A stretch of 64,000 bases of DNA, taken from Escherichia phage Av-05. The notes below the pieces were generated by a model. That model ran no database searches and was not told the DNA's origin. It saw only the letters and a program-made list of their open reading frames with translations. Made by a program: the position numbers and the translations under genes. Shown here in pieces: positions 1 to 64,000 of this stretch; within the stretch, counting starts at the first letter, position 1, and each line of letters begins with the position of its first letter. The stretch lies in sequence record KM190144; one strand, written 5' to 3'.

Positions 1-2
1 TT

Positions 3-275
3 TTGGAAATAACTTATTTTCATTCCACAATGGATTCAGGAACAAGAAGCTATCAAGCATATTTTGAAGTGACAACCAAAGAACAAGAGGTTGTTAGGAT
101 TGCCTTTATAGGGCAGGATGAGTATTATTATCCAGAAGCTGATGCAGGGACAACAATCCTTTGCGATGATGATGGCTGGATACTTTGGGCTAACAAACTC
201 TATTATCTCATCAATTTCCGTTTGCCTCGTACAGGCGACGCAACTTGGTGGAATAAGTGGGCAACTAATGAATAA
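3..275 (+). CDS. structural protein, C-terminal fragment (gene begins upstream of window)
   Basis: ORF open to window edge; followed by terminator; sits upstream of baseplate/tail-fibre genes. Confidence 0.35.
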   Translation: MEITYFHSTMDSGTRSYQAYFEVTTKEQEVVRIAFIGQDEYYYPEADAGTTILCDDDGWILWANKLYYLINFRLPRTGDATWWNKWATNE

Positions 276-278
276 TGG

Positions 279-306
279 AAAGGGGCATAAGCCCCTTTAT
301 TTGTGT
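279..306 (+). terminator. rho-independent terminator
   Basis: hairpin AGGGGC-ataa-GCCCCT at 281-296 followed by T-rich run. Confidence 0.55.
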
Positions 307-380
307 TTACTATTTATAATTAAGACATATTGTGGTAAAATAACCACATCTTATAATAATTTACAAGAGGAGGCATAATC

Positions 381-695
381 GTGGCTGCTCAATTTGGATT
401 AAATGACTACGGTTTTTCAATTCCGTCCCTTGATGACTTGATAACAGATACCAAGCAATCCCTTATTAGAGCTTTTGGTGAAAACTTTAACACCCAAACT
501 AACTCCGTTGTTGATAAGATCACTACTATTTTCAACGAAAGGGAATATCAATTAATTCTTTTGGCTGCATCTATTTATGCAGCACAAACGTTAGCAGGGG
601 CAGAAGGTATATATCTTGACGAGATTCTTGGTCGTCGTGGGATATTCCGTAGAGGAAAAACCAAAGGGTCCGGTACTGGTTCAAATGGTAATTAA
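381..695 (+). CDS. baseplate wedge-like protein, N-terminal segment (possibly one frameshifted gene with 616-1875)
   Basis: GTG start at 381 preceded by AGAGGAGG; ORF ends 80 nt inside the next ORF, which is in the +1 frame; A-run GAAAAACC at about 654-661. Confidence 0.4.
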   Translation: MAAQFGLNDYGFSIPSLDDLITDTKQSLIRAFGENFNTQTNSVVDKITTIFNEREYQLILLAASIYAAQTLAGAEGIYLDEILGRRGIFRRGKTKGSGTGSNGN

Positions 696-1875
696 TAACA
701 CAGTGCCGTATAATATGATTTATGATGCCGCAACATACAGTATTGACGGTGGGAATTTTGTGTTAACAGAAGATACTGCCGTTGCTGGTAATATCATAGC
801 GCAGCAAATAACCAATCAGGATTGGGTTCTTGGTAACTACACCATCCAGATAGTTAACCAGAATGATGGGACAACAAAGACACTGAACCTATCTCTGAAA
901 AACAAAACCCCAAACAGCACCGAATTAAACTCTTTTATGATGGCTATGAAAGAGTTTATAGTCGATAATACAACTTATCTGAACGAAGATAAGATCTTTA
1001 TCGAATCTTCTTCAGGAAGTATGTTTATAGGTTATGATCAAAATAAGAAAATGATTGGTCTTAATGCTCCTGTTGACTTTAGAACATCACCCCTGCTTGG
1101 TCAAAGAACAATAACCATGGATGTTATTGCTGTTGAAGCAGGAGAAATATCTAGAGAAGCAGAGACAGTTACCAACATAAGCCCGACACCAAGTGGTTTT
1201 GTTAGCTTGACGAACAGGGAAGCATTTAGTGATGGTACAGATGTTGAGACGGATACAGAATATAAGCTGAGGGCTTCGAGCACCACATCAACAGGTGCTG
1301 CCGCAACACGGCCAGCTATTGTTTCTGCTGTTTTAAATGTGCCTGGTGTAAGTAAGGTTAAAATTTTCTCCAACAATACTGGTGTGACAAACGAGTACGG
1401 TGTTCCAGCGTATAAGTTTGAGACAGTAGTCTATGGTGGGGCCACAGAAGATATCAGTAAGGCACTTTATAATACCATAGCACTCTCTAATGCTACTTAT
1501 GGTGATGTATTCTATGATGTGACTACAGAAGATGACCAAGTAGAAAGAATTTATCATAGCAAGGCAAAAGTAAGGCAACTTGAAATTCGTGTCAGATATA
1601 AAGGTAAATTACTATCCCTTACAGAACAGAACACGATCAGGGATTCCCTTAAAGCTGTTGTTGATCCTCTTAACATTGCAGATACGTTGTACAATATCCA
1701 ACTTGTTTCTGCTGTGGGGTCATCCATCTCATCAGGTAGATTTACTCAACTTTTAGTAGATGTCAAAAACAAAGGTGAACCAGACAGTACGTATACTAAT
1801 GATGATATTGTTGCTACTATGACAGAAGTTTTCGCTGTAGAGTTAAATGACATAACTTTCCAGCAAGTTCTTTAA
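616..1875 (+). CDS. baseplate wedge-like protein, C-terminal segment
   Basis: 419-codon ORF; track start is TTG; first ATG (682) lacks a Shine-Dalgarno; position in a baseplate-like gene order. Confidence 0.45.
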   Translation: MTRFLVVVGYSVEEKPKGPVLVQMVINNTVPYNMIYDAATYSIDGGNFVLTEDTAVAGNIIAQQITNQDWVLGNYTIQIVNQNDGTTKTLNLSLKNKTPNSTELNSFMMAMKEFIVDNTTYLNEDKIFIESSSGSMFIGYDQNKKMIGLNAPVDFRTSPLLGQRTITMDVIAVEAGEISREAETVTNISPTPSGFVSLTNREAFSDGTDVETDTEYKLRASSTTSTGAAATRPAIVSAVLNVPGVSKVKIFSNNTGVTNEYGVPAYKFETVVYGGATEDISKALYNTIALSNATYGDVFYDVTTEDDQVERIYHSKAKVRQLEIRVRYKGKLLSLTEQNTIRDSLKAVVDPLNIADTLYNIQLVSAVGSSISSGRFTQLLVDVKNKGEPDSTYTNDDIVATMTEVFAVELNDITFQQVL

Positions 1876-1885
1876 GGATGTTATT

Positions 1886-2563
1886 ATGGCAGACTATTTA
1901 AAAGATGTAAATCATATACACACACTGCCAGATTTCGTTGAGGGAGGTATTGACTATCTCCCTGGTGATTTTCTGAAAGAGAAAAAGAATCTTGTAAAAT
2001 TTCTGACAATATACCTTGAAAGATTGAAAGCTGTTGATGAGATGCTTGTAAAGCTATCAGAAGGTAGATTATTAAGGAATGCCGCAGGGCTGAATCTTGA
2101 TGAGATAGGTAATCAGGTTGGTATTGAGAGAAACGGGCTTGATGATGCCACCTATAGGGCAATAATAATGATCTTGGCTGCTGGATCTGCAAGACACGGT
2201 ACAAGACCAGAGTTTATTGAAACATTAAATCAACTGTTTGGTGTTGGAAATTTTACAACTTACAAAGGGGATAATTACCGTTTTGACGTAAACGTATCGA
2301 AAAGCTGTTTCGACTTAGCAGCAGCGATAGATGAGATACTTGACCTATTACCGTTACCAACGCATCTTAGACTAACAGAGTCTGTGGGTTTGGCGTTTGG
2401 TTTTAAGAATGACAAACATGCACTTGGATTCGGATCTGTGACAGAGAAATCAAGAACTGGTGATGGTGGTTTAGCCCATCTAGTTTACGTACCGGATCCA
2501 CCAAGAACATCGGATGACATCCTTATTTATGTTGACAATATTTCTGTAGATGCTACAGAGTAG
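1886..2563 (+). CDS. baseplate/tail protein
   Basis: 225-aa ORF tightly packed between baseplate-like and fibre-like genes. Confidence 0.4.
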   Translation: MADYLKDVNHIHTLPDFVEGGIDYLPGDFLKEKKNLVKFLTIYLERLKAVDEMLVKLSEGRLLRNAAGLNLDEIGNQVGIERNGLDDATYRAIIMILAAGSARHGTRPEFIETLNQLFGVGNFTTYKGDNYRFDVNVSKSCFDLAAAIDEILDLLPLPTHLRLTESVGLAFGFKNDKHALGFGSVTEKSRTGDGGLAHLVYVPDPPRTSDDILIYVDNISVDATE

Positions 2564-2575
2564 AGGAGACCACAT

Positions 2576-4639
2576 ATGACAGAGGCTATTTTCACAGCCA
2601 GAAGAGAAGATGACTCTGTAGCTGTTAGCTTTGACTATGAAACAATATCAAACACAGCTATTGCTGGAAGAGATTATACACCCAAAGTAGGTACGGCAAC
2701 AATTCCTAAAGGGGAAAAGTCTGTACAGATACCTGTGGAGATAAAACAACATCCTAAAAACTCATTACCAAGAGAATTTACCTTGAAAATGAGTAATCCG
2801 TCTTTTGGTGCAAGGCTAGACAGGCTGGCTTCCAGATGTGTTATTAGCACCAAGGAGGATATGTCTGAGTTGGGGTGGGGAACAAAAGAAGAGAAAATGT
2901 TTCTACCTAAATATTGGACAATTGATTCTCAGCCCACAGAAAGTTGCTCTATAATATCTAATGGTAATATACTTACAGCTTATATGACTAATAGAACTGT
3001 AAGCGGTTTAGCAGGGGTTATTTGGAGCACAAAAGATAAGTATGATCATAAAGGGATCTCTTTTCAAGATCACACAGATCTTCGAAACGCTAAACTGTGG
3101 TTCGATATAGAGTTGGGCGACGGAATGCCTGATTTTAATAATGAGAAATTGACCCCGACATTAACTCTTAAACTTTTAGATGGGGCGACCCATTATATCC
3201 CTCTGTACGCTTATGCTGAAAATATCGGTGAGGATTATAAAAGAGCCACAATCAAACTTGATTTTTCAAATTTAAAATCCGGCCCTGATGTGAACGTGCC
3301 AGTGGATACCTCTCAAGTGGATCAGTTTTTCTTTTCTATGATATCTGAGAAGTATGCAGAAGGAGAAGATGTTGTCCCTAAAGAAAATCAGAACCTTATG
3401 TTGAAAATAACTCTTAAAGAGCCTGATACAGGCTATACAATGATGAGAGTTAATAATTTGACAATTCCTGCACATGATGTGCGTATGTGTACATCCTATG
3501 ATGATATGTATAACCTGACACCTGAACGAGTGGTGGACAACTGCTTGAAACTTGGGTACAGGGATATGATAAACCACTATAATGGTATGTCGCATTATTA
3601 CGAGTTCTCTTGGGAAAGCTCCGCATGGAAACTGAACAAAGATGTCCCTGTCAATAATGCAACCCTACAATGGATGAATAACTATTTCGCACTGACACGA
3701 GCAAATGGTTATAAGGTTATCAATTCTATTAGTTTTGAGTTGATGAGTACTGTATGTCCGGCAGAATGGGTGCAGCATGATTGGAATGATGCATTAGCTG
3801 AAACAGGATACACACCACCAAGTTGGGTATTATCTCCTAATATTAATGAGGGTATGCAATATATCCAAAGTGTGATAAATAAAATAGCAGCCACATGCGA
3901 ACAAGCTAACCAGGTTGTTATCATTCAGATAGGGGAGCCTTGGTGGTGGTATAATACTGCTACAAATTTACCTTGTGTGTATGATTATACTACAAAAGCG
4001 CGTTTTAATGAAGAGACTGGATTGTATGCTCAAGACATGGGGACAATTTATGACTTTAAGACCGGAACACCCTATGATGAGTATGTAGATTTTCTAAGAC
4101 AGTGCTTAGGGGAGCGAGTGGTAAAATTCGGTGCTGATCTTAAAAAATCTTATCCTAATGCAAAAATAACACTTTTACCGTTTTTACCATCCATTATTGG
4201 TAATGGTATTATGGAAAAGATAAATTTCCCTAGTGGTAGTTATACACCTGAGAATTTTGATCTCTATTGCTCCGAGTGCTATGACTGGTTACTCCAAGGG
4301 AAAATGGAAAAATCATTCCAAGCCATCACCATTCCGCGAGATGTCTTAAAATTTAAAGAAGATAAGATACATTATCTGGCAGGATTTGTTCCAGACGAAG
4401 GGCTAGCACCATTATACGGATTTGACCCTAATTCTAATTATAGAGAATATCTTTGGAAAATGATTATAGGGAACATTGTCCTTAATGAGTTTAAGTTTCC
4501 AGGTATTTATCAATACATATGGGCGTATCCACAAGTAATGCATGATTCTATAACAGTGCACAACTCTCAATCCGCAGTCTTTCATATGGGGCATACAGCA
4601 TTGAAAGGGTATTTAAAAGATACCCCACCAGAAGTTTAA
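2576..4639 (+). CDS. tail fibre/tailspike-like protein with Calx-beta-like N-terminal segment
   Basis: 687-aa ORF; N-terminal ...GRDYTP...GEKSVQIPVEI... resembles Calx-beta; large Trp/Tyr-rich C-terminal domain. Confidence 0.4.
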   Translation: MTEAIFTARREDDSVAVSFDYETISNTAIAGRDYTPKVGTATIPKGEKSVQIPVEIKQHPKNSLPREFTLKMSNPSFGARLDRLASRCVISTKEDMSELGWGTKEEKMFLPKYWTIDSQPTESCSIISNGNILTAYMTNRTVSGLAGVIWSTKDKYDHKGISFQDHTDLRNAKLWFDIELGDGMPDFNNEKLTPTLTLKLLDGATHYIPLYAYAENIGEDYKRATIKLDFSNLKSGPDVNVPVDTSQVDQFFFSMISEKYAEGEDVVPKENQNLMLKITLKEPDTGYTMMRVNNLTIPAHDVRMCTSYDDMYNLTPERVVDNCLKLGYRDMINHYNGMSHYYEFSWESSAWKLNKDVPVNNATLQWMNNYFALTRANGYKVINSISFELMSTVCPAEWVQHDWNDALAETGYTPPSWVLSPNINEGMQYIQSVINKIAATCEQANQVVIIQIGEPWWWYNTATNLPCVYDYTTKARFNEETGLYAQDMGTIYDFKTGTPYDEYVDFLRQCLGERVVKFGADLKKSYPNAKITLLPFLPSIIGNGIMEKINFPSGSYTPENFDLYCSECYDWLLQGKMEKSFQAITIPRDVLKFKEDKIHYLAGFVPDEGLAPLYGFDPNSNYREYLWKMIIGNIVLNEFKFPGIYQYIWAYPQVMHDSITVHNSQSAVFHMGHTALKGYLKDTPPEV

Positions 4640-4654
4640 GAAGGAGATACTTTT

Positions 4655-5725
4655 ATGGCTATACCAAGTATACCAATCGAGATTTGGGCAGCGGGAGATG
4701 TAATTCTCCCTAATACTCACGGGGAGAACAAAATAAGACCTATTGACGACCTTTGGTTAAAAGGTTGGGATATGGGAGAAAAACCAGCTTGTGAAGAGTT
4801 TAACTATGTTCTTCATATGATGACAAGTTGGATAAAATATGTTACAGGGGATCAAATTCCTGAATTAGATACAAGATTTTTAAGAAGAAGTGAAAATCTG
4901 TCTGATTTAGCGGATAAGGAAACATCCAGAGTCAACCTTGATGTGTGGAGCAGATCAGAGGCCGACAACCGTTACGTGAATGTAACGGGAGATACAATGA
5001 CAGGAGCTTTGTCATTGCCGAGATTGAATTTTCAACCTTCTGAGACAGATACTGCGTATATCACAACTACAAATCCGGCTTCTGACTGGACGTACTGGGA
5101 TTTTGTTCTTGGAGATAATCCAGGAACAGCAGGGACAAACGGTGTAGATTCTATACGTTTCCGATTCTCTCCTTCAGGTAACTCTGGGATGTTCACTATG
5201 ATGGAGCTTAATGCTATTAGCTCCTCAGCGGCTTTGTGTAAAGTAACAGGAAATGTTGTTGCCACAGGCACTGTACAAGGAACAAATGTTAATGGCACAA
5301 ATGCAACATTCACCACAACAAGAACATCCTCTTTGACGGCTACAGGGCAAATTCAAGGTCAAACTGTTGTAGCAACAAGCTCATTAACAACACCATATGC
5401 AAGGGTTAATGGGGAAGCGAATGTAAATTCACTGGTTGTAAATAATAACTCTGCAAGGGTTGCGGGGAGAAATATCGTAAGATCTGTTAATGGTGTAGGT
5501 GCTGACGGGAATGGTAATGTTAACTTACCAACAGGAAGTGTTCAGCAAATAAGACTTGGTAATCGTTTCTCTGCGGGGGTTGTTGAGTCTACGTTTTATC
5601 CTGGACATGTAATGACTGGCTGGGCATTTGGTAATAAAAAGGAATTGAGAGGTGGTACGTATTACACTGCTCCTTTGCAATATCTTGTGAATGGTCAATG
5701 GGTAACAGTAACAAATTTAAACTAA
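4655..5725 (+). CDS. tail fibre protein
   Basis: GDTMTG motif typical of phage tail fibres; Thr/Asn/Gly-rich beta repeats; followed by Tfa-like gene. Confidence 0.55.
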   Translation: MAIPSIPIEIWAAGDVILPNTHGENKIRPIDDLWLKGWDMGEKPACEEFNYVLHMMTSWIKYVTGDQIPELDTRFLRRSENLSDLADKETSRVNLDVWSRSEADNRYVNVTGDTMTGALSLPRLNFQPSETDTAYITTTNPASDWTYWDFVLGDNPGTAGTNGVDSIRFRFSPSGNSGMFTMMELNAISSSAALCKVTGNVVATGTVQGTNVNGTNATFTTTRTSSLTATGQIQGQTVVATSSLTTPYARVNGEANVNSLVVNNNSARVAGRNIVRSVNGVGADGNGNVNLPTGSVQQIRLGNRFSAGVVESTFYPGHVMTGWAFGNKKELRGGTYYTAPLQYLVNGQWVTVTNLN

Positions 5726-5728
5726 GGG

Positions 5729-6280
5729 GTGCATATGTACAAAATCTATGGTAATTTTCAGCCTTACACACCTGAAAGAACAGAGTATAATTCGGCCTTC
5801 ATAGACACAGGGGCAGGTTTCCTTAAAGACAGTGATGGTAGAGATTGGTATGAATTATCAAAAGAACTAGCTGATAACAAAGCGGAAAACCAAAAATTTT
5901 TGCTTCTGACTTCGGATGATATAGTCCTCTGTGTCTCACAAGACCCAACCGCTTATTTTCCTTATGGAATGAAAATAGTAGTTATTGAGAATCTTACTGT
6001 AAACTTAGACCCTAAACTCGGGCATATAAAATTTACAGATGGAGAATTTTTTGATTATAACAAAGAAGCGGTAGAACAAGCTCAATCAATTATAGAAACA
6101 GAAATGATGTGGGCTTCTAATCAAATCTCTACCTTGGAGGATATGATCTCTATGGGATTGGGTACAGAGAGTAGAAAAAAATATCTGGAAAAATTAAAAG
6201 AGTATCGCATAAAACTGTTTTCGTTAGACCCTGAAGAAGATATGAATATTTCTTTACCAGACAGACCTTCTAAAAAATAA
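5729..6280 (+). CDS. tail fibre assembly chaperone (Tfa/gp38-like)
   Basis: 183-aa ORF directly downstream of fibre gene; Tfa-like C-terminus. Confidence 0.5.
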   Translation: MHMYKIYGNFQPYTPERTEYNSAFIDTGAGFLKDSDGRDWYELSKELADNKAENQKFLLLTSDDIVLCVSQDPTAYFPYGMKIVVIENLTVNLDPKLGHIKFTDGEFFDYNKEAVEQAQSIIETEMMWASNQISTLEDMISMGLGTESRKKYLEKLKEYRIKLFSLDPEEDMNISLPDRPSKK

Positions 6281-6291
6281 GGAGACAAGGA

Positions 6292-6606
6292 ATGTCTATT
6301 GACCTATTTGCTATCTTAAAAGCCGTATGGGGTGTATTGACGTTTTTCTTAGTTGGTGTTCTGAAGTTAACATACTCAGACTATAAAAAGACACAGCAAC
6401 GTCTTGATGAACTTGATAGGGACATCATAAGAATTAAGGCAGAGATGGTCACTAAAGAGAAACTTGATGAGATTCTTGATAAAAAACTGAAAGCTGTCCG
6501 CGATGATGTTTCAGATTTTAGAAAAGACTTAAAAGAGGATGTGAGCAGTTTGAGAGTTGATCTTATAGACCAGCTTAAAATTCTTATAGAGAGTCAAATG
6601 AAATGA
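6292..6606 (+). CDS. membrane-anchored coiled-coil protein
   Basis: N-terminal hydrophobic helix then charged heptad-like region. Confidence 0.35.
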   Translation: MSIDLFAILKAVWGVLTFFLVGVLKLTYSDYKKTQQRLDELDRDIIRIKAEMVTKEKLDEILDKKLKAVRDDVSDFRKDLKEDVSSLRVDLIDQLKILIESQMK

Positions 6607-7076
6607 TAAGTTCTGCACTGTACTTTATATGCTTTGCAGTGCTACTTCTTGATAATGACAAAGGGATCCGAGCCATGTCAGTATTTGGCATGGTTCATAT
6701 CGTGGCAGAGAATATACTGTACTGGTGGTTCTGTTCCCATATCTACGCATTTGACTTGTCACTCTACCTAACCTTTTGTTGGTTCTTGGATATATCTCTG
6801 ATTTTCTTTACTGCATGTGCTTTGACAGGATGGAGAAAAAAGCTAATGCTTACACTATCTCTTCCTGTTCTGTTTTGCCAAATTTTAGTTATGCAGTTCC
6901 CATTTATTTTACCAATCGCATTAGGCTTCACGATAAATTCATCATATCCAACATTTATGGAAGTTCTTTTATTATGCGCAGCATACAAAAGCGGCACAAT
7001 AAAAGAATTGCTTGAGACTTCTGTTGTTGTTGGTTTCATAATTATAGCCAGAATTGTTCCTGGAGTAAATTATTGA
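6603..7076 (+). CDS. polytopic membrane protein
   Basis: 157 aa with several hydrophobic segments; start overlaps upstream stop (ATGA). Confidence 0.35.
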   Translation: MISSALYFICFAVLLLDNDKGIRAMSVFGMVHIVAENILYWWFCSHIYAFDLSLYLTFCWFLDISLIFFTACALTGWRKKLMLTLSLPVLFCQILVMQFPFILPIALGFTINSSYPTFMEVLLLCAAYKSGTIKELLETSVVVGFIIIARIVPGVNY

Positions 7077-7091
7077 GGATTCTAATGTATT

Positions 7092-7355
7092 ATGCTAAAA
7101 TCAATATTGAAATTTTTAAAAGACCTTGTCAGATCCCCAGTAAATCCAGAGAAGGCCTCTCACACAAAATTTTGGAGTAATATCGGCTTGGCTGCAATGA
7201 CAGCAGTTTTTTTAGATTGGGGTTTCAAAGGCACATTGACGGAGTGGTATATGTGGGTGTATGCCCCCACAGTGGCTGCTCCACAGTTAATAAGTAAGTT
7301 AATATCTCTACGTTGGGGTGTAGAAGCACAACGTAGGGAAGAATCAGACCAATAA
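7092..7355 (+). CDS. small membrane protein (holin-like?)
   Basis: 87 aa, central hydrophobic segment, charged C-terminus. Confidence 0.3.
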   Translation: MLKSILKFLKDLVRSPVNPEKASHTKFWSNIGLAAMTAVFLDWGFKGTLTEWYMWVYAPTVAAPQLISKLISLRWGVEAQRREESDQ

Positions 7356-7365
7356 GGAGATTCTT

Positions 7366-9120
7366 GTGGCAGACATGACTAAATTTGAACAGGCGGTCGA
7401 TCAGGTTGTAGAAGATTCTGAACGCCTTCATAAAGTTGTCAATGGGGCAGCTACTGAAACTGTAGTTACAGAGGATGGCAGTCTGATACCTACAGTCAGA
7501 AAAGCATTTCTTGACAATTTATTCTTTAAAACACCTCCACTACCGTGGGTTGCTGGACAACAGGCAACGGTATTTAATCAGTTGTATGCTTATACAGGGG
7601 AAAGAGGTGTCCAATGGTGGTATGCACCCGGTGCGACAGAGAGTTCACCTGTAACACTACCTTCTAATCCAGTCAACAATGTTAACTGGAGATTATACAA
7701 CGATTCAGAATCTATGTCTCAGCTATTTGCGCCTATTGACAGCCCTATCTTTACAGGGAACCCTCAAGCACCAACACCATCAGCGGATAGTAACAGTACA
7801 ACTCTGGCAACAACACAATTCGTTACCAGAGCTATTGCTACCGCTTTGGCTGGAATTGCGGGTGGAAATGGTACATTCGCAGATCTTACTGTAACAGGTT
7901 TAGCTAGTCTTAATACGCTTTCTGTTGGCGGTGTATCAACATTTAATGGGCCTGTTAATGCTGACAACCAAACAGGAAAATTCCAGAATCTTATCTTAAC
8001 AAAAGATAATTCAAGCCTATCTTTTGCCTACAGTGATGATTCTAACCCGACGTTTATAAAAACAAGGCTTGAAGCATACTCAGCACAGACCCATCAGTTA
8101 CATACAGATATCATCATAAACGGTGTGCCAGTAGCAGACAATACAACAATGTCTTTCACAGGTCTTGGTAATAATACCTTCGACTATGTTTATATTACAG
8201 GCAACTCTAAAAAAGACCCATCTGAAGCTCGTCTCAAAGTTTCTGGGATGACAGAACTTGAAAACTTAAAGATCACAGGTACTGTAACAGGACTTTCTTT
8301 TTCTGTCAATGGGGAAGACATCTCGCCTAATTCTGTAACAACGGCACAAGGGGTTACTGTAGGTGGTGATTTACAAGTCAATGGTAACACCAATCTCAAC
8401 AGTACAACATGTGAGAGCTTAGAAGTTACTAACAACCTTGTTGTTAATGGACAAACCAGCCTCAAGGATTTCTCCTCTACAACTGGTAATGTCACAGGGC
8501 TATTAACTTTAGGGGAGGGATTCACTGCGACTGGTGACGGGTCTGTAGGTGGTGATCTAACTGTCAACGGAACTTCAACCCTTGGTAAGATAATATCTGA
8601 TGGTGATGTGACTTTAAATAGATCTTCTGGCACAACAACAGTAAACAATTTGGTTGTTAAGGGGACTGTATCTGGTATTACGTTTGATTTGACAGGACAA
8701 AACGTAAACGTAGCATCTCTTTCTGCTCAAAGCAGTGTAACGACAAATCAGTTATTTGTTAACGGCCAGGCACAACTTTCTTCCACCAATGTAAGTTTCC
8801 TAACTTTACAATCGGAAGAGGTTGACGATCCAACAGCAACATGGACACCAAGCGGCACATCCAACATTTATAATATCACAGTGAATAAAAATCTGACAAT
8901 CGGAGCATGGCCTGATCCACAGCAACCTTTCTCCGCTATGATTTATCTGACGCAGGATGCCACAGGTGGACACAGTGTAACTCTGGATCCTAATTATGTT
9001 GTCCTTAACAGTGAAACTGTTAATACGGCAGCAAATTCAGTTACCATCCTTCAATTAACCTTTAATGGTGTTGAAGATGGGGTTGTTGACACCATTATTG
9101 TCCGTAGACCACAACCATAA
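7366..9120 (+). CDS. tail fibre protein
   Basis: 584 aa; ...PIFTGNPQAPTPSADSNSTTLATTQFV... fibre motif; long Thr/Gly/Asn/Val repeat region. Confidence 0.55.
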   Translation: MADMTKFEQAVDQVVEDSERLHKVVNGAATETVVTEDGSLIPTVRKAFLDNLFFKTPPLPWVAGQQATVFNQLYAYTGERGVQWWYAPGATESSPVTLPSNPVNNVNWRLYNDSESMSQLFAPIDSPIFTGNPQAPTPSADSNSTTLATTQFVTRAIATALAGIAGGNGTFADLTVTGLASLNTLSVGGVSTFNGPVNADNQTGKFQNLILTKDNSSLSFAYSDDSNPTFIKTRLEAYSAQTHQLHTDIIINGVPVADNTTMSFTGLGNNTFDYVYITGNSKKDPSEARLKVSGMTELENLKITGTVTGLSFSVNGEDISPNSVTTAQGVTVGGDLQVNGNTNLNSTTCESLEVTNNLVVNGQTSLKDFSSTTGNVTGLLTLGEGFTATGDGSVGGDLTVNGTSTLGKIISDGDVTLNRSSGTTTVNNLVVKGTVSGITFDLTGQNVNVASLSAQSSVTTNQLFVNGQAQLSSTNVSFLTLQSEEVDDPTATWTPSGTSNIYNITVNKNLTIGAWPDPQQPFSAMIYLTQDATGGHSVTLDPNYVVLNSETVNTAANSVTILQLTFNGVEDGVVDTIIVRRPQP

Positions 9121-9126
9121 TATAAA

Positions 9127-9151
9127 AGGCCACAGCAGTGGCCTTTGTTTT
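9127..9151 (+). terminator. rho-independent terminator
   Basis: hairpin AGGCCACagcaGTGGCCT then TTGTTTT. Confidence 0.5.
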
Positions 9152-9161
9152 AGGAGGATTA

Positions 9162-11105
9162 ATGTATCCAATCCCTTGTTTTTATATCATAATTTCCAAT
9201 AACCCTCTAGCCAACTCCATTTCCTTAACCTCCCTCGGTACGTGTCTTAAAGGAGGCAAAGCACAATTAATATGGTCTGTTGTGCCAGAAGGTGCAGACT
9301 TGCATGATATAACATTTACACCAGACAAACCGACAATTGTATCTGTTGATCCTACGGGGCTAGTATCTTTTCTTGAAGATGGTGATTTTATCATCACAAT
9401 GTCTGCAAAGACTGGCAAAGGAGATGAAGAAAAGACCTTAACAGCACAAATCAATGGGCATGTTGACACATTACGCATTGATGTTGATCCTATAGGCAGC
9501 AGAAGCATTAGTGATAGATTCTGGTTTGTCTACAAAGGCGACCCGTCTTTTGACCCAGGCAATCCGAATCCGAATATGATTGGCTTTAACATCTCCCCAG
9601 CAGAAGTTATGGAGGAGGATGACTTTTATGTCACCGCAGTTTCTGAAACACCTGATATATTAAGTCTGGCTCCTAGTGGTATCATTACATGTGTTAGTAA
9701 AGGTGTTGGGCATTGTGGCATGAAAGGAACCTATAAAGATGTGACAGTAACGACGCTTACCGATGTATATGTGGATATAGCACCAGCACTTATAAATCCG
9801 ACTGCTGTAGCCAACAGTTATGGTGACGTTAAGATAGCGTGGGATGTTCAATTTCCCTCCTCGGATGATATTTATACCGTAGAGGTTTATGACCCTAAAA
9901 TGCCAGATGCTGTGTGGAGTAAGAAAACCAAAGACACATTCGTATTCTTTGATGTTACAGAATCAGTGCCTATCTTTGGATTCGCCCCTACATATCTTGA
10001 TGTGGTCATCAAAGGATCAAATCCAGAAACACAACCTATAAGTCCTGATAGGAATATAACTGTTGACGACTCTTTTGTTAAAGAGGTGCTTGTTTTTGCT
10101 GGCGGTGATAACGCAGCAGCGCATTTTAACTCTTTTTCTGGTAGGGATAAAACAACCCAAAGTGCGACCACAGCACGTAATGAGTATGCTCTCAGCAAAG
10201 GGTTTTACCCAGCAGAAGTATTACCAATCAATGCCGCATTCATTACATCTTGTGCAGAAGCACAGGCAAACTCCTCTACAGGGTTAGCCACAAATTACTG
10301 GTATGACGTTAGTTCCTCCACAGCAGGTCCGTGTCTAACACAGTTCCTTGCGAAGGTTAAACCTTATAAGGATAAAATTAAGGCTGTTTTCTGGTCGTTA
10401 GGGGAACAAGATGCCATGGTAGCAGCAGCAAAACAAGAGGGAAAACATAGCGATGATGCTCGTTTTCAGACTGCTATGACCGCCATCTTTGAAAATATCC
10501 GATCTGTTATCACAAATCCTGAAGCCAAGATTGTATTGCAGACACTTGGCAGATGCTTTGATGATGATGTGGAAGTAGGTGGTGTTGAGTGGTATCGTTA
10601 TAGAAATATTCAACAACAGTTAGTGGTAGATTCCAAGGGTGGAGTTATAATTGGCTCTTGGGTTGATGGCGCTGAACACTACGGCAATTATGTTGTTTCA
10701 GGGGCAGGGGGTGGTTTAAGAATACACTACCGACCAACAATTTATAAGAATGCCGCAATATCCTTGGCTAACATGGAGGACTTGTCGAGCACACCTCCTG
10801 CTTGGGTGGATATGAAAGTTCCCATGGGAGGAAAGGCAGTAAGGCAAGCAAACCAAGATATTCTTTTATCATGGGATACCAGAGACTACAGCAAGTTCTC
10901 TCTTTTTAACTTTGATGTCCTGACAGGGGCTGTTATATCCCAACAAACATTGACCACCAATAGTTACACATTTACCTACGCAGATCAAGTAAAACAGTAC
11001 GGGTATGCTGCGGGTACAGTTTTGTTTGGTGTTGCATATGTTCAAACAACCAGTAAAGGTGATATTACATCTCCGTTGGCGAAATTCAATATTAATGTAG
11101 CGTGA
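9162..11105 (+). CDS. tail fibre/tailspike protein
   Basis: ATG at 9162 with TAGGAGGA SD (track start 9138 is a GTG inside the terminator hairpin); large beta-rich protein. Confidence 0.45.
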   Translation: MYPIPCFYIIISNNPLANSISLTSLGTCLKGGKAQLIWSVVPEGADLHDITFTPDKPTIVSVDPTGLVSFLEDGDFIITMSAKTGKGDEEKTLTAQINGHVDTLRIDVDPIGSRSISDRFWFVYKGDPSFDPGNPNPNMIGFNISPAEVMEEDDFYVTAVSETPDILSLAPSGIITCVSKGVGHCGMKGTYKDVTVTTLTDVYVDIAPALINPTAVANSYGDVKIAWDVQFPSSDDIYTVEVYDPKMPDAVWSKKTKDTFVFFDVTESVPIFGFAPTYLDVVIKGSNPETQPISPDRNITVDDSFVKEVLVFAGGDNAAAHFNSFSGRDKTTQSATTARNEYALSKGFYPAEVLPINAAFITSCAEAQANSSTGLATNYWYDVSSSTAGPCLTQFLAKVKPYKDKIKAVFWSLGEQDAMVAAAKQEGKHSDDARFQTAMTAIFENIRSVITNPEAKIVLQTLGRCFDDDVEVGGVEWYRYRNIQQQLVVDSKGGVIIGSWVDGAEHYGNYVVSGAGGGLRIHYRPTIYKNAAISLANMEDLSSTPPAWVDMKVPMGGKAVRQANQDILLSWDTRDYSKFSLFNFDVLTGAVISQQTLTTNSYTFTYADQVKQYGYAAGTVLFGVAYVQTTSKGDITSPLAKFNINVA

Positions 11106-11110
11106 TAGCA

Positions 11111-11141
11111 AAATAAAAGGGAGCTAAAAGCTCCCTTTTAT
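11111..11141. terminator. bidirectional terminator between convergent late (+) and early (-) blocks
   Basis: hairpin AAGGGAGCtaaaAGCTCCCTT flanked by A-run and T-run. Confidence 0.55.
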
Positions 11142-11158
11142 ATTAACAAATGCTACTT

Positions 11159-12331
11159 TTAGAAAGGAATATCTTCATCGTAGTCAAACTCAGGTGCTGG
11201 CGACTCCATATTCGGAATATCGCTGTTAGCACTGTTCAAAGGTTCCTTAGCATCCTGTTTGTTCTCTTGTTGTGTCTTCCCATCACCTTTAGATAAGAAC
11301 TCGTAAAAAGGCTCTGACAGCGTTAGGTAAACATCTTTAGCGGCATTAAGAATGCCATCTTCTGTTAGTTTATCGATTTGATGATACAAAGCACAAGCTA
11401 CTAAGATAGCATTACCCGCACTAGCACCCACCGCATTAGATTCCACATCTTTTCCTGTTCTCTCTGCCACAAAAGCCTTCATAGCTACTGTAGCGTTGTG
11501 AACCATCTTCGCGGCAGAGAGACGATCCTCGATCTTAAAACCAGCTTTAATGAGTTCCTTCACACCGTTGATGCCGTGCCCACAAGCAACACCTAAAGCA
11601 TCATAGCCGCCAGATGACTTCTTAGTCTGCCCAGCAGGACCGTAGGCTTTAAATCCACTTAAGACCGTACCATCACTTAGGTTAACAATCGCAGTGACAC
11701 GACCACCTACTGCAACTTGCGACAATTGCTCATCTGTGAGGACAAGGTTTCCTTGACCATTCTTCTCATCATTAACTGTCACCACATTGCCAACGATTGC
11801 AGCAATCTCACCATAAATTTTAGTGCCTTTAACTTGGGCATTTGCAGGTGATTGGGTCGAAGATTGCTGGCGAGGAGCACTTTGACCAACTTTGCTTTCA
11901 TCAAGAATGCTGAAGGTCTTTCCGTTTAAAGTGCCGTTTGTATACGTTTTATCCACACTCTTAGTAATTTTGAGAGGGAAAGAAACAACCATCCCCGCCA
12001 CAATATCTTTGTATCCAGAATCAAATTTCACCTGAATTTTGTCTGCATGGCTTGGGTGAAGTTTTTTCTCACCCATAGAAATCCACTCACCTTGGCTCTG
12101 TGGGTCAATAACGTTGTTATTATCGTCAACCTCTTGCATCAGGAAACTGATTGAGTGCGTGGCCTCAATAACTTTAGCTGGTTGCCCATTGCGAGCAGGG
12201 ATATGGGTACGCCGGATACCATCTGCGTCAGCGTTTTTCACTGGACGAATATTAACATACTTGATAAAACCTTTCGCAAAATAATCAACTTTTCCGTTGA
12301 TTGGGTTTTTAAATTCATTGATTACGCTCAT
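11159..12331 (-). CDS. DNA-binding protein with SSB-type acidic C-terminal tail
   Basis: C-terminus ...EFDYDEDIPF matches the E. coli SSB tip (DDDIPF); start taken at internal ATG with AAGGAGAG SD. Confidence 0.4.
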   Translation of the reverse strand: MSVINEFKNPINGKVDYFAKGFIKYVNIRPVKNADADGIRRTHIPARNGQPAKVIEATHSISFLMQEVDDNNNVIDPQSQGEWISMGEKKLHPSHADKIQVKFDSGYKDIVAGMVVSFPLKITKSVDKTYTNGTLNGKTFSILDESKVGQSAPRQQSSTQSPANAQVKGTKIYGEIAAIVGNVVTVNDEKNGQGNLVLTDEQLSQVAVGGRVTAIVNLSDGTVLSGFKAYGPAGQTKKSSGGYDALGVACGHGINGVKELIKAGFKIEDRLSAAKMVHNATVAMKAFVAERTGKDVESNAVGASAGNAILVACALYHQIDKLTEDGILNAAKDVYLTLSEPFYEFLSKGDGKTQQENKQDAKEPLNSANSDIPNMESPAPEFDYDEDIPF

Positions 12332-12344
12332 TCTCTCTCCTTTA

Positions 12345-12686
12345 TTACTTAACGCCTTCAGCAGTTTCGTTTCCAACGCTCAACATCTTATCTACCACTA
12401 AATCTTCAACTTGATTTAGCAGGTTCAATGCAAAAGTGGAAGCAGTATTTAATTTCAACAAATTGTTGCGGTGTCCTCGGATCCATGAAATTGCATCCTC
12501 TACCGTTTTATAGTTACCACTTTGGATGAGCTTTAGCATCTCTTCTCGAATTTCTTTCGACCCGATTACTGTTCCCATCTGGTGGCTGGCGCTGGACAAG
12601 TATACAATTGTTCCAAACTGCCCTTCATCAAGATCAAGAAAACGGATATCTTCTTTGCTTTCAGGTGTTTGTTTTTCTTCAGACAT
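12345..12686 (-). CDS. hypothetical protein
   Basis: 113-codon ORF in co-directional array. Confidence 0.35.
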   Translation of the reverse strand: MSEEKQTPESKEDIRFLDLDEGQFGTIVYLSSASHQMGTVIGSKEIREEMLKLIQSGNYKTVEDAISWIRGHRNNLLKLNTASTFALNLLNQVEDLVVDKMLSVGNETAEGVK

Positions 12687-12941
12687 GTCTATTCCTTACA
12701 AGGTTGGTGAGTATTACATCTTACACTATGCGTGTATGTATGTCAAGATGATTTTTTGTCTTTTTCTTGGAGAAAAGACAGGACAAATGCTGTAACCGCT
12801 ATAATCAAAGGTGGCATGACAACAATTGCCCATGGTAGGTATAGAGGGGCAAGAACTAACCACCAAGACCAGTCTATAATCTCACACAACTTCAACGCTA
12901 TGAAGAGAATGCTTAACGCAGATAAAAATCTCATAGAGACC

Positions 12942-13223
12942 TCAAGAGAAAAACTCTTCTATAACTTCCCAAACCCTTTCCGAATCCCCTCCTGAAAGGA
13001 TACTCCAAATAACCATATCTTGATAGCCTTTCTTACACACATCCACTTGTCGAAATGCTTTATGGAAACCCTCTGGACAACTATATTCCACAGGGAGCAT
13101 ATCCACATTATCTTCGAAATATTTAAGTAGCAATTCCTCTTCTAAAGAGGGATTGTTGCGAAGTTTCTCTTTGAGATTCTCAACAAGTTGTGCACCTGTT
13201 AACTTTTTGTTTGTCATGTCCAA
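12942..13223 (-). CDS. hypothetical protein
   Basis: 93-codon ORF. Confidence 0.3.
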   Translation of the reverse strand: MDMTNKKLTGAQLVENLKEKLRNNPSLEEELLLKYFEDNVDMLPVEYSCPEGFHKAFRQVDVCKKGYQDMVIWSILSGGDSERVWEVIEEFFS

Positions 13224-13570
13224 TCTCCATTTTTAATTTCTAGTACATCCACGCTCTCTGTTGGTACAAAACCAACAACAGGCTTCATACATTTCTCTTT
13301 TACATTGTCGAAAACATACATTTCATCCAATGCTTTTTGTGTTGTGCACGATTCCCAGTTTTTTGTGTACTCTTTGTAGCCATCCTCGTAAAGGAGAAAG
13401 TAGTTAATAGTTGTTGCCCCAAGAATAACGAACATAACAAAAGAGACAACAACGTGTTTCCATGTTCCTTTGTACGATAAAATGAAAGCCCAAATAGAAC
13501 ACAACACATAAAACGATAAAGCAGGGAACCAGTTATTATGCACCTGGACCCACTCTAAAAAAGACATCAT
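13214..13570 (-). CDS. membrane protein
   Basis: 118 aa with hydrophobic helices. Confidence 0.3.
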   Translation of the reverse strand: MMSFLEWVQVHNNWFPALSFYVLCSIWAFILSYKGTWKHVVVSFVMFVILGATTINYFLLYEDGYKEYTKNWESCTTQKALDEMYVFDNVKEKCMKPVVGFVPTESVDVLEIKNGDWT

Positions 13571-13574
13571 GTTT

Positions 13575-13868
13575 CTATCCTTTATTCATATATCTCTTCC
13601 AGTCAGAAACAATGTTAGATGCAAGCTGATAAGTTCCGTTGGCATGCCCATCAGCTTTTGCAGCCGCTTTTACATATGGTAGGGCTTGTTCGAGAGCATC
13701 CACAATCAAGGGACACATTGCAATAGCCAAAGCTAGGTTCCCGTTTTCAGCGGTACAGATTGGGGAGTAGCTCTCTATTCCGTTTCCGTATTTCTCAAGA
13801 CTACCTTTAACAATAACTTGGTTTTCACCGAACAAATCCTCGTGATGTTCCCACATTTCTTTGGTCAT
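13575..13868 (-). CDS. hypothetical protein
   Basis: 97-codon ORF. Confidence 0.3.
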   Translation of the reverse strand: MTKEMWEHHEDLFGENQVIVKGSLEKYGNGIESYSPICTAENGNLALAIAMCPLIVDALEQALPYVKAAAKADGHANGTYQLASNIVSDWKRYMNKG

Positions 13869-14090
13869 CTAGTTGTTCCTCAATTTTGCCATTGCATTAT
13901 TAAATATTTTTTCGAGTTTCCTGTATTTAATCTTTTGTTTTATGCTTAACTTTTTTCTCTCTCCGGCAACCATTGCGCCATAATACTTAAATAAAACAAC
14001 ACGTCTATTGCTTACTTTTAATACTTGGGATTCCCTTTTCCTTGGCAGGAGAAGGATTTTAGCTTTGCGATTTTTCAACTTTACCTCCAA
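13869..14090 (-). CDS. small basic protein
   Basis: 73 aa, Lys/Arg-rich. Confidence 0.3.
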   Translation of the reverse strand: MEVKLKNRKAKILLLPRKRESQVLKVSNRRVVLFKYYGAMVAGERKKLSIKQKIKYRKLEKIFNNAMAKLRNN

Positions 14091-14601
14091 TCATCTTATC
14101 CAGTTTTCGCCACATATCCCACACACCACCATTACCTATTGTGTTTTTCGATGGAGTCACACAGGCGATAAATTCCAGATCAGTGCCCTTATTCATAAGA
14201 TATTCAGATACCAACCCTGAAGCGATCAGTTTTATATTTTCAAGGTCTTCTTCAAGCTCCTGAATACGAGCCTGTGCTTTTTCAATTTCTTCCTTATGTC
14301 TTTTGTATTCTTGAAAAGCGTGCCAAGATTGTCCTTTATGAACACTTTCACAAATGGCCTCTACTTGCTCTTTTGAGAGCACAGTGAGTGGTTGAGATGG
14401 GAAAATCATTATTTGTCCACTATCCCAATCGAATCCTGCATGTATAGATTGAACATCAACCGAAGGTGTTGCTCCAACAGTGCCTGGGGAATGAATAACG
14501 ATTGTTACTTTAGTGTCTGGATCCAGATATTGTTTTCCACGTAGAGATGCTATGTGATTAACCAAGTCTGTAAATTTTGAAAATTTCATGTAAAACCTCA
14601 A
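14059..14601 (-). CDS. hypothetical protein
   Basis: 180-codon ORF with C-terminal coiled-coil-like segment. Confidence 0.35.
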   Translation of the reverse strand: MRFYMKFSKFTDLVNHIASLRGKQYLDPDTKVTIVIHSPGTVGATPSVDVQSIHAGFDWDSGQIMIFPSQPLTVLSKEQVEAICESVHKGQSWHAFQEYKRHKEEIEKAQARIQELEEDLENIKLIASGLVSEYLMNKGTDLEFIACVTPSKNTIGNGGVWDMWRKLDKMIGGKVEKSQS

Positions 14602-15008
14602 TATGCAAAATAAACTGTTGCCACGCCGTTATAGTGGTCAAACGATACGGCGTTTACTTCATAGCTGGCCGGGAGCTTCGAGCCGAGAACGTATCTGGGC
14701 CACGTATTCCATGGAGTTTCTATACCCTTACCATTTTTATATACGACACATCCAAGCGAACCTACAACCTCCCCAGAACGTTTGCCACATGTTACGAAAC
14801 CTATATTTTTGTTGCTGTCATTAATAACTATTTGGTCATACCTGACTGATGCATTAGCAGCACGCTGTGCCAGTTGAGTTGCGATATTCGTAGAGTTCGC
14901 AGCAGCCACAGTAGCCATGGTCGCGGCGGTAGATGCCATAATAGCCGTTGAAGCCTGCACCTGTTGGGTAATTGTCAGCAATGCCGCTGCAAAAATGATC
15001 TTCTTCAC
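14598..15008 (-). CDS. secreted protein
   Basis: N-terminal signal peptide MKKIIFAAALLTITQQVQA. Confidence 0.35.
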   Translation of the reverse strand: MKKIIFAAALLTITQQVQASTAIMASTAATMATVAAANSTNIATQLAQRAANASVRYDQIVINDSNKNIGFVTCGKRSGEVVGSLGCVVYKNGKGIETPWNTWPRYVLGSKLPASYEVNAVSFDHYNGVATVYFAY

Positions 15009-15073
15009 TTGTTATCTCCTTGATGAAGCTGGGCAACTAACCTATCACAGATATGCCAAATATTTGTTAATGT

Positions 15074-15328
15074 TCATGCGGCATCGCTATGGTAGATAAA
15101 GTCTTCTTTGAACTGTTTGTATGTTAAGCAGTGCTCTAAATAACCCTCGTTAATTTTAATCAAAGGGAAGTCAGTAATCAAGACATGATTTAAACCAACG
15201 GCAGTAACAAGGTATTTCTGCTCTGGATCCCAAGACAATTTAGACTTGTACAAACAACCTTGTCTAATTTTAAAATCTTCCATATACCCACCCTTCGCAG
15301 TTGTGATCACGACATCCTTCAAAATCAT
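15074..15328 (-). CDS. hypothetical protein
   Basis: 84-codon ORF. Confidence 0.25.
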   Translation of the reverse strand: MILKDVVITTAKGGYMEDFKIRQGCLYKSKLSWDPEQKYLVTAVGLNHVLITDFPLIKINEGYLEHCLTYKQFKEDFIYHSDAA

Positions 15329-16043
15329 AAGGATTGTACTGCCAGGTTATTTTTCCGCAGTGCGGACAATTCCAGCGCACCTTCCCGCTTCGCGACTTCT
15401 TTCTTCTGTTCTGCTTTTTCAACCAGTCAGGCATGACCAAACCTGCGCCCTGAACCATTGTTCTGCGGTTAAAGTTATTGATATTGAACGTCAGGCGCTT
15501 TGCTGAATCAGCAATGGAAAATGGCAACCAAACTATTCCTGGTTCGTTTTTGTTGGCGACGCTAAAGATGGTCGCTTTACTGAAGTCATCTGTTGGCAAT
15601 CCACCGTGTTGAAGCCAGTAAACATCGTTGCCGTTCCAGCTACCTTTTTTGTAGGCCACATACGCAGTGCAATCTGGCTCAATCAGGTTTTCTGTAGGGA
15701 TGTACTGGCAATCAACGTGCCACACAGCCATTGCATCAACGCTATCAGCGCAAACAGGCCGATCGATATCTCGACCACAATTCCAGGCTTTTTGGGCTTC
15801 TTCCAGCGTGTAAACATGGGCGCGATCGATATCAGAACTGTAACCATTACCGTTATGGCAATGGAATGAGGCGTTATTACCTACAGTTTCACGCAAGCAC
15901 ATCATGTAAAAACGATTTTTACACATCTTTAGCAACCACCTGTAGACAAGTGAGTAAACCCATGATAAAAGCACCAATATGCCCAGCAAAAAGCAGCCCT
16001 TTATGAACAGGTAGCCCCGCCATAACCAACGCCACAGGAACAC
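15270..16043 (-). CDS. Cys-rich zinc-ribbon protein (start uncertain)
   Basis: C-terminal CPHCG...CRDHNCEGW; GC-richer codon usage than surrounding genes. Confidence 0.35.
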   Translation of the reverse strand: MFLWRWLWRGYLFIKGCFLLGILVLLSWVYSLVYRWLLKMCKNRFYMMCLRETVGNNASFHCHNGNGYSSDIDRAHVYTLEEAQKAWNCGRDIDRPVCADSVDAMAVWHVDCQYIPTENLIEPDCTAYVAYKKGSWNGNDVYWLQHGGLPTDDFSKATIFSVANKNEPGIVWLPFSIADSAKRLTFNINNFNRRTMVQGAGLVMPDWLKKQNRRKKSRSGKVRWNCPHCGKITWQYNPYDFEGCRDHNCEGWVYGRF

Positions 16044-16257
16044 TTACAAGTGTGAACAGGAATGCCCATAATAATTCTTTCATTATTTTCTCTTATGTTT
16101 TGACTTTCTACGTATCTTAGCTGCTCGTCGTGCCGCTGCAATACCTGTACGGCGTTTCGAGGTTGTGATGCCGTTGCCACCCTTCTCTGGCTCTAGAGTG
16201 CCTGTGGCATCCAAAAACGGATCGGATATGGTAATAAACTACATAATGCCACACGCA

Positions 16258-16716
16258 TTACTCACCTCCTTTGCGAAGCTCTGCGGCGAAATATACGGCT
16301 GCGGAAACAATAGCTGCATGTAGGTTTTCACCATCAGAAAATAAAGGATCCCCCTTAAGTGCATTGACGATACTCTGATGATTTTTTGCCAACATCTCCA
16401 CCCCCTGCGCCCGTACTTCAGCCAAGAAAGCATCTGTTGCCGGAGTTTCAGGAATCAGTCTCCTCATCAGTCCTATTGCATGATTGAACCCGAAATCTTC
16501 AGCAAGAGATACGTCATCCATATTGTCATTGTCGTCCTCAATATCCCGTGGTTCTGGAATTGCAGACTTTATTGCCGCATTCTCCGCAGCCAGCGCCGCA
16601 AGATTAGCTTCCAGTTCTGAGATTTTCTTTTTGTCATGGTATTTCTCTTCTAAAAGAGTTGCACATTTAGCACCAAGGCGTTTGATTTCATCAATGTACA
16701 CCGATTTCTCAGTCAT
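16258..16716 (-). CDS. hypothetical protein
   Basis: 152-codon ORF in GC-richer island. Confidence 0.35.
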   Translation of the reverse strand: MTEKSVYIDEIKRLGAKCATLLEEKYHDKKKISELEANLAALAAENAAIKSAIPEPRDIEDDNDNMDDVSLAEDFGFNHAIGLMRRLIPETPATDAFLAEVRAQGVEMLAKNHQSIVNALKGDPLFSDGENLHAAIVSAAVYFAAELRKGGE

Positions 16717-17056
16717 GGCTAATTACCTCTCCCTTCAACAACTTGACATTAATTTTGAGTTCTGCAATTTGACACATAGCGTCAATATTTGTGTCTTCTA
16801 ACTTCTTAATTTCATCAAGAAGTGCCAGCACAAGCTGGGGCGTGACCATAGCACGGTAGTCAGTTATTTCTTGATGAGTACCACCATCTTTTGCTATCTC
16901 TGCTAACTTACGTAATTCTTGGTAGTCAATTTTCATAACTTGATAAGTCCTGTGTTGTTTTATTGACTGCATTATATGCCTCTTTGAGCACCCAGTCAAC
17001 AGCATCTTTCCATGCTCCGGTTTCGACGGGTGGATTCTCACGCTTAACCTGCTCAT
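16709..17056 (-). CDS. hypothetical protein (start uncertain)
   Basis: ORF overlaps the upstream ORF in another frame. Confidence 0.3.
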   Translation of the reverse strand: MSRLSVRIHPSKPEHGKMLLTGCSKRHIMQSIKQHRTYQVMKIDYQELRKLAEIAKDGGTHQEITDYRAMVTPQLVLALLDEIKKLEDTNIDAMCQIAELKINVKLLKGEVISHD

Positions 17057-17312
17057 AGAAGCGCACTGCTTTAATCAATCCTTCTAAGGTTACAGGTGTG
17101 GTGTATAACGCCTGAATTTCGTAGTTTGGTCTGTCGTTACAATCTTCTTTTGTTGGGACATATTTCCAGTCACCAGTCCACAGATTTCCCTGTTTTACAT
17201 AACGATAGCGCCAAGCAACTGGTTGTTGGGTTGCTGTTTTAAGGCTTGGTGACGAAGGTGGGAGCGAAACATTAGCCATTTCCGAGATGACAGGTTGATA
17301 ACCATTGCTCAT
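16926..17312 (-). CDS. hypothetical protein
   Basis: 128-codon ORF, GC-richer. Confidence 0.3.
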   Translation of the reverse strand: MSNGYQPVISEMANVSLPPSSPSLKTATQQPVAWRYRYVKQGNLWTGDWKYVPTKEDCNDRPNYEIQALYTTPVTLEGLIKAVRFYEQVKRENPPVETGAWKDAVDWVLKEAYNAVNKTTQDLSSYEN

Positions 17313-17487
17313 CTAAATCTCCTCCTGCCTCATATGCCACTTGTAACCAATACATAAATGTTTCAATAGAAACACAACCACAATCCACATCAATCTGGTC
17401 ATGTTGTTGTTCCAACCACTGCTGAAAACGTGATTTTTGAGTGTCATTCTCTGGCTGTTCTTTTATCATTATCACCCCCATCGGCAA
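17272..17487 (-). CDS. hypothetical protein
   Basis: 71-codon ORF. Confidence 0.25.
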   Translation of the reverse strand: MPMGVIMIKEQPENDTQKSRFQQWLEQQHDQIDVDCGCVSIETFMYWLQVAYEAGGDLDEQWLSTCHLGNG

Positions 17488-17551
17488 ACTGAGTACACTG
17501 CAAAGGCTACAGCCATTACAACCCCTACCGTTGTGAATGCTTCAGGCCAAG

Positions 17552-18214
17552 TCATTGATTCATCCCCTTCTTCTTGAGCATGGCGGCACGGCAAGCGTTC
17601 CAGCCATCAACATAATCAAACGTATTACTATCGTCTGGCTCGATTTCATCCGGTACTGCCAATGTCGGCTGGGCGGCAACATTGGCAAAGGCTGCACGCA
17701 ACCCTGTCTTAATTTCCTCTACCTCATCAGCGCCTAGCGATGAATCTGACAGTGCATGATGGAATGCGTATGCCATGTCGTCGTTTACTGTTATCGGTTC
17801 CACTTTCTGTACTGTAAGTGTTGGCGGCACATGATACAACGGGATTACACGACGCGGGTCTGTGCCTTTACCTGGTGGGTACGGCATTATCCAGCCTAAA
17901 CCAATCTGATCAACATCCCGCAACTCCTCTTCGTCCGTCCATCCCACCGGTTCTGCTCTCAACTCCACCTGTGCATTAGGGGAGGTGTAGAGCGGGATTC
18001 CTTTCCTCCCACCAGAAAATTCATTGCGAGCGTTATACTCACGACCATCTGCGTCCTCACACATCCATGCTACAGGCTTTGTCTCCAGCACTGCCAAAGC
18101 AATCCGTGCCAGTTCTTGCGCTTCTTCTGCTGGCAGTACAACGTTGCTACCAAGTCCGTATGTTTCACGCCACTGCTTGATTGTCAGAAGGCGTTCTTTG
18201 GTAAGAATACTCAT
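17552..18214 (-). CDS. hypothetical protein
   Basis: 220-codon ORF, about 50 percent GC. Confidence 0.35.
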   Translation of the reverse strand: MSILTKERLLTIKQWRETYGLGSNVVLPAEEAQELARIALAVLETKPVAWMCEDADGREYNARNEFSGGRKGIPLYTSPNAQVELRAEPVGWTDEEELRDVDQIGLGWIMPYPPGKGTDPRRVIPLYHVPPTLTVQKVEPITVNDDMAYAFHHALSDSSLGADEVEEIKTGLRAAFANVAAQPTLAVPDEIEPDDSNTFDYVDGWNACRAAMLKKKGMNQ

Positions 18215-18216
18215 AT

Positions 18217-18480
18217 CTATTTCACCTTAATCTCAACATTTCTCACATCTAGCTCTACGGGGAGTTCTGCCTTTCCAGTCAGTGCTAATGCAAGATTTTC
18301 TGGAGTAATAATGACAGTTATTGTTTTTCCTCTCTCCAGACGAATAGCCATTCTTATCTTGTCATCATCATCACCTGTGTTAGGTCGAGTAATTGATATT
18401 TGTCCGTTCATATATTTATCCTCTGTTATTAACATGCCAATCCTTAACAAATGGTTATGTGAATGAAAGAAAGCAGCCAA
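18217..18480 (-). CDS. hypothetical protein
   Basis: 87-codon ORF. Confidence 0.3.
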   Translation of the reverse strand: MAAFFHSHNHLLRIGMLITEDKYMNGQISITRPNTGDDDDKIRMAIRLERGKTITVIITPENLALALTGKAELPVELDVRNVEIKVK

Positions 18481-18587
18481 AGAATTGACTCAATAGCTGC
18501 CCAACCAATAACTGCACAAACAACACCAAGAAACAAGAAAAAACCAGGACCTGGCAAATTATTGAACATCCTCACTCCCCTTTGTTA

Positions 18588-18893
18588 TTAGCACGCTGTA
18601 AAAGCAAGTGGTGAAGTGTACACTTCAATTTTTCCGTTATCAATAGGCCATTCTCCATCTTTGATATAGTCGCTTGTACCATCGACTCGCTGCTCTGCGA
18701 TATGGAAAGCACCAATCGGTTTTGCTTCTAATGCATTTAATGCGATCTTGGCAATCTCCAAATCAAGAGATACCATATCAAAAATCTTCTTATACTCATC
18801 CCCAGCCTCACCAACACGCTGTTGGAGGTCTTTCAGATGGTCAACATTAGAGCGCACATGCTTAAGTAGCTTCTCTTTTGTAAATCTTTTCAT
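18588..18893 (-). CDS. hypothetical protein
   Basis: 101-codon ORF. Confidence 0.3.
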   Translation of the reverse strand: MKRFTKEKLLKHVRSNVDHLKDLQQRVGEAGDEYKKIFDMVSLDLEIAKIALNALEAKPIGAFHIAEQRVDGTSDYIKDGEWPIDNGKIEVYTSPLAFTAC

Positions 18894-18901
18894 AAGTCAC
18901 C

Positions 18902-19165
18902 TTATCCTGCTGTACTTGCCACTACCGAGGGAAATGTAATACTCTCTTCAAACAAAGCGCCAAGGTTTTCAACAGCCATGCAAAAATCAAATGCCGTCCC
19001 AGAGTCCAGTGCCTTAAAAATTTCATCTTCACGGCGTAAATCGTACAGATAAATATGCCTATCCCCTATGGTATAAAAACCTATCCTTTTTGGGGATGGG
19101 TAACGATCAATGATGCTTTGAAGGTCTCTTAACCACTTCTTTTCTTCTTTTGTCAGTTTTGGCAT
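18902..19165 (-). CDS. hypothetical protein
   Basis: 87-codon ORF. Confidence 0.3.
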   Translation of the reverse strand: MPKLTKEEKKWLRDLQSIIDRYPSPKRIGFYTIGDRHIYLYDLRREDEIFKALDSGTAFDFCMAVENLGALFEESITFPSVVASTAG

Positions 19166-19167
19166 AG

Positions 19168-19659
19168 TTACTCTTCCCTTTTGAATAATACATCCCGTAA
19201 TACAGGAACGCTTTTATCCATACTTGCTTCAAGTTGCTTACTGTCCGCACTTGCCCATGCATACACAACCATTTTAGCAACGTCGCTCAAAGTTTCATAC
19301 TTATTTCTTAAAGCTCCTTGCTCCTTCTTGAAAAAATCTATATTGTCTTGTACCCATTGCAAGCGTTCTTTGTTCTCATGGCAAGTATTTTTAAACATTT
19401 CTCTACTATAGGGACTTGTCTGGTTAAAAGGCAATCTTTTATCTAGCCCCGCCTTTTCGAAATCATCATGCAGCATGTCTAGTAGGTCATCTCTGTAGCC
19501 GGACAAATGATTCACATTACACCAATCATATAAATTAGCACACAAACCGCAGTCACGAGAGAAAATATCAGAGTCTGGTGCTCCTCTTTTTACCCAAGCA
19601 TCGTAAGAAAGGTAAAAACTTTGTAATAAGACATGTAGCTTTGTAATATCAAAATTCAT
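19168..19659 (-). CDS. hypothetical protein
   Basis: 163-codon ORF. Confidence 0.3.
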   Translation of the reverse strand: MNFDITKLHVLLQSFYLSYDAWVKRGAPDSDIFSRDCGLCANLYDWCNVNHLSGYRDDLLDMLHDDFEKAGLDKRLPFNQTSPYSREMFKNTCHENKERLQWVQDNIDFFKKEQGALRNKYETLSDVAKMVVYAWASADSKQLEASMDKSVPVLRDVLFKREE

Positions 19660-20117
19660 TGCTCGAAATCTCCATTGCGAAGTTGCTCTGCATAAAGAAG
19701 GGCTTGTTTTCCCGCATAGATGATGCTTTCTTCTTGCTCCTGCTCTCCGATACGGATTGTGAGCATACCGTACATATGAACACCTTGAGCCATCATCTCT
19801 GTGGAGAACTTCTTTGTGGCTTCCAAACTGGGCATCAAAGGTGACTGATCTGCTGGGGTATATGCATCAGAGATATCAGATTGTTCCCCATCAAAAACAT
19901 AACAACTCTCACGAATGAACTTCTTTAGGAGTGCATTTTCTGATGCTACGTCAATGAACATACCCTCCAGTTTCTTGTAGTCATCGTAAGAAACCATGTC
20001 TGTACAGAAGGAACTCCCTTGTACAGGGGGTGATAAATAGTCACTTGGTATTGCATGTATCTTTACATTTCTCATAGAAATTCTCCACAAAGTGTCAGGT
20101 AGTGAAATGATACACAA
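19656..20117 (-). CDS. hypothetical protein
   Basis: 153-codon ORF. Confidence 0.3.
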   Translation of the reverse strand: MCIISLPDTLWRISMRNVKIHAIPSDYLSPPVQGSSFCTDMVSYDDYKKLEGMFIDVASENALLKKFIRESCYVFDGEQSDISDAYTPADQSPLMPSLEATKKFSTEMMAQGVHMYGMLTIRIGEQEQEESIIYAGKQALLYAEQLRNGDFEQ

Positions 20118-20141
20118 ACAGATTGCCTATAGCAAGTGTTC

Positions 20142-20513
20142 TTAATTAGCCAATTCAGCATCCAACGACATTATATACTCAGGTAGCTTTCGAATGTTCT
20201 CATACAGCACAATCTCTCCGTGTGTCAATGGCCTGATTTCTTTATCCACACCAACATTATTATGGTAATCCCAATCTGCATCGACATGGACGAAGACCAG
20301 CGTTCCTCTATTGCCAGTCTTAGCGGCCTTTCTTACGATAATCTCTCCGTCTATTGAAGGTAGGCATCTTTTAAAGAACTTGTTTAAAAGTTTTTGTTGA
20401 ATTGCTTCTGCCAAGATCATTTTGTCTTGGCTATCTATGATTCTTTTAATTTCAGAGTTGTTTACTTCAACATCAATAAGTTGTGTTGTTGTCTGGGTTC
20501 CTTTTACTTTCAT
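20142..20513 (-). CDS. hypothetical protein
   Basis: start taken at internal ATG with TAAGG SD just after the HNH stop; longer track ORF overlaps the HNH gene. Confidence 0.3.
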   Translation of the reverse strand: MKVKGTQTTTQLIDVEVNNSEIKRIIDSQDKMILAEAIQQKLLNKFFKRCLPSIDGEIIVRKAAKTGNRGTLVFVHVDADWDYHNNVGVDKEIRPLTHGEIVLYENIRKLPEYIMSLDAELAN

Positions 20514-20523
20514 TATTTTTACC

Positions 20524-21162
20524 TTACTCTGATATAGGGTCTGTTTTTGATCTTCTTTTCTGGACTTTCTTGGGTCTTCCTGTGATATGTGACCATGAGT
20601 ATCCATTATTTAAAGAAGATATTGTATTTCTGGAAACTCCGAATAGTTCCGCAATAGCTTTGTGTGTTATCCCACAATCAATAAGCCGTACAATCTCTAA
20701 AACTTTCTCCTTTGTAAGGACAGATAAATGATAATCATCACCAAATTTTTGGATTCTCCCCATACTATAAGCCACTGTATTGTTATGGCTATAGGTACAC
20801 CACTCAAGATTTTCAACTCTATTATTATGTCTGTTACCATCTATGTGGTTTATAATTGGAACTCCTAGCACAGTTTTTCTGCATTCTTTCTGCAATTCTG
20901 GAGAAGGAGGCTCTTTAAAAGCCTCCGCTACAAGTCTATGGACTGAAAAACTTTTCCCTGAATCTTTACCCCTTTTGTACAAGCACACGCTCGGATAGCA
21001 TTGTGGAGATAAATTTTCACTTTTAGTTTTTAAATATTTCCACATTCCTGATTTAAAAGATCTTACATTTCCATAATTACTTACTTGATAATCAGGATAC
21101 CCTACAATATCCTTCCAAATTTCCTCTACTTCATCAGTGGGAATCTGCCCATGTGTATCCAC
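20524..21162 (-). CDS. HNH homing endonuclease, free-standing
   Basis: YQVSNYGNVRS (NUMOD4-like) and INHIDGNRHNNRVENLEW... (HNH) motifs; overlaps 3' end of polymerase exon 3. Confidence 0.65.
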   Translation of the reverse strand: MDTHGQIPTDEVEEIWKDIVGYPDYQVSNYGNVRSFKSGMWKYLKTKSENLSPQCYPSVCLYKRGKDSGKSFSVHRLVAEAFKEPPSPELQKECRKTVLGVPIINHIDGNRHNNRVENLEWCTYSHNNTVAYSMGRIQKFGDDYHLSVLTKEKVLEIVRLIDCGITHKAIAELFGVSRNTISSLNNGYSWSHITGRPKKVQKRRSKTDPISE

Positions 21163-21433
21163 AAAGATATTCTCCTGTAATTAAAACGGGAAGCCCCATT
21201 ATCTTAGACGCTTTTTCTACACATTTTGTTGCAAGCTCTCCTACTGGGCAATGCAGTATCCTGTATTTCCCATACACATCAGGTTCAACAATAACTTTAC
21301 CTGCTTTCACATAATGTCCGTCGAAACGATGGCCTTTTTCAAGCATCATATCTACATAGCTTTGTGCAGCCTCTAAGTTAGAATGCTCCGTTATTGATTT
21401 AAATCTTTCCGGTACTTGTACCTGTATCTCATC
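21134..21433 (-). CDS. DNA polymerase, family A (T7 gp5-like), exon 3 of 3
   Basis: starts DEIQV (motif C HDE after splicing to ...YYH); C-terminus resembles T7 gp5 end. Confidence 0.6.
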   Translation of the reverse strand, partial: DEIQVQVPERFKSITEHSNLEAAQSYVDMMLEKGHRFDGHYVKAGKVIVEPDVYGKYRILHCPVGELATKCVEKASKIMGLPVLITGEYLCGYTWADSH

Positions 21434-22276
21434 CACTAGTTCAAGGAGTTCGCTACTCTCCCCCGCACCGTTACGTGCATAGCCACAAGATTTCTCCTGT
21501 GGGTCAGACTATATCATAACCCTTTTTCAAGGGTTCCTCCCGTTTGGACCGCGCTTGCTGGCCTACTCTACTCGCTTCTTCACATCAGATGAAGCTGATG
21601 CTATGCTTTCGATAGTCGTTGAACGTCACTTACCAAGTATAGTCTTTAGAGATATGCACCCACAATCTCCGTTGTTTAATTCCTTTTACGGATGGGTAGG
21701 GGTATCCGAGATCTCTAATCTCGCATTGCCTTAGCCCTGACTGTAGCAATTCACAAATCTCTCTCACATCTTTTTCTGTGAGAATGGCATTCGCATTGTT
21801 TTCACCAATAGGTATAACACGTAATCCTGTATCGTAAGCATGTTTTATATTGCTGCCATGTGTCCCCCACTCAAGATTCCACGCTGCGTTATTAAGTTTG
21901 TTTCCATCTTTATGATTAACGCTGGTGAATCTTTCTGGATCTGGATTAGGCACAAAACATTCTGCCACCATCCGATGTATGGCTTTCGTACAGGACTTAC
22001 CGTCTATCCTTATAATTGTACACAGATATCCCCTCCCATTATCAAATACCTGCAAGGGAAGTTTATCTCTTTTTGAAAGAGGCGTGGAACCATCTTCAAA
22101 AACTGTATACCCATGGTAATCTTTTGCTTTTACCATTTTACTATACCTCTTTAAGTTTTCGCTGCGGATTGGCATATTGTCCTTATAACACAATACATTA
22201 TAAGAATCAACTTAGCTTTCCCGACAATTAGAGAGGTTTTCGACATGCATTACTGCATGAAGCCACAATGTTATTT
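21434..22276 (-). mobile_element. group I intron 2 in DNA polymerase gene
   Basis: on sense strand: starts right after exon T, in-frame stop, P-like aattgtcgggaaa, Q-like caatccgcagcg, R-like cgttcaacgactatcg, S-like gatatagtctga, ends in G; boundaries within a few nt. Confidence 0.6.
21630..22136 (-). CDS. intron-encoded HNH homing endonuclease
   Basis: HKDGNKLNNAAWNLEWGTHGSN HNH motif; start at ATG preceded by AAGAGG. Confidence 0.6.
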   Translation of the reverse strand: MVKAKDYHGYTVFEDGSTPLSKRDKLPLQVFDNGRGYLCTIIRIDGKSCTKAIHRMVAECFVPNPDPERFTSVNHKDGNKLNNAAWNLEWGTHGSNIKHAYDTGLRVIPIGENNANAILTEKDVREICELLQSGLRQCEIRDLGYPYPSVKGIKQRRLWVHISKDYTW

Positions 22277-22609
22277 ATGGTAGTAGATAACCCTTCTGAC
22301 ACCCTGGTCGTACCATCCCCGTTTCACCAATTCCCAATGGAACAGGACTCCCATGAGGTCAAACAATGAAGCACCACCGTTTTGTTGGTAAGCATTCAGC
22401 AGAGAATGTTTAGAACGAGTCCAAATTTTACGCCCATCCATACCTGGAATATAGCGTCTCCCATTTGCCTCCCAGAATTTTTCTAACCACTCCCTACGCA
22501 TTTTCAACCCGAAGTTACTATCCCAGAATGCGTCTATTACAGCCTGTGCTCTATTAAGGGGGATACCCAGCATTGCGGCTATCTTAGGAGCTTGTGCTCC
22601 ATACATGAT
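22277..22609 (-). CDS. DNA polymerase, family A, exon 2 of 3
   Basis: IMYGAQ... and GMDGRKIWTRSKHSLLNAYQQNGGASLF align with T7 gp5 motif B region and downstream. Confidence 0.6.
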
Positions 22610-23343
22610 CATATTGTTCAACATGGCTCGCTACACCATGCCCGTCCTTTTAGGAACTGCTACATATTTCTATGCAGATCAGACTATATCTTCATCCTTT
22701 TCAGGATGCCCACCGCTTCGGCAGTCTGAAAGACTGGAGGTTTCCCTCACCGCTTGGCCCTACGCCTTTCGGCTAGTCGTTGAAGTTTCGAATGCTTCCC
22801 AACATTTATGTTCTATTTGATGGCATTTTTTACAAAGTAATTCAAAATTACTTATTTCGTTATTCGTCCTGTCATGGTCAATATGATGAACGCACCATTC
22901 ATCTTTACCTGCATAAAGAAGATCTTTATTACATCTATTACAGTATCTTCTCTGTTCCTTTATGACAGGGGATAACTTACGAAACATCGATATGCCATTT
23001 TTATAAAATTTGGACAATTTCCCACGAGGCTGCCCACCACCTTTTCCTATGCCAACTCTGTCAAGCCTATTTTCTCTTTCGGCCTTTCTGCGTCTATATT
23101 CTCTGGTTTTTATCTTTGAATATTCTCTTCTACAACCTTCAGAGAGACATACTTTTTGATTTTTACCAGTTTTAACACATTGTTCACCGCAGATTATACA
23201 ACAAAATGTGCCCATATTCTCCCTCCTTTTGTAAGAGGGAAGCATTCGCTTACCTGCTGATTATCTTCGACATAACTCGGTCAGATTTCCCAGCAATTCA
23301 ATGGGTGCACCTTACAAATTACTTTGTAAGGGGGCTATCATTA
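22610..23343 (-). mobile_element. group I intron 1 in DNA polymerase gene
   Basis: sense strand begins taa after exon ...ITYG; P-like aattgctgggaaa, Q-like aatcagcagg, R-like cttcaacgactagcc, S-like aagatatagtctga; boundaries within a few nt. Confidence 0.6.
22760..23215 (-). CDS. intron-encoded HNH homing endonuclease
   Basis: Cys-rich N-terminus, CVHHIDHDRTNNEISNFELLCKKCHQIEH HNH motif; ATG with AAAAGGAGGG SD. Confidence 0.65.
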   Translation of the reverse strand: MGTFCCIICGEQCVKTGKNQKVCLSEGCRREYSKIKTREYRRRKAERENRLDRVGIGKGGGQPRGKLSKFYKNGISMFRKLSPVIKEQRRYCNRCNKDLLYAGKDEWCVHHIDHDRTNNEISNFELLCKKCHQIEHKCWEAFETSTTSRKA

Positions 23344-25380
23344 ACCATACGTAATCCCCTTTCCTCCAGAGCGTGTTACCTCCTTTCCTGCTGCTATTGT
23401 GTATGCTCTTGCGTTTCGTTCATGGGCATCCTCTTCCATCATGATACGTAAATACTCACCACCATCAAACTCAAAAGCCCCTGCTGCAGCAATCATACCT
23501 TCTAAGTTAGACCCGTCACAACCCATCAGGTAGTAGCCTTCAGGGACTGTCCAAAGACCCCGCATTTCTTTTCCCAACAAAACCTTCGGATCAGGCTTGG
23601 GCATGTTTGCGCAAACAGTGTGCTTGCACCTGCCCGTGTTAGTGATTCCAGAAAAACGTGCTGGAAGTTTTCCGTCAATGTCTAAACGAGGGTGATTTAA
23701 TAACCCTGTATCCGTCTTGTCCTCATCCATTGGGTCTAAAACAGATCGCCTGTTACGAAGTGATAACCACTTAACAATCTGTTTTGCCATATGCACATCA
23801 ATTTTCTCCAGATTTGGACACAGATGCCCAAAATTATCTTTTAGTTGAGGAGATGTCGGTAACTGGCGTGCCTTACGCCGAAATTTCTTAAATATCTCTG
23901 AATAACCTCTTTCAGATGCATGTCGATGGTCAAACTTACGCTCTGAAATGTTGAATTTCTCATCTGAATCATTAAGGTAGTCAAGAATAAGAGATTTATA
24001 CTCAGACTCAGCCAACTCTTCTATGTACTTCTTAACTAGTACATCAATTTCAGAATCTTCTCTGGCCTTTTTAAATTGATCCTTCGTAACGTCCTTTACA
24101 CGCCACAGTGTAGGTTTCCAACCAGCATCTTTGATCAGATATTTTTTAATGTCATCTTGATTGGAGATTTTCATTGGAACCATTAAATCTGGCATTTTTC
24201 TGTTTCGAAGGTCTTCTTTAGCCTTCTCTAGAAGATCCGGCGGCAAAGGTTCGAGTGTGTTCTCTTTGGTTCGCTGGGAACGAATGAAATTACCGTATAA
24301 AGCCGGATCTTCAATGCCATTCTGGATGCAATATCTCTCCCCTGCTGCACTTACATCCCCATTACTCTTAAAAGCTGTTTTTGGTGGGGCTTTAAACTCT
24401 AGAGCTTCTCTGTTAACAGGATAACCAAGTTTATATTCCAACCAATTCCACCCATGATAAGATATATTACCCGCTGTGTCAAAAGGGTTAGCTGGGAATT
24501 TTGGTTGTTGGGATTTCGTCATCTCTTTTTTTGGAAGAAGTGGTTCTACCTCTTCTTCAATCTCCCGCATCATCTTATCTATGCGGTCTCTTAATTTTTC
24601 TGCCTCCTCTCGATTAAAGTATACACCCTGTATTTCTTGCTCTATCATCAAATAGTCTGTGAGCATTCTCCTACGTAATGCATTTTTCCAATTAATCTGG
24701 TGCATCCCGTGAGGTTTATCAGCATACATGAACTGCTTGTCATCAGGCCATCGCGTACCATTTGACTCGTCAATAAGAGCTTTCCACACAAGTTCGTTAA
24801 TGATAACGTCTTCCCACACACGGTTTACATATTCCCACAATGGTTGATTACGCCAATCATCAATCTGTACTTTCTTGTTTGCCACACGATAACCCCATGC
24901 CAATAAGCCGTGTGGCCCAACCCTATCACGTTTTCCTGTTACAGGGTTTAATACAGAGTCTGGGCAGCCATTAGGCAATGGGCGATCTGGGTAAAGAACA
25001 CGACTCATTGAAAGAGTGTCGTAAAGATTTACCTGTTTATTACCTATCGTCCCCATACATTTTGGGTCTTTGAACATATCATATTCAATCCCAGAAAGTT
25101 TTTTCCACAGACGTAAATCATAGCCAAACAGGTTATGTATTGCTATCCCTCTTGGTTCGGTCTGTAACCAAGAGTAAAAATCATCATAAGAAAGGATTCG
25201 TAAATTAACACCTTCTTTGCTGCGTGCAAAATTAACTGCACTCTGGTATTCCTTGTGAGCAGGATCGAGAAACAACACCCAGTTATTTACAGCATATTCT
25301 TTAAAAAGTGTGCAGTGATATTTAGTTGCCTCTTCTAATAATCCGTCAGCCTCTGTATCGGCTAAAAAAAGTCCTTTCAT
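23344..25380 (-). CDS. DNA polymerase, family A, exon 1 of 3 (3'-5' exonuclease plus N-terminal polymerase part)
   Basis: MKGLFLADTEADGLLEEATKYHC resembles T7 gp5 N-terminus (exo motif I); ends KGITYG at motif B; start at ATG with TAGGAGGAG SD. Confidence 0.65.
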
Positions 25381-25575
25381 ACTCCTCCTATTCAAGATGG
25401 GCTTGACTGTATCGTCGCCCATCTCTTAGTTGGTTATAGATTATGTGGAAAACTACCTATTTTTGATTTATGTTTCTTTGCCAAAGGGCTTCTCTTGGCG
25501 GGAATGTATCCCTCAAGCCCCTTGGCAACACGAATAGCTAACTCATCATATTTTACATGTATCCTCTTTTTTCTC

Positions 25576-27576
25576 TCAAAATGGAGAATCGCTATCTAAA
25601 TCTTCAGGTTGCTCAATCACAACAGCAGGTTCTTGTTGAGGAACAGAAACAGCAATTTTCCCCACAGGTGTTTCAAGTTCCAGACTTTGAATCATTGATT
25701 TAGGTCTTAGCATTACCTCCCCATTAAGTTTAAACATACCATCTTCCCACACCCAACCAGATGCATCAGAAAACTGACCATTATCATCCATAATCAGAGT
25801 ATCCGCTATGCCTAATTTTTTGTGTGGACGGTTTTTCAAAACAACACTACGAATACGCCCACGAGATCGGTCAGGGAGTTCTTCAGGCTCGACACCTAAG
25901 ACAACCCACGATAACTGTTCGAGTGCTGCACTTCCCCTTAAAGATTCTTTTCTCACCGGATACCAGAAAGGTAACAAATTACCTTCTTTATCTTTCGGAA
26001 TTTGTATATCAACACGCTTCATATGACTGATACTGAGGATAAACACGTCATATTTTTTGCAGAAGGCAGCCAATTCCGTCATGATGTTATCTAAATCTCT
26101 TCTCTCGTTATCAGATTTTAATCCTGATATCACCATCGACAAGTGATCTAAAATAATCCACCTACACCCGTCAAGGAAAACCATCTGTTTCAATTTTTGT
26201 AGTAATTGGTCAGTCGGTATTGAACCAAAGTGATCAAAAATTTTAACCTTATCTTCGGCAATCCACCGTTGGTGTATAGCTAAGTGCTGCTCATCGGTAA
26301 GAAATTGCTCTGGATCTGCAACAAATGCTTTCGGGTCAATTTTTAACTCCTCAGCATATAGACTGTTTACAGACTCCTCTTCATCCTCCTCTAGACGGAT
26401 AATTGCAATTTTCTCGTTCTCTTTCCAACCGTCCAGTCGGGGAATATCCATGTTACGGAGGTACTCGATAATTGCATACTCAATCTTTCTTGAGAAAGTT
26501 GATTTCCCAGCTCCAGATGGGCCTGTCAGTGTCCACAATTCTCCTGTTCGTGGGCCTCTTGTTAGTTCATACAAACGAGGAAAGCACGGCAACGGAACGC
26601 CATCTTTTTTCTTTTTACGGAGATTTTCAATAGATATTCTCTCCAACCCAATCAATTTGTCTGGAACATATTTATCCTGCGCTTTAGCAAACATGTTCCA
26701 GATATCCATCCACTTACCTTTTTTGTAAATATCCCGGATATCTTTAACACCATTTGGGTCATTGCGTTCATTTGGGTATCGTGCAACGTAGATATTGTCA
26801 GACAGTAAAAAACCTGCGACATCATCTGTAGCTTCCTTGCCTTTCTTAATTCTGTGTTCTTTTTCCCTTGCTGTGGCTTCATCATTGTCTAAACCAAGGA
26901 CAATCTTTTCATATTCCCTGATAAACTTTTCGTTGTGGGCAAATGTATCTACCGCATTGGCTGTTCCACAGTTCAACCCGATAAAAGGTAATGTCGGGCA
27001 ATTAGAAACCTCCTCACCATCCTGAATGGCTTTGATACCTTTTAAAGCATTGTTTGCCCACTCACGTACTGAACGTGACGTATTAGGATTACTATGAAGA
27101 AATTTAATATACTCAAACCCAGCTTGCCAGCCAGCCGTTACATCGCCTTCCCCCTCAACAATAAAGATCTGTTTTTTACCAGATCCCATAGAGGCCTCAT
27201 GTTGACCAAAAAATTGAGAGGAAGCCTTTACTGTGCCAACAACAGAGAAATGCCCCTTTTTCTCTTTCGGAACAGTCCAGTCTCGTTTCTTGTACCCTGT
27301 CAATTTCCCATATTTGTCATAATATGGAAGATATGTTGCCACTACTGTAGTACCGTCTTTCAAATCTGTTGCAGATCTGATCTTGAAGTACTTAGCTGCA
27401 TCTAAACTAATATCCATTTGGGGGACAGCCAAGATCCTTGTACTATCCAGGACAGACTCTACAGTTTCTTCTTCTTTTTTCTGATAATTCACTTTACCAC
27501 CACTTTTTGTAGGTCGGAATGCTTTTGGGTTCTCACCTTCAAAGTATGCACCAGCCCCCCATTTTGTAATCTTCAT
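25576..27576 (-). CDS. primase-helicase (T7 gp4-like)
   Basis: Walker A GPSGAGKST, Walker B-like WIILDH, acidic C-terminal tail ...DSDSPF. Confidence 0.6.
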   Translation of the reverse strand: MKITKWGAGAYFEGENPKAFRPTKSGGKVNYQKKEEETVESVLDSTRILAVPQMDISLDAAKYFKIRSATDLKDGTTVVATYLPYYDKYGKLTGYKKRDWTVPKEKKGHFSVVGTVKASSQFFGQHEASMGSGKKQIFIVEGEGDVTAGWQAGFEYIKFLHSNPNTSRSVREWANNALKGIKAIQDGEEVSNCPTLPFIGLNCGTANAVDTFAHNEKFIREYEKIVLGLDNDEATAREKEHRIKKGKEATDDVAGFLLSDNIYVARYPNERNDPNGVKDIRDIYKKGKWMDIWNMFAKAQDKYVPDKLIGLERISIENLRKKKKDGVPLPCFPRLYELTRGPRTGELWTLTGPSGAGKSTFSRKIEYAIIEYLRNMDIPRLDGWKENEKIAIIRLEEDEEESVNSLYAEELKIDPKAFVADPEQFLTDEQHLAIHQRWIAEDKVKIFDHFGSIPTDQLLQKLKQMVFLDGCRWIILDHLSMVISGLKSDNERRDLDNIMTELAAFCKKYDVFILSISHMKRVDIQIPKDKEGNLLPFWYPVRKESLRGSAALEQLSWVVLGVEPEELPDRSRGRIRSVVLKNRPHKKLGIADTLIMDDNGQFSDASGWVWEDGMFKLNGEVMLRPKSMIQSLELETPVGKIAVSVPQQEPAVVIEQPEDLDSDSPF

Positions 27577-27727
27577 CTCTTCTCCTTAGAAGGGTTTGGC
27601 AACTACAGCCATATACCAGCCATTACACACAGATATGCCACCTGAGATACAGTAGCCTTTTCTAAACCAAGTGTTTAGTTTTGATTCTAATTCTGAAATA
27701 CTGGTTCCTGTGAGAATCTTGACATTT

Positions 27728-28468
27728 TTATCCACCAACCCTCCTAAAATCATTATATAGGAATACAGCTTTGGCAAAACCTCTTGGGGTTAACGATCTT
27801 ATAACCTTTGTCTTTTTTGATTTGCCACCCAATTTTAGGTGCTGCTCAGAATACCCGTCTAACACGGGGACGGGTAATTTCTCAGGCATCTTAAAACCAT
27901 TGCCTGTCCACAAACAAGTCTTTTTAGGGTAGGCATCTCTGGGTTTTATGTATTCTGGAAAAAATGGATGAACATCATTCTCTGGTAGATACCCGCCGTA
28001 CTCATAAGGATGAAATGAATAGTCTGGTTTACGCCACAGAGAAGATAGAACACTAACTGGATTTTCTATCATGTAAGGGCAGCCGTATTCATCTGCCAGC
28101 CTTGCTGCCACTTTTGCTGTATTTACAGCCTTTATCTGGAATAAAGGGTCTTTTGCAGCTTTTCTTGCGAAATGCGCTGCGCCACTAACAGCCATATCTG
28201 TGCATGGTGGGAATGCGAATATAATACTTGGCGTACATATCCCTATCTCTACTGGGTTAAACTGGTCGTCTATCCAAACATTGATATATTCTATATTTTT
28301 GTGTTTTATTCTGATACTTTCATAACCACCGTGATCAGCGCCATCATAGTTAAGGCATATTACTTTGTACCCATTCTTTGCCCACTCATAACCCATGATG
28401 CCGGATCCGTCAAACATGCACAAAACTGTATCACTCAATACACCTCCTATACCAGAAAACAGGCCCAT
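27728..28468 (-). CDS. DNA (cytosine-5) methyltransferase-like protein
   Basis: FSGIGG (motif I-like), PPC (motif IV-like), ENP (motif VI-like); short, no obvious target-recognition domain. Confidence 0.4.
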   Translation of the reverse strand: MGLFSGIGGVLSDTVLCMFDGSGIMGYEWAKNGYKVICLNYDGADHGGYESIRIKHKNIEYINVWIDDQFNPVEIGICTPSIIFAFPPCTDMAVSGAAHFARKAAKDPLFQIKAVNTAKVAARLADEYGCPYMIENPVSVLSSLWRKPDYSFHPYEYGGYLPENDVHPFFPEYIKPRDAYPKKTCLWTGNGFKMPEKLPVPVLDGYSEQHLKLGGKSKKTKVIRSLTPRGFAKAVFLYNDFRRVGG

Positions 28469-28495
28469 AGCTGGGCCTTTTAAGTTACGCTAAAA

Positions 28496-28717
28496 TCAGT
28501 GCAATACTGCATGAACAGGGCTTCCATCAGCCCCGTAAGGAATGTCTCGTACCTGGGCCAGCCTTTTCACTAAAGTATACACCAGCCAACCTTCAGCTTC
28601 ATGTTGTCCTGCAATATCATAACCATCATCAAGAAGTTCAGCCAGTTTGTTCTCTACTTCTTCTCTTTTTGTTCTGCTAATTTTGAACTCAATGAGTTTA
28701 ACAGTGTTTTTAACCAT
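28496..28717 (-). CDS. hypothetical protein
   Basis: 73-codon ORF. Confidence 0.3.
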   Translation of the reverse strand: MVKNTVKLIEFKISRTKREEVENKLAELLDDGYDIAGQHEAEGWLVYTLVKRLAQVRDIPYGADGSPVHAVLH

Positions 28718-28721
28718 AATT

Positions 28722-29006
28722 CTAGAAACCTTCTTCTCTATTGTAACACCCGTTTATCTCTAGATCTCTCAGGTATTCTCTTAAATGATGGTATAGCACA
28801 TCATCTGGAATGTCAAGATAGATTTGCTTACCGTTTTTGAATACAGCGTAATATTCCAGTTCCTGAAAGCCGTTGTAATCCCAGTCGCTTTCTTTACTGA
28901 AGAAGTCAGGTTTTTGAACAGAAAATAGAGCTTCGACAACCACCAATCCGCAATCCTCATGGTCGTATTCGAACTCAATGTCTACCATAGGGGATTTGCT
29001 ATTCAT
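28722..29006 (-). CDS. hypothetical protein
   Basis: 94-codon ORF. Confidence 0.3.
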   Translation of the reverse strand: MNSKSPMVDIEFEYDHEDCGLVVVEALFSVQKPDFFSKESDWDYNGFQELEYYAVFKNGKQIYLDIPDDVLYHHLREYLRDLEINGCYNREEGF

Positions 29007-29472
29007 ACTCCCCCAACTCTTGTTTTAACTCAATATTTTCTTTTAACAGGGCATTCACAAAAGCTAATATGTGAACAAGAGAACTCTGACAACCATTAGC
29101 ATATAGTTCAGCTTCTACACGCTTTTTCAATTTCGCACCATAACCGTCTAAGTTGTCGAGATGCTCTTTAATTTTATCATAAGCATCTCGTTTTCCTCTT
29201 AGCTCATTAATAATGTACAGAACATTATCTGGGCTTGCGGTGGCAATGTAACTGGCATCGTAGTCATTTTGCCAGTGAGATAAATTCCCAGTTCCCTCAT
29301 GTCTCTTTGCCGGACCCATTTTAGGATCTGTGATGAAAACAGTTTTTACCTCCTTATCATCCTGAAAGGATACCATCGAATGTCCATGGCTATCTATCCA
29401 CCAGTGCCCTCTGGTGGCTTTCTTTGCCAGTTTCTCAATATCTCCGATTAAGATATCAGCTTTTGTCTGCAT
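28999..29472 (-). CDS. hypothetical protein (Ea22-like?)
   Basis: 157 aa; ATRGHWWIDSHGH N-terminal motif and C-terminal coiled coil. Confidence 0.3.
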   Translation of the reverse strand: MQTKADILIGDIEKLAKKATRGHWWIDSHGHSMVSFQDDKEVKTVFITDPKMGPAKRHEGTGNLSHWQNDYDASYIATASPDNVLYIINELRGKRDAYDKIKEHLDNLDGYGAKLKKRVEAELYANGCQSSLVHILAFVNALLKENIELKQELGEYE

Positions 29473-29725
29473 TGATATCCTCCTTCTTCAAGACTAAACT
29501 TGCTCTTGAGATCTCAGAAGAAACATACTCTATGTGACTAATCACATATGTCGTTACTTCGCTTCCATCGCCAAAAATATTATCAAGATCTACGATAACA
29601 AGATCACCATTCTCCGGTTTTTCTACATCATCGGATAAGATAATCACAGCTTCTGCAACCTCCCCAGATTGGTTGAGACGCAGTGTAATATCATGACCAT
29701 TACCCCTATACTCAGTAAAATCCAA
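29456..29725 (-). CDS. hypothetical protein
   Basis: 89-codon ORF. Confidence 0.3.
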   Translation of the reverse strand: MDFTEYRGNGHDITLRLNQSGEVAEAVIILSDDVEKPENGDLVIVDLDNIFGDGSEVTTYVISHIEYVSSEISRASLVLKKEDINADKS

Positions 29726-29938
29726 AACCTTTTTCTGCTTTTTGGTGTGGTGGGAAAAACCACTTAAAGAGCTTCTTCAACATGCATTCGCTCCTTAATT
29801 TCATTTAGGATGTCTTCGTATCGCTGCCACGACTCTTCGGCAGACAACTTTGCTTCGAGAAAGTTGTCTCGTGCAACATCTCGTAATTTCAACAATTTTT
29901 CAGTTGAAACTTGACTCAAATCTGTAAAGTCTTCGACT

Positions 29939-30310
29939 TTAAACATCTTTATTTTCCTTAAAGTAGTTAAATAAATCAGTGATTTTCTCTTCCACACCTT
30001 TATAGAAGAGATACTTTGTGTCTGCCATACGAGAATTATATGCGTCTTGACCTTTTTCCTGCAACCAGAAGAACGCTTGTGCAAACTCACCCTCTTTGAG
30101 GGTCGGGTCATATTCAAAACCAATTCTTTTACAGGCTTGCAAAGACTGATGGATAAGAACATCCAAGGAGTTTATTATATGTGCAGCATTCTCAACATCG
30201 CACGCCATACGATGCTCACCTTTTGCAGAGAGTTCTTTAGAAATCTCCATAAGTCGACGGAAAGTTTCTTCTGCCACTGTTCTTGTACCTTTACTTGTAG
30301 ATATTTTCAT
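29939..30310 (-). CDS. hypothetical protein
   Basis: 123-codon ORF. Confidence 0.3.
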   Translation of the reverse strand: MKISTSKGTRTVAEETFRRLMEISKELSAKGEHRMACDVENAAHIINSLDVLIHQSLQACKRIGFEYDPTLKEGEFAQAFFWLQEKGQDAYNSRMADTKYLFYKGVEEKITDLFNYFKENKDV

Positions 30311-30312
30311 AA

Positions 30313-30738
30313 TTAGTCCTCGAATTTAATCCAACGCTTCTGGGATTTGATCTGACCTTTCTCACCTTTACCTTTCAAACGCTGGACAGCCACCTGTTGT
30401 ACAATTTTACTCCGTAAAGCAAAGCTGATAGCGTCAGGAGCTAAAACACGAGCTTTACAAACACAATTATTATGAAGTGACACAGCATCTTCAAAAGACA
30501 GGTTTAAAGGGTGTTTTTCAGAACCCCAAACACGATAATATCCAAAACGACCATCCTTAACATCTGGGTAGTTAGGTAGTAAACGAGGTGCATATCCTAA
30601 TGCAGCCATCATTTCATCAACCGATGCCATCTGGATATGTGTGGTGTCTTTACCATGATGAGATTCTTTATTATCCCACCAACCCTTTAATTCAGCTTTA
30701 AATTTCTTCAAAAGTTCACTTTTTGAATATGAGGTCAT
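30313..30738 (-). CDS. hypothetical protein
   Basis: 141-codon ORF. Confidence 0.3.
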   Translation of the reverse strand: MTSYSKSELLKKFKAELKGWWDNKESHHGKDTTHIQMASVDEMMAALGYAPRLLPNYPDVKDGRFGYYRVWGSEKHPLNLSFEDAVSLHNNCVCKARVLAPDAISFALRSKIVQQVAVQRLKGKGEKGQIKSQKRWIKFED

Positions 30739-30748
30739 CAGCTATCTC

Positions 30749-32053
30749 CTACTTACCAGGGAAAGTCTCTTCATAAAACTTAACAAGACGTTGATCAACG
30801 ATAATATCTTTATCCCTGATCCTACGTAATAACCTTAATCCTTTTGCACTTGTTGCTCTGCTAAAAGCCACGTATGCCATGCCCGGTGCAAAAGTCCCAT
30901 TGCCAAAGTCAACATTAACTTCCGGTAATGTTAATCCTTGTGCTTTGTGTATTGTAACAGCCCACCCAAGACGAATCGGTAAAGCCCTGTACTCACCAAT
31001 GATAATCTTCTCAATTTCTTCAGTTATTGTACCATCTGGGTTTTTCACCTTTATGGGGTTATACTCAACATTTTCCCACACATAAGGTTCTACGTCAACA
31101 ATATCCCCATTTTCAAGACGGACTCTAACACTGTACCTACGTAGTTCAACAATCTCTCCACGGGAACCATTCACATAGCTTGGTTCATTTAGTCCTTTAG
31201 GGTCATTGACAGTAATCATCACCTGCGCCCCCTCTTTCAGATACAACTCTTCCGGTACAGGTGTCTGGTTAAATTGCCCTGTCTTTTTTGCCTTGTAAAC
31301 TGTTGGGATTCCAGGTATTGCATCAAAACGTTTTTTGTTTATTTTGTCTGCTGCCGCGTTTGTTGAGGTTATTGTTATAGCATCCAAGGGTTTTCCCATG
31401 TTGTAGCAATAAGTATTCATAAACTCAACAATCTCTGGAATACGCTCTCCCTTGCGAAGGCAATTAAGAAGTGTTGAAAAATGAACACTACTTTGCCTGT
31501 ATATTTTATCAAGAAATACAGGATATGGGTTCAATTCTTTCCATGTTTTAGAAAAGCAACAAAGTTCTGTGTCGTGGAACTGGTAGTAGATCTCTTTTTC
31601 TTCACCTTTCAAAACAGGTGGATTCTGTAAGAAATCCCCGAACATGCACACCTGCAAACCACCGAAAGGCTCTTTAGGTTTTTTACGTGCCAGACGACAT
31701 TTCATGTCCATTTCCCAAAGTTTGTCTGCCCTGAACATACTTATCTCTTCAATAATAAGAATCTTCAGTGCTTTACTTTTAAGCAACTTCTTAGCCTTTG
31801 CCTTTATCTCTTCTGCATCTTTTTTAGTGGACACGCCTAATGAAAGTCCGAAAGCTCTGTGTGCCGTCATACCATCCACATTAATGGCAGCAGCCCCTGT
31901 AGGGGCCACTGTCAAGACTGAACCTGCGTATAAGGATTGGATAGTTTTTATGGTATGGCTCTTTCCAGCACCTGCATAACCACTGATAAACACATTTTCA
32001 CCGGACATTATAGCGCCAAGAGCATCTTCAACGCCAACCCCGTATTGAGACAT
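30749..32053 (-). CDS. SF1 DNA helicase (Dda/RecD-like)
   Basis: Walker A GYAGAGKSHT; C-terminal HKAQGLT...AYVAFSRA helicase motifs. Confidence 0.6.
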   Translation of the reverse strand: MSQYGVGVEDALGAIMSGENVFISGYAGAGKSHTIKTIQSLYAGSVLTVAPTGAAAINVDGMTAHRAFGLSLGVSTKKDAEEIKAKAKKLLKSKALKILIIEEISMFRADKLWEMDMKCRLARKKPKEPFGGLQVCMFGDFLQNPPVLKGEEKEIYYQFHDTELCCFSKTWKELNPYPVFLDKIYRQSSVHFSTLLNCLRKGERIPEIVEFMNTYCYNMGKPLDAITITSTNAAADKINKKRFDAIPGIPTVYKAKKTGQFNQTPVPEELYLKEGAQVMITVNDPKGLNEPSYVNGSRGEIVELRRYSVRVRLENGDIVDVEPYVWENVEYNPIKVKNPDGTITEEIEKIIIGEYRALPIRLGWAVTIHKAQGLTLPEVNVDFGNGTFAPGMAYVAFSRATSAKGLRLLRRIRDKDIIVDQRLVKFYEETFPGK

Positions 32054-33066
32054 CAGTCCTCCTTAGATTCTTGTAGATAAATCTCTTCAAGAATTTTACC
32101 CTGTACACCAATGACAATAATATCTGGCGCACCTGCTGGTTTTGGTGTTCCTGTCAGAACTTCATAACGACAGCAACGGCATTTTTTCTGGTTATAGTCA
32201 TAAGGGACACTGACAATATCTGCCGGATCCACAGATACTTCTACAAGTACCCTTGAAGTCTTCTCAAAGGTAGTGGCATAGTCAATAGATGCAACATGCA
32301 AACCTTGGCTACATGTTCTATTGGGATTATCCTCAACCATATTACGTGGCATGGAAATAACTTGCCCTTTATAATTAGGAACTTTACCTGTATGACAATC
32401 TCGTGGGCCATCTACAGTTATCTTAATTTTCTTGTATGCCTTAATATTTCCGTTTTCAAGGATCTCAAGATCATTATGTTTTACAAAATCATAAAGCATT
32501 TTAACAGAAGCATACGACGGGTTGTGTAGCAACTTCTGCATGAATTTGACATATCGTTCGTCAAAGCAATCATTCTCAATATCTTTAATGATTCGTTTAG
32601 CAATACTGCTTTCCTGTTTTTGCCCGTGCCAATACAAAACACCATCTATCAATACTAAATTATCACCAAAATCAATGGTCTTTTTCTTTTCTGCTTCTTT
32701 CTCTTCTAAAATACGTTGTACAGCAGCATCTATTCCTCCTGTCCAAAGGATAACACCAACTTCTTTGAAGATGGGGCTGCTACTATTTAGAGTATATTGT
32801 TCACCATTTAACAAAGTGATATGAATATTGTCTTGGGTAACAAGGACAATTGGTTGTGCAAGAGAATGCACTGGCTTCATAATACCTACAGGATCTTCCT
32901 TGGCCTTTTTGGTTGTCGGCATTCCTTTTTTGGGTGCAACTGTCCAGCGTTTAAGAACATTTAGACCACGATCAACAACCATCATATTATTTTTCTTAGC
33001 GTATTCACGAGCTTCACGACGTGACATGAATAAAGGATTACTCACCTTTTCCTCCTTTGCTGTCAA
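32053..33066 (-). CDS. rIIB: rIIB-like protein
   Basis: C-terminal region ...RTCSQGLHVASIDY...VSVPYDYN... resembles T4 rIIB; directly downstream of rIIA; start uncertain. Confidence 0.7.
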   Translation of the reverse strand: MTAKEEKVSNPLFMSRREAREYAKKNNMMVVDRGLNVLKRWTVAPKKGMPTTKKAKEDPVGIMKPVHSLAQPIVLVTQDNIHITLLNGEQYTLNSSSPIFKEVGVILWTGGIDAAVQRILEEKEAEKKKTIDFGDNLVLIDGVLYWHGQKQESSIAKRIIKDIENDCFDERYVKFMQKLLHNPSYASVKMLYDFVKHNDLEILENGNIKAYKKIKITVDGPRDCHTGKVPNYKGQVISMPRNMVEDNPNRTCSQGLHVASIDYATTFEKTSRVLVEVSVDPADIVSVPYDYNQKKCRCCRYEVLTGTPKPAGAPDIIVIGVQGKILEEIYLQESKED

Positions 33067-35038
33067 TAAATTTACGATACTCTAGCATCTCTGGAGTATT
33101 GAAATGCCTAATATTAATGTATTTTAACAATGGGTAGCGATCTTTCTTAATTTGTAGCAGCTTTTTACCAATTCTCTTCTTGGCCTCTATCATCCATAAT
33201 GCTTTCTCACGGCTATCTTCGTAGCCAGGAACTGAACAATAACTGGGCATGTTTACCTTCATCTCCCATTTTGGGAAACTGGCTACCATCACACCAAAAT
33301 AGCTAAGCTCTTTAACAATGTTATGATACTCATGATCTTTCCCCACTTCTTGATATAAATGATATTCAAGAAGGTTAGTTTTTGCAAGAGCATGAATATC
33401 CTCCTCAGTTATAACCCGTGCCTCATCTGGCAGCCAACTTGATCTGTTTAAAGGCACAATGTATAACTTACCTGCCACACCAAGATGTTTAAGAAATGTT
33501 GGTGGTTGCTTTCTCCAAGTTGTTCTAAGATTGGAAACGTATCCTAACGGGCATAATCCTTTCACCTGCCCACCCCAGTAGACCATAGCCGCCTCAATAT
33601 CTTCAAATTGAGCACGGGAAATACGGGTTACATCTACGGAGCCATCTTGGTTGATTATCCAAACTTTATGACCCGGTTCGTAATAACCATAGCCACCATA
33701 CTTTTTATCTGCTTTTTGCACTGGTCGTTTTTCAAGTTCAGATAACTTGAAAATCATCCCTTCAAAGAATTTATCACTGTATAAGGACAGAGCGTAATCA
33801 GCATCGGTTATAAACGATCTCTTACCGAACTTCTCTGCAAGCCAGTTACATTTAGAACGCACATACTTGCGATCATCATTGTAAACCAGTGGATGACCAT
33901 TCATCAACTCTGCGTATGAATAACGCTCATCCTTACCACGGCGTGAGCCTTCGCCACCATATGTTTCACAGTAATCTATGTAAGAACCATCAGTATAATT
34001 CTTGAATTTATTTGCAATAAAAGCAGCACCGTATTTTGTGGCGAAGTAACCGCCAATAAACTTCATATGATCAAGGACTGCTTTTAAAGTTGGCAGATCG
34101 CTTAATTCTTTTGTGATTTCTTCTCCGCGAAGTCGGATAGCTTTCGTCACAAAACTTTCAAGTTTATCACGGAATCCTCCGTCATTCTTTCCTTCTACTG
34201 TCCATTCTCGGCCTGGGTCTACATTACAATCCCCAATAGGGATAGATACCGTCATCATGGGCAGTTCTTTACGAGTCGAGAGATAATCAGAAAGATATGG
34301 TTGCTGACCCATGATAACAACACTATCCGCGTTTCTTGAAATGCTACTATACATCTCAAGAACCCAGCCAGTCTCCTCATCCTCATAACGATACTGAACA
34401 GGATAAGTGCGATCTTCAATCTGAGTTTTAACAAAAGGATCGTTAATGATATATGGAAATTTAGCATAGCGAAGGCATTTTACAATAGCCAGCCGATAAG
34501 CTCCTGTTTCCCAAGTGTTTACGTTAAATTTAACCTCTACACCATTCTCCTCTGTTGTTTCACAAGAGAATAAAGGCACAACCTCTGGGATTCCACTGTT
34601 TTTATGGACAGAGTATGTTGTTTTCACTCCATCTTTAACAGAAATAACTGTGAACATATCTGTTACTGCAAGAGGCGCTTTTGACCCAATACCTTTCGCG
34701 CCAATCAGATCATTACTGTTTCTTTTTGTGGACTCACCAATCATCATGAATGTACGTGTTACCATCTCATGATCCATACCTAACCCTGTATCCTTAACAG
34801 AATACCAAGGTTCCAAGTCTGTTGGTGAGTGGATGATGATGGGTTTGTCAGAACACCCTGCCTCTGTGTGAGCATCTACAGCGTTGAAGAGAGGCTCTCG
34901 TACTGCTGCTAAAGGTTTATCTTTATAAATTCCATCGATAAGAATACTGAAAGTCTCAGGATTCATTGCAATTGATGCTTGGTATCTTTCTACGTTCCCA
35001 GTTACCTGAACTTTGTTGTCAGATCTTTGAATAATCAT
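33038..35038 (-). CDS. rIIA: rIIA-like protein
   Basis: GHKL/HATPase-like N and G boxes (EPLFNAVDAH, GAKGIGSKAP) as in T4 rIIA; size 666 aa. Confidence 0.7.
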   Translation of the reverse strand: MIIQRSDNKVQVTGNVERYQASIAMNPETFSILIDGIYKDKPLAAVREPLFNAVDAHTEAGCSDKPIIIHSPTDLEPWYSVKDTGLGMDHEMVTRTFMMIGESTKRNSNDLIGAKGIGSKAPLAVTDMFTVISVKDGVKTTYSVHKNSGIPEVVPLFSCETTEENGVEVKFNVNTWETGAYRLAIVKCLRYAKFPYIINDPFVKTQIEDRTYPVQYRYEDEETGWVLEMYSSISRNADSVVIMGQQPYLSDYLSTRKELPMMTVSIPIGDCNVDPGREWTVEGKNDGGFRDKLESFVTKAIRLRGEEITKELSDLPTLKAVLDHMKFIGGYFATKYGAAFIANKFKNYTDGSYIDYCETYGGEGSRRGKDERYSYAELMNGHPLVYNDDRKYVRSKCNWLAEKFGKRSFITDADYALSLYSDKFFEGMIFKLSELEKRPVQKADKKYGGYGYYEPGHKVWIINQDGSVDVTRISRAQFEDIEAAMVYWGGQVKGLCPLGYVSNLRTTWRKQPPTFLKHLGVAGKLYIVPLNRSSWLPDEARVITEEDIHALAKTNLLEYHLYQEVGKDHEYHNIVKELSYFGVMVASFPKWEMKVNMPSYCSVPGYEDSREKALWMIEAKKRIGKKLLQIKKDRYPLLKYINIRHFNTPEMLEYRKFIDSKGGKGE

Positions 35039-35058
35039 TCAATACCTCTATGAACTAA

Positions 35059-35604
35059 TTATGCGTCAGGATGCTTGTAAAAAATATGATTCCCAACCTT
35101 CACTGTTCTCACCATAACTTTTGTCCAAGATGGTCTAACAGTAGTTGCATGATAGTACGTTGCTGATTTTGTGTAGTCAAGAGCTTTGTATAAACTTTTG
35201 TGGTCTTTATGCAATCTCATCAAGATTTTAGCATAAAATTTAGCCCTCAACCATCTATCCTTTTCATAAACTTTAAAGGATTGCCCACCGAATGTCCAAG
35301 AGAATTGCCCTCGCTGATAAACTACTTTCTTGATAGTACGAGGGAAATTTTTGTCATCCTTTCTGTTCAGCGTGGCAAACGCGACACCCATCATTCCATA
35401 ATCGCCTTCACCTCTTCCTTCTTTATACATATTACAGGCAAGAATATTAAGCTCTGTATCATTCTTCTTGCAAATGTGAAGAACTCTGGGCTTCTTTGCA
35501 CTTTCTTTGGCTAGAACAGGAGTAATAGACAGAGAAAGTGCACAGCAAACTGCAAATAATAAAGATCTTATTTTCAAAACTAACTCCAGACAAATAAGCC
35601 CCAT
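35059..35604 (-). CDS. secreted SleB/CwlJ-like cell-wall hydrolase
   Basis: signal-peptide-like N-terminus; GRGEGDYGMMGVAFATLNR and YQRGQFSW motifs; start uncertain. Confidence 0.45.
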   Translation of the reverse strand: MGLICLELVLKIRSLLFAVCCALSLSITPVLAKESAKKPRVLHICKKNDTELNILACNMYKEGRGEGDYGMMGVAFATLNRKDDKNFPRTIKKVVYQRGQFSWTFGGQSFKVYEKDRWLRAKFYAKILMRLHKDHKSLYKALDYTKSATYYHATTVRPSWTKVMVRTVKVGNHIFYKHPDA

Positions 35605-35618
35605 GAAGGGGCTTCTTG

Positions 35619-35960
35619 TTAACGATGGGTAATATCTCCAGATATTGTGTTCACACTACCATGGATCGTATTTGCGCAAACATCACCAGACACCGAAGAC
35701 ACATTGCCTAAAATATCTTTTTCAACATTAATATCCCCAGATGTTGAGATCACACCATTAGAGACATTTCCATAAACATTGATACCACCTGATGTTGTGC
35801 GTACCTCTTTAGCATCACCTTTGATAATAACTGTGATGTTTTTATCGTTTGTGGTGTGAACTAAATCACCATTGATATATACATTATCACCCTTAGTAGT
35901 GATAGAGATACTACCATTGGTATAGTTTCCAGAAATTGTATTGCCGTTAATTGTAATCAT
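35619..35960 (-). CDS. beta-repeat protein (bactofilin-like?)
   Basis: repetitive ...INGNTISGNYTNGSISITT...GDINV...GNVS... pattern; start at internal ATG. Confidence 0.35.
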   Translation of the reverse strand: MITINGNTISGNYTNGSISITTKGDNVYINGDLVHTTNDKNITVIIKGDAKEVRTTSGGINVYGNVSNGVISTSGDINVEKDILGNVSSVSGDVCANTIHGSVNTISGDITHR

Positions 35961-36131
35961 TGTTTTGTTTCTCTTTAACAATATGTGCTTTCTGAACAGA
36001 GTATACAAATGTTTTATTGTCTTCAATAAACTCTCTGCCCTGTTCTTCATTCTCAAAAATAATTGTGTCACACTTTGCCTTTAACATACCACGTTCTACA
36101 GTTGTGTGTGTCGTAGAAACAATTAAAGCCA

Positions 36132-37172
36132 TTAAGACACCTCGTTAAGTTGTTCCATGTACCAGCTACGGGCTTTATTTGTTGTAAATTTTGCCACGTC
36201 TTTCATAGAAAGAGAATTGGCTTCTAGCACATCAGCTTCTTCTTTGTTGATATCTCGGTTAACCCATGCGATAAATGCCCCCAGAGATGCGATGTCCAAT
36301 CCAATCTCTTGCAAACCTTGTTGCAAGCGGTTCTCGGTGACTGCATACTCCACAAAATCTTTGATAGATTGCAGTTTCACAGGATCAACAAAGGCTAGGG
36401 TTTTCACTTTAGAGACAGAATGTTTTTGCCCTTTCACTTTAAACCAAAGTGCAGAAACATGTGCCAAGTGGCGATCTTTAGGTGTCCATACCACACCCTC
36501 ACCAACACCAGATACACCAAAATATTTACCTACTGGGCACTCTTTTTCCACACCTTCGGTGATCTGTGCAATTTCTGATTGCACTGTCTCTGGCATGTTA
36601 AAAGGAATATCCAGTTCCCACTTACCAAAAGTTAAAATATTATAAATGCGTTGTTCTGGTAATCCAATGCCAAGAATATCGTCTAAAGCTAACCATTTTC
36701 GATGGTCATTCTCTTTTCCTACTGCCACACGGAAAATAGTAAAGAAAGGCATGATTTCAGATACCGCAACACCTTTCTGGATACCTTTTCCTGAAAATTC
36801 TCCAGCAATTTCTACTGGGAACTTAAATTCAATACCCCGATCTTCGCAGAGTTGCTTAACTTGCTCCAACAGGAGCTTATGGTCCTTTTCAACCATAAAG
36901 GCCATAAACCCATAATTGTCTTCTTCCAAAGACAAAACGCGTTCTTTGGACTGGTATACAACCTCATCTTCAGAATTAAAGACTACACGGCAATTAGTCC
37001 CGTGAATTTTAACTGTTCCCACATAAGGAATGAGATATTGGTCTGGAGAGGCAACCTTACGCTTTATATTGCCATTCTCATCACGACCATCATAGGTTAA
37101 ACGATCATGAATCGCTCGGATAACATTGCGAAATTGGCTAGTGCTTGGATACTTAGTTACTTGCATTATCAT
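36132..37172 (-). CDS. RNA ligase 2-like (Rnl2 family)
   Basis: nucleotidyltransferase motif I KIHGTN and EFSGKGIQK segment as in T4 Rnl2. Confidence 0.6.
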   Translation of the reverse strand: MIMQVTKYPSTSQFRNVIRAIHDRLTYDGRDENGNIKRKVASPDQYLIPYVGTVKIHGTNCRVVFNSEDEVVYQSKERVLSLEEDNYGFMAFMVEKDHKLLLEQVKQLCEDRGIEFKFPVEIAGEFSGKGIQKGVAVSEIMPFFTIFRVAVGKENDHRKWLALDDILGIGLPEQRIYNILTFGKWELDIPFNMPETVQSEIAQITEGVEKECPVGKYFGVSGVGEGVVWTPKDRHLAHVSALWFKVKGQKHSVSKVKTLAFVDPVKLQSIKDFVEYAVTENRLQQGLQEIGLDIASLGAFIAWVNRDINKEEADVLEANSLSMKDVAKFTTNKARSWYMEQLNEVS

Positions 37173-37539
37173 CTTCCTTATTAATAAAAGTCACACCAAG
37201 AGTTGCCTGGGCAAGAAGTTTCGTGATCTCCTGGCTCCATACAGGACTGGAGATAAAATGTTGTAATTGGAGGCTACCTAAGCGATAGGCACTGTTCATC
37301 GTAATAGCATAGATTTCTCCATCGTGCAGGATCAGACTTTCGACAACAGAAGTCCTGATATTAGAACCACTAAATCCACGCTTTTTGAGGTCATCTGCTA
37401 AGTATCCACAAATGCATCGAACATCTTTTGTATAACCAAAACCGAAATAGGGTTCAGCACCGAACAGGATACCAGCGTATCTCTTCCCACAGACATAGGT
37501 ATCTTTAGATATGCCTGTTACAGATTTACTTTCCATCAT
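37153..37539 (-). CDS. hypothetical protein
   Basis: 128-codon ORF. Confidence 0.3.
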   Translation of the reverse strand: MMESKSVTGISKDTYVCGKRYAGILFGAEPYFGFGYTKDVRCICGYLADDLKKRGFSGSNIRTSVVESLILHDGEIYAITMNSAYRLGSLQLQHFISSPVWSQEITKLLAQATLGVTFINKEDDNASN

Positions 37540-37739
37540 TGGCCCTCCACATCGTCAATATCTTCCATACCATCTTGCCACAGAACTTCATAGCAAGCGT
37601 CATAAATTGCGCTCATAGCATCTTTACGATCTAACACATCTACAATTTTTGGATCAATACTTTTAATTGCTTCCGCAATTTTATCGTAAGCAATATCAGG
37701 ATGCATGTTCTTTTTTGCCATCTGGGATCTCCTCTTCAT
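37536..37739 (-). CDS. hypothetical protein
   Basis: 67-codon ORF. Confidence 0.25.
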   Translation of the reverse strand: MKRRSQMAKKNMHPDIAYDKIAEAIKSIDPKIVDVLDRKDAMSAIYDACYEVLWQDGMEDIDDVEGQ

Positions 37740-38217
37740 TTAAGACATAAATTGTCACATCACAATCATGGAGAACAGATTCTATCATAGTTTCTATGAT
37801 TTTCCAATCCCCACCTGCTAGTCCAGCACCTATTTTTGGCAGCCCGATCTTATAATCAGACATAAAACCATCTGTGTGCCTTTGCAAACAATCTCGCATT
37901 GCTGCTAAGGAATCGTAAAGGGCGTTATAATTCAGATCCCTCACACCCATTCTACGCCCATTATAACCGTATTGTGTGTACAGATTAAAACCAGCCAGTT
38001 TACCTTCGTTCATGACAACCCAAGTATAACTGCCCAGTTTTGTTCGATCACCTTTCTCTGTCTTTAAATCTTCAGCATACATTTTTGGGAATGCATTCTT
38101 TATTTCTTTAGCAATTCCAGACCCCATGGTGCAAAATGTATTACAACCATGAGCTATTACATTAACATCCCTTTTAAGTGCTGCCTCTATTAAGCAACCA
38201 ACTTTATACTTAAGCAT
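37696..38217 (-). CDS. macro-domain protein
   Basis: VIAHGCNTFCTMGSGIAKEI and IGAGLAGGDW motifs; paralog of 54450-54917; start by alignment to paralog. Confidence 0.55.
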   Translation of the reverse strand: MLKYKVGCLIEAALKRDVNVIAHGCNTFCTMGSGIAKEIKNAFPKMYAEDLKTEKGDRTKLGSYTWVVMNEGKLAGFNLYTQYGYNGRRMGVRDLNYNALYDSLAAMRDCLQRHTDGFMSDYKIGLPKIGAGLAGGDWKIIETMIESVLHDCDVTIYVLNEEEIPDGKKEHAS

Positions 38218-38564
38218 TGTCTGATACCTCTTCGCATTCGTATGGATAGATATCCAGTCTTTTCCCATTCCATTCGCAAGAGTAACACTCAAGAAAACTA
38301 CCATTAAATATTTCTTCTCTTACTTCAAGAATATCTCCTGTTTTTGGATATCCATCAACATCCGAAAAATCAGAAATCATTTTAACCTTCATTCACAACT
38401 CCTTTCAAGGAAGGCATTCATACTTTCCAATGCCTCGCTTTTATTTTTAGCACAAACAACAAACACACGCTTATTTTTATAGGTGTATCCTGCCATGACC
38501 ATATCGGATCTTTCAATCCACCATTTCTCATGTAGCTGGTCTTTCTTAAATTTATGTTTTGCCA

Positions 38565-38981
38565 TCAACGATTATACCATACCACATGTGTGGCCCAGTC
38601 TGGTTTTTTATCCCATACTGAAACGTCAGATTCATAGCTATCGTTAGGACACCAGTATCCGTTCCCATCTTCAGGGCTGAAAATCGCAGCTAGGACACCA
38701 AAATTCCAATCATCAAGATCCATCACCTTAGCCCCAGCGGTCTTAAAATTAGCCTCTGTTTTAAGATGATCTTTCAGAAAATCACTGATAGATGGAATTG
38801 GCATGTAAGCAATAACAGGTTCAAAATCAAAGTAGAAAGACCCATTGATGACATGAATAATACAGTTATTGCCTTGATAGGATTCACAAATGCCAATCTT
38901 ACCATCTGCCAAGACGACAAGCCATCTACCAACATCAAGATCTTCAACACCATTGGGAGTTTTTATCCACACATCATTCAT
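38565..38981 (-). CDS. hypothetical protein
   Basis: 138-codon ORF. Confidence 0.3.
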   Translation of the reverse strand: MNDVWIKTPNGVEDLDVGRWLVVLADGKIGICESYQGNNCIIHVINGSFYFDFEPVIAYMPIPSISDFLKDHLKTEANFKTAGAKVMDLDDWNFGVLAAIFSPEDGNGYWCPNDSYESDVSVWDKKPDWATHVVWYNR

Positions 38982-39021
38982 TTAGGTATTCCTAGGAAAA
39001 GCAGCCATTAGGCTGCTGCTA

Positions 39022-40230
39022 TTAATTTAAAATTGCATCTACATCTTTTGCAAAGTTCTTGTGATATTCAGTAATAATCTGCATGACAACAGGATACTTC
39101 TTAAGTAACTTCGCTGGCAGTCTGTCACGAAGGCCATCTAACAAAATACCCTTCCCTGTAGAGCTGTCATTAATAAACGTCATGAAGACAGATGATACAA
39201 AATCACGGTTGGAATGAGCATCATCTTTACCAAAGTTATCATACAGATATTGCAAGAAATTGGCTGAGAAGTCAATAATCTGATCATCTGTGTAGTTGGT
39301 ATTCTTCATAGCCTTACGTAGCCAGATGCAACCTTGTGATCCTAGCGTCCACAATACATCAGAGCTATCAGAGCCAGTGTGTTCTTTAATTGAACCATCC
39401 ATTACTTTCTCAATGGGGACCATATCAGCAACGCGAGTATGGTAATACCATAACTCTTTCATTAATGGCCCACCAATACACCCTTGCAAAGCAGCCATTG
39501 CAAGACGGGAAGTCAGATCACCATCCTCATACGCATACAGAATATCACTTGCAGTAACCCAAGTTCGTGGTGTGGCATATGCAGGACTGTTAATCTCATA
39601 CATGGCCTCGAAGTTTTCCAGTTTATCGGGATTGGCCTGGATAAAACCAATTACTGATGGATGCACATTTTTACGCAACGCATAATCCTGCATCCACACA
39701 GAGGCATCGTAATCAAGTTCCACAACAATAAAACGGTTAGCCAAAGGAGCTTCCATCATGGTCACTGCCGTACCATCACCAGGACGGTTCCCTGCCGCTG
39801 CAAAAACTGCACCTTTTGGAAAGGTGTACTTACCAATTTTATGATCCAAAACAATCTGGAAAGCTACTTTCTGTAAGTAGTTATCTGCATGTAAAAGTTC
39901 ATCAAGGAAAATAATACCTTCCCAATCTGGGTCTTCTGGCCAGAAATCTGGTAGCGCATAGACTGTACGTGTTTTTCCATTGTCGTCTGTTACAGGAATC
40001 TGTACACCTACAACGTCTGTCGGATCTTTATCCGCAAGACGAAAATCAACGAGATTATCATCTCGTTCACCAAACATCTCATTGGCAACTTGCTTCATGA
40101 CTTGACTCTTACCAAGCCCAGCACCACCAAACATCATAAGTGCTTTGTTTGCCTTCTTACAAAATTTCATGAGGCTTGGAATATCACGGAGTGTAACACG
40201 ATGATCTTCAAAAATATTTCTACTAGACAT
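39022..40230 (-). CDS. MoxR/CobS-like AAA+ ATPase
   Basis: Walker A GGAGLGKS, Walker B IIFLDELL, arginine-finger region. Confidence 0.6.
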   Translation of the reverse strand: MSSRNIFEDHRVTLRDIPSLMKFCKKANKALMMFGGAGLGKSQVMKQVANEMFGERDDNLVDFRLADKDPTDVVGVQIPVTDDNGKTRTVYALPDFWPEDPDWEGIIFLDELLHADNYLQKVAFQIVLDHKIGKYTFPKGAVFAAAGNRPGDGTAVTMMEAPLANRFIVVELDYDASVWMQDYALRKNVHPSVIGFIQANPDKLENFEAMYEINSPAYATPRTWVTASDILYAYEDGDLTSRLAMAALQGCIGGPLMKELWYYHTRVADMVPIEKVMDGSIKEHTGSDSSDVLWTLGSQGCIWLRKAMKNTNYTDDQIIDFSANFLQYLYDNFGKDDAHSNRDFVSSVFMTFINDSSTGKGILLDGLRDRLPAKLLKKYPVVMQIITEYHKNFAKDVDAILN

Positions 40231-40465
40231 TCGTCTCGTTCCTTAAATCGTTCTTCTGCTCAAGATAACTTTCAATGATACTGTCTATATCTGCTGATTC
40301 AATATCAGCATACAGATTTGTAATGCTTGATGCAAGGTCTTTGGCAGAAAGATTGTCTACTCTTTCTGCACCAAAAACTAAAAACCATTGTCGCCGTGTC
40401 ATCCTCGCTCTAACAACAGTTTTTAAAAACTCCGCTCTCTCTGAAAAATCAAGAGGTTTTACCAC
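40223..40465 (-). CDS. hypothetical protein
   Basis: 80-codon ORF. Confidence 0.3.
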   Translation of the reverse strand: MVKPLDFSERAEFLKTVVRARMTRRQWFLVFGAERVDNLSAKDLASSITNLYADIESADIDSIIESYLEQKNDLRNETNV

Positions 40466-40707
40466 TTATCCACCCAAACTCTGTTCTCATCACACCAGTC
40501 GTAGAACTCGTTCAAAGCCAGATTGAACTGCTGTAGAGGACTCACGATAAGGTTGGGGTTATCTTCTTTACTACAGATTTCCAAGTATTCCTCATATGTG
40601 AGAATATGCTGCATTTCTTCAAGAATATCATATAACCACCCATCGAAGTCAGCATTCTCTTCATCAGTCTGCTTTGGTAAAAGTCGTTTTACTCTTTTTA
40701 CAAGCAT
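40459..40707 (-). CDS. hypothetical protein
   Basis: 82-codon ORF. Confidence 0.3.
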   Translation of the reverse strand: MLVKRVKRLLPKQTDEENADFDGWLYDILEEMQHILTYEEYLEICSKEDNPNLIVSPLQQFNLALNEFYDWCDENRVWVDKW

Positions 40708-40807
40708 ATCTACAAACAGGTGAATATTATCATCTGCCCAAGGCTCTACCTTACCTTCTACGGGATTACCTTTCCAGATATCACGTAAATCAAGTCGATG
40801 TTTCCTT

Positions 40808-41005
40808 TTATAGCTCCTTAAGAGATTCTAAATCAAGATAGTCAATATCTTCGTCCACTCGTTTACCGTCTTCCTTACGGTATTTTACCTTAGTTTCAAA
40901 TGCTACCCAATAATCACCTTCATCTTTAAAGGTATCTTCCCACCCTAACCGGACTGCTGTCTTCCTGATGGTTCCTTTGTGAGTATATATCTGTTTACAA
41001 TACAT
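40808..41005 (-). CDS. hypothetical protein
   Basis: 65-codon ORF. Confidence 0.25.
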   Translation of the reverse strand: MYCKQIYTHKGTIRKTAVRLGWEDTFKDEGDYWVAFETKVKYRKEDGKRVDEDIDYLDLESLKEL

Positions 41006-41006
41006 T

Positions 41007-41222
41007 CTAATCCTCCCATTTTATCCATAAAGGGTATTCTGCAACATGCACTTTCTTACCCTTTTTGTTAATAAAAGTATACTCAACAAACTTTGCTATG
41101 TAAAACCTATTGTAATCCTCTGTACCTTTAACAGGACAGTCTGTCTTCCTTCTCTCCACCCATTCTCTGTGGATCACCGCTTTGTTCTTTGGATCAAAGG
41201 GGTGTGGTTGATAAACATCCAT
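41007..41222 (-). CDS. small conserved protein (paralog of 54899-55126)
   Basis: QPHPFDPKNKAVIHREW...EYTFINKKGKKVHVAEY shared with the + strand ORF. Confidence 0.4.
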   Translation of the reverse strand: MDVYQPHPFDPKNKAVIHREWVERRKTDCPVKGTEDYNRFYIAKFVEYTFINKKGKKVHVAEYPLWIKWED

Positions 41223-41719
41223 TATTTCCCCTCGAATCTTTTTCTTGCATCAACAAGTTTAAGATGCATTTCATGGTATTTCTTTAACCTTACCAAATCC
41301 TTATCTGATAAGGATTTAAGACGTTTTACGTCCATATTGTCTTTTAAATCAGCGAGTTTTACACGAATCGCATCATAATTAGTACAGATGCCCTCAATGT
41401 ACTCTTCTTCAGTCAGGCTCTGTTTCTTTGTTAGCAGAAGAACTGCATCTTTTACTCTGTTAGTGAACCCCAACATTACCAAATCGTAAGCTGTAACTTT
41501 GGTATCCTCAAGGATATCGTGAAGGACACCGATTGCCATTAGCTGTAAGTCATCATTACCAAGTTCATGCATCACCCTTAATGGGTGAAGAATGTATGGC
41601 ATTCCACCACGATCTTTCTGCTTAAGATGGTTTTCAGAGGCCAACTTTATAGCTAAAGCTAACTCCTGATGGGGTCTTAAATCTTGCATGTTACTAGGGA
41701 CAGACTTCGATTGTACCAT
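41222..41719 (-). CDS. HD-domain hydrolase (small alarmone hydrolase-like)
   Basis: HPLRVMHELG...VLHDILEDT resembles the SpoT/Mesh1 HD motif. Confidence 0.5.
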   Translation of the reverse strand: MVQSKSVPSNMQDLRPHQELALAIKLASENHLKQKDRGGMPYILHPLRVMHELGNDDLQLMAIGVLHDILEDTKVTAYDLVMLGFTNRVKDAVLLLTKKQSLTEEEYIEGICTNYDAIRVKLADLKDNMDVKRLKSLSDKDLVRLKKYHEMHLKLVDARKRFEGK

Positions 41720-42534
41720 TCATATGCCTCTTTCATATCAAAGGGTTTTATACCAATATTATCAAAATCTACAAGAGAATCAAGAAAAAATTCTCCTTTG
41801 TACCCAGCCATTTCTATCATTAAGCGTTCCTCTTGGGTAGGGATCTCCCCCAAGATAAGCTCTTCCAGCTCCTTTTCTACAACACGATGATACATTACTT
41901 CTTGGGTATTACACACCAAGTAGTAGTGCGATTTCTTATTCTCTACGCCTGGTGTGTTGGTTATCTTAATTCCAGCATGGCCTACATAATCATACATCTT
42001 TGTTTGGTAACGCATTCCATAACAACCTACCAGGGAAAAGGGTCCACAACTGGAATTAATCTCCCTGATGTGGAGAATATCTGGGTTTGTTCTGACATAG
42101 GAAGCCTTTATGGAAAACATATTACCATCCCAATGCCCCAATTGGGACAAAACAGACAGGAATTTTTGTGTTCGTGCAGACAACGACCCTGCTAAACATA
42201 TTCCATAATTAAAGCCTTGGAAAGAGATTGTTATTTGCCCACAAGTAATATCATAGCTTGAAAACTCATGCGTTAAGTTTACGCTTGCCATGTAAGCACG
42301 CTCGTCAGCTTCAACATAATATTTCCAATAACATTTCCTATCCCGAGTATCAAAACACATAAGCACAGCATGTTTTATGAGTTCTATTAAAGGGTTTGGT
42401 TCATGGTGGCGACTTTCAACTTCCCTTATAATGGCTTCACGGAGTGCATTAAAATTTATTTTCATAGATTTTGTGTGATGCAGGTAGTCATCAAAATAAA
42501 AATCCCCTTTATAATCCGTCAGCTTCTTCATCAT
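41677..42534 (-). CDS. hypothetical protein
   Basis: 285-codon ORF, first gene of the minus-strand early block. Confidence 0.35.
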   Translation of the reverse strand: MMKKLTDYKGDFYFDDYLHHTKSMKINFNALREAIIREVESRHHEPNPLIELIKHAVLMCFDTRDRKCYWKYYVEADERAYMASVNLTHEFSSYDITCGQITISFQGFNYGICLAGSLSARTQKFLSVLSQLGHWDGNMFSIKASYVRTNPDILHIREINSSCGPFSLVGCYGMRYQTKMYDYVGHAGIKITNTPGVENKKSHYYLVCNTQEVMYHRVVEKELEELILGEIPTQEERLMIEMAGYKGEFFLDSLVDFDNIGIKPFDMKEAYEWYNRSLSLVTCKI

Positions 42535-42644
42535 GTCTGTCCTCTAAAAAACTTTCATTAGCTCTTAAGAGAGTACAGAACTAAAAAATCAAAGTCAACG
42601 CTTGACAAACTGGAAATTTGTGAGATACTACGAACACAAGCTAA

Positions 42645-43460
42645 GTGACAGAGATATTCTGTATGGACTGGAATGAAGAGTTTACAACCAAAGAGATAAG
42701 GTATCTCAAAACACGACTCTTTTTCAAAAAGAGGAATGCCAAAGCAAGGGGTATAGAGTTTAATCTGACAGAAGATGACTGGTTTATGATGGGTAAAGGC
42801 TTACTTGGGAAAGGTGTTTGTGATTACACAGGCCTACCTTTTTCTGCAACACCTAATGACCCTCTCTACCCATCTGTTGAACGAATAGATGACAAAAAAG
42901 GGTATGTTCGTGGAAACGTTTGTGTAGTCGGCAAGAGAGCAAACCAGTTAAAAGATTTTCTTGTAGACAAAAAGAAAGCTCTAACGATTGTAGACCCACT
43001 TGACATGGATATCGTCCAAGGGATGATATTAAATATGTCAAAGGACCACTTGGAAAAGTTAAAACTTAAACACATACCTACGGAAACAGATATGAAAGAG
43101 ACAGAGAATGTAATTATTAATGAGCAGGTTGAAGAGATGAAAGAAAAATCTCTTCCTGACGATGTTGAAATTGCACTTGCATACGCAAACTACTGTAAAA
43201 CATTTGCGGAAGCAGGTATGAATGTTAGCGTTACTTATGCACAATTTAAGGCTAAATATTCAAGAAACACCTGTTCTCTGACAGGGGAGAAGTTAACAAA
43301 AACACCAAAACCTATTCTCATTATGGATTTAGATCTTGGGTTCGCAAAAGACAACTTTATTATTGTTTCTGAAAAGATGGAAACAGCATTAACACAACTC
43401 ATGATCAATACGAAAATGAGTTTACCAAAAATCACAGCTATGCTGAATAAGGTGGTTTAA
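42645..43460 (+). CDS. hypothetical protein with two internal repeats
   Basis: two C.(Y/S)TG... modules; first gene of + early block. Confidence 0.35.
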   Translation: MTEIFCMDWNEEFTTKEIRYLKTRLFFKKRNAKARGIEFNLTEDDWFMMGKGLLGKGVCDYTGLPFSATPNDPLYPSVERIDDKKGYVRGNVCVVGKRANQLKDFLVDKKKALTIVDPLDMDIVQGMILNMSKDHLEKLKLKHIPTETDMKETENVIINEQVEEMKEKSLPDDVEIALAYANYCKTFAEAGMNVSVTYAQFKAKYSRNTCSLTGEKLTKTPKPILIMDLDLGFAKDNFIIVSEKMETALTQLMINTKMSLPKITAMLNKVV

Positions 43461-43663
43461 TGAAAGATTTTCTACCAAAACAGTGTCCATTTTGTAAAAA
43501 TGATGCACTTTTGCTTAAACAGAAACGCTCTGGGCAAACAGTTTTCCACTACATTTATTGTCAGAAATGCGGGACTTCTGGACCCCACGCGCTGAGTGAG
43601 CTTAGTGCTATAAGTTGGTGGAATATCGGCAGCAAGAAATTAAAGGTAAAAATGTATGTTTGA
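43460..43663 (+). CDS. Lar-like zinc-ribbon protein (restriction alleviation family?)
   Basis: CPFC...C.KCG...WN pattern in 67 aa. Confidence 0.4.
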   Translation: MKDFLPKQCPFCKNDALLLKQKRSGQTVFHYIYCQKCGTSGPHALSELSAISWWNIGSKKLKVKMYV

Positions 43664-43919
43664 AGAAATTCTTGGGAGACCAGCTACCCTTCAGGAAGCC
43701 CAGATGATTGAATCTGGAAATAAGCCAAATTTTAAAGTTGGTGATAGGGTTATTTATAAAAATGCAAAGAACATTAAAACTTCTGTAGAAGCTATCGTAC
43801 TTTTTATGTTCCCAAGCCAACCATCAGGAAAGCAAGTTCCTGTATGGGGAGCCAGATTAACTGGTGGTAATAATTTTATGCCGCTTGATACCATAGAATT
43901 ATTTACAAGTAAAAAATAA
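43656..43919 (+). CDS. hypothetical protein
   Basis: 87-codon ORF. Confidence 0.3.
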   Translation: MFEEILGRPATLQEAQMIESGNKPNFKVGDRVIYKNAKNIKTSVEAIVLFMFPSQPSGKQVPVWGARLTGGNNFMPLDTIELFTSKK

Positions 43920-43970
43920 CAAGTATAATAGGCTGTCGAAAGATAGCCTATTTTTGTATGGAGAATAGTT

Positions 43971-45407
43971 ATGCAAAAAGAAGAATATGAAATGATTGCC
44001 AGATTAGAGAAGGATGCTGTAAAAATTATCCAATCGGCACGAATAGCTCTTTTAAAGTACCGACCATTCTACGGTACTTTGTTAAGTTCTCTTCCTTTAG
44101 TTGCGAACTGGAAATGGTTGCCAACAGCAGCTACTGACCACAAAAACCTCTACTTCAACCCTGAGTTTATTATGGGTATGCCTGAAGAAAGGAAGAAGAA
44201 GGTTTTTGAGCGTGTGGATAATCACCCCACAATGACACAACAAGAAAAAGATGACTATAAAGACTATGTGAACGTATTTTATCGTAAGAAAACACCCAAA
44301 GAGGTTGTTGTTATTCTTATGCACGAGCTACGTCATATTACAAATGACCATCTATCTCGTGGAAAAGCATTTGACTCTAAAACCTACAACACAGCAGCGG
44401 ACCACTATATCAATACAGATTTGGTAGTATCAGATCTCGGACCGCGCTCAAACCAGATGTGTTTCTTCCCAATGGGGAAACAGACAATCTTTGACAAAGA
44501 TAAAGAGTTTGGGTTTATGGCTTATTGCTATTGTGATTTTAATTTCCACGGCATGACAGCAGAGGAGATTTACAGTCTCATAAACAAAGGCCAGCCGTCT
44601 GTTGGCAAACCTATGGGCACACACATAGGGGATTATGATCAGGACAGCAATATCCTAGGGTATGAAGATCCTCACCCAGTGCCAAGCCAGACAGAAAAAG
44701 ATGATAATATGTCGTGGTCATCTGGTCTTATCGAAGCAGCAATGGAAGCAGCGGGAGGAGAGGGGCCGAAAGAGGTGCGTGATGTTATTGCAAGAATGCG
44801 TAAACCACACATAAATTATCTTCAGATAATAAAACAGCGTATGCTTTCTCGGATCAAGTCTAACCTGACATACAGGAAGCCATCTCGTAGGTCTGGATCT
44901 ATGACACAGGCACTTCGACAGTACGGAGCTATCGGTAAAAAACAGCATATCGTTTTACCAGGAAGAGAGTACGATAATACTATCGATATAGTTATTGGTT
45001 TTGATGTGTCTGGATCAATTTCGAAGGCAAATTTGGACAAAATCTTTGGAGAAATCGTAGGATTATGCCAGCTTTACCGTGTTTTTCGCGTGACATTGTT
45101 CTGTTGGTCAACAAAAGTCGGAGAGGTTAAAGTTTATACACACGAAAACATCAAGGAAATGCTTGATTATAAAGTGAATTCTACTGGTGGGACTCTTGCA
45201 GCATCAGCTTTTGAGTATATTGAAAATAACATTTTTGATGCAAAAGACGTTATTATTTTTACAGACGGGTATATAGAGGATTTAAGCCACAAGAAAAAAG
45301 ATTGGGGACGCAAATGGGATATTCTTTGGGTTATTTGTGGTCGTGGAAATAATAAATTTGTACCACCTTTCGGAAGGGCTGTAAATTTAGATGAACACGC
45401 AAAATAA
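43971..45407 (+). CDS. vWA-domain protein with N-terminal HExxH metallopeptidase-like motif (CobT/CoxE-like)
   Basis: LMHELRHITNDH motif; C-terminal MIDAS-like DVSGS; likely partner of the AAA+ ATPase at 39022-40230. Confidence 0.55.
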   Translation: MQKEEYEMIARLEKDAVKIIQSARIALLKYRPFYGTLLSSLPLVANWKWLPTAATDHKNLYFNPEFIMGMPEERKKKVFERVDNHPTMTQQEKDDYKDYVNVFYRKKTPKEVVVILMHELRHITNDHLSRGKAFDSKTYNTAADHYINTDLVVSDLGPRSNQMCFFPMGKQTIFDKDKEFGFMAYCYCDFNFHGMTAEEIYSLINKGQPSVGKPMGTHIGDYDQDSNILGYEDPHPVPSQTEKDDNMSWSSGLIEAAMEAAGGEGPKEVRDVIARMRKPHINYLQIIKQRMLSRIKSNLTYRKPSRRSGSMTQALRQYGAIGKKQHIVLPGREYDNTIDIVIGFDVSGSISKANLDKIFGEIVGLCQLYRVFRVTLFCWSTKVGEVKVYTHENIKEMLDYKVNSTGGTLAASAFEYIENNIFDAKDVIIFTDGYIEDLSHKKKDWGRKWDILWVICGRGNNKFVPPFGRAVNLDEHAK

Positions 45408-45825
45408 ATTAAAAGTTTTCGACATGTTAGTGGATATTCACTTCCTGTCTCTGGGGTGTGCTATAGATATATCATGGAAGAGTTGGAACGGTGGCAAATT
45501 TATTTTTGGGTCGCTTAGACAAGATACCACAAAATATTTTGTAAGTTGCACAAGGAAATCTCTTGAAATACAGAAATTTTCTGGGTCTGGTTGGAAAACA
45601 TTAATTGACCCCAGCATGACACTTGACCCACAAAATATCTCAGAGAGTGAAAAACTCTTGGTAAATATCCTCCCAGGACTGACCGATTTTGAGAGGGAAC
45701 TCTACGAAGTGGCTGGGAATGTGGCTAAAATGTGGGCAGATGACCACACACAAGAAACGGATGCAAGGGAGTACGTGAGGAAGTTTCTCCGCAGACATCT
45801 CGATTGGGATACAACAGAAGAGTAA
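45391..45825 (+). CDS. hypothetical protein
   Basis: 144-codon ORF. Confidence 0.3.
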   Translation: MNTQNKLKVFDMLVDIHFLSLGCAIDISWKSWNGGKFIFGSLRQDTTKYFVSCTRKSLEIQKFSGSGWKTLIDPSMTLDPQNISESEKLLVNILPGLTDFERELYEVAGNVAKMWADDHTQETDAREYVRKFLRRHLDWDTTEE

Positions 45826-45928
45826 AATTTAACCACACAGGGAGGCTAACGCACGTAGTCTCCCATATGTCCCCATTTCAGGGACTATGTTATAGTAGTC
45901 CTAACAAAACAACAAAATGGAACCTAAA

Positions 45929-46192
45929 ATGAAAACTTTCAACGAATTCATCTCAGAATCGTCTGGTGTGAAAATTAACAAAGCGGTCAATCAGGTTATT
46001 GCTGATATTCTTAATTTGTATAACATTGACTTAACTCCGCATATCACGCTTGGTAACAAACGAAACTTTTTCATATTTAACACATCCGAACTTGACGAAA
46101 ATCAGTTCAATAACATTCAACGTTTTGCGAATGATAAAGGTCTTCGACATGAGCCTGGTGGCTATAAAAAATACGCAATATATTTGAAATAA
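45929..46192 (+). CDS. internal-protein-like small protein
   Basis: N-terminus MKTFNEFISES resembles the T4 internal protein capsid-targeting sequence. Confidence 0.4.
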   Translation: MKTFNEFISESSGVKINKAVNQVIADILNLYNIDLTPHITLGNKRNFFIFNTSELDENQFNNIQRFANDKGLRHEPGGYKKYAIYLK

Positions 46193-46252
46193 AGGTATAC
46201 AAGCCTATAGGACTATGTTATAGTAGTCCTATTAAAACATGAGGAGAATATT

Positions 46253-46558
46253 ATGAAATTAGGCGAAACCAACCGAATTGGTCTTTTTACAATATTTGCA
46301 TCACCTTTTTACGCAGCTCTTTCTGTTGCAGTATTACAAAAGGCTTACGATATGGATGGTGTTCCTGGTTTTGTATTCTTATCACCATTTTTATTATTCG
46401 TCGGGGCTTTGTTATTATATGCCACGACTAGTTTTGACCATAACGTCTGGGTTAATTATAAATGTAAATTGTCTGAAGAAGAACATGCAGAAGCTCGTAA
46501 AAAAGCTATTGAATCTACCAATCTAGAAAATTTCATTAAAGAATGCCGAGGAAAATAA
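46253..46558 (+). CDS. membrane protein
   Basis: hydrophobic helices. Confidence 0.3.
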   Translation: MKLGETNRIGLFTIFASPFYAALSVAVLQKAYDMDGVPGFVFLSPFLLFVGALLLYATTSFDHNVWVNYKCKLSEEEHAEARKKAIESTNLENFIKECRGK

Positions 46559-46559
46559 T

Positions 46560-47246
46560 ATGAATAGTTCTAAAGTGTTTAATAGTCAAGCTCGTGCAGT
46601 AGGTGGTTTTGCTCATAACGTACAAAATGACCAAATCAAAAATGAACCAATGTTCTTTAACTGTGATTTGAGTTTTGCTTGGGATAACGGTGGTCCAATT
46701 ACTCGTAGCTTTATCCAAAATCTCCCTGACGATTGGAAAGGCTCGGATGTAGTATTTGATTCACGAGTCCACATGCTGATGCCTGGTTGGTATCCTGCTA
46801 TTCCTGGATATCACCATGATGATGTTCCTCGCCCTGATATTCCAGTCGGCCAACACTTTATTACTGCAGGACAACCTGACTATGATAACCCTCGTTACCA
46901 TTCTGAACATATTCTTGGTCTTGTTAACGCTGATGTGTGTCCTACTCATTTTGCAACAGGAACTGCAGAGTTCAGTCAGATTCCTGATGGCGAACTTATC
47001 TATCGCCAGTGGCACAAAGAAGTCCTCGAAAAAATTGAAAAAGGTGAACTAGAGAAATGGGAAGCTCCGGACCGTACTCTTCTTCAGTTTGATTGGCAAA
47101 CATGGCACACTGGTTCTCGTGCAATTAGTAATGGATGGCGTTGGTTCGGACGTGTATCTCGTAATACAGACCGAGTTAAAAAGATTACTAATGAAATTCG
47201 TGTCAATGCTCAAGTTTATCTGGAATTCCCTATGGAAGGCTGGTAA
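46560..47246 (+). CDS. hypothetical protein
   Basis: 228-codon ORF, His/Asp/Trp-rich. Confidence 0.35.
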   Translation: MNSSKVFNSQARAVGGFAHNVQNDQIKNEPMFFNCDLSFAWDNGGPITRSFIQNLPDDWKGSDVVFDSRVHMLMPGWYPAIPGYHHDDVPRPDIPVGQHFITAGQPDYDNPRYHSEHILGLVNADVCPTHFATGTAEFSQIPDGELIYRQWHKEVLEKIEKGELEKWEAPDRTLLQFDWQTWHTGSRAISNGWRWFGRVSRNTDRVKKITNEIRVNAQVYLEFPMEGW

Positions 47247-47737
47247 TGATTAACAAAACATATTGGTCTAATATAGACGACGGTAATGAAGGTATTTCGT
47301 ACTATTCAGTAGATTGGACAGGATGTCCATCCTACTTAGTGAAACGTATTTGTCAAGAATTTAAAATCGACCAGCCAGCAGGTATTATCGTGAACAGATA
47401 CATTAATGGATATCAACCTATCGATGAAGTAATACGAACAACTCAAGCTGAGCTTGAAAAGTTTTTCAATAAGTGCCAATGGATAACAGGATGGATTATA
47501 TTTGTACCGTCGGTATGGTTTTTTAGTACTAAAGTAAGTGCCTTTGCCATACCAGATATTATCGCTATATTATTAGCATCTACTATCGTAAGTATTATTG
47601 GTGGTATTATTGGTGGAGGTACTATAGGCATCATTATTAATCTTGTTAAAAGTAGTTTACAGGAACGTAAAGACAAGATAAAGGCCAAGAATAATGAAGT
47701 TGAACGTTTTATTACCGAATGCAGGAATTTGAGATGA
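47246..47737 (+). CDS. membrane protein
   Basis: hydrophobic segment with GG(I/T)IG repeats. Confidence 0.3.
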   Translation: MINKTYWSNIDDGNEGISYYSVDWTGCPSYLVKRICQEFKIDQPAGIIVNRYINGYQPIDEVIRTTQAELEKFFNKCQWITGWIIFVPSVWFFSTKVSAFAIPDIIAILLASTIVSIIGGIIGGGTIGIIINLVKSSLQERKDKIKAKNNEVERFITECRNLR

Positions 47738-47970
47738 GTATAGCAATTTACATTAAATCAGAATCATGTGATAGTTATCTGTACACATATGATAAAGATG
47801 TGTCAGAAGAAAAAATCAAAGACGATCTTAATATGGACCTTGATATGTTCTGTCCTATTGCAGATTACAAACTTGCGGTTTCTAATAGTGAAAGTCCATC
47901 TAAAGAAACGCGCATTGAAGAATTTATGTCCGAATTAATGGCCAAATCATGGGACCGAGATGATGAGTAA
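47719..47970 (+). CDS. hypothetical protein
   Basis: 83-codon ORF. Confidence 0.3.
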   Translation: MQEFEMSIAIYIKSESCDSYLYTYDKDVSEEKIKDDLNMDLDMFCPIADYKLAVSNSESPSKETRIEEFMSELMAKSWDRDDE

Positions 47971-48418
47971 GAAAAATAAAGTGAAAGAACTATCAGCCGG
48001 TATTATCTTCATGACAAAAGATAAAGAGTTATTCATGGGCCGTGTAACTGGTTCTCGTCCTAAAGGTGCATTAGCTCATCGGTGGGATATTCCTAAAGGC
48101 CGTGTCGAGCCAGGTGAATCTCCTATTGAAGCCGCTATTCGTGAATGCGAAGAAGAAACTGGGTTTACACAATATGACCCTGCCTTCCTGAAAGACCTAG
48201 GCGAACATCATTACTCAGACAATAAGAATATTCATCTATTCCAATATACCATCCCTGTAGAGCACGAGCAATTCAGAAACAGTGTTTGTAATTCCTATCA
48301 TACATTCCCAGACGGACGACAGATTCCTGAATTTGATGCATTCGCTTTAATTAAACCTTCTCAATGGGAATATGTAATGGGCAAATCATTATATAAGGTG
48401 CTCACTACCATCCTATAA
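47960..48418 (+). CDS. nudE: Nudix hydrolase
   Basis: Nudix box GRVEPGESPIEAAIRECEEETG; immediately upstream of e as in T4. Confidence 0.6.
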   Translation: MMSKKNKVKELSAGIIFMTKDKELFMGRVTGSRPKGALAHRWDIPKGRVEPGESPIEAAIRECEEETGFTQYDPAFLKDLGEHHYSDNKNIHLFQYTIPVEHEQFRNSVCNSYHTFPDGRQIPEFDAFALIKPSQWEYVMGKSLYKVLTTIL

Positions 48419-48425
48419 GTAATAA

Positions 48426-48451
48426 ATACCTCCTATAAACGTAGGAGGTAT
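48426..48451 (+). promoter_or_regulatory. SD-sequestering hairpin with late-promoter-like TATAAACG in the loop
   Basis: perfect inverted repeat ATACCTCCTA/TAGGAGGTAT; 3' arm is the ribosome-binding site of e. Confidence 0.5.
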
Positions 48452-48452
48452 T

Positions 48453-48941
48453 ATGAATATATTTGAAATGCTTCGTAATGACGAAGGTCTTAGACTGACT
48501 TTATACAAAGACACCGAAGGCTTTTGGACGATTGGCATAGGCCATTTAGTAACAAAGAACCCGTCTTTAGCCGTAGCTAAAGCTGAACTTGACAGAATGA
48601 TCGGTCGTAAATGCAACGGTACAATTACCCTTGATGAGGCTGAAAAGCTATTTAATGAAGACGTCGATAAAGCCGTTCGCGGAATCTTGGGTAATGCTAA
48701 ACTTAAACCGGTATATGATTCTTTAGATGCGGTTCGTCGATGTGCATTGGTCAATATGGTCTTTCAAATGGGTGTAGCAGGCGTTGCTGGTTTTACTAAT
48801 TCTCTTCGTATGCTTCAACAGAAACGTTGGGATGAAGCGGCAGTAAATCTAGCCCAATCTAAATGGTATCGTCAGACACCTAATCGCGCGAAACGCGTAA
48901 TCTCAACATTTAAAACAGGAACTTGGAAAGCGTATATATGA
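48453..48941 (+). CDS. e: T4-type lysozyme (endolysin)
   Basis: about 80 percent identical by eye to T4 lysozyme (MNIFEMLR...EGLRL...YKDTEG...TIGIGHL...). Confidence 0.9.
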
Positions 48942-49219
48942 AAACATACAGTGAATTTTTATCAGAATCTATTCTTAACGAAGCTACTGACACATTTGCA
49001 ACTAAGCTAGGTGCAGCTTTAGTTGAAGCTGAAAGTCTATTAGCACGTATTTCTGAACTTGCCAGTAAGATAGATACTCGCAAATTTGAGCGCACCAGTG
49101 ATATCGTTAAGCTTGAAGCACTGCTGCGTATGTGCGATAAACCGGAAGAAATCGCTAAGAACGGCTCGTTAATGAAACAACGTCTTGAAAAATATATTTC
49201 AGGCGCTTCAGAAAAATAG
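48938..49219 (+). CDS. internal-protein-like protein
   Basis: N-terminus [11 protein letters not shown]; ATG overlaps the e stop (ATGA). Confidence 0.5.
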
Positions 49220-49220
49220 T

Positions 49221-49250
49221 GTTTACTTCCTCCAAGGGTTTTGATACTAT
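49221..49250 (+). promoter_or_regulatory. T4-early-type promoter
   Basis: -35 GTTTAC, 17-18 nt spacer, -10 TACTAT; spacer is inverted-repeat partner of the denV SD. Confidence 0.5.
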
Positions 49251-49277
49251 ACATCTATCAACTACTTGGAGGAAATT

Positions 49278-49691
49278 ATGACTCGTATCAATTTAACACT
49301 TGTTTCTGAACTGACCGACCAACATCTTATGGCTGAGTATCGTGAATTACCTCGTGTATTCGGTGCAGTCCGTAAACATGTTCAAAATGGTAAACGTGTA
49401 AAAGATTTTAAAATCTCTCCAACATTTATTTTAGGCACGGGCCACGTAACATTCTTTTACGACAAACTCGAATTTTTACGTTTACGTCAAATCGAGCTAA
49501 TAGCTGAATGTTTGAAACGTGGTTTCAAAATCAAGGACACGACAGTCCAGGATATTTCCGACATTCCTGTAGAATTTCGTAATAATTATGTCCCGTCCGA
49601 AGCGTCCATTGCGATAAGTCAAGCACGCTTAGATGAAAAAATTGCTCAACGTCCCACTTGGTACAAATACTATGGTAAATCAATTTACTAA
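49278..49691 (+). CDS. denV: endonuclease V (pyrimidine-dimer glycosylase)
   Basis: near-identical by eye to T4 endonuclease V ([12 protein letters not shown]...[16 protein letters not shown]...). Confidence 0.9.
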
Positions 49692-49697
49692 GGAAAA

Positions 49698-49958
49698 ATG
49701 AAAATGTATCAAGAATTTATCACTGAAGCGGATGCCAAAGACCCCAAATTTAAAGTTAAAGCTTTCATTGGTGATGCGGAAGACTTTGGCTCATTAAAAC
49801 GTAATGGGTATTCTTTCTTAGGTGGCGATGGTAAAGAAATCAACACCTATGCAAAACGTAGTGAAATTGCTTATGTTGTAGCAAGTCCTAAAGTAGATGC
49901 TGATGATATTGGATACGATTTTAACAACTTCGGAATTATTTCTGGCGGTAAAGCTTAA
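49698..49958 (+). CDS. internal-protein-like protein
   Basis: N-terminus MKMYQEFITEA. Confidence 0.5.
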   Translation: MKMYQEFITEADAKDPKFKVKAFIGDAEDFGSLKRNGYSFLGGDGKEINTYAKRSEIAYVVASPKVDADDIGYDFNNFGIISGGKA

Positions 49959-49961
49959 ATT

Positions 49962-49991
49962 GTTTACGCTTAAGTATTAATATGGTATAAT
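49962..49991 (+). promoter_or_regulatory. T4-early-type promoter
   Basis: -35 GTTTAC, about 18 nt spacer, -10 TATAAT. Confidence 0.45.
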
Positions 49992-50021
49992 TACTCTATC
50001 AAAACAAACAAGGAAACAAAA

Positions 50022-50600
50022 ATGAAAACATATAAAGAATTTATCGCCGAGGCCTTTGCAGGAAAAGCTCAAGGCATTAATAAGGACGAGTGGAATTATC
50101 GTGGCGGAAATGGTTTTGACCCTAAAACTGCTCCACTTGAACGATATCTAGCCACAAAAGCTTCTGATTTTAAAGCCTTCGCTTGGGAAGGACTACGCTG
50201 GCGTAACGATCTAAATATTGAAGTTGACGGACTTAAATTTGCTCATATTGAAGATGTTGTTGCTAGTAACTTAGACGCAGCTTTTGTTAAAGCCGACAGT
50301 GACCTTCGTCGCTGGAATTTAAAACTGTTCTCTAAACAAAAAGGCCCGAAGTTTGTGCCTAAAGCAGGTAAATGGGTCATTGATAATAAATTGGCTAAAG
50401 CTGTCAACTACGCTGGTCTTGAATTTGCCAAGCATAAATCATCATGGAAAGGTCTTGATGCAATGACTTTCCGTAAAGAATTTGCCGATGTTATGGCTAA
50501 AGGTGGCTTTAAGGCAGAAATAGATACCTCTAAAGGTACGTTTAAAGACGCTAATGTTCAGTACGCTTACGCCGTCGCTAATGCGGCCCGTGGTAATTAA
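50022..50600 (+). CDS. internal-protein-like protein
   Basis: N-terminus MKTYKEFIAEA matches the T4 capsid-targeting sequence. Confidence 0.5.
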   Translation: MKTYKEFIAEAFAGKAQGINKDEWNYRGGNGFDPKTAPLERYLATKASDFKAFAWEGLRWRNDLNIEVDGLKFAHIEDVVASNLDAAFVKADSDLRRWNLKLFSKQKGPKFVPKAGKWVIDNKLAKAVNYAGLEFAKHKSSWKGLDAMTFRKEFADVMAKGGFKAEIDTSKGTFKDANVQYAYAVANAARGN

Positions 50601-50629
50601 TAAGGCCTATTTACATTTAAAGGAAACAT

Positions 50630-50959
50630 ATGAAAACGTATCAAGAATTTATCACTGAAGTTACATTATCTGCGGAACAGAAAGCTGCTATCGAAGAAGG
50701 TAAAAATCCCAAAGTAACATATAAAGTAAATGGTAAAGGCGTTTTTGATGGCTTGGTTCAAGACCCTGAATTGAAAAAAGCTCTTTCTAAAACTAATGCA
50801 TACTTTGCTCCTAAATTTAACGCAGCTGGTGTACTTATTGGATTGGATGTATTCAACTCTAAAGGTGTTCTATCTAATGCCTTTGGTTATGCCGCTAACA
50901 AAATTACCAAAGCCGCATGGGAATCCAATACCAAACAAGCTCAAAAGCCTAGAGTATAA
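50630..50959 (+). CDS. internal-protein-like protein
   Basis: N-terminus MKTYQEFITEV. Confidence 0.5.
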   Translation: MKTYQEFITEVTLSAEQKAAIEEGKNPKVTYKVNGKGVFDGLVQDPELKKALSKTNAYFAPKFNAAGVLIGLDVFNSKGVLSNAFGYAANKITKAAWESNTKQAQKPRV

Positions 50960-51133
50960 TTCTTGCCTAATAAAGGGAAACGCAACCTCTCCTCATGAAC
51001 GTCGAGTCCTCTGAGTGATGTACCTTTTCCAACCTGTAATAAGGTCGAGCCCAAGTGCGGTAATGGGTTTACATAGCGAGTCGAAGGACCTAACATGTGC
51101 CATGGAATGGCCCCAACCTAAAAGAGAAACTAA

Positions 51134-51673
51134 ATGAGAACATTTTTAACCGGACCTTATCTATCCCTGATGAATGCTTTTACACACCATTCTGATGCTA
51201 GAGTAGAAGAAATTTGTAAGAACGGTTATGCCCCACCATTTGAAGACGTACTCAAGCAGTACTGTACACTTCGTTTAGACGGCGGCAGACAATCAGGTAA
51301 ATCGACCGCAGTAACTAATTTTGCTGTTAATTGGCTGTATGATGGCGGAACAGTTATTGTTCTTTCTAATACTTCAGCTTATTCTAAAATTTCTGCTGGC
51401 AACATTAAAAAAGAATTTTCTCGTTATTCTAGCGACGATATTCGATTCCGTTTATTTACTGATTCTGTTCGTAGTTTTATTGGCAATGAAGGTTCTAAAT
51501 TCCGTGGATTAACGCTTTCTCGTATTCTATACATAATTGACGAGCCTATTAAAGCTCCTGATATGGATAAGATTTACAATGTACATATTAAAACAGTCCA
51601 ACACTGTTGCAAAAGCAAATATTGCAACGGCGGTAATGCTCGTCCTCAATTTTTTGTGATTGGAATGCAATGA
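51134..51673 (+). CDS. P-loop NTPase-like protein
   Basis: Walker A GGRQSGKST and Walker B-like ILYIIDEP. Confidence 0.4.
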   Translation: MRTFLTGPYLSLMNAFTHHSDARVEEICKNGYAPPFEDVLKQYCTLRLDGGRQSGKSTAVTNFAVNWLYDGGTVIVLSNTSAYSKISAGNIKKEFSRYSSDDIRFRLFTDSVRSFIGNEGSKFRGLTLSRILYIIDEPIKAPDMDKIYNVHIKTVQHCCKSKYCNGGNARPQFFVIGMQ

Positions 51674-51978
51674 TGACCACTATTGAAGTTTTTGAGTATT
51701 GTTATAACAGCCCAGTATGCAATAAAAGGGCTCTTGTAGAAAATTACGAGATTTACCATTTTAAACCTAAACGATATCGTTTGACTAAAGGTCCGTTCGC
51801 AGGGCAGCAGGTTCTTTGTACTGCTCCTAATGCACGACTGATGACTAGTATTCCGCATTTCAAAATGGAATTTATTGATGGGCCATTTAAGGGATTAATC
51901 ACTCAAAGTTTAATGGCGTTTAATTCCGACCCATTTTTGATTAAAGAAAAAACTTGGATAAATTTATTTTCTAATTGA
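51670..51978 (+). CDS. hypothetical protein
   Basis: 102-codon ORF. Confidence 0.3.
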   Translation: MMTTIEVFEYCYNSPVCNKRALVENYEIYHFKPKRYRLTKGPFAGQQVLCTAPNARLMTSIPHFKMEFIDGPFKGLITQSLMAFNSDPFLIKEKTWINLFSN

Positions 51979-51984
51979 GGTTAT

Positions 51985-52347
51985 ATGAAAGCATATCAAA
52001 TTCTTGAAGGTACACATAAAGGCACTATTTATTTTGAAGACGGTACTCAAGCCCGGATTATTGTCTCTAAGACTTTTAAAGAAGACGCTATTGTAGACCC
52101 GGAAATTTTCTACGGTTTGAATGCCCGTGAAATTGAAATTGAACATCAACCTAAAGTTAAAATTGAAGGTGGTCAACATCTGAACGTTAACGTTCTGCGT
52201 CGGGAAACTCTGGAAGATGCAGTTAAGCATCCGGAAAAATATCCGCAGCTGACCATCCGTGTATCCGGTTATGCAGTTCGCTTTAACTCTCTGACTCCGG
52301 AACAGCAGCGCGACGTTATCGCTCGTACCTTTACTGAGAGTCTATAA
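51985..52347 (+). CDS. autonomous glycyl-radical cofactor (GrcA/YfiD-like; T4 Y06I-type)
   Basis: C-terminal 60 aa with RVSGYAVRF glycyl-radical motif appears identical to E. coli GrcA; codon usage shifts mid-gene. Confidence 0.7.
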
Positions 52348-52571
52348 TGGCTAAATTGATTATAGAAGGGTCTGAAGATGTTTTAAAATGTTTTGCCGCC
52401 TGGTTTAGTTGCTCAGGCGAGCAATCATTCACTGAAGCATTTAGAATGGGTGATATTACTGGAAACTATCCGACAACTGATATCATTGTACGTGGATATG
52501 GTATTAATGAGCCTATCCAATTGGTCGAATATGACCTTGCCACCGATGAGGAAATTCCTTATGTCGATTGA
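52347..52571 (+). CDS. hypothetical protein
   Basis: 74-codon ORF. Confidence 0.3.
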   Translation: MAKLIIEGSEDVLKCFAAWFSCSGEQSFTEAFRMGDITGNYPTTDIIVRGYGINEPIQLVEYDLATDEEIPYVD

Positions 52572-52827
52572 AGATATTAAAGGCTACAAGCCACATACCG
52601 ACGATAAAATAGGTAAAGTGAACGCTATTAAAGATGCAGAAGTCCGTCTTGGATTGATGTTTGATGCTCTGATTGAAGAAGCCTATATCTTGAAAGAAAA
52701 TGAAACAGAGCATCAAACCAAAGAAGATATGGATGCAGTGCAGGCTCTTAAGTACGCTAAGCAACATCTAAAAGAAGCCAGCATGTGGGCCTGTCGTGCA
52801 GTATTTCGTCCTGAGGAAAAATACTAA
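52560..52827 (+). CDS. hypothetical protein
   Basis: start at ATG 52560 overlapping the upstream gene end. Confidence 0.3.
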
Positions 52828-53042
52828 TGGCTTCTACTATTACTGGGTTATTGGACTTCCAGGAAAAGGTCAACAAAATTTGTAGTGAATACTTAAAGTA
52901 TCTTGAAGAAGACCTTGAAGATTGTAAGGAAGAAGGCGAAGAAGATTATGCTGACCAGCGTCGTCGCCAAATCGAAGAGATGAGACATTTCGCCGATATG
53001 GTATCTAAAGAATCTTGGACTTTAACTCCATTTTATCAATAA
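52827..53042 (+). CDS. hypothetical protein
   Basis: 71-codon ORF, acidic. Confidence 0.3.
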   Translation: MASTITGLLDFQEKVNKICSEYLKYLEEDLEDCKEEGEEDYADQRRRQIEEMRHFADMVSKESWTLTPFYQ

Positions 53043-53046
53043 AGTA

Positions 53047-53075
53047 GTTTACTTCTCCTCTAGTTGTGTTACTAT
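53047..53075 (+). promoter_or_regulatory. T4-early-type promoter
   Basis: -35 GTTTAC, 17 nt spacer, -10 TACTAT; spacer TTCTCCTCTAGTTG is the perfect inverted repeat of CAACTAGAGGAGAA at the regB SD. Confidence 0.55.
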
Positions 53076-53103
53076 AGACCTGTCAACTAGAGGAGAAATA
53101 AAA

Positions 53104-53562
53104 ATGACTATCAATTCGGAAGTTTTTATCCGTCGCAATAAACTCCGTCGAATCTTTGAAACGGAGTTTCGTCAAATCAATGCCGGTATAAAAGATGCTG
53201 CAAAGTCTCTTGGACTACCAGGCTTTCATATCAAGTATTCTCAACATCTCTTAGATCGTGCCATCCAGAGAGAAATAGATGAGAATTACGTTTTTGAATT
53301 ATTTCGTAAAGTAAAAAATCACGTTAAAGAAGTTGCAGAATTTTTATCAATGCCGGCACGTCCAGATGTTGATGAAGATTTTGTCGAAGGTGTCGAATAC
53401 CGCCCAGGCCGTTTAGAAATAACTGATGGAAATCTTTGGTTAGGCCTTACAGTTTGTCGCGAAAATCCGGCATTCAAAATGAAGACTCTTCAATGTAGAA
53501 TGGCTATTATTAACAATAAACGACTACCAGGAAAAGCTTCTAAAGCAGTGATTAAAATCTAG
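53104..53562 (+). CDS. regB: RegB endoribonuclease
   Basis: close match by eye to T4 RegB (MTIN.EVFIRRNKLRR...YSQHLLDRAIQREIDE...LQCRMAIIN..RLPGKASKAVIK). Confidence 0.85.
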   Translation: MTINSEVFIRRNKLRRIFETEFRQINAGIKDAAKSLGLPGFHIKYSQHLLDRAIQREIDENYVFELFRKVKNHVKEVAEFLSMPARPDVDEDFVEGVEYRPGRLEITDGNLWLGLTVCRENPAFKMKTLQCRMAIINNKRLPGKASKAVIKI

Positions 53563-53570
53563 AGGTAAAC

Positions 53571-54113
53571 ATGAGAAAAGCACTACTCGCTGGTCTATTT
53601 GCTCTTTCATTATCAGCACATAGCTCCGAGCATACTTTTAGTAATGTCCAACTCGATAACTTGAATTATGCTTATCAGTTTGGGGAACAATTTTCTAAGG
53701 ACGGAAAATTTAAAACGCATGAAAATATGCATAAGAAAGGACTTGGATACATAATGGCCGCAATACTATGGCAAGAATCATCTGCCGGTATTAATCTTAA
53801 AGATAAGAAAGGTCACCATGCGTATGGAATGTTCCAAAACTATCTACCAACAATGAGGGCAAGAATTAACCAGCTTGGTTATAATATGACTGATGCCCAA
53901 ATTAAGAAAATGCTATCTAAGCGGTCTAATTCAGCCAGATGGGCTTATATCGAATTTTCTTATTGGTTAAATATACATAACGGGGATATAAGAAAAGCTA
54001 TATCCTCATATAATGCGGGATGGAAGACAAGTGCTGGAAGTAAATATGCTTCTGAAGTCCTAGAAAAGGCTAATTACCTTAAATCAAATAAACTACTGGA
54101 AATAAAAGAATGA
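53571..54113 (+). CDS. secreted lytic-transglycosylase-like protein (T4 vs.1-like)
   Basis: signal peptide; position after regB. Confidence 0.45.
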   Translation: MRKALLAGLFALSLSAHSSEHTFSNVQLDNLNYAYQFGEQFSKDGKFKTHENMHKKGLGYIMAAILWQESSAGINLKDKKGHHAYGMFQNYLPTMRARINQLGYNMTDAQIKKMLSKRSNSARWAYIEFSYWLNIHNGDIRKAISSYNAGWKTSAGSKYASEVLEKANYLKSNKLLEIKE

Positions 54114-54457
54114 CCAAAATGTTGGCTTTAATAGTTAGCTTGGTTTCATTTAACGCTCTTGCTAATACTACATATACTGATGTAACGGAGTATACAAACA
54201 GAACGGCGTCTGATTACTGTGGTAAAAGTCAAGAGTGTAAAGTAGATTTTTCACAAAAATTGTTATATGCGTATAAAGACGGAGAAAAAGATGGGGCGTC
54301 TAGTAGGTTCAAGGCGTCTACCTTAATTAAACGATATCATAAAAAATGGCAAATATTAGAATGCTCGGTGGCGGAACCTAAAGATAAGGCAGCATGCAAT
54401 TCTATGGTGGACCGTCTAGTTGACTCTTATACTAGAGGACTTGTAGCAAGTGATTAA
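54110..54457 (+). CDS. secreted protein
   Basis: signal peptide MTKMLALIVSLVSFNALA. Confidence 0.35.
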   Translation: MTKMLALIVSLVSFNALANTTYTDVTEYTNRTASDYCGKSQECKVDFSQKLLYAYKDGEKDGASSRFKASTLIKRYHKKWQILECSVAEPKDKAACNSMVDRLVDSYTRGLVASD

Positions 54458-54917
54458 AAACTATATCAAGGGCGATATTGTCGCCCTGTTTTCTAAAGGT
54501 AATAATATTGCTCATGGGTGCAATTGTTTTCATACAATGGGCGCCGGTGTAGCAGGTCAATTGGCAAAGGCTTATCCAAAAATTCTGGAAGCCGATAAAC
54601 TTCAAACTGAATTCGGAGACGAGTCTAAACTTGGGACTTATTCGGTTTATGAAAAATATTTTAAGACTCATAAAGCTTATTGCTTTAATCTTTATACTCA
54701 GTTTGAGCCGGGACCTAATTTTGAGTACTCTGCTTTAATGAATTGTATAATAGAATTAAATGAATTCGGAAAAAATAAGATAACAAAGCCTGTGATTTAC
54801 ATGCCAAGAATTGGAGCAGGTATAGGTGGTGGAAACTGGGATATCATTGAAGAAATTCTTGATACATATTCCACTAAACTAGAAATTGTGATTGTTGATT
54901 GGGAACCATTGTTATGA
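54450..54917 (+). CDS. macro-domain protein
   Basis: NIAHGCNCFHTMGAGVAGQLAKAYP and IGAGIGGGNW motifs; paralog of 37696-38217. Confidence 0.55.
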   Translation: MIKNYIKGDIVALFSKGNNIAHGCNCFHTMGAGVAGQLAKAYPKILEADKLQTEFGDESKLGTYSVYEKYFKTHKAYCFNLYTQFEPGPNFEYSALMNCIIELNEFGKNKITKPVIYMPRIGAGIGGGNWDIIEEILDTYSTKLEIVIVDWEPLL

Positions 54918-55126
54918 ATGTGCATTATCCTCACCCGTATGACCCAAAGAATAAAGCAGTTATTATTCGTGAATGGGAAGAAATTCGTCAGACTAAGTGT
55001 CCTATTAACACCCCTCACGATGTTGAACGTCGTTATCATGGACGCTTTATGGAATATACCTTTATTGATAAGAAAGGTCGTAAAAAGCATGTCGAAGAAT
55101 ATTGCATGCAGGTCAAATGGTTATGA
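54899..55126 (+). CDS. small conserved protein (paralog of 41007-41222)
   Basis: shared HPYDPKNKAVIIREWEE...EYTFIDKKGRKKHVEEY. Confidence 0.4.
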   Translation: MGTIVMNVHYPHPYDPKNKAVIIREWEEIRQTKCPINTPHDVERRYHGRFMEYTFIDKKGRKKHVEEYCMQVKWL

Positions 55127-55329
55127 GCCAAACAAAAATTCTTACAGGTGCTAAATGCGAAAAATGCGAATGGCCTGTAGTTTTTGCTTTATGCAATGAC
55201 GAAATGGCTTGTGATTTTGATTATTGGTGTTACTGTTCGAACAAAGGTTGTAGCAATCATAAAGGTGAAGGGTTTTACTCAGGATTTTACCCTTACCCAG
55301 ATTTCGTTAAAGAAGGTGAACCTAAATGA
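55102..55329 (+). CDS. Cys-rich small protein
   Basis: 75 aa with CxxC pairs. Confidence 0.3.
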   Translation: MHAGQMVMSQTKILTGAKCEKCEWPVVFALCNDEMACDFDYWCYCSNKGCSNHKGEGFYSGFYPYPDFVKEGEPK

Positions 55330-55508
55330 AATTGACTAAAGAAGAGAAAACTAAACTGTTCGAACTTATCCATGACCTATTGGATGAGCAAGCAGCCACC
55401 AATGCGTACGATGAATATGCTCCTTTAACAGACGAAGAATATCAAGCATTGATGGAATCATTTGACAGGAAAGAACAAGAACTCATTGACTACGTGAATT
55501 CACTATAA
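55326..55508 (+). CDS. hypothetical protein
   Basis: 60-codon ORF. Confidence 0.3.
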   Translation: MKLTKEEKTKLFELIHDLLDEQAATNAYDEYAPLTDEEYQALMESFDRKEQELIDYVNSL

Positions 55509-55517
55509 GGGACTCTT

Positions 55518-56099
55518 ATGGCTAGTTTAATTTTTACCTATGCCGCTATGAACGCTGGTAAGTCTGCTTCATTACTTACTGCCGCACATAACTATAAAGA
55601 ACGTGGCATGGGTGTATTAGTTCTTAAACCGGCTATTGATACTCGCGATTCAAAAGGTGAAATAGTCTCTCGTATTGGTATTCGTCAGGATGCCAATATA
55701 ATTACAAAAGACATGGATATCTTTGAATTTTATAAATGGGCTGCAGCACAAAAGGATATTCACTGTGTATTTGTTGACGAAGCTCAGTTCTTAACTACTG
55801 AAAAGGTGTATCAACTTAGTCGTATTGTTGACGTATACAATGTGCCGGTAATGGCATACGGACTACGAACAGATTTTAAAGGTAATCTATTTGAAGGTTC
55901 TCAAGCATTAATGGCTATTGCCGATAAGCTTGTTGAACTTAAAGGTGTCTGTCATTGCGGTAAAAAGGCCACAATGGTAGCTAGAGTCACGGAAGACGGA
56001 CTTCCAATTACAGATGGCAGTCAAATTGAAATTGGTGATACCGATAGATACGTGTCATTATGCCGGAAGCATTGGAATGATTTGACAGGGTTGTTATAA
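55518..56099 (+). CDS. tk: thymidine kinase
   Basis: MASLIFTYAAMNAGKS P-loop, VFVDEAQF, C-terminal CHCG...C zinc motif; close to T4 Tk by eye. Confidence 0.9.
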   Translation: MASLIFTYAAMNAGKSASLLTAAHNYKERGMGVLVLKPAIDTRDSKGEIVSRIGIRQDANIITKDMDIFEFYKWAAAQKDIHCVFVDEAQFLTTEKVYQLSRIVDVYNVPVMAYGLRTDFKGNLFEGSQALMAIADKLVELKGVCHCGKKATMVARVTEDGLPITDGSQIEIGDTDRYVSLCRKHWNDLTGLL

Positions 56100-56126
56100 A
56101 TACTAATATCTAACCAAGAGGTATAT

Positions 56127-56339
56127 ATGCAGCAATTAAACGAAAGACAACTTCGTAATCTTACTGTAACCCAATTGGACGAAATCCGAAGAGAATTAGG
56201 ACATTCTATTTCTCATTTAAACGAGGATATTCGTCAAACTGGTTCTAAAGCTGATTATACACGCAAGCGCAAGCTGGAAAAATACCTCGCAGATGTTAAG
56301 GCCGTTCAAAGGCGAAAAATAAATACTGGCCAAAATTAA
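56127..56339 (+). CDS. hypothetical protein
   Basis: 70-codon ORF, basic. Confidence 0.3.
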
Positions 56340-56351
56340 CAGGAGGCCTAT

Positions 56352-56654
56352 ATGGCCTTAAGAGCGATAGCTGTCATGGCGATGCTGGGGTTTTTTGCAG
56401 CAACAACTCCTATTGTTGGCACTGCATATGTTGACCCGTACTTTGATAACTTTATGGAATCAGGGATTAAAAACGTATATACTTTGTTCGAAATTCAAAA
56501 TGTTGAGAATTCTGAAAAATTTTATAAGTATATGGCAAAGCATTACAAAAATAGCCCCTGTGATGATGCATTTGAATGTCATGAACAAGGCATAAAAACT
56601 GCCAGAAAATTTGCTGAGTTCATGAAAATAAAATTAGAGCCTACATCTATCTAA
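56352..56654 (+). CDS. secreted protein
   Basis: signal peptide MALRAIAVMAMLGFFAA. Confidence 0.35.
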   Translation: MALRAIAVMAMLGFFAATTPIVGTAYVDPYFDNFMESGIKNVYTLFEIQNVENSEKFYKYMAKHYKNSPCDDAFECHEQGIKTARKFAEFMKIKLEPTSI

Positions 56655-56660
56655 TTTACT

Positions 56661-56690
56661 AGCCCCTTCCGAAAGGTTGGGGCTTTTTTG
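56661..56690 (+). terminator. rho-independent terminator
   Basis: AGCCCC-ttccgaaaggtt-GGGGCT then TTTTTG. Confidence 0.55.
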
Positions 56691-56699
56691 CATCTATCA

Positions 56700-56728
56700 G
56701 TTTACTTCTCCTCAGGTTGTGTTATAGT
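56700..56728 (+). promoter_or_regulatory. T4-early-type promoter
   Basis: -35 GTTTAC, 17 nt spacer, -10 TATAGT; spacer TTCTCCTC is complementary to the downstream SD GAGGAGAA. Confidence 0.5.
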
Positions 56729-56755
56729 AGACCTTACTTACTAGAGGAGAACGTT

Positions 56756-56935
56756 ATGTCACGTAAAGAAAAAATTTCTAAGTTAATGTTTTTGATTGAA
56801 GAGTACGCTAACGCTGTATCCGATTGGGAAAATGCCCATGGGTGTGAAGACGGTGATATCGATATCAATAAGGCAATGAAAAAGATGGCTGATACGCACA
56901 CTGAATTGCAAATGTATGTTAACGAGATTATGTGA
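56756..56935 (+). CDS. hypothetical protein
   Basis: ATG at 56756 with GAGGAG SD. Confidence 0.35.
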   Translation: MSRKEKISKLMFLIEEYANAVSDWENAHGCEDGDIDINKAMKKMADTHTELQMYVNEIM

Positions 56936-56942
56936 GGATATT

Positions 56943-57149
56943 ATGCTTTACGATTATACTGGAAAATCTGAAGACGGTGTACTTGAACTTTTACCTGAAA
57001 GCGCTGAAGATGATGATATGGTGGCGATGTTTTGTAAAAATGGTCCTGGGGATAAGGGATGGATTTATCTTCGACAAGAAAATGACTTAATTGTTTTGGA
57101 CCCTAAACAAGTTGAAGAACTTTATCAACATTTAAAACACAATCGGTAG
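56943..57149 (+). CDS. hypothetical protein
   Basis: ATG at 56943 with GAGGAT SD, overlaps the upstream stop. Confidence 0.3.
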   Translation: MLYDYTGKSEDGVLELLPESAEDDDMVAMFCKNGPGDKGWIYLRQENDLIVLDPKQVEELYQHLKHNR

Positions 57150-57180
57150 TTTACATCTTGGTAGGACTAAAAAAAAAATT

Positions 57181-57690
57181 TTAAGATGCTTCTAATTCAG
57201 ATTTAAGATCAGCAATCATCTTTTCAAAGGATTTGTTCTTAGTCAGTGTAACACCTTTAGAAAGTGCAAACTCAACTAATCTATCTTTACTACCTTTTTT
57301 ATCAGCTTCATCATTCAGAGACATTGCTTCCTCTAAAATCAGATCAATAGATAGATTTTCTTTGTCATCCTTTTTATCTTGCACTTCTACAATCTTGGCA
57401 TCAACTGCCTTACCCATACTATTTGGATTAGGAATATCTTTGTTAAAGAATACAATATAAGAACCCATACGAATAGTAGAGTGCTGTGCATCAACATCAA
57501 GACCAGACATCTCAGCAAGAGCAGTGAAAAACTCAACAGTGTTTCTGAATGCCTTGTGTTGTGTCCCCACACATAAACCATTCAAAGGCAGTCTTGCAGA
57601 TACCGCTGCATTCAATTGTGGTGCATATGCTCCGAAAAACTTAAACAGTTCCACTTTATTAGGGAAAATACGATAATTTTGATTTGCCAT
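57181..57690 (-). CDS. hypothetical protein (head-module associated?)
   Basis: 169-codon ORF downstream of the major capsid gene. Confidence 0.35.
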   Translation of the reverse strand: MANQNYRIFPNKVELFKFFGAYAPQLNAAVSARLPLNGLCVGTQHKAFRNTVEFFTALAEMSGLDVDAQHSTIRMGSYIVFFNKDIPNPNSMGKAVDAKIVEVQDKKDDKENLSIDLILEEAMSLNDEADKKGSKDRLVEFALSKGVTLTKNKSFEKMIADLKSELEAS

Positions 57691-57764
57691 AAAATCTCCT
57701 TTTATTCCTTAGTAAAAACCACTTGACAACACAGGATAAGTGGCTATTATTAAGGTCAGAATGT

Positions 57765-57794
57765 GAAAAAGGGGAGGTGATAATTCACCTCCCC
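57765..57794 (-). terminator. rho-independent terminator after major capsid gene
   Basis: 10-bp stem GGGGAGGTGA/TCACCTCCCC, followed on the minus strand by a U-run. Confidence 0.55.
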
Positions 57795-57820
57795 TCATTA
57801 GAGGTAGCATTTAAGCTATC

Positions 57821-58834
57821 TTATGCGAAAGTACCAGTAGAACGTACAACCAGTTCAGGACGGGTGTTAACCGTCAGGAAGGAAGTTTCAGATTCAACTT
57901 TCTCTTCACGCAGATATGCAGAAGATTTGTACCACAGATACAGTTCTTCAGCTACAGTGTTTGCTTCACGAACATCATCTGCCGGAGCATAATGGATCTG
58001 GAACATATCATCAATACCTTGCGGCAGGATGTATGCTTCACCATCTGGGATATATCCAGAGATGTCTTCAATGTAGGTTACGTTCTTATGAACAAACATA
58101 CGGTTGTTGGCATTCTCAGAACCCATACCCAGACGACGACGCAGCGGTTCTTGGGTAGAAGAGTAATACTGGTAAGCGTTCATGATCAGCGGGTGGGCGA
58201 TCAGAGCAGAGAACCATTTACGAGAAGCCAGAACAATGATATTATAGTTATTGCCGTTATCACCTGCATTGTCGATGATGTATGCACGAGCGTCTTTCTC
58301 AATCAGATCAGACGGGTCAACTGCAACATCTGTGAAGTTGATATTGGCAGTATGCTGGGTAACTCCCCACTCAGTAAAGTAGTTGTACTGTGCGGTCGGA
58401 TCTTGTGGAGACCATGATTTACCCATGATTGCCTGAACCATTGCTTTTTCTTTCAGTTGTTCATGAGAAACGCGAATACGCTTAACTACGCGAGCAACTA
58501 CGTCTTCAACAGTTCTCGGAGCGTCCGTAGTGAAGTATTTACGGAAGTTCTGAACATCTGCCGCAGTGATCTGACGATCCAGAGGGAAGAACGGAATGTT
58601 GAAGTTCTTGATTTGGGCTTTTTCACTACCCACATAGTTACGTTCTCCACCACGACGACGTGCAGGAATATCCGCAACAATTTCGTCAACACGCTCAACA
58701 CGAGCAATTGTGGTTTCACCATGGTAGGCGGTGAACAGATCCATGTTGGTAATCAGGCGATACTGACGTGGAACAAGTTCCAGTGCTGCGCCAAGGTTTA
58801 CGATTTGAAAGTCGTTAGTCTGTACTGCTGCCAT
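57821..58834 (-). CDS. major capsid protein (lambda gpE-like)
   Basis: 337 aa; several segments parallel lambda gpE; highly expressed-type codon usage. Confidence 0.6.
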   Translation of the reverse strand: MAAVQTNDFQIVNLGAALELVPRQYRLITNMDLFTAYHGETTIARVERVDEIVADIPARRRGGERNYVGSEKAQIKNFNIPFFPLDRQITAADVQNFRKYFTTDAPRTVEDVVARVVKRIRVSHEQLKEKAMVQAIMGKSWSPQDPTAQYNYFTEWGVTQHTANINFTDVAVDPSDLIEKDARAYIIDNAGDNGNNYNIIVLASRKWFSALIAHPLIMNAYQYYSSTQEPLRRRLGMGSENANNRMFVHKNVTYIEDISGYIPDGEAYILPQGIDDMFQIHYAPADDVREANTVAEELYLWYKSSAYLREEKVESETSFLTVNTRPELVVRSTGTFA

Positions 58835-58857
58835 TTATAAATTCTCCTTGATGCAAA

Positions 58858-59280
58858 TTAGCTGATAGCCGTTACTTTAATATCTTCAGAACCATCGAAA
58901 TATTTATCGGTGATTTTCAGACCTCTTGCCTCAAGAGCTTTAATAGCAGTCTCGTCAATTCCTGTGGAACCATCAGAGAACACAATCTTGGACTTATTCA
59001 GAGTAAGGCCACGAACAGCAACAACAAAATTATATTTGGTTCCTACTTTGAACGGGGTAACAGGTTCGTATGCAGGTACAAGGTCATGGTCAACCAGAAC
59101 ACCATAAGCCTGAGCAGCATCACCAGATGCAGCTAAAGTACCGTCTTCTTTAACGATCATACCTGCTTTCATACCTGCTGCGTACTGAATCTCCATTTCC
59201 TTGAAGCTATAGCCTTGGTCAGAAGAATCAACTTTACCCAGTACAATGTCAGAGTAGAAACCTTGAATTGGATTAGCCAT
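58858..59280 (-). CDS. head decoration protein (gpD-like)
   Basis: 140 aa between scaffold and capsid genes. Confidence 0.45.
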   Translation of the reverse strand: MANPIQGFYSDIVLGKVDSSDQGYSFKEMEIQYAAGMKAGMIVKEDGTLAASGDAAQAYGVLVDHDLVPAYEPVTPFKVGTKYNFVVAVRGLTLNKSKIVFSDGSTGIDETAIKALEARGLKITDKYFDGSEDIKVTAIS

Positions 59281-59298
59281 TTATTTAATCTCCTCGAA

Positions 59299-60300
59299 TT
59301 ACGCTTTCATTGCAGCCGCTTCGCGTGCACGGGCGCGAGCTTTTTCTACGTTGGCTTTCAGAATATCTTCAGCAGACTTATTAATGTCGTCTGTAGTAGC
59401 TTCAGCACCGGAACCATGTTCAGCGGTAGCAAATTCTTTTTTCACAGTCTTAACTTCTTCTTCAAGTTCCTTAATACGAGCCTGTGCTTTTTCCAGAATA
59501 GCCACCACAGGAGCATTAGCTTTCTCGATAATAAAGTTAGCCAGTGCTTCATGATCAGAGTCAGCAGCGAAAGTGAAAGTTTTTGCTTTATTCAGAGCTT
59601 CTTTCTTTTCCACTTCAACGGCAGCTTTGATAATTTCATCAGCTTTAGCAGCTTTGGCTTCAGCTTCTTCTAATTTTTTAACCAGATCCAGATATTCCTG
59701 AGATTTGGTCACATCAACATTATTAGACACTGAGGTCTCCTCTTTTTTCTTGGATTTATCAACTACAGGTTTTGAACCTGCTTCTTTGACGACCCCAGTC
59801 ACCTGGAGATCTTTATCATCACCCTCTACGAAAGTGACTCCTAATTCTGCAACACCTTTTTCAAACAATTGTTGTAATTTTAGCAACTCATATTGTTTAG
59901 CGAGATCTAATTCTTTACCTTCGTGAGCAGCTTTAGCAATTGTTATTGCTTGCACGCGTTCTTCAAGAAATTCTTGATGTTGTGCATTCCATGCCACAAT
60001 AAATTCATCATCAGGGTTTTGCGCCGCATCGTATTCAAGTTCAGTTTCAAAACCAAGAAGTTTTGCCAGCAGTTCTGCATCATCATGCCACATGTAGAAG
60101 AATCTACGCAGAAATTCTTCAAAGCTCATTGTAACAGTTACTTGCTGGAGGGCTTTGATAACGTCTTTAGTAAGCTGCTCAGGTTTAAGATCAGACTTCA
60201 TAAGAAGTGATACTGGTCTTAAATTAGCAGAATACCCTTGAAGCTCATGACACAGTGCAATACCCTTCTCCTTAATGGCTTTGGCCTTTACAATTGTCAT
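59299..60300 (-). CDS. scaffolding protein
   Basis: 333 aa, Ala/Glu/Lys-rich coiled coil; between protease and decoration genes. Confidence 0.5.
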   Translation of the reverse strand: MTIVKAKAIKEKGIALCHELQGYSANLRPVSLLMKSDLKPEQLTKDVIKALQQVTVTMSFEEFLRRFFYMWHDDAELLAKLLGFETELEYDAAQNPDDEFIVAWNAQHQEFLEERVQAITIAKAAHEGKELDLAKQYELLKLQQLFEKGVAELGVTFVEGDDKDLQVTGVVKEAGSKPVVDKSKKKEETSVSNNVDVTKSQEYLDLVKKLEEAEAKAAKADEIIKAAVEVEKKEALNKAKTFTFAADSDHEALANFIIEKANAPVVAILEKAQARIKELEEEVKTVKKEFATAEHGSGAEATTDDINKSAEDILKANVEKARARAREAAAMKA

Positions 60301-60986
60301 TCGTCCTCTTCCTCTGTTTCATCTAGATAACCCAGACATTCGATACCGAAATCAACATCTGTTATTTCTCCTGTTGCTGTGTCCACACGCCCAGAGCACT
60401 GGATGCTTAAACCACCAACAACATTTGCTTTTTTCAAATCCCACAAAGCAGGATCATTATACTTAACCTTGGCTACCCATGTTCCTGCTTTAATTATCTG
60501 TTCCGTCCCAATGACCACAACATCCAGTTCTTCTTGAATCCAAGTTTTTTCAATAGTGAATGCATCAGTCTCGCTAAGATGGAATAAATTTTCTTTCACC
60601 AAACCAGCAGCGAGTGCCTTATCGTAGGATTCTTTTGCCTTTACTATCGTTTCAGGAGACATCCACTCTCCATGGGCATCCTTAGTGTTTGGCTCATAAA
60701 TAACCTCATAAGAGATCATTTGTTCCGCATCTTTTTGGATATTAACTACAGATGTTTCTTTATTAAGACTCTTTTTAAGATTTAGAGATAAAACTCTCTC
60801 AGAAGCCTTTTCTACAGAAATTTCTGGAGAATGGCCTGAGGCAATCAGGCCATTAGCGATATTCAGTATCTTGCTCTTTTGAACAAGAGACAGATCAGAT
60901 ACTGATGAAGGAAGGTCTTTAATGCTTTTAAATTTCATTATTTCCCCATTAACAGTTATTTTAACATCGTTCTTTTTCTTTTGCAA
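60297..60986 (-). CDS. prohead protease
   Basis: 229 aa between portal and scaffold; acidic C-terminus. Confidence 0.45.
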   Translation of the reverse strand: MQKKKNDVKITVNGEIMKFKSIKDLPSSVSDLSLVQKSKILNIANGLIASGHSPEISVEKASERVLSLNLKKSLNKETSVVNIQKDAEQMISYEVIYEPNTKDAHGEWMSPETIVKAKESYDKALAAGLVKENLFHLSETDAFTIEKTWIQEELDVVVIGTEQIIKAGTWVAKVKYNDPALWDLKKANVVGGLSIQCSGRVDTATGEITDVDFGIECLGYLDETEEEDE

Positions 60987-61007
60987 GTTATTTCAGAAGG
61001 TTGAGTG

Positions 61008-62549
61008 TTAATTCTCTAAATTAGAAACAGAATTATCCCTGACAGTAGATATTTTTGATGTTCCGTTACCTGTTGATCCTGGTGTCATACCATCTCCAGA
61101 ACGGCTTACATCCTGACCAAGAATTTGCAACAATTCATCAAGCTCCATATCTTCAGGGATTTCTTCGTCAAAGCCACCAACCTCAAGAATTTTATTAATA
61201 ACTGTAGGTGTTTTAGGCAAATACCCAACAGCACCAATACGCTGAACAAATTTAGAGAAGCCTTCCATATCGACTTCTTGAATAAGTCCAGGTTTCAGTC
61301 TTGGCATATCTTCGTCAGACAATCTTATATCGTTCAAAGCAAGAAGTTGAGGTATTAAGTTCTTATTGAACGCCTCAACAATAATATCAATATCTCTCTG
61401 GACAAAATGACCATGAATAGTTTGTTTTGATTCTGAAAGATTATAAGATCCTTGCCCATCGTTACCTAAGTTAATAAACCCCGCACCAAAACGATCAAGA
61501 ATAGCCTTCTTGCGAGAATTAACAAGCTCTTGAGTGCTGTATTGTTTACCTGCCCCATCTATCCCTTTGAGGGACATTTCATATTGTTTGCCACCTTGGT
61601 TATTGAGATCAGATGGTAAAATAAAGTAGGCTTGTTCTCCAGCATGTGCGTTAGCAGCATCTGCCATTAATCCTTGCACCATAGCAGCTTCTGGTGATGT
61701 TGGATCTATTGCTGCTTTATTAAGGATTTGGGAAGGTATTTTAAGTTCTATGATACCACCAAGGTCTTTAGATGCCCCAATAGTCTCCAAATTTTCTATA
61801 AGGATCTTCTCTCGGAATGCCCTATAACAACCCACTAATGGTGATACCCCAGCCGGGTTTGATTCTGTGCCTCCCAAACTCATTATCATTAACTTATTAA
61901 CTGGAATAAAAACATCATCACCATTAGTTAATTTACGGATAATGCTTAAAGTGTCACCTAGCATTCCGTTTTGTAAATTAGAGAAAGCCAAACTGCTTTG
62001 GTTAATGCCCTTCAGCGTCTTGCCATCGGCATCAAATACCCAAGGCTTTGATCTAGAAAGGCTGCACTGTGGCCTGAATGCAATTTTATCAATCGTAATA
62101 TACCCAGCATACCTTGAAGTCTCTGACTCAGTACGATAAACTTTTTCAAATATCGAAAACCCATACTCATTGAACGTTGCTGCGCTTCGGGCTATATCAC
62201 GCAGAGTTTGTTGGTTAGCAAGATTCTTCAGCGCATACTCCACAAACTCAGCAGCTTTCTTAGATTTTCTGCTACCTCTGTTGTACAAGATTTTAAAATC
62301 ATTGAATGCTTTGGTCACAAAGACATACTTTGTATCAAGGGCTGTGGAAACTGTATGGTCTTGCTTCATGGCTTCAACAGTGGCGATGAAATTAGGCCAT
62401 CTCAACTCCTTAACTTTCATAATCTCTGATTCAGCCCTAAGTTGAGAAAGAGCACCAGAGCCTAACTCTCCGGTGCGAAGACGACTAACAGCAAGTCTCT
62501 CATTACCTGCTTTAGAAATCTCTTCTTGTTGTGCAAATCTTGTTGACAC
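61008..62549 (-). CDS. portal protein
   Basis: 513 aa immediately downstream of terminase fragment. Confidence 0.55.
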   Translation of the reverse strand: MSTRFAQQEEISKAGNERLAVSRLRTGELGSGALSQLRAESEIMKVKELRWPNFIATVEAMKQDHTVSTALDTKYVFVTKAFNDFKILYNRGSRKSKKAAEFVEYALKNLANQQTLRDIARSAATFNEYGFSIFEKVYRTESETSRYAGYITIDKIAFRPQCSLSRSKPWVFDADGKTLKGINQSSLAFSNLQNGMLGDTLSIIRKLTNGDDVFIPVNKLMIMSLGGTESNPAGVSPLVGCYRAFREKILIENLETIGASKDLGGIIELKIPSQILNKAAIDPTSPEAAMVQGLMADAANAHAGEQAYFILPSDLNNQGGKQYEMSLKGIDGAGKQYSTQELVNSRKKAILDRFGAGFINLGNDGQGSYNLSESKQTIHGHFVQRDIDIIVEAFNKNLIPQLLALNDIRLSDEDMPRLKPGLIQEVDMEGFSKFVQRIGAVGYLPKTPTVINKILEVGGFDEEIPEDMELDELLQILGQDVSRSGDGMTPGSTGNGTSKISTVRDNSVSNLEN

Positions 62550-62564
62550 GAATTATCCCCTCTG

Positions 62565-63350
62565 TTATATTCTTTTATACAAGGTAGGAGCTACAATTTT
62601 TGGAATAACAACAGGTTTGACTATTTCTTCTTTTTCAAGATAATTTATCCCAGAAGAAATGGCGTCGACCCAATCGTCTTTTCTTGTCGTCGTACTCCTT
62701 TCCCCATTGAACTTTTCAAGCTCTGTCATAAGGGCTTCATAAGTTTTAGGATCAAAACTATCACGAACTATTCTCACCATACCTGCTTGAGCAAGTTTTG
62801 CAAACGGTGTGAATCGTGTTAATTTTGATTTATTGCTTGGTGTAGGATCTTTTTCTACTGTAAACCCTTCCGCTATTAGTTCACGGGAGCTTGTTAAAAA
62901 TTCACTTATTCCTGCTTGTCCTGGGTCAACACTGAAAATTATGGTGACATCATCACCATCAAAATAAGCCTGTTTCTTAATGATAACATCACGTTCCCCA
63001 GCTTTTTTACAGAATCTTCCCTGCGTTTGAGTCGAATATCTACCATCATCAAAAAATTCAGGACAATAATCACCAGACAAGTAGTAAAAACCATCATTGT
63101 CTTTACTTACCTTAACAGATGCTGTAAAGTCAGGATATCTGTTTCCAGATGTTCTTTCTGTACCTGCTTTATCATACGGACGAACAGATACAACACCGAG
63201 AGGTAAGCAGGGAACCTCTTTTAAATAAGATCTCTGGAAATAGTTTGCCCCTTCAGGTCTTGCATTCCAGTTCCCATGCAACAACTGGGCTTTTTCTACC
63301 TCTGGAAGACCTTCAAGGAATGCTAGATAATCTGGGTTATTCTCCAGCAT
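62565..63350 (-). CDS. terminase large subunit, nuclease-domain portion (N-terminal ATPase portion not contiguous)
   Basis: RNase H-like motifs incl. ...RKDDWVDAISSG...; no Walker A/B; reading frame open only to 63374. Confidence 0.55.
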   Translation of the reverse strand: MLENNPDYLAFLEGLPEVEKAQLLHGNWNARPEGANYFQRSYLKEVPCLPLGVVSVRPYDKAGTERTSGNRYPDFTASVKVSKDNDGFYYLSGDYCPEFFDDGRYSTQTQGRFCKKAGERDVIIKKQAYFDGDDVTIIFSVDPGQAGISEFLTSSRELIAEGFTVEKDPTPSNKSKLTRFTPFAKLAQAGMVRIVRDSFDPKTYEALMTELEKFNGERSTTTRKDDWVDAISSGINYLEKEEIVKPVVIPKIVAPTLYKRI

Positions 63351-63398
63351 GGGAGGATTATCGAATCCTTGTATTCAAGGTTGGACGCAACGCCAACC

Positions 63399-63450
63399 CC
63401 CGCACCGCTACGTGCTGCTGCATGTCACCAGCAGCACGTAGTGGTGCGGG
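63399..63450. repeat. 22-bp palindrome with 8-nt loop (one G-T pair)
   Basis: CCCGCACCGCTACGTGCTGCTG / CAGCAGCACGTAGTGGTGCGGG; each arm continues into sequence resembling the 3' end of pol intron 2. Confidence 0.8.
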
Positions 63451-63864
63451 ATAAGAGTAGCGATCTTATCTGAACAAAAAACGACACAATTCACATGGTC
63501 ACAGATAGATTATCTGATATCTCGTCTACGTTCAAACTCTAAATATCCGAGCAGGATGGTTATTTCTTGTAACCCTGATCCAGATCATAAGATCAAGGAG
63601 TTGATTTCTTGGTATTTAGATGATGAGGGATATCCTATACCTGAACGCGATGGGGTGATTAGATGGTTTATAAGACGTGACGGGGAGTTTATCTGGGGTG
63701 AATCAGAGCAAGAATTAATTGAAAAGTATTGGGATGGCAAGGATGAGAAAAGAAAGCCTAAACCACTTTCATTTTCCTTCATTTCCGCAACCATTAAAAG
63801 AATAGTGGCTTCATGCAGTAATGCATGTCGAATAACTTCGTTAATTGCTGGAAACTCTCAATAA
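63442..63864 (+). other. open frame on opposite strand with possible terminase ATPase motif-III-like segment
   Basis: frame open 63442-63864; ...SRMVISCNPDPDH... loosely resembles terminase ATPase motif III; ends with TAA directly before intron-like core. Confidence 0.3.
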
Positions 63865-64000
63865 GAGACAATCAGCAGCGAAGCGTCTATTGACGAACGT
63901 TCAACGACTATCCCGTAAGGGAGTAGAGCGCAAGCTAATGGCGTTCGAAAAGCGAAGCACCCATTATGTGTGGGTGGTGATATAGTCTACTCTGCATGGT
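63865..64000 (+). mobile_element. group I intron-like core on + strand, truncated by window end
   Basis: Q-like caatcagcagcg, R-like cgttcaacgactatcc, S-like gatatagtctac in plus orientation, near-identical to pol intron elements. Confidence 0.5.

Follow-up and report, generated by a model that had tools for sequence, protein, structure and literature searches.

Introduction

The closest described counterparts of the locus analyzed here come from phage T4, from myoviruses of the rV5/PVP-SE1 type and from the Rac prophage. The Srd protein of T4 is reported to stimulate the decay of host mRNA and to bind RNase E in its N-terminal half (Qi et al., 2015, as cited in PMC13232886 and PMC4980113). 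[quoted passage not shown] Rac Lar is the only Lar protein for which alleviation of type I (EcoKI) restriction and enhanced modification are reported to have been demonstrated (King and Murray, 1995). [quoted passage not shown]

The window, that is, the whole stretch of DNA analyzed, comprises 64,000 nucleotides of Escherichia phage Av-05 (sequence record KM190144). Av-05 is an rV5/PVP-SE1-like myovirus of the Vequintavirinae, and its nearest genomes in the phage collection are Avunavirus-labeled phages at 94% nucleotide identity. Vequintavirinae are candidates for broad-host-range therapy, yet they plate poorly on restricting hosts, as reported for the BASEL phages of this subfamily, none of which is known to carry a Lar-like gene. 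A lineage that has acquired a gene of the Lar type near the start of an operon driven by a host-type promoter is a simple case in which to ask whether one small gene can change restriction sensitivity.

Results

Predicted Divergent Promoters between the Leftward and Rightward Gene Blocks

The initial annotation separated the minus-strand and plus-strand blocks by a gap at 42535-42644 and took it for a divergent early control region. The non-coding gap is real, but its right edge lies at 42662 and not at 42644, since the first plus-strand gene starts at ATG 42663. In phage 24-2-1 (94% identity) the codon at the place of GTG 42645, from which a length of 271 aa had been derived, reads GCG, and in every homologue the coding sequence begins where ATG 42663 lies (M-D-W...). 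This makes the protein 265 aa long and the intergenic region (42535-42662) 128 bp.

Two back-to-back divergent promoters of the sigma-70 type are predicted within this region. The rightward promoter (42602-42629, plus strand) combines a -35 hexamer TTGACA (42602-42607), a 16-bp spacer, a TG at 42621-42622 and a -10 hexamer GATACT (42624-42629), agreeing with the consensus at 10 of 12 positions and having an extended -10. Its leftward counterpart (42570-42598, minus strand) has a -35 hexamer TTGACT (reverse complement of 42593-42598), a 17-bp spacer and a -10 hexamer TACTCT (reverse complement of 42570-42575); with 8 of 12 matches it is weak taken alone. The two opposed -35 hexamers are 3 bp apart.

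Promoter-like sites were no more numerous in the region than in shuffled sequence; the support for these promoters comes from conservation across genera and not from the number of sites. Intergenic alignment and a hexamer scan of eight phages from five genera showed the rightward TTGAC unchanged in all eight, with a -10 of GATAAT, CATAAT, or GATACT and a score of 10-11 of 12 in every phage. The leftward promoter was found by the scan at the equivalent place in seven of the eight (8-9 of 12 matches), and positions 1, 2 and 6 of its -10 (T-A-n-n-n-T) are invariant columns across the eight phages. Outside the invariant promoter columns the mean identity of the alignment is 60%; the 3-bp spacing between opposed -35 hexamers recurs in six of the eight phages and is 4 bp in Hena1. 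Predicted -35 and -10 hexamers at 16-18 bp spacing are thus found on both strands and are conserved among relatives, a pattern which, together with the bidirectional promoters published for rV5, supports the proposal of a divergent control region. Apart from the two opposed -35 hexamers the gap holds no conserved operator-like repeat, and an Rfam scan of 42300-44100 gave no match.

The leftward block begins with a 285-aa gene (41677-42534, minus strand) which has an ATG start and a good GAGGA Shine-Dalgarno sequence and is conserved and syntenic in the Vequintavirinae (PVP-SE1, GAP31, 4MG, Hena1, KpS8, and SalP219). Its product matches phrog_10920, labeled "thymidylate kinase" (E=8e-102); there was no Pfam match, leaving that label without Pfam backing. 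It is solely from the host-type promoters that we infer early expression of both blocks. A further promoter-like site inside the first rightward gene (TTGACA-16-GATGAT, 43000-43027) was considered and rejected: the perfect-consensus site within the PVP-SE1 gene sits at different codons, so the internal sites of both phages are probably due to chance.

The Srd-Family Protein and Its Two Modules

The first rightward gene (42663-43460, plus strand; YP_009111241) encodes a homologue of rV5 gp11 and PVP-SE1 gp218, and its 265-aa product is an exact match to the Av-05 RefSeq entry "anti-sigma factor/HNH endonuclease" (BFVD match, 100%). Among PHROG families it matched phrog_3118 (6.7e-94), phrog_4592 (5e-20) and phrog_1400, the "Srd anti-sigma factor" (3.7e-16). 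Homology to T4 Srd (NP_049634) was recovered by both BLASTP (E=4e-13, 28% identity, Srd residues 2-165) and hhalign (7e-12, probability 97.5%), and is restricted to roughly the first 130 residues, in the N-terminal part of Srd. Pfam has no family for any of 47 members, NCBIfam and PADLOC gave no match, and a PDB sequence search with the single 265-aa protein returned nothing useful. Codon comparison with phage 24-2-1 yielded 24 synonymous and 8 non-synonymous differences, indicating at the sequence level that the gene is under purifying selection. Its Shine-Dalgarno sequence is poor (AGAGA, ~10 nt upstream); relatives have GGAG.

Two internally repeated modules had been noticed in this protein, and profile comparison, the match to T4 Srd and the AlphaFold model all uphold that observation. 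The N-terminal, Srd-type module (residues 15-112; 42705-42998, plus strand) has a predicted HNH-like fold, with E73-R74-I75-D76 at the place of the catalytic His, and the C-terminal module (residues 170-259; 43170-43439, plus strand) is a more degenerate copy recognized by profile match and model. The two segments match each other in profile-profile comparison (hhalign, P=1.8e-4), and the profile of the C module matches the N-terminal module of T4 Srd (residues 17-99) with P=2.4e-6. Additionally, the AlphaFold (AF2) model, with a pLDDT of 89 overall and above 90 in the N module, displays the same order of secondary structure twice. A BLASTP comparison between the N and C halves gave no significant match (E=21), and no direct or tandem repeat was found at the DNA level under the two modules. 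Taken together, these results indicate that the repeat is real but ancient.

A Foldseek search with the N module returned HNH domains as its top PDB matches (Cas9 HNH, PacI with a probability of 0.99, and Gme HNH), at the modest significance of E 0.007-0.04 and probabilities of 0.6-0.99, which places the predicted module in the beta-beta-alpha-Me fold; viral models labeled "anti-sigma factor" and "divergent HNH" also match the 265-aa protein. The residues of an HNH enzyme are another matter. Invariant positions in the family are E73, R74, N85, and N94, with no His among them, and the C module reads I-M-D, with Met at the catalytic-His position; R74 is assigned to the His position by secondary-structure register and not by residue-level structural alignment. 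Zinc-binding CxxC pairs are absent from the protein, none of the 47 family members matched a Pfam HNH model even at E<=0.1, and a PDB search with the N-module profile gave no sequence match. The protein thus has neither the HNH catalytic His nor a match to an HNH sequence model. With Arg74 at the catalytic-His place and no zinc-binding Cys pairs, binding is the most likely activity rather than cutting, and sequence and model together suggest that the 265-aa protein is probably a pseudo-nuclease, not a nuclease.

A Divergent Member of the Lar Family

The second gene (43460-43663, plus strand; YP_009111242), whose ATG overlaps the upstream TAA (TAATG), encodes the 67-aa protein with a CPFC...CxxCG signature that the initial annotation had likened to the Lar restriction-alleviation family. 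The signature is present as C9-P-F-C12 and C34-Q-K-C37-G, and the Pfam comparison which had been put forward as a check confirmed the likeness: PF14354 was matched with a score of 36.0 bits (E=8.5e-9; gathering cut-off, 28.6), the match running from residue 7 to residue 57 of the protein and over positions 4-57 of the 58 in the model. The name in RefSeq agrees, the protein being an exact match to the Av-05 "Lar-like restriction alleviation protein." Further matches were to phrog_599 (2.3e-11) and to Rac Lar/RalR (27% identity, E=2e-5). The score for NCBIfam TIGR03655 (anti_R_Lar) was 33.9 bits, below its cut-off of 39.6 (E=2.8e-8), which places the protein outside that subfamily.

The search for relatives gave very different yields by method. 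An exhaustive HMMER search brought up 173 distant relatives; tblastn found the protein in four phage records only, and a word-indexed protein search recovered only its own cluster. All 52 retrieved relatives that were aligned with it also match PF14354. Invariant across this alignment of 53 sequences are C9, C12, C34, C37, and W54, with P10, F11, A50, and N55 nearly so; every family-invariant residue occurs in the Av-05 protein, which has both the four-Cys ribbon and the A-(I/L/V)-x-x-W-N helix. The AF2 model (pLDDT 88) predicts a beta-hairpin zinc ribbon followed by a C-terminal helix at 47-56. Sequence and fold searches of the PDB returned generic zinc ribbons only, including Elf1 and Rpb9 among fold neighbors all at E>0.1, and gave no structure-based mechanism. 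By its sequence, the 67-aa protein belongs to the wider Lar family as a divergent member and lies outside the curated NCBIfam subfamily.

The Insertion Junction and the End of the Rightward Unit

The Lar-like gene is specific to its lineage, where ~196 bp have been inserted into a conserved AAGGTGGTnTAATG stop/start junction. This junction, between the Srd-like gene and the gene for an 87-aa protein, exists in three states among the phages compared: empty, occupied by the Lar-like gene, or occupied by an unrelated 66-aa ORF (Mydovirus phages). A gene inserted exactly there would inherit the ribosome-binding site and translational coupling, and the three states offer a small, clean example of accessory genes slotting into a conserved operon with translation undisturbed.

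The translationally coupled 87-aa gene (43656-43919, plus strand; phrog_10489, 2e-35) has homologues in 69 phage records and in most relatives comes immediately after the Srd-like gene; PHROG labels it "tail protein," which we consider doubtful. An intrinsic-terminator-like hairpin with a T-run (43927-43952, plus strand) closes the three-gene unit, with a folding energy of -17.8 kcal/mol (z=-6.2), and a hairpin of different sequence stands at the same position in PVP-SE1.

Discussion

We consider it probable, taking the parts together, that this locus is a promoter hub followed by an Srd-type pseudo-nuclease, a Lar-family gene and the 87-aa gene, acting as follows. With two back-to-back sigma-70-type promoters, unmodified host RNA polymerase could fire both ways and would start leftward and rightward transcription at phage entry, and the rightward transcript would carry three translationally coupled genes first and then the terminator-like hairpin. 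The Srd-like protein, two degenerate HNH-fold modules joined by an acidic disordered linker, would bind and not cut; if it acts like T4 Srd, its target may be RNase E, in the N-terminal half of that enzyme, and it would then speed host mRNA decay in favor of host takeover. Carrying the function of T4 Srd over to the Av-05 protein is uncertain, the alignable part of Srd being limited to its N-terminal half. The initial annotation had not placed the repeat protein in the Srd family, and the one experimental function reported for its T4 relative, stimulation of RNase E, is not an anti-restriction function. The likeliest role of the 67-aa protein would be alleviation of type I restriction, like that of Rac Lar, and by this analogy we infer such a role to be plausible. 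Public databases already carry annotations of the region, which is ordinary for phages of this group; our analysis refines present knowledge and does not change it.

The database names of the Srd-like family point elsewhere. Catalytic activity as an HNH (homing) endonuclease, a site-specific DNA cutter, is suggested by the RefSeq name of the protein, by the "HNH endonuclease" label of phrog_3118 with weaker matches to phrog_3322 ("endonuclease") and phrog_1035 ("endonuclease VII"), and by the HNH domains that the fold search recovered. Against this stand the family-invariant Arg74 at the position of the general-base His (Met in the C module), the missing CxxC zinc pairs, and the failure of the 47 members to match a Pfam HNH model (E<=0.1) or of the profile to match a PDB sequence. 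Moreover, homing endonucleases are usually sporadic in distribution, and this gene is fixed at the head of the rightward block across genera under purifying selection. A separate ORF in the window (22760-23245, minus strand) bears the canonical CxxC...HHIDH...CxxC, unlike the 265-aa protein, and we hold catalytic activity to be very improbable. A role in transcription, whether as anti-sigma factor or decoy of sigma-70/sigma-S or as a DNA-binding regulator of the adjacent promoters, has a little more in its favor and is still quite unlikely. "Anti-sigma factor" and "anti-termination" are common labels in relatives, a place beside bidirectional promoters would suit an autoregulator, the distant homologue P0104 has a weak H2TH/SAP-like match in its C-terminal helices, and HNH-derived modules are able to bind nucleic acid. 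The anti-sigma label, however, traces back to a proposal for T4 Srd (a "postulated decoy"), and the sole experimental result cited for Srd is RNase E binding and stimulation; searches of the 265-aa protein gave no match to a sigma-like domain or a known anti-sigma domain, and the gap showed no conserved operator-like repeat beyond the opposed -35 hexamers. The RAST label "anti-termination" was rejected, being without any support. All three labels, "HNH endonuclease," "anti-sigma factor," and "anti-termination," are probably wrong or speculative for this family, and for annotation the sequence favors a two-module, Srd-type pseudo-nuclease.

For the 67-aa protein the question is which activity the Lar fold would serve. 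It may not be a type I alleviator at all, being instead a RalR-like DNase toxin, another counter-defense protein (e.g., against type IV systems), or a generic ribbon; Rac Lar is now annotated as the toxin RalR, the Av-05 protein falls under the TIGR03655 cut-off, and its structural neighbors are generic ribbons (Elf1, Rpb9) at E>0.1. Additionally, the Lar homologue of phage Bas63 is conditionally important in hosts without intact type I systems, and the Bas63 authors suggested type IV systems as its target. The DNase version is opposed by the residues themselves, as only one of the six RalR toxicity positions (N51) is kept and K52 is replaced by Ile56, so that the protein does not have the residue pattern of the RalR toxin. 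More generally, the Lar core (CPFC, CxxCG, and A-I-x-x-W-N) is intact, all 53 aligned sequences match PF14354, and the site of the gene, a slot with variable accessory content near the start of an operon driven by a host-type promoter, fits a counter-defense gene. We regard a role other than type I alleviation as unlikely, and prefer alleviation. A bolder proposal joins the landing-pad nature of the AAGGTGGTnTAATG junction, type I protection given by the Lar-like protein, and a tandem pseudo-HNH adaptor: the junction would be expression-ready and reused independently across the Vequintavirinae for small counter-defense genes; the insert would shield Av-05-type phages from type I restriction, the Vequintavirinae being otherwise without such protection and unusually restriction-sensitive; and one pseudo-HNH module would bind RNase E and the other RNA. 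As a whole, this combination is speculative, and we doubt that it holds.

Set beside known systems, each part of the locus has a recognizable counterpart. The Srd-like modules resemble in predicted fold the HNH enzymes PacI, Cas9 HNH, and Gme HNH and retain the structural Asn (N85) and the helix Asn (N94), but have Arg for the catalytic His, no zinc Cys pairs and no match to an HNH sequence model. Phage lambda Ral is reportedly a functional analog of Lar (King and Murray, 1995; Loenen and Murray, 1986), a small phage protein that relieves restriction of the EcoKI type and promotes modification; this comparison is of function alone, no sequence relationship having been found. Rac prophage Lar/RalR (b1348) is close in size (64 vs. 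67 aa), and both proteins have the CPFC and CxxC knuckles and the A-x-x-x-W-N helix. The Av-05 protein differs in a CG(T/A)xGP motif which Rac Lar lacks, at five of the six positions where mutation lowers the toxicity of RalR, and in its setting, a lytic phage operon in place of a prophage toxin-antitoxin locus; unlike the RalR locus, 42300-44100 gave no RalA-like antisense RNA in the Rfam scan.

The rV5 gp11/PVP-SE1 gp218 family is orthologous to the 265-aa protein from end to end, at 36-63% identity (E 1e-57 to 1e-105), and in these phages as in Av-05 the Srd-like gene is the first of the rightward block, beside divergent promoters. Av-05 has the shortest form, 265 aa compared with 285-346 aa, owing to a shorter acidic linker; it also differs from rV5/PVP-SE1-type phages in the weak ribosome-binding site of this gene and in the Lar-like gene that follows it, which is absent from those compared. 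With T4 Srd the Av-05 protein shares a homologous N-terminal module of ~100-130 residues and the ER(I/F)D...GY..GN motif. The C-terminal half of Srd cannot be aligned by sequence, whereas in the Av-05 protein the module is recognizably repeated in the second half. T4 Srd is the only member reported to bind RNase E; the predicted host-type promoter directly upstream of the Av-05 gene would suit an early part in host takeover such as that reported for T4 Srd.

Gene Boundaries and Neighboring Genes

The initial annotation described an intergenic gap at 42535-42644 followed by a 271-aa plus-strand protein. The gap and the ORF were both recovered, but the start codon was relocated from GTG 42645 to ATG 42663, because the GTG is replaced by GCG in phage 24-2-1 (94% identical), the M-D-W start of all homologues in the family alignment falls at the equivalent of ATG 42663, and the deposited protein contains 265 aa. 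Accordingly, the Srd-like gene spans 42663-43460 (plus strand) and the gap 42535-42662, bounded on its left by the start, at 42534, of a minus-strand 285-aa ORF preceded by a GAGGA ribosome-binding site. The ORF list places a 67-aa Lar-like gene (43460-43663) and an 87-aa ORF (43656-43919) next on the plus strand. Exact-sequence look-up matched the 265-aa and 67-aa proteins to two entries of Av-05 (120,938-bp contig): YP_009111241, which bears the names "HNH endonuclease" and "Anti-sigma factor," and YP_009111242, called "Lar-like restriction alleviation protein." A search of a viral structure library likewise gave the Av-05 protein with 100% identity. The Av-05 genome announcement contains no discussion of either gene. 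The closest genomes in the phage collection were four Escherichia phages labelled Avunavirus (94% identity).

The 285-aa (41677-42534, minus strand) and 87-aa genes are both conserved beside the control region, and their PHROG labels ("thymidylate kinase" and "tail protein," respectively), for which Pfam and NCBIfam gave no support, look like propagated annotations. An HD-domain phosphohydrolase gene (41222-41719, minus strand; phrog_990, 1.5e-55) shares 43 nt with the 285-aa gene upstream of it and goes under the name guanosine-3',5'-bis(diphosphate) pyrophosphohydrolase in relatives; this member of the leftward block may encode a (p)ppGpp hydrolase. Flanking the divergent promoters, one on each side, are genes for a MoxR-like AAA+ ATPase (39022-40230, minus strand; phrog_1297 and a weak bpMoxR match) and a DUF2201 metallopeptidase/VWA protein (43971-45407, plus strand; PF13203 and PF09967, domains which do not back its PHROG label "HNH endonuclease"). 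Proteins of these two types usually act as partners.

Divergent Promoters and the End of the Unit

A simple scan located a rightward promoter consisting of a -35 TTGACA (42602-42607), a 16-bp spacer, a TG element and a -10 GATACT (42624-42629, plus strand). Since promoter-like sites in the 3-kb region were no more numerous than in shuffled sequence, such a hexamer scan by itself proves nothing, and we compared by alignment the corresponding intergenic sequences of eight phages representing five genera (Av-05, 24-2-1, PVP-SE1, GAP31, 4MG, SalP219, KpS8, and Hena1). TTGAC, the -35 core on the plus strand, was invariant in all eight, each of which carried a -10 (GATAAT, CATAAT, or GATACT) 16-17 bp further on, with 10-11 of 12 consensus positions matched. 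On the minus strand, the alignment revealed a -35 TTGA(C/T)T and a -10 TAnnnT separated by 17 bp, the T, A, and final T of the latter being invariant columns where mean regional identity was 60%. Hexamer scanning found this promoter at the equivalent place in every phage except SalP219 (7/8), with the two opposed -35 hexamers spaced 3 bp apart in six phages and 4 bp apart in Hena1. Taken together with the promoter annotated at the equivalent site in the PVP-SE1 record and the bidirectional promoters reported between genes 10 and 11 in the rV5 paper, this conservation across genera on both strands establishes that the divergent control region initially proposed for the gap is real and already described for this phage group. 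We infer its "early" expression solely from the host-type character of the promoters.

In relatives, the Srd-like gene has a 5' leader with a small hairpin, GGG-AACAA-CCC, and a strong ribosome-binding site, GGAG (2880-2912 of the PVP-SE1 locus L002 and 2760-2793 of the related locus L003). Both are lost in the Av-05 lineage (42636-42662), where a weak AGAGA remains, suggesting that translation of the gene in this lineage may be lower or controlled differently.

At the other end, 3' of the 87-aa gene, lies a hairpin with a T-run (43927-43952, plus strand; -17.8 kcal/mol, z=-6.2), and PVP-SE1 has a hairpin of different sequence at the equivalent place. A promoter-like site, TTTACA-16-TATAAT (within 43902-43952, plus strand), ends at the very start of the terminator hairpin; RNAs initiated from it would lack the full hairpin, and read-through from upstream would meet it. 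The promoter-then-hairpin order is kept, with different sequence, in PVP-SE1 (L002 4025-4077).

The 265-aa Protein Is a Two-Module Member of the Srd Family

The 265-aa protein had no Pfam, NCBIfam, or PADLOC match. It matched phrog_3118 (6.7e-94), and its first 100 residues matched PHROGs labelled Srd anti-sigma factor, decoy of sigma-70, and endonuclease VII. T4 Srd aligned over the N-terminal half (28% identity, E=4e-13; hhalign 7e-12), and the rV5 paper lists gp11 as a probable Srd homologue. Orthologues form more than 100 inconsistently named clusters, mostly on contigs of 130-150 kb. Across PVP-SE1, GAP31, 4MG, Hena1, KpS8, SalP219, rV5-type contigs, and a distant metagenomic relative, the gene opens the rightward block, but Serratia phage Kashira has further plus-strand genes ahead of it. 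Codon differences from phage 24-2-1 comprised 24 synonymous and 8 non-synonymous changes.

Two internally repeated modules had been proposed, and the analysis bears this out. In the family alignment, a variable acidic linker separates an N-terminal from a C-terminal block, both blocks following the pattern h-x-F/V-x-L/V-T ... C-x-x-T-G ... (ERID/LILD) ... G-Y/F-x-x-x-N. Profile-profile alignment joined residues 15-112 to 170-259 (P=1.8e-4, 89 columns), the C-module profile matched the N-terminal module of T4 Srd (P=2.4e-6), and in the AlphaFold model (pLDDT 89) the helix/strand order occurs twice around a disordered linker (142-161). No underlying repeat was found in the DNA sequence, indicative of an old duplication.

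The best PDB matches of the modelled fold were HNH nuclease domains (Cas9 HNH, PacI [prob 0.99], and Gme HNH; E 0.007-0.04), and viral models named "anti-sigma factor" and "divergent HNH endonuclease" also gave strong structural matches. The invariant E73-R74-I75-D76 lies on the strand that in HNH enzymes ends in the catalytic His, where the C module has I-M-D; paired CxxC zinc sites are absent, and HNH sequence models did not match the family. With residues mapped by secondary-structure register, R74 and I-M-D at the catalytic-His strand, the missing CxxC pairs, and the lack of an HNH model match lead us to infer that both modules would be pseudo-nuclease domains. In contrast to these His-lacking modules, a 161-aa ORF at 22760-23245 of the window (minus strand) shows the canonical HNH motif, CNRC...CVHHIDHDRTNNEISNFELLCKKC (CxxC...HHIDH...CxxC), and is probably a genuine HNH endonuclease; its Pfam scores fall just under the cut-offs (HNH_3, 21.8 vs. 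24.8; HNH, 20.3 vs. 21.4). Because no paper linking Srd to the HNH fold was found in the searched literature, the tandem pseudo-HNH architecture may be undescribed.

In P0104, the most distant Srd-like homologue (L013 2501-3439), residues 245-309 in the C-terminal helices weakly match H2TH/SAP-like domains (E=4e-4), a hint that the helices past the second module may bind nucleic acid.

The "anti-sigma" label derives from a hypothetical role proposed for T4 Srd. In experiments, as cited in PMC13232886 and PMC4980113, T4 Srd was reported to bind RNase E in its N-terminal half and to promote the decay of host mRNA (Qi et al., 2015). The 265-aa protein belongs to a family whose one tested member acts on RNase E, and by analogy our best guess is a comparable host-takeover role, a transfer made uncertain because the N-terminal half alone is alignable with Srd.

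The 67-aa Protein Belongs to the Lar Family

The proposed Lar similarity was upheld by profile search: the 67-aa protein scored 36.0 bits against PF14354 (Lar_restr_allev; cut-off 28.6), matched phrog_599, and reached 33.9 against NCBIfam TIGR03655, under the cut-off of 39.6. Rac Lar aligned at 27% identity (E=2e-5). Exhaustive HMMER searching returned 173 relatives at E<=0.001, none outside the protein's own cluster better than E=1e-8. Alignment of 53 single-domain relatives, each a PF14354 member, showed C9, C12, C34, C37, and W54 as invariant and P10, F11, G41, P42, A50, and N55 as nearly so; the Av-05 protein has every one of them. Its predicted structure combines a zinc ribbon and a helix at the C terminus (pLDDT 88), and generic zinc ribbons are its only structural neighbors.

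Rac Lar is currently annotated as RalR, a DNase toxin. A RalR-type DNase role is unlikely for the 67-aa protein, since of six sites at which mutation reduced RalR toxicity it retains N51 alone, with Ile56 in the place of K52. Anti-restriction activity is a plausible candidate role. A Lar homologue of phage Bas63 was found conditionally important, a pattern its authors tied to type IV, not type I, systems.

Whereas the Av-05 and Rac proteins are single-domain, many distant relatives (P0111-P0120 and other HMMER matches) are 100-220 aa long and have between two and four Lar zinc ribbons in tandem, so that repeated units are often the working form of the family.

A Shared Insertion Junction

By tblastn, the Lar-like gene occurred in only four phage records. 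The 87-aa gene is present in 69. The end of the Srd-like gene reads ...AAGGTGGTnT(A/G)ATG in PVP-SE1, GAP31, 4MG, and SalP219, this ATG being the start of the 87-aa gene. In Av-05 the Lar-like ORF starts at the equivalent junction, with the 87-aa gene start ~196 bp later, in a ATGTATGTTTGA overlap. KpS8 and ~19 other Klebsiella/Proteus phage records, mostly Mydovirus, have an unrelated, cysteine-free 66-aa ORF at this position. In KpS8 that ORF lies at 3206-3406 of locus L007, with a weak DUF6275 match (E=0.036), and it is 100% identical in 13 Klebsiella and Proteus phage records. The invariant AAGGTGG in the last Srd-like codons is a ribosome-binding site for the next gene, whichever it may be; alternative inserts at one site with this built-in element suggest that the junction serves small accessory genes as a ready-made slot for expression. 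Members of the Vequintavirinae from the BASEL collection have been reported to be exceptionally sensitive to restriction-modification systems, which makes the acquisition of a Lar-type gene by one lineage of interest.

Relation to Known Systems

The initial observation stands once the start codon is corrected, and its interpretation finds partial support: the divergent control region, the two-module repeat, and the similarity to the Lar family are all real. Named database entries for the Srd-like and Lar-like genes already existed, and for rV5 both the arrangement of the promoters and the homology to Srd were in print. Beside these, the additions to knowledge appear modest, comprising the possible pseudo-HNH tandem architecture of the Srd family and the shared insertion junction.

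Follow-up and report, generated by a model that had tools for sequence, protein, structure and literature searches.

Five internal-protein genes in the Escherichia phage Av-05 record are of standard Mosigvirus type and very probably adjoin a non-T4 head module through mis-assembly

Five small genes in the sequence record of Escherichia phage Av-05 (KM190144) encode proteins that begin with a T4-type capsid-targeting sequence (CTS), and in the window, the whole stretch of 64,000 nucleotides analysed here, they are followed by a head module that is not of T4 type. Very probably the five are standard Mosigvirus internal-protein (ip) genes, from the RB69 group of T-even phages, and stand beside that module solely through a chimeric mis-assembly by which the Av-05 record joins two different phages. 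Genes of this type have already been described, with annotations as internal head or virion proteins in Av-05, phiC120 and PHROGs; their biological reading is published and they are no new lead. The five genes, with e and denV, are arranged as follows.

45929–46192, plus strand: CTS gene 1, Ip9-family allele at the ipI locus (87 aa, starting MKTFNEFISE)
48453–48941, plus strand: e, T4-type lysozyme (identical to phiC120 gp238, 'glycoside hydrolase family protein')
48938–49219, plus strand: CTS gene 2, directly 3′ of e (93 aa, mature form 83 aa)
49278–49691, plus strand: denV, endonuclease V (counterpart phiC120 gp236, 'endonuclease V N-glycosylase UV repair enzyme')
49698–49958, plus strand: CTS gene 3, directly 3′ of denV (86 aa, starting MKMYQEFITE)
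50022–50600, plus strand: IPIII orthologue (192 aa, starting MKTYKEFIAE)
50630–50959, plus strand: CTS gene 5, an internal-protein candidate without such an annotation (109 aa, starting MKTYQEFITE)

The initial annotation had claimed at least five such starts, and a scan of the full 64 kb in six frames with the pattern MK[TM][YF][QKSNE]EF[IL][ASTV]E returned exactly five, each the start of a plus-strand ORF and all between 45929 and 50959, where residue frequencies in the six frames predict 5e-7 by chance; 200 shuffles gave no match. Among the five genes, the 30 nt that encode the motif are identical pairwise at 20 to 29 positions, and the following 60 nt at 14 to 24 positions, which is the background level. 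The motif is preserved as a peptide, with synonymous changes, on unrelated cargos, and the (I/L)-x-E recognized for cleavage by gp21 ends at residue 10 in all five. That the proteins are otherwise unrelated holds, because BLASTP alignments among them are confined to residues 1 to ~21. The predicted mature sizes, 8 to 20 kDa, match those of T4 IPI, IPII and IPIII.

All five proteins have a PHROG family, labelled internal head or virion protein in four cases, and three have only the 10-residue CTS in common with known Ips; two of these three carry the internal head protein label. CTS gene 1 (phrog_7673, 'internal head protein', 1.9e-48; mature form ~77 aa, 8.9 kDa, pI 9.4) is the exact protein AII27715.1, 'internal head protein [Escherichia phage Av-05]', and shares ~70% identity with the Ip9 proteins of phages RB15 (Q38376) and IME08, of a family named in 1994. 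Structure prediction with AF2 (pLDDT 85.9), as had been proposed for the cargos, gave for this protein a disordered CTS (residues 1–12) and a compact alpha/beta cargo. The product of CTS gene 2 (phrog_3499, 'internal head protein', 1.2e-46) is identical to phiC120 gp237, 'internal head protein', and CTS gene 3 (phrog_2667, 'internal head protein', 1e-21; mature form 76 aa, pI 5.2) has its counterpart in phiC120 gp235, with the same annotation. The IPIII orthologue (mature form 182 aa, 20.3 kDa, pI 9.6) aligns with T4 IPIII across 192 residues at 91% identity (E 1.5e-134) and matches phrog_5341, 'internal virion protein' (3.9e-117). CTS gene 5 (mature form 99 aa, pI 9.7) matches phrog_3966, of unknown function, and 89 phage records, of which 13 of 14 sampled rows read 'hypothetical protein' or are unannotated; its homologues in Dhakavirus PSD9 and ESCO10 (37–39% identity) begin with MKTYQQFITE or MKTYKQFITE and lie at the equivalent position after denV. 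The IPIII orthologue, the Ip9 relative and the PHROG labels bear out the earlier recognition of internal-protein genes of T4 type whose N-termini target the capsid.

At ipI and e-denV, T-even phages have long been known to carry arrays of CTS genes that vary between phages (Repoila et al. 1994). The genes here occupy the equivalent two loci of T4, 57B-ipI and e-denV-vs.8, and have its CTS, as T4 IPII and IPIII begin MKTYQEFIAE. They differ in that similarity to T4 IPI or IPII is not detectable in four of the cargos, the order is e-ip-denV-ip-ipIII-ip rather than the e-ipIII-ipII-denV of T4, and the ipI locus carries an Ip9-type allele instead of IPI. Such T-even ip systems (Repoila et al. 1994; Bair, Rifat and Black 2007; Silas et al. 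2025) are among the nearest known counterparts. The design of CTS plus cargo recurs in T4, Mosigvirus and Dhakavirus, and the locus layout matches those of T4 and Dhakavirus. The reported interleaving with e and denV holds, with the qualification that CTS gene 1 belongs to the separate ipI locus and lies 2.3 kb from the other four only because ~7–9 kb of Mosigvirus sequence is skipped at 46206–46240. That sequence is present in every natural Mosigvirus (phiC120, phiE142, APCEc01, ESh15 and others), between the ipI and e loci, and in phiC120 consists of e.x genes and two more CTS genes, gp255 and gp256. The expansion noted earlier is nothing unusual, because phiC120 has seven or more CTS genes. 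Positions 45800–51100 are covered to at least 80% by 60 phage records. T4 head genes are present in natural Mosigviruses and absent from the window.

The remaining features, with the Mosigvirus segment and its boundaries, are these.

45886–57169, plus strand: Mosigvirus (T4-like) segment with ipI, e.x-nudE-e-ip-denV-ip, vs, regB, tk and further genes downstream
45880–45903, plus strand: left junction, a truncated promoter-hairpin (PeSL-type) repeat; backbone homology stops at 45885 (...CAGGGAC)
46208–46231, plus strand: internal junction, a complete PeSL-type repeat (exact 24-mer), where ~7–9 kb of Mosigvirus sequence is skipped
57162–57169, plus strand: right junction, where the repeat's first arm (TAGGACTA) meets a backbone A/T run
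57181–63365, minus strand: head module of the rV5/PVP-SE1-like backbone
63429–63794, plus strand: inverted fragment of the backbone terminase large subunit, a second assembly error

The head module is that of another phage, an Avunavirus within the Vequintavirinae (rV5, PVP-SE1). It encodes a 169-aa protein, capsid protein, decoration protein, scaffold-like protein, S78 protease, portal and the C-terminal part of the large terminase, and in tblastn is collinear with PVP-SE1 gp069–gp075 at 66–91% protein identity. Pfam matches are Phage_cap_E, Peptidase_S78_2 and Portal_Mu, so that its likeness to lambda, noted initially, is limited to the capsid protein (gpE family); portal and protease are of Mu and XkdF/S78 type, respectively. 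We know of no equivalent in this module of gp21 or gp22 that reads the T4 CTS. The terminase in the same record is itself broken: PVP-SE1 TerL residues 234–499 align by tblastn to 63365–62568 on the minus strand and residues 118–233 to 63448–63795 on the plus strand, and in three independent contigs this stretch is contiguous and in a single orientation.

Within the Mosigvirus segment, 46206–57169 is 99.97–99.99% identical to phiC120 157315–146353, and 45883–46240 matches the ipI locus of phiE142 at 99.7% identity. All three junctions fall within a promoter-hairpin repeat of 24–26 nt, TTTACA-N17-TATAGT, with a 10-bp hairpin (-13.6 kcal/mol), which by its sequence matches a promoter; the left copy has two mismatches to TAGGACTATGTTATAGTAGTCCTA, and phiC120 has copies at 146337, 157290 and 166064. 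The two flanks of the internal junction are 7–9 kb apart in natural genomes. Beyond 45885, five independent Avunavirus sequences read ATGGGTATGTCCCC... instead, and three independent Avunavirus contigs leave the match to the window at 57169 and enter the next backbone gene. The motif, with its embedded AGGA...TCCT hairpin just 5′ of a RBS and start codon, conforms to the PeSL boundaries described for the T4/PST group, TTTACW-N17-TAYWAT and AGNA-loop-TCNT (Arbiol et al. 2010; Comeau et al. 2014), with the difference that here it is most likely an assembly trap for 36-base reads and not a site of recombination in vivo.

A genuine horizontal transfer, in which an rV5-like Avunavirus took up ~11 kb of accessory genes from a Mosigvirus, perhaps in the form of a mini-circle bounded by repeats, would leave T4-type ip genes that are useless, or packaged in some other way into a lambda-gpE-type capsid. 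Almost 10 kb in Av-05, described as 'T4 genes from rI to e.2', was indeed said to be probably horizontally acquired (PMC5885020), PeSL-type repeats are known for cassette excision and integration (PMC4122927), and the block is a circular permutation whose ends overlap by GGACTA within the repeat. The left and right junctions have microhomology of only 4–6 nt and are not explained by a simple read-overlap error. We nevertheless consider transfer very improbable. The left flank corresponds to PVP-SE1 gp215 and the right to gp069, which in PVP-SE1 lie ~79 kb apart on one strand and here are mutually inverted, and a simple insertion is therefore excluded. Seven independent Avunavirus assemblies, of which one spans 131.7 kb and three encode an identical capsid protein, are without the block at both sites, their backbone sequence going on at exactly 45885 and 57169, and none of the three junctions was found in any other record among 50,697 phage genomes. 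Transfer must also be set against the inversion that breaks the essential terL, and against a block, including its e-denV part, that is 99.98% identical to phiC120 where other Mosigviruses have 95–98%; phiC120 and Av-05 were both isolated in Mexico on E. coli O157:H7, apparently by the same laboratory. T-even phages, moreover, degrade the cytosine-containing DNA of co-infecting phages. Mis-assembly from the 36-base reads used for Av-05 would have collapsed ~11.3 kb of Mosigvirus sequence across the repeat and joined it between two non-adjacent Avunavirus contigs, and the authors of Av-05 did report PVP-SE1-like ORFs yet 97% DNA identity to RB69. The apparent packaging paradox raised by the neighbouring head module is thus an artefact of the record.

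By homology to T4, in which the CTS, gp21 cleavage and copy numbers have been described (PMC9026906), each protein would be synthesized with a 10-residue N-terminal CTS, incorporated into the prohead through affinity for the gp22 scaffolding core, and cleaved by the prohead protease gp21 after the Glu of (I/L)-x-E at residues 8–10. Should the N-terminus be only a conserved translation-initiation or leader feature, some of the four proteins other than the IPIII orthologue would act unpackaged, inside the cell. We give this little credence, as the first 10 residues of T4 IPIII alone suffice to package foreign proteins (PMC9026906), the peptide-level conservation always ends in a gp21 site, the design is the same in Mosigvirus and Dhakavirus, and related families were named Ip decades ago from this signal. 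On the other side, no canonical T4 late promoter (TATAAATA) is present within 200 nt upstream of the five CTS genes, the Ip9-like cargo of CTS gene 1 occurs without any CTS in a siphovirus (Kagunavirus), and an 'ip7' variant has its C-terminal half in common with the CTS gene 1 protein but lacks the CTS. It is also unlikely, if somewhat less so, that the cargos are mainly structural or DNA-condensing parts of the head, serving charge neutralization or core assembly. Of the five mature forms, three are basic (pI 9.4–9.7), polyheads accumulate in T4 IPIII-minus and IP-null mutants and IPs bind DNA at low salt (PMC9026906), but the other two are neutral or acidic (pI 6.3 and 5.2), the T4 IP genes are non-essential (PMC9026906), the extreme turnover of cargos at fixed loci fits an arms race instead, and specific GmrSD targets are now known for all three T4 Ips.

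In a true Mosigvirus these proteins would be packaged by the phage's own T4-type head machinery; phiC120 has the full prohead core set, gp20, gp67, gp68, gp21, gp22, gp23 and gp24. Mature proteins of 8–20 kDa, probably in hundreds of copies, would be retained in the head and ejected with the DNA into the next host, where they could act ahead of phage gene expression. The earlier proposal that they are candidate injected anti-defence factors is now supported by the literature: Ips are diverse defence proteins with only the CTS in common (PMC3012670), and T4 Ip1, Ip2 and Ip3 each block a different GmrSD type IV restriction enzyme, the target of Ip3 being the GmrS1/GmrSD2 system of ECOR17 (Silas et al. 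2025; PMC12373910). The IPIII orthologue most likely inhibits two-gene GmrS/GmrSD type IV restriction, as does T4 Ip3, and the other four cargos most likely inhibit other GmrSD-type variants or similar DNA-targeting defences, although their targets could lie outside GmrSD.

The whole window was scanned in six frames with the pattern MK[TM][YF][QKSNE]EF[IL][ASTV]E, representing the capsid-targeting sequence (CTS) of T4 internal proteins (Ips), and exactly five matches were obtained, each at the start of an ORF on the + strand:

45929-46192, + strand, CTS gene, N-terminus MKTFNEFISE, 87 aa
48938-49219, + strand, CTS gene, N-terminus fits the CTS pattern, 93 aa
49698-49958, + strand, CTS gene, N-terminus MKMYQEFITE, 86 aa
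50022-50600, + strand, CTS gene, N-terminus MKTYKEFIAE, 192 aa
50630-50959, + strand, CTS gene, N-terminus MKTYQEFITE, 109 aa

Given the window's own six-frame composition, 5e-7 matches are expected by chance, and none occurred in 200 shuffles. The initial annotation had described at least five small genes with a shared CTS-type N-terminus, interleaved with e (48453-48941) and denV (49278-49691) and otherwise unrelated to each other, and on all three points the description is accurate. Pairwise identity among the genes is 20-29 of 30 over the motif-coding bases and at background in the following 60 bases, and BLASTP alignments among the five proteins are confined to the first 10 to ~21 residues. 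The corresponding N-terminus of T4 IPII and IPIII is MKTYQEFIAE. In all five proteins the (I/L)-x-E cleavage motif of the gp21 protease, as defined in PMC12991175 and PMC9026906, ends at residue 10, and the predicted mature sizes, 8-20 kDa, are in line with those of T4 IPI, IPII and IPIII. There is no late promoter (TATAAATA) within 200 nt upstream of any of the five genes, and an early-type promoter is located directly upstream only of 50022. The sequence there (~49965-50000), GTTTAC...N17...TATAAT, is near-consensus.

Four of the five proteins have homology to a named Ip or belong to an Ip-labelled family, the exception being the 50630 protein. The 192 aa protein encoded at 50022 shares 91% identity with T4 IPIII along its entire length, and the 87 aa protein encoded at 45929 is ~70% identical to Ip9 of RB15 and of IME08, a name that dates from a 1994 survey of T-even ip loci. 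All five match PHROG families, with four labelled as internal head or internal virion proteins; those matched by the 48938 and 49698 proteins, phrog_3499 and phrog_2667, respectively, are both designated 'internal head protein'. The 50630 protein matches a PHROG of unknown function, and what identifies it as an Ip is limited to the CTS, its position in the locus and CTS-bearing homologues in Dhakavirus that are 37-39% identical, have the same leader and occupy the same place after denV. Matches to this protein are present in 89 phage records and, of the 14 sampled, nearly all have it as hypothetical or unannotated and none labels 50630-50959 an internal protein. This family is missing from internal-protein annotation. 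For the ESCO10 homologue the label is 'RNA polymerase ADP-ribosylase', apparently a mis-annotation.

None of the five proteins could be assigned to a Pfam or NCBIfam family, and PDB sequence searches gave no significant match for any of them, including the IPIII orthologue. Structure prediction, as recommended for the cargo domains, did provide AF2 models for two, the Ip9-like 45929 protein (pLDDT 85.9; residues 1-12 disordered, cargo compact alpha/beta) and the 50630 protein (pLDDT 76.7), but no function is readable from either fold. Foldseek comparisons of both models with the PDB identified nothing at E <0.01 and no TM-score >0.5. Likeness to IPI* (T4 Ip1) is confined to the CTS in BLASTP alignments, and no significant match to it came from the PDB sequence searches or, at E <0.01, from the Foldseek searches with the two models. 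A siphovirus protein of 73 aa, encoded at 2519-2740 in Kagunavirus BCH953P1 (OZ035805), is ~50% identical to the 45929 cargo and has no leader, as would fit the fusion of a leader onto a pre-existing small phage protein. The 'ip7' protein of Escherichia phage OLB35 ends in ~35 residues that are almost exactly those of the Ip9-like 45929 protein, and has an N-terminal half that is unrelated and without a CTS. This comparison suggests recombination within the part of the polymorphic ipI locus that encodes the cargo.

The DNA that carries the five genes is 99.7-99.98% identical to both ip loci of the Tevenvirinae, 57B-ipI-tRNA and e-denV-vs.8, as present in phiE142 and phiC120; there are no tRNAs within the 64-kb window. 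Phage phiC120 has the same four e-denV CTS genes, an IPI orthologue (gp262) and two further CTS genes, both annotated as hypothetical, namely gp255 (163103, - strand; MKTYAEFLTE, 187 aa) and gp256 (163693, - strand; MKSYAEFLTE, 154 aa), that are located in ~9 kb of phiC120 missing from the window. With gp255, gp256 and gp262 counted in, the number of CTS genes in a normal Mosigvirus comes to at least seven, and the locus is not unusually expanded, contrary to what had been proposed. In one Dhakavirus, the order of the locus is e-ipIII-denV-CTS-CTS. The phiC120 record (NC_055718.1; 186,570 bp, 'circular') has 17.1 kb present twice, at its ends, with 30-17164 identical (100%) to 169359-186493, and the true genome is ~169 kb.

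The DNA that surrounds these genes is of two origins. Avunavirus (Vequintavirinae) genomes, for example 18-1-2, match positions 1-45885 and 57169-64000 at 94-97% identity, and between these two stretches lies a T4-like block in which 45883-46240 is 99.7% identical to the phiE142 ipI locus and 46206-57169 matches Mosigvirus phiC120, a phage isolated, as was Av-05, in Mexico, at 99.97-99.99% identity. The left Avunavirus flank stops after a homologue of PVP-SE1 gp215 and the right flank begins, in the opposite orientation, at a homologue of gp069; in PVP-SE1 these genes are ~79 kb apart on one strand and so the flanks are not neighbours. Four independent contigs, one a 131.7-kb scaffold that runs 9.5 kb past this point, match the window to exactly 45885 and then continue into different backbone sequence. 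Similarly, three independent contigs that encode an identical capsid protein match to exactly 57169, where they continue with the next backbone gene. Part of the large terminase gene (63429-63794) is inverted in Av-05 relative to these three contigs, such that within 62568-63795 residues 234-499 of the PVP-SE1 TerL correspond to the - strand and residues 118-233 to the + strand; in the three contigs themselves the terminase region is contiguous. The inversion, a second and independent mis-assembly, breaks an essential gene. The announcement of the 120,938 bp Av-05 record reported 36-base reads assembled de novo, and ORFs that resemble those of PVP-SE1 and yet a top DNA similarity (97%) to RB69 (PMC4463512). 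The assembly of the Av-05 genome (KM190144 / NC_025830) appears to be incomplete as well as chimeric and rearranged.

All three junctions, at 45885/45886, 46206-46240 and 57169, fall within one repeat, TAGGACTATGTTATAGTAGTCCTA, a hairpin (-13.6 kcal/mol, z -2.5) embedded in a TTTACA-N17-TATAGT promoter motif; the examined 86 kb of phiC120 contain it in three exact copies. From its sequence, the repeat is a predicted early-type promoter with an embedded hairpin that recurs at cassette boundaries, in agreement with the promoter-stem-loop (PeSL) motifs of T4-type phages (PMC4122927). The block is circularly permuted, with ends that have GGACTA in common inside the repeat. Its internal junction skips 7-9 kb that lie between the ipI and e loci in all natural relatives, and the outer junctions share only 4-6 bases. 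In a comparison with 50,697 phage genomes, none of the three junctions was present in a further record; exact-match scans of IMG/VR also found none, a weak result as the positive control found one contig only.

At 45826-45885 in the window (positions 11856-11945 in L016-L019, independent Avunavirus assemblies), three of four independent short-read assemblies end within ~170 nt past the 144-aa gene, two of these within 90 nt, and GenBank scaffolds of the 18-1-2 type end at the same site, which contains tandem GTCCCC-N-GGGGAC hairpins. The recurrence of this assembly break is suggestive of either a repeat or a physical end of the genome. In metagenome contig k141_184012 (ENA ERZ27280808; 11097-15014), Avunavirus head and tail-fibre genes run straight into NiFe hydrogenase genes of the E. 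coli type, and this is probably another chimeric contig.

The same ~10 kb of Av-05 was read in one published comparison as a probable horizontal transfer (PMC5885020). We consider a genuine transfer very unlikely, and a real insertion was rejected, as the backbone flanks are non-adjacent and inverted and seven independent genomes are without the block; the broken large terminase gene in the same record, the very short reads and the near identity of the block to a phage, phiC120, from the same country also argue against it. It would be exceedingly improbable, furthermore, that the block is a recently captured, repeat-bounded cassette in a viable rV5-like phage, with CTS proteins expressed where the capsid is of the lambda-gpE type and the protease of the S78 type, and either packaged by an unknown route or acting unpackaged as anti-defence proteins. 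Under the chimeric assembly that we favour, the adjoining head module, which had been designated lambda-like and taken to raise the question of how the Ips are packaged, has no bearing on them. Only its capsid protein has a lambda-type match, to the gpE Pfam family (Phage_cap_E), and a real lambda-like head, with the gpE, gpD, gpB and gpC set, was rejected on that basis; the portal is Mu-type (Portal_Mu), the protease XkdF-type (Peptidase_S78_2) and the module is collinear with that of PVP-SE1 at 66-91% identity. Neither the gp22 scaffold nor the gp21 protease of the T4 prohead core is encoded within the 64-kb window, where the head module is rV5-like, and we attribute this lack to the chimeric assembly. 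The 99.98% identical source-type genome, phiC120, encodes the T4 head core set in full, with the gp22 scaffold and the gp21 protease among its members. The ip genes most probably come from one phage and the head module from another, in which case the packaging puzzle is an artefact of assembly.

In T4, the 10-residue leader of IPIII is alone sufficient to package foreign proteins into heads and is removed by gp21, and IPI, IPII and IPIII, each present at ~360-370 copies per head, are ejected along with the DNA (PMC9026906). Ips have been described as a varied group of defence proteins with nothing but the CTS in common (PMC3012670). At least 10 Ips, recognised by their signal sequence, are known from related phages; T4 Ip1, Ip2 and Ip3 are inhibitors of three distinct GmrSD type IV restriction enzymes, one apiece, and none protects against the target of another, and GmrSD variants have been proposed as the targets of all genes in both Ip loci (PMC12373910). 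With the sequence features, homology and locus observed here for the five CTS genes, their products would, by analogy with T4, be directed by the CTS into the gp22 core, cleaved by gp21 after Glu10 and, as mature cargo, ejected together with the DNA; once injected, they could immediately inhibit DNA-targeting defences. At 91% identity, the IPIII orthologue presumably acts on a GmrS1/GmrSD2-type enzyme. Ten ip genes screened against five further GmrSD systems gave negative results (PMC12373910), so that the other four cargos may have targets outside GmrSD. The five sequences were not found in the supplements of that study. The proposal that each cargo is a candidate injected anti-defence factor is therefore right as a hypothesis and partly supported as an interpretation of these genes, but it is not new, being the current published view (PMC12373910).

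The biology of the five CTS genes is already known, textbook T-even phage biology that opens no new question, and the sole apparently surprising element, ip genes beside a foreign head module, is most probably an assembly artefact. The functional reading, that injected proteins disarm type IV restriction, has recently been confirmed in the literature, and four of the five candidates, including 50630-50959, which is not annotated as an internal protein in any sampled record, would merit inclusion in screens of GmrSD variants and further defence systems. As Av-05 is the founding member of the genus Avunavirus, these results constitute a curation warning on its reference genome, and the horizontal transfer that a published comparison read from this genome is best regarded as unproven.

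Follow-up and report, generated by a model that had tools for sequence, protein, structure and literature searches.

The window analysed here, a stretch of 64,000 nucleotides from Escherichia phage Av-05 (sequence record KM190144), contains four genes whose Shine-Dalgarno sequence (SD) forms the 3' arm of a hairpin (Table 1). These are the endolysin gene e, denV, regB and a gene starting at 56756, whose 59-aa product has no assigned function (phrog_2758). At denV, regB and the 56756 gene, the 5' arm lies in the spacer of a GTTTAC promoter, as an earlier note on this DNA had reported, and starts directly after the -35 box, so that the -10 box and the predicted start site fall in the loop. At e, the ATG directly adjoins the 3' arm, a late-promoter-like motif overlaps the 5' arm and a TATAAAC sequence lies within the loop; among the four hairpin genes, such late-like motifs are found at e only. 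There is no terminator ahead of denV or regB, where the upstream stop codon (49217-19 and 53040-42, respectively) is followed directly by the -35 box. Ahead of the 56756 gene, by contrast, an intrinsic-terminator-like hairpin is located 3' of an rI-like gene and immediately 5' of the promoter; L099 and L100 retain its stem with an altered loop. This candidate intrinsic terminator would already curb read-through into the 56756 gene.

Table 1. Hairpins, promoters and start codons of the four genes, in window coordinates; start sites (+1) are predicted from sigma-70 geometry, and the coordinates were checked by script.
Feature	Position	Strand	Details
Gene e (endolysin) hairpin	48425..48452	+	5' arm AATACCTCCTA 48425-35; loop 48436-41; 3' arm TAGGAGGTATT 48442-52 (SD GGAGG); ATG 48453
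Late-like motifs at e			AATAAATA 48421-28; TATAAAC 48434-40
denV early-type promoter	49221..49250	+	-35 GTTTAC 49221-26; 18-nt spacer with TGn; -10 TACTAT 49245-50; +1 predicted near 49257
denV 5' arm (anti-SD)	49227..49236		TTCCTCCAAG
denV 3' arm and start codon	49265..49280	+	CTTGGAGGAA 49265-74 (SD); ATG 49278
regB early-type promoter	53047..53075	+	-35 GTTTAC 53047-52; 17-nt spacer; -10 TACTAT 53070-75; +1 predicted near 53082
regB 5' arm	53053..53066		TTCTCCTCTAGTTG
regB 3' arm and start codon	53084..53106	+	CAACTAGAGGAGAA 53084-97; ATG 53104
Intrinsic-terminator-like hairpin	56663..56689	+	CCCCTTCCGAAAGGTTGGGG then CTTTTTT; -16 kcal/mol
Early-type promoter of the 56756 gene	56700..56728	+	-35 GTTTAC 56700-05; 17-nt spacer; -10 TATAGT 56723-28; +1 predicted near 56735
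5' arm of the 56756 gene	56706..56713		TTCTCCTC
3' arm and start codon of the 56756 gene	56744..56758	+	GAGGAGAA 56744-51 (SD); ATG 56756

Perfect SD stems of 9-14 bp had been claimed for all four genes. All four stems exist, with 11 bp at e (closed by a 6-nt loop), 10 bp at denV and 14 bp at regB, but that of the 56756 gene comprises only 8 perfect bp. Among the 177 sites on both strands that combine an SD and an ATG with an ORF of at least 40 aa, perfect SD-overlapping stems of at least 8 bp occur only at these four, as against 0.96 sites expected from dinucleotide shuffles of the upstream sequence; for stems of at least 10 bp, three are observed and 0.10 expected. When the T4-like part of the window was scanned by folding energy, these four came out on top of the 57 sites, so the earlier list of four is complete. 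Considered individually, the folds of e (-16.6 kcal/mol, z -5.75), denV (-19.2 kcal/mol, z -4.3) and regB (-22.6 kcal/mol, z -5.4) are each matched by 0/200 shuffles. The 56756 hairpin (-14.0 kcal/mol, z -0.66) is not significant by itself, since 48/200 shuffles fold as well; it is a weak case, which becomes credible only because its cassette is ~80% identical to that of regB. A search of positions 45800-57300 with the 4227 covariance models of Rfam returned 0 matches at E <=1.

Depending on where transcription starts, the predicted accessibility of the ribosome-binding site (RBS) differs widely. Opening the stretch from the SD to the AUG would require 12-14 kcal/mol in denV RNA starting upstream versus 2.9 kcal/mol in RNA from the predicted +1, with corresponding values of 17-18 versus 2.1 kcal/mol for regB and 10.5-11 versus 3.1 kcal/mol for the 56756 gene. 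Folding of both transcript classes thus places the cost at 10-18 kcal/mol for read-through and at 2-3 kcal/mol for own-promoter RNA, whose predicted 5' UTRs fold no better than shuffles. With the start sites as predicted, all computational tests agree with the proposal that read-through masks the SD and that own-promoter RNA leaves it free. Ribosomes ending at the upstream stop codon, which lies 7-10 nt ahead of the 5' arm, might briefly melt part of the stem and allow some coupling.

The pairing extends well beyond this phage. Sixty distinct sequences upstream of regB or denV in other T-even-type phages were folded. The SD core is paired in every case (60/60), and the predicted start site lies either in the interval separating the two arms or at the 3' terminus of the upstream one (60/60). 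According to the position of the 5' arm, these cassettes can be divided into type A (45/60), in which the arm follows the -35 box, and type B (15/60), in which it runs from the 3' end of the -10 box to about +1. In both types, a transcript from the predicted start site would lack the 5' arm, without exception among the cassettes, and the single constant across the two architectures is the use of the SD as 3' arm. The denV layout of the window recurs in 16 other distinct denV upstream regions. Shuffled sequences failed to match the fold in 23 of 32 distinct regB regions (0/100 shuffles) and in 19 of the 25 scored T-even-type denV regions (0/60 shuffles), and no masking was seen in the denV homologues of four jumbo phages, which have other promoter layouts.

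Core-anchored alignment of 40 distinct cassettes reveals that the arm sequences vary from one cassette to another while their complementarity stays. Double-sided changes amount to 125 cells versus 53.7 +/- 5.6 in shuffles, a value reached by 0/500 of them, the covariation score is 0.44 versus <=0.13 for slid registers, and the flanking pairs include three to four Watson-Crick pair types in addition to wobble variants. The pairing is under selection, as evidenced by this strong covariation. However, a cassette found ahead of denV in T4 stands ahead of regB in other phages; as cassettes shift between genes, part of the covariation reflects cassette exchange and not independent compensatory mutation. 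In a strand test, G.U and A.C mismatches numbered 5 and 7, so the argument for action at the RNA level rests on the constant involvement of the SD and not on wobble asymmetry.

The promoter-split arrangement is not peculiar to the window, as T4 has an equivalent. An anti-SD 4-mer is present in the spacer of only 11 of the 43 T4 GTTTAC promoters, and about 10/40 T4 early promoters show promoter-dependent masking of at least 5 kcal/mol; early genes with this layout include regB, denV, modB, nrdC.8 and motB.2. As a control, the T4 scan recovers the experimentally established late cases e, I-TevI, segB, I-TevII and 49, and the early-promoter cases fall within their energy range. The idea that the logic of gene e is used at several early genes is supported computationally, and it applies to T4 early genes as well. 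RegB, which requires single-stranded GGAG, cuts the SDs of regB, modB, nrdC.8 and motB.2 in vivo (PMC1702504), which implies that these SDs occur in an open form during infection. The promoter of T4 regB is a typical early one that shuts off at 2-3 min (PMC3014915), and T4 proteomics places RegB and ModB among the early proteins (PMC9697503).

Taken together, these data make it probable that the four hairpins are split by a promoter in such a way that RNA from the gene's own promoter is translatable and read-through RNA is masked. In this mechanism, the SD of each gene would act as the 3' arm, and its complement would lie upstream of the gene's own transcription start, inside the spacer of a sigma-70-type T-even early promoter at denV, regB and the 56756 gene, or overlapping the late-promoter-like motif at e. 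RNA initiated at upstream promoters, whose existence and amount we infer, would contain both arms and fold, hiding the SD from 30S subunits, while RNA from the embedded promoter would start in the loop, carry the 3' arm alone and be open for translation. The protein output of the early genes would then be expected to track their own early promoter only, as an immediate-early pulse that ends with early-promoter shut-off, insulated from the cumulative transcription of tandem upstream promoters and from later read-through. A broader proposal, which we advance tentatively and regard as somewhat less likely to hold than to fail, is that roughly one quarter of T-even early promoters carry an anti-SD arm (in the spacer or from -10 to +1) and together constitute a genome-wide system of translational insulation. 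In such a system, only a gene's own promoter-proximal transcript would be available to ribosomes and to RegB, whereas read-through, middle and late RNA across that gene would be silent in translation and resistant to RegB. If true, this would set apart a class of immediate-early proteins, among them RegB, ModB, Alc and DenV, help to explain why RegB spares middle transcripts, and resolve the reported puzzle of a 'structured' modB RNA that is cut in vivo.

Alternatively, the main function of the hairpin may be the control of RNA decay, in that long transcripts would have their intergenic GGAG shielded from RegB; early transcripts from the own promoter would stay RegB-sensitive, giving short-lived early mRNAs versus stable read-through and middle mRNAs. 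In line with this, 31/40 cassettes are anchored on a GGAG core, although GGAG was the core tried first, and the SD within the regB 3' arm of the window, GGAG followed by AAAUAAAA, resembles the target of RegB and S1 (PMC1702504). Nevertheless, the GGAG of T4 denV is RegB-resistant by virtue of its sequence, as it has no A-rich tail, yet the hairpin has been kept at denV in many phages; GAGG and AGGA cores, as well as type B stems reaching the AUG, are better explained by ribosome exclusion, and e has an equivalent device without RegB involvement. Decay control is unlikely to be the main function, but it is compatible with translational masking, and both could act together.

Less likely again is that these elements belong with the promoter-early stem-loops (PeSLs) of T4-type phages (Arbiol 2010; Comeau 2014), so that their stem-loops attenuate or terminate upstream transcription, the ~55-bp cassettes serve mainly as recombination linkers and SD pairing is incidental. 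Like PeSLs and the cassettes of the IP locus (Repoila 1994), the window's elements are compact intergenic units of early promoter, stem-loop, SD and start codon, repeated within the genome and common to several genes, as seen in the similarity between the regB and 56756 cassettes and in the cassette that serves denV or regB depending on the phage. Stem-loops embedded in promoters, placed either within the -35/-10 interval or across the -10 box, are known from RB49/phi1, with PeSL-like elements in T4/PST (PMC2839356, PMC4122927), and the terminator-like hairpin followed by the promoter at 56700 (56663-56728) forms a classic terminator-then-promoter layout. However, PeSL stem-loops are self-contained, often G/C-rich and interpreted as terminators or attenuators, whereas the second arm of the window hairpins is the SD, at a distance of 17-30 nt, and the loop holds the -10 box and +1. 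Their 3' arms are followed by AAATAAAAATG, ATTATG and CGTTATG, without a U-tract, and hence the SD hairpins are not intrinsic terminators; only the separate hairpin at 56663-89 resembles one. Furthermore, the SD as 3' arm is the sole constant of the 60 cassettes, and the cassette halves covary, although recombination homology needs no mutual complementarity. SD pairing is not mentioned in either PeSL paper ('sequest' has 0 occurrences in PMC2839356).

Action at the DNA level, in which the palindrome around the -10 box and start site would regulate the embedded early promoter, either as the operator bound by a dimeric shut-off factor or by forming a cruciform, appears very improbable. The arms of type A flank the -10 box and +1, it is incompletely understood how early promoters are shut off (PMC3014915) and the mismatch counts of the strand test are compatible with a DNA-level constraint, but the arms differ widely and covary, unlike a sequence-specific protein site, those of type B leave the -10 box unflanked, and the T4 early promoters shut off together (PMC3014915) although three quarters of them have no such repeat. 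Finally, a chance match of pyrimidine-rich spacers to purine-rich SDs, the genome being AT-rich, although possible for the 56756 hairpin alone given its shuffles and the roughly one stem of at least 8 bp expected per 177 sites, is hardly tenable overall and is refuted for e, denV and regB by the shuffles, their z-scores (-4.3 to -5.75) and the covariation across phages, in addition to the excess of stems of at least 10 bp.

T4 serves as the textbook example of timed gene expression. Promoter-split masking would add a simple cis-acting layer to its early-to-middle switch, tying particular early genes to their own promoter, and would provide a concrete rule deciding which polycistronic RNA copy undergoes translation or RegB cleavage; it would also suggest how a promoter and an insulator could be combined compactly in synthetic operons. 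According to a recent transcriptome and proteome study, the reasons at the level of translation why transcript and protein timing disagree in T4 still need study (PMC9697503).

The closest known class is formed by the T4 late RBS-sequestering hairpins split by an internal late promoter, found at e, soc, 49, I-TevI, I-TevII/III, segB and Aeh1 mobE, in which long transcripts are translationally silent and internal-promoter transcripts active (PMC3014915, PMC2988022); according to one review, the genes regulated in this manner 'are all late genes' (PMC2988022). The T4 e hairpin, whose mechanism has been described (PMC3014915), is the direct orthologue of that in the window, and the e case is thus already known. 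With this class, the window's hairpins share a helix that includes the SD and/or AUG, with its 5' strand upstream of the internal promoter, SD pairing in the long RNA that is strong at e, denV and regB and weak at the 56756 gene, and conservation of the pairing in related phages (regB, denV). Promoter motifs are correctly placed for initiation at the predicted start sites to yield RNA lacking the 5' strand. While the internal promoter of the late class is of the gp55 type (TATAAATA) and delays expression until late, denV, regB and the 56756 gene have one of the sigma-70 early type (GTTTAC, N17-18, TAnnnT), and its predicted effect is the opposite, confining expression to the first minutes and insulating it from upstream transcription. 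These three genes would work like the T4 late class but as a variant of it, an early-promoter version that was not found described in the accessible T4 reviews.

Functionally, the closest analogue of translation from the own promoter only is the protection of transposase expression in insertion sequences. Davis, Simons and Kleckner are said to have described in 1985 that transcripts entering IS10 from outside include a 5' portion complementary to the RBS, whereas its own promoter starts downstream of that portion ('fold-back inhibition'). RBS occlusion is mentioned for IS200 (PMC3196728). The two systems belong to different genetic elements without homology, and the phage device, which has its anti-SD arm within the spacer of the promoter itself, recurs at many genes of one genome.

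The four inverted repeats that the earlier note had placed over Shine-Dalgarno (SD) sequences, upstream of e, denV, regB and the gene at 56756, are all present in the window, although the stem at 56756 is shorter and weaker than claimed. PHROG scans confirm the names denV and regB given there, and identify e as an endolysin, the ORF after it as an internal head protein, the gene at 56352 as rI-like and the gene at 56756 as encoding a 59-aa protein of unknown function. Among the 177 SD+ATG sites of the window, perfect SD-overlapping stems of at least 8 bp occur only at these four, with three stems of at least 10 bp observed against 0.10 from shuffling, and when the T4-like segment is scanned by folding energy, the same four sites take the top ranks of 57.

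SD-overlapping hairpins located by script in the window, with folding statistics and the energy cost of making SD..AUG single-stranded in RNA begun 60-120 nt upstream or at the predicted +1 (energies in kcal/mol)
Gene	5' arm	3' arm (SD)	Stem	Folding energy	z	Shuffles folding equally well	Opening cost, upstream-started RNA	Opening cost, predicted +1 RNA
e	48425-35	48442-52	11 bp	-16.6	-5.75	0/200		
denV	49227-36	49265-74	10 bp	-19.2	-4.3	0/200	12-14	2.9
regB	53053-66	53084-97	14 bp	-22.6	-5.4	0/200	17-18	2.1
Gene at 56756	56706-13	56744-51	8 bp	-14.0	-0.66	48/200	10.5-11	3.1

At denV, regB and 56756, the first base of the 5' arm directly follows a GTTTAC hexamer and a TGnTAnnnT extended -10 box lies 17-18 nt past that hexamer, so that the loop holds the -10 box together with the predicted +1, near 49257, 53082 and 56735 respectively; the 5' arm does, as had been proposed, occupy the promoter spacer at all three genes. 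When both transcript classes are folded, the SD is costly to open in read-through RNA, which carries both arms, and cheap in the predicted own-promoter RNA. Leaders of the predicted own-promoter RNAs gain no folding stability over shuffles, and those of denV and 56756 fold worse than nearly all of them. The genes upstream of denV and regB end with stop codons 1-4 nt ahead of the -35 box, and no terminator was found at either junction; a good terminator at 56663-89 precedes the 56756 promoter. A 5'-arm change that would leave the -35 and -10 boxes intact is, for example, TTCTCCTC to TTGTGGTC.

The e leader has features of its own. Both late-promoter-like motifs at 48421-48440 depart from TATAAATA, reading AATAAATA and TATAAAC, where T4 has two exact copies, and the hairpin loop is 3 nt shorter than that of T4. 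In the predicted short late e transcript (48442-48476), the SD region can pair with e codons 8-11, a marginal alternative structure (-10.7 kcal/mol, z -1.9, 11/200 shuffles). Further downstream, the e stop codon and the start codon of the following gene (internal-head-protein family, phrog_3499) share an ATGA at 48938-48941, an arrangement that suggests translational coupling of the two; T4 has ipIII and ipII at the place of the phrog_3499 gene.

The same configuration is found in T4, where a scan of 126 kb of the minus strand (286 SD+start sites) returned among its top outliers the late cases already established by experiment (e, I-TevI, segB, I-TevII and 49), together with the early-promoter cases modB, nrdC.8, 30.8, regB, alc, e.8, denV, motB.2 and alt.-3. 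Promoter features are absent from both T4 GenBank records; 43 GTTTAC-type promoter sites were counted, 40 of them with a start codon nearby. Promoter-dependent masking of at least 5 kcal/mol affects about 10 of these 40 and is absent from the others, such as ipI, ipIII and rIIA.1, and an anti-SD 4-mer lies in the spacer of only 11 of the 43. Masking is therefore gene-specific and lies outside the promoter consensus, and the idea that the anti-SD is a mere part of that consensus was rejected.

Comparison across phages, with regB and denV loci drawn from IMG/VR, points to selection for the pairing itself. The masking of 23 of 32 distinct regB upstream regions was matched by 0/100 dinucleotide shuffles of the upstream part, and that of 19 of 25 scored T-even-type denV regions by 0/60 shuffles; masking was absent from the negative controls, four denV homologues of jumbo phages whose promoter layout differs. 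The arm sequences vary by lineage with complementarity retained (for instance TTCTCCTCTAGTTG/CAACTAGAGGAGAA, TTTCTCCTCTTTATG/CATAAAGAGGAGAAA, ATCTCCTTTTAG/CTAAAAGGAGAT, ATCCTCATTTG/CAAATGAGGAT and ATCTCCGTTTG/CAAACGGAGAT). Covariation was scored on fixed-length segments of 40 distinct cassettes (the stretch from -35 box to start codon), with the SD core and its complement as the sole anchors, and since the four core pairs are thereby paired by construction, evidence was taken from the flanking pairs only. Cells changed on both sides numbered 125 against 53.7 +/- 5.6 in shuffles (0/500 reached this value), though such cells are not independent events because cassettes have been swapped between genes; the covariation score was 0.44, against at most 0.13 with a slid register, and the flanking pairs include three to four Watson-Crick pair types as well as wobble variants. 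A MAFFT whole-cassette regB alignment (A2), with its 3' arms out of register, was not used for pair counts. In the jumbo-phage contigs L040, L043, L047 and L048 (345-378 kb), promoter and stem-loop of the denV homologues are arranged differently: the SD is unmasked, and the -35 TTGAC lies within a hairpin, GGGTTGACTTCGGTCAGCCC, that resembles a terminator and has a T-run behind it.

When the stretch between -35 box and start codon was folded, the SD core paired with an arm upstream of it in 60/60 cassettes, which fall into two architectures. In type A (45 cassettes, including denV, regB and 56756 of the window), the 5' arm covers spacer positions +1 to about +16 past the -35 box, with 14-24 nt between its end and the predicted +1; the 3' arm follows 0-9 nt past that +1. 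In type B (15 cassettes, for instance T4 modB and several denV loci), the 5' arm stretches between the 3' end of the -10 box and about +1, with a 3' arm that extends to the AUG. In both types, the transcript begun at the predicted +1 would lack the 5' arm entirely or almost entirely. That two architectures arrive at one outcome argues most strongly for selection of SD masking in upstream-initiated RNA.

Translational insulation is the best-supported reading of these data, and a probable one: own-promoter RNA alone would be translated, giving an immediate-early protein pulse independent of upstream and later transcription. Computational evidence supports the earlier note's view that read-through RNA would mask the SD and own-promoter RNA leave it free. 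Judged from sequence, the early-promoter form appears to be a variant of the e-type hairpin device, widespread in T-even phages. A second role, compatible with insulation and on balance unlikely, would be the shielding of long transcripts from RegB, the T4 RNase cutting GGAG. RegB requires a single-stranded GGAG and cuts in vivo at the SDs of modB, nrdC.8 and motB.2, and the cutting of the structured modB RNA puzzled its authors (PMC1702504); a promoter-proximal isoform lacking the 5' arm would explain it. Both RegB and ModB are early proteins (PMC9697503).

Less likely still is an attenuator or recombination function like that of the promoter-early stem-loops (PeSLs) of T4-type phages, promoter-embedded structures described as terminators and recombination linkers in papers that make no mention of SD pairing (PMC2839356, PMC4122927). 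Such a function leaves unexplained both the complementarity of the arms and the missing U-tracts; intrinsic termination at the SD hairpins was itself rejected, since they are not followed by such a tract. Very improbable is an operator or cruciform acting in DNA, which arm diversity and the type B architecture disfavour. A count of isolated helix mismatches, meant to tell sense-RNA from DNA-level constraint, gave 5 G.U and 7 A.C and favours neither. Chance complementarity is excluded, save possibly for 56756 alone, whose hairpin does not differ from shuffles in stability and for whose gene only two orthologues were found, both near-identical.

Cassettes recur at different genes. The regB (53047-53106) and 56756 (56700-56758) promoter-SD cassettes share about 80% identity over 55 nt, those of denV and regB in IMG/VR contig 641509422 (loci L020 and L123) are nearly identical, and the T4 denV cassette is the regB cassette of other phages; evidently, whole cassettes pass from gene to gene, by movement or by conversion. 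On the T4 minus strand (NC_000866.4), alc (136336) and alt.-3 (123093), 13 kb apart, have the same promoter-hairpin cassette upstream (GTTTACAAGTCCCTCGTGTTGTGTTATAGTAGTCTTACT.ACATAACATGAGGA).

The T4-like portion of the window spans only about 45,883-57,169, and over 48300-57000 the sequence matches Escherichia phage phiC120, a Mosigvirus (RB69-like T-even phage), at 100% identity. As a whole the window is mosaic, with this 11.3-kb T-even early-region block standing between flanks (1-45,882 and 57,170-64,000) that are 95-97% identical to an unrelated group of ~79-kb phages (Escherichia phages 24-2-1, 18-1-2 and vB_EcoM_TH18), the left one with primase/helicase and DNA polymerase genes and the right one with major capsid and terminase genes; the mosaic reflects either chimeric assembly or genuine recombination. 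At the left junction (45866-45900), just upstream of the first T4-like ORF (ATG 45929), lies an inverted repeat, GGGACTATgttATAGTAGTCC, holding a TATAGT -10-like hexamer. Each end of the phiC120 record (KY703222.1, 186.6 kb) carries the same ~17-kb gene run, from head completion through neck protein, which looks like a terminal redundancy or circular permutation that the assembly left unresolved.

For e the mechanism is already known and has been reviewed, along with comparable leaders of e in related phages (PMC3014915); a paper listing RBS-sequestering hairpins describes every gene under such control as a late gene (PMC2988022). The early-promoter form is apparently absent from the accessible reviews, and no Rfam family matches the region. 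These structures may have been described earlier, as a 1986 T4 sequence paper reportedly noted potential stem-loops ahead of ipIII, ipII, denV and orf61.9 (regB). At some loci upstream of regB (L140/L141, L119-L122) and denV (L033), a second G/C-rich hairpin surrounds the -10 box, as in GGGCCATgatactATGGCCC, and is nested within a short SD/anti-SD helix; these nested hairpins resemble the PeSL stem-loops of RB49 type, combined here with SD masking.
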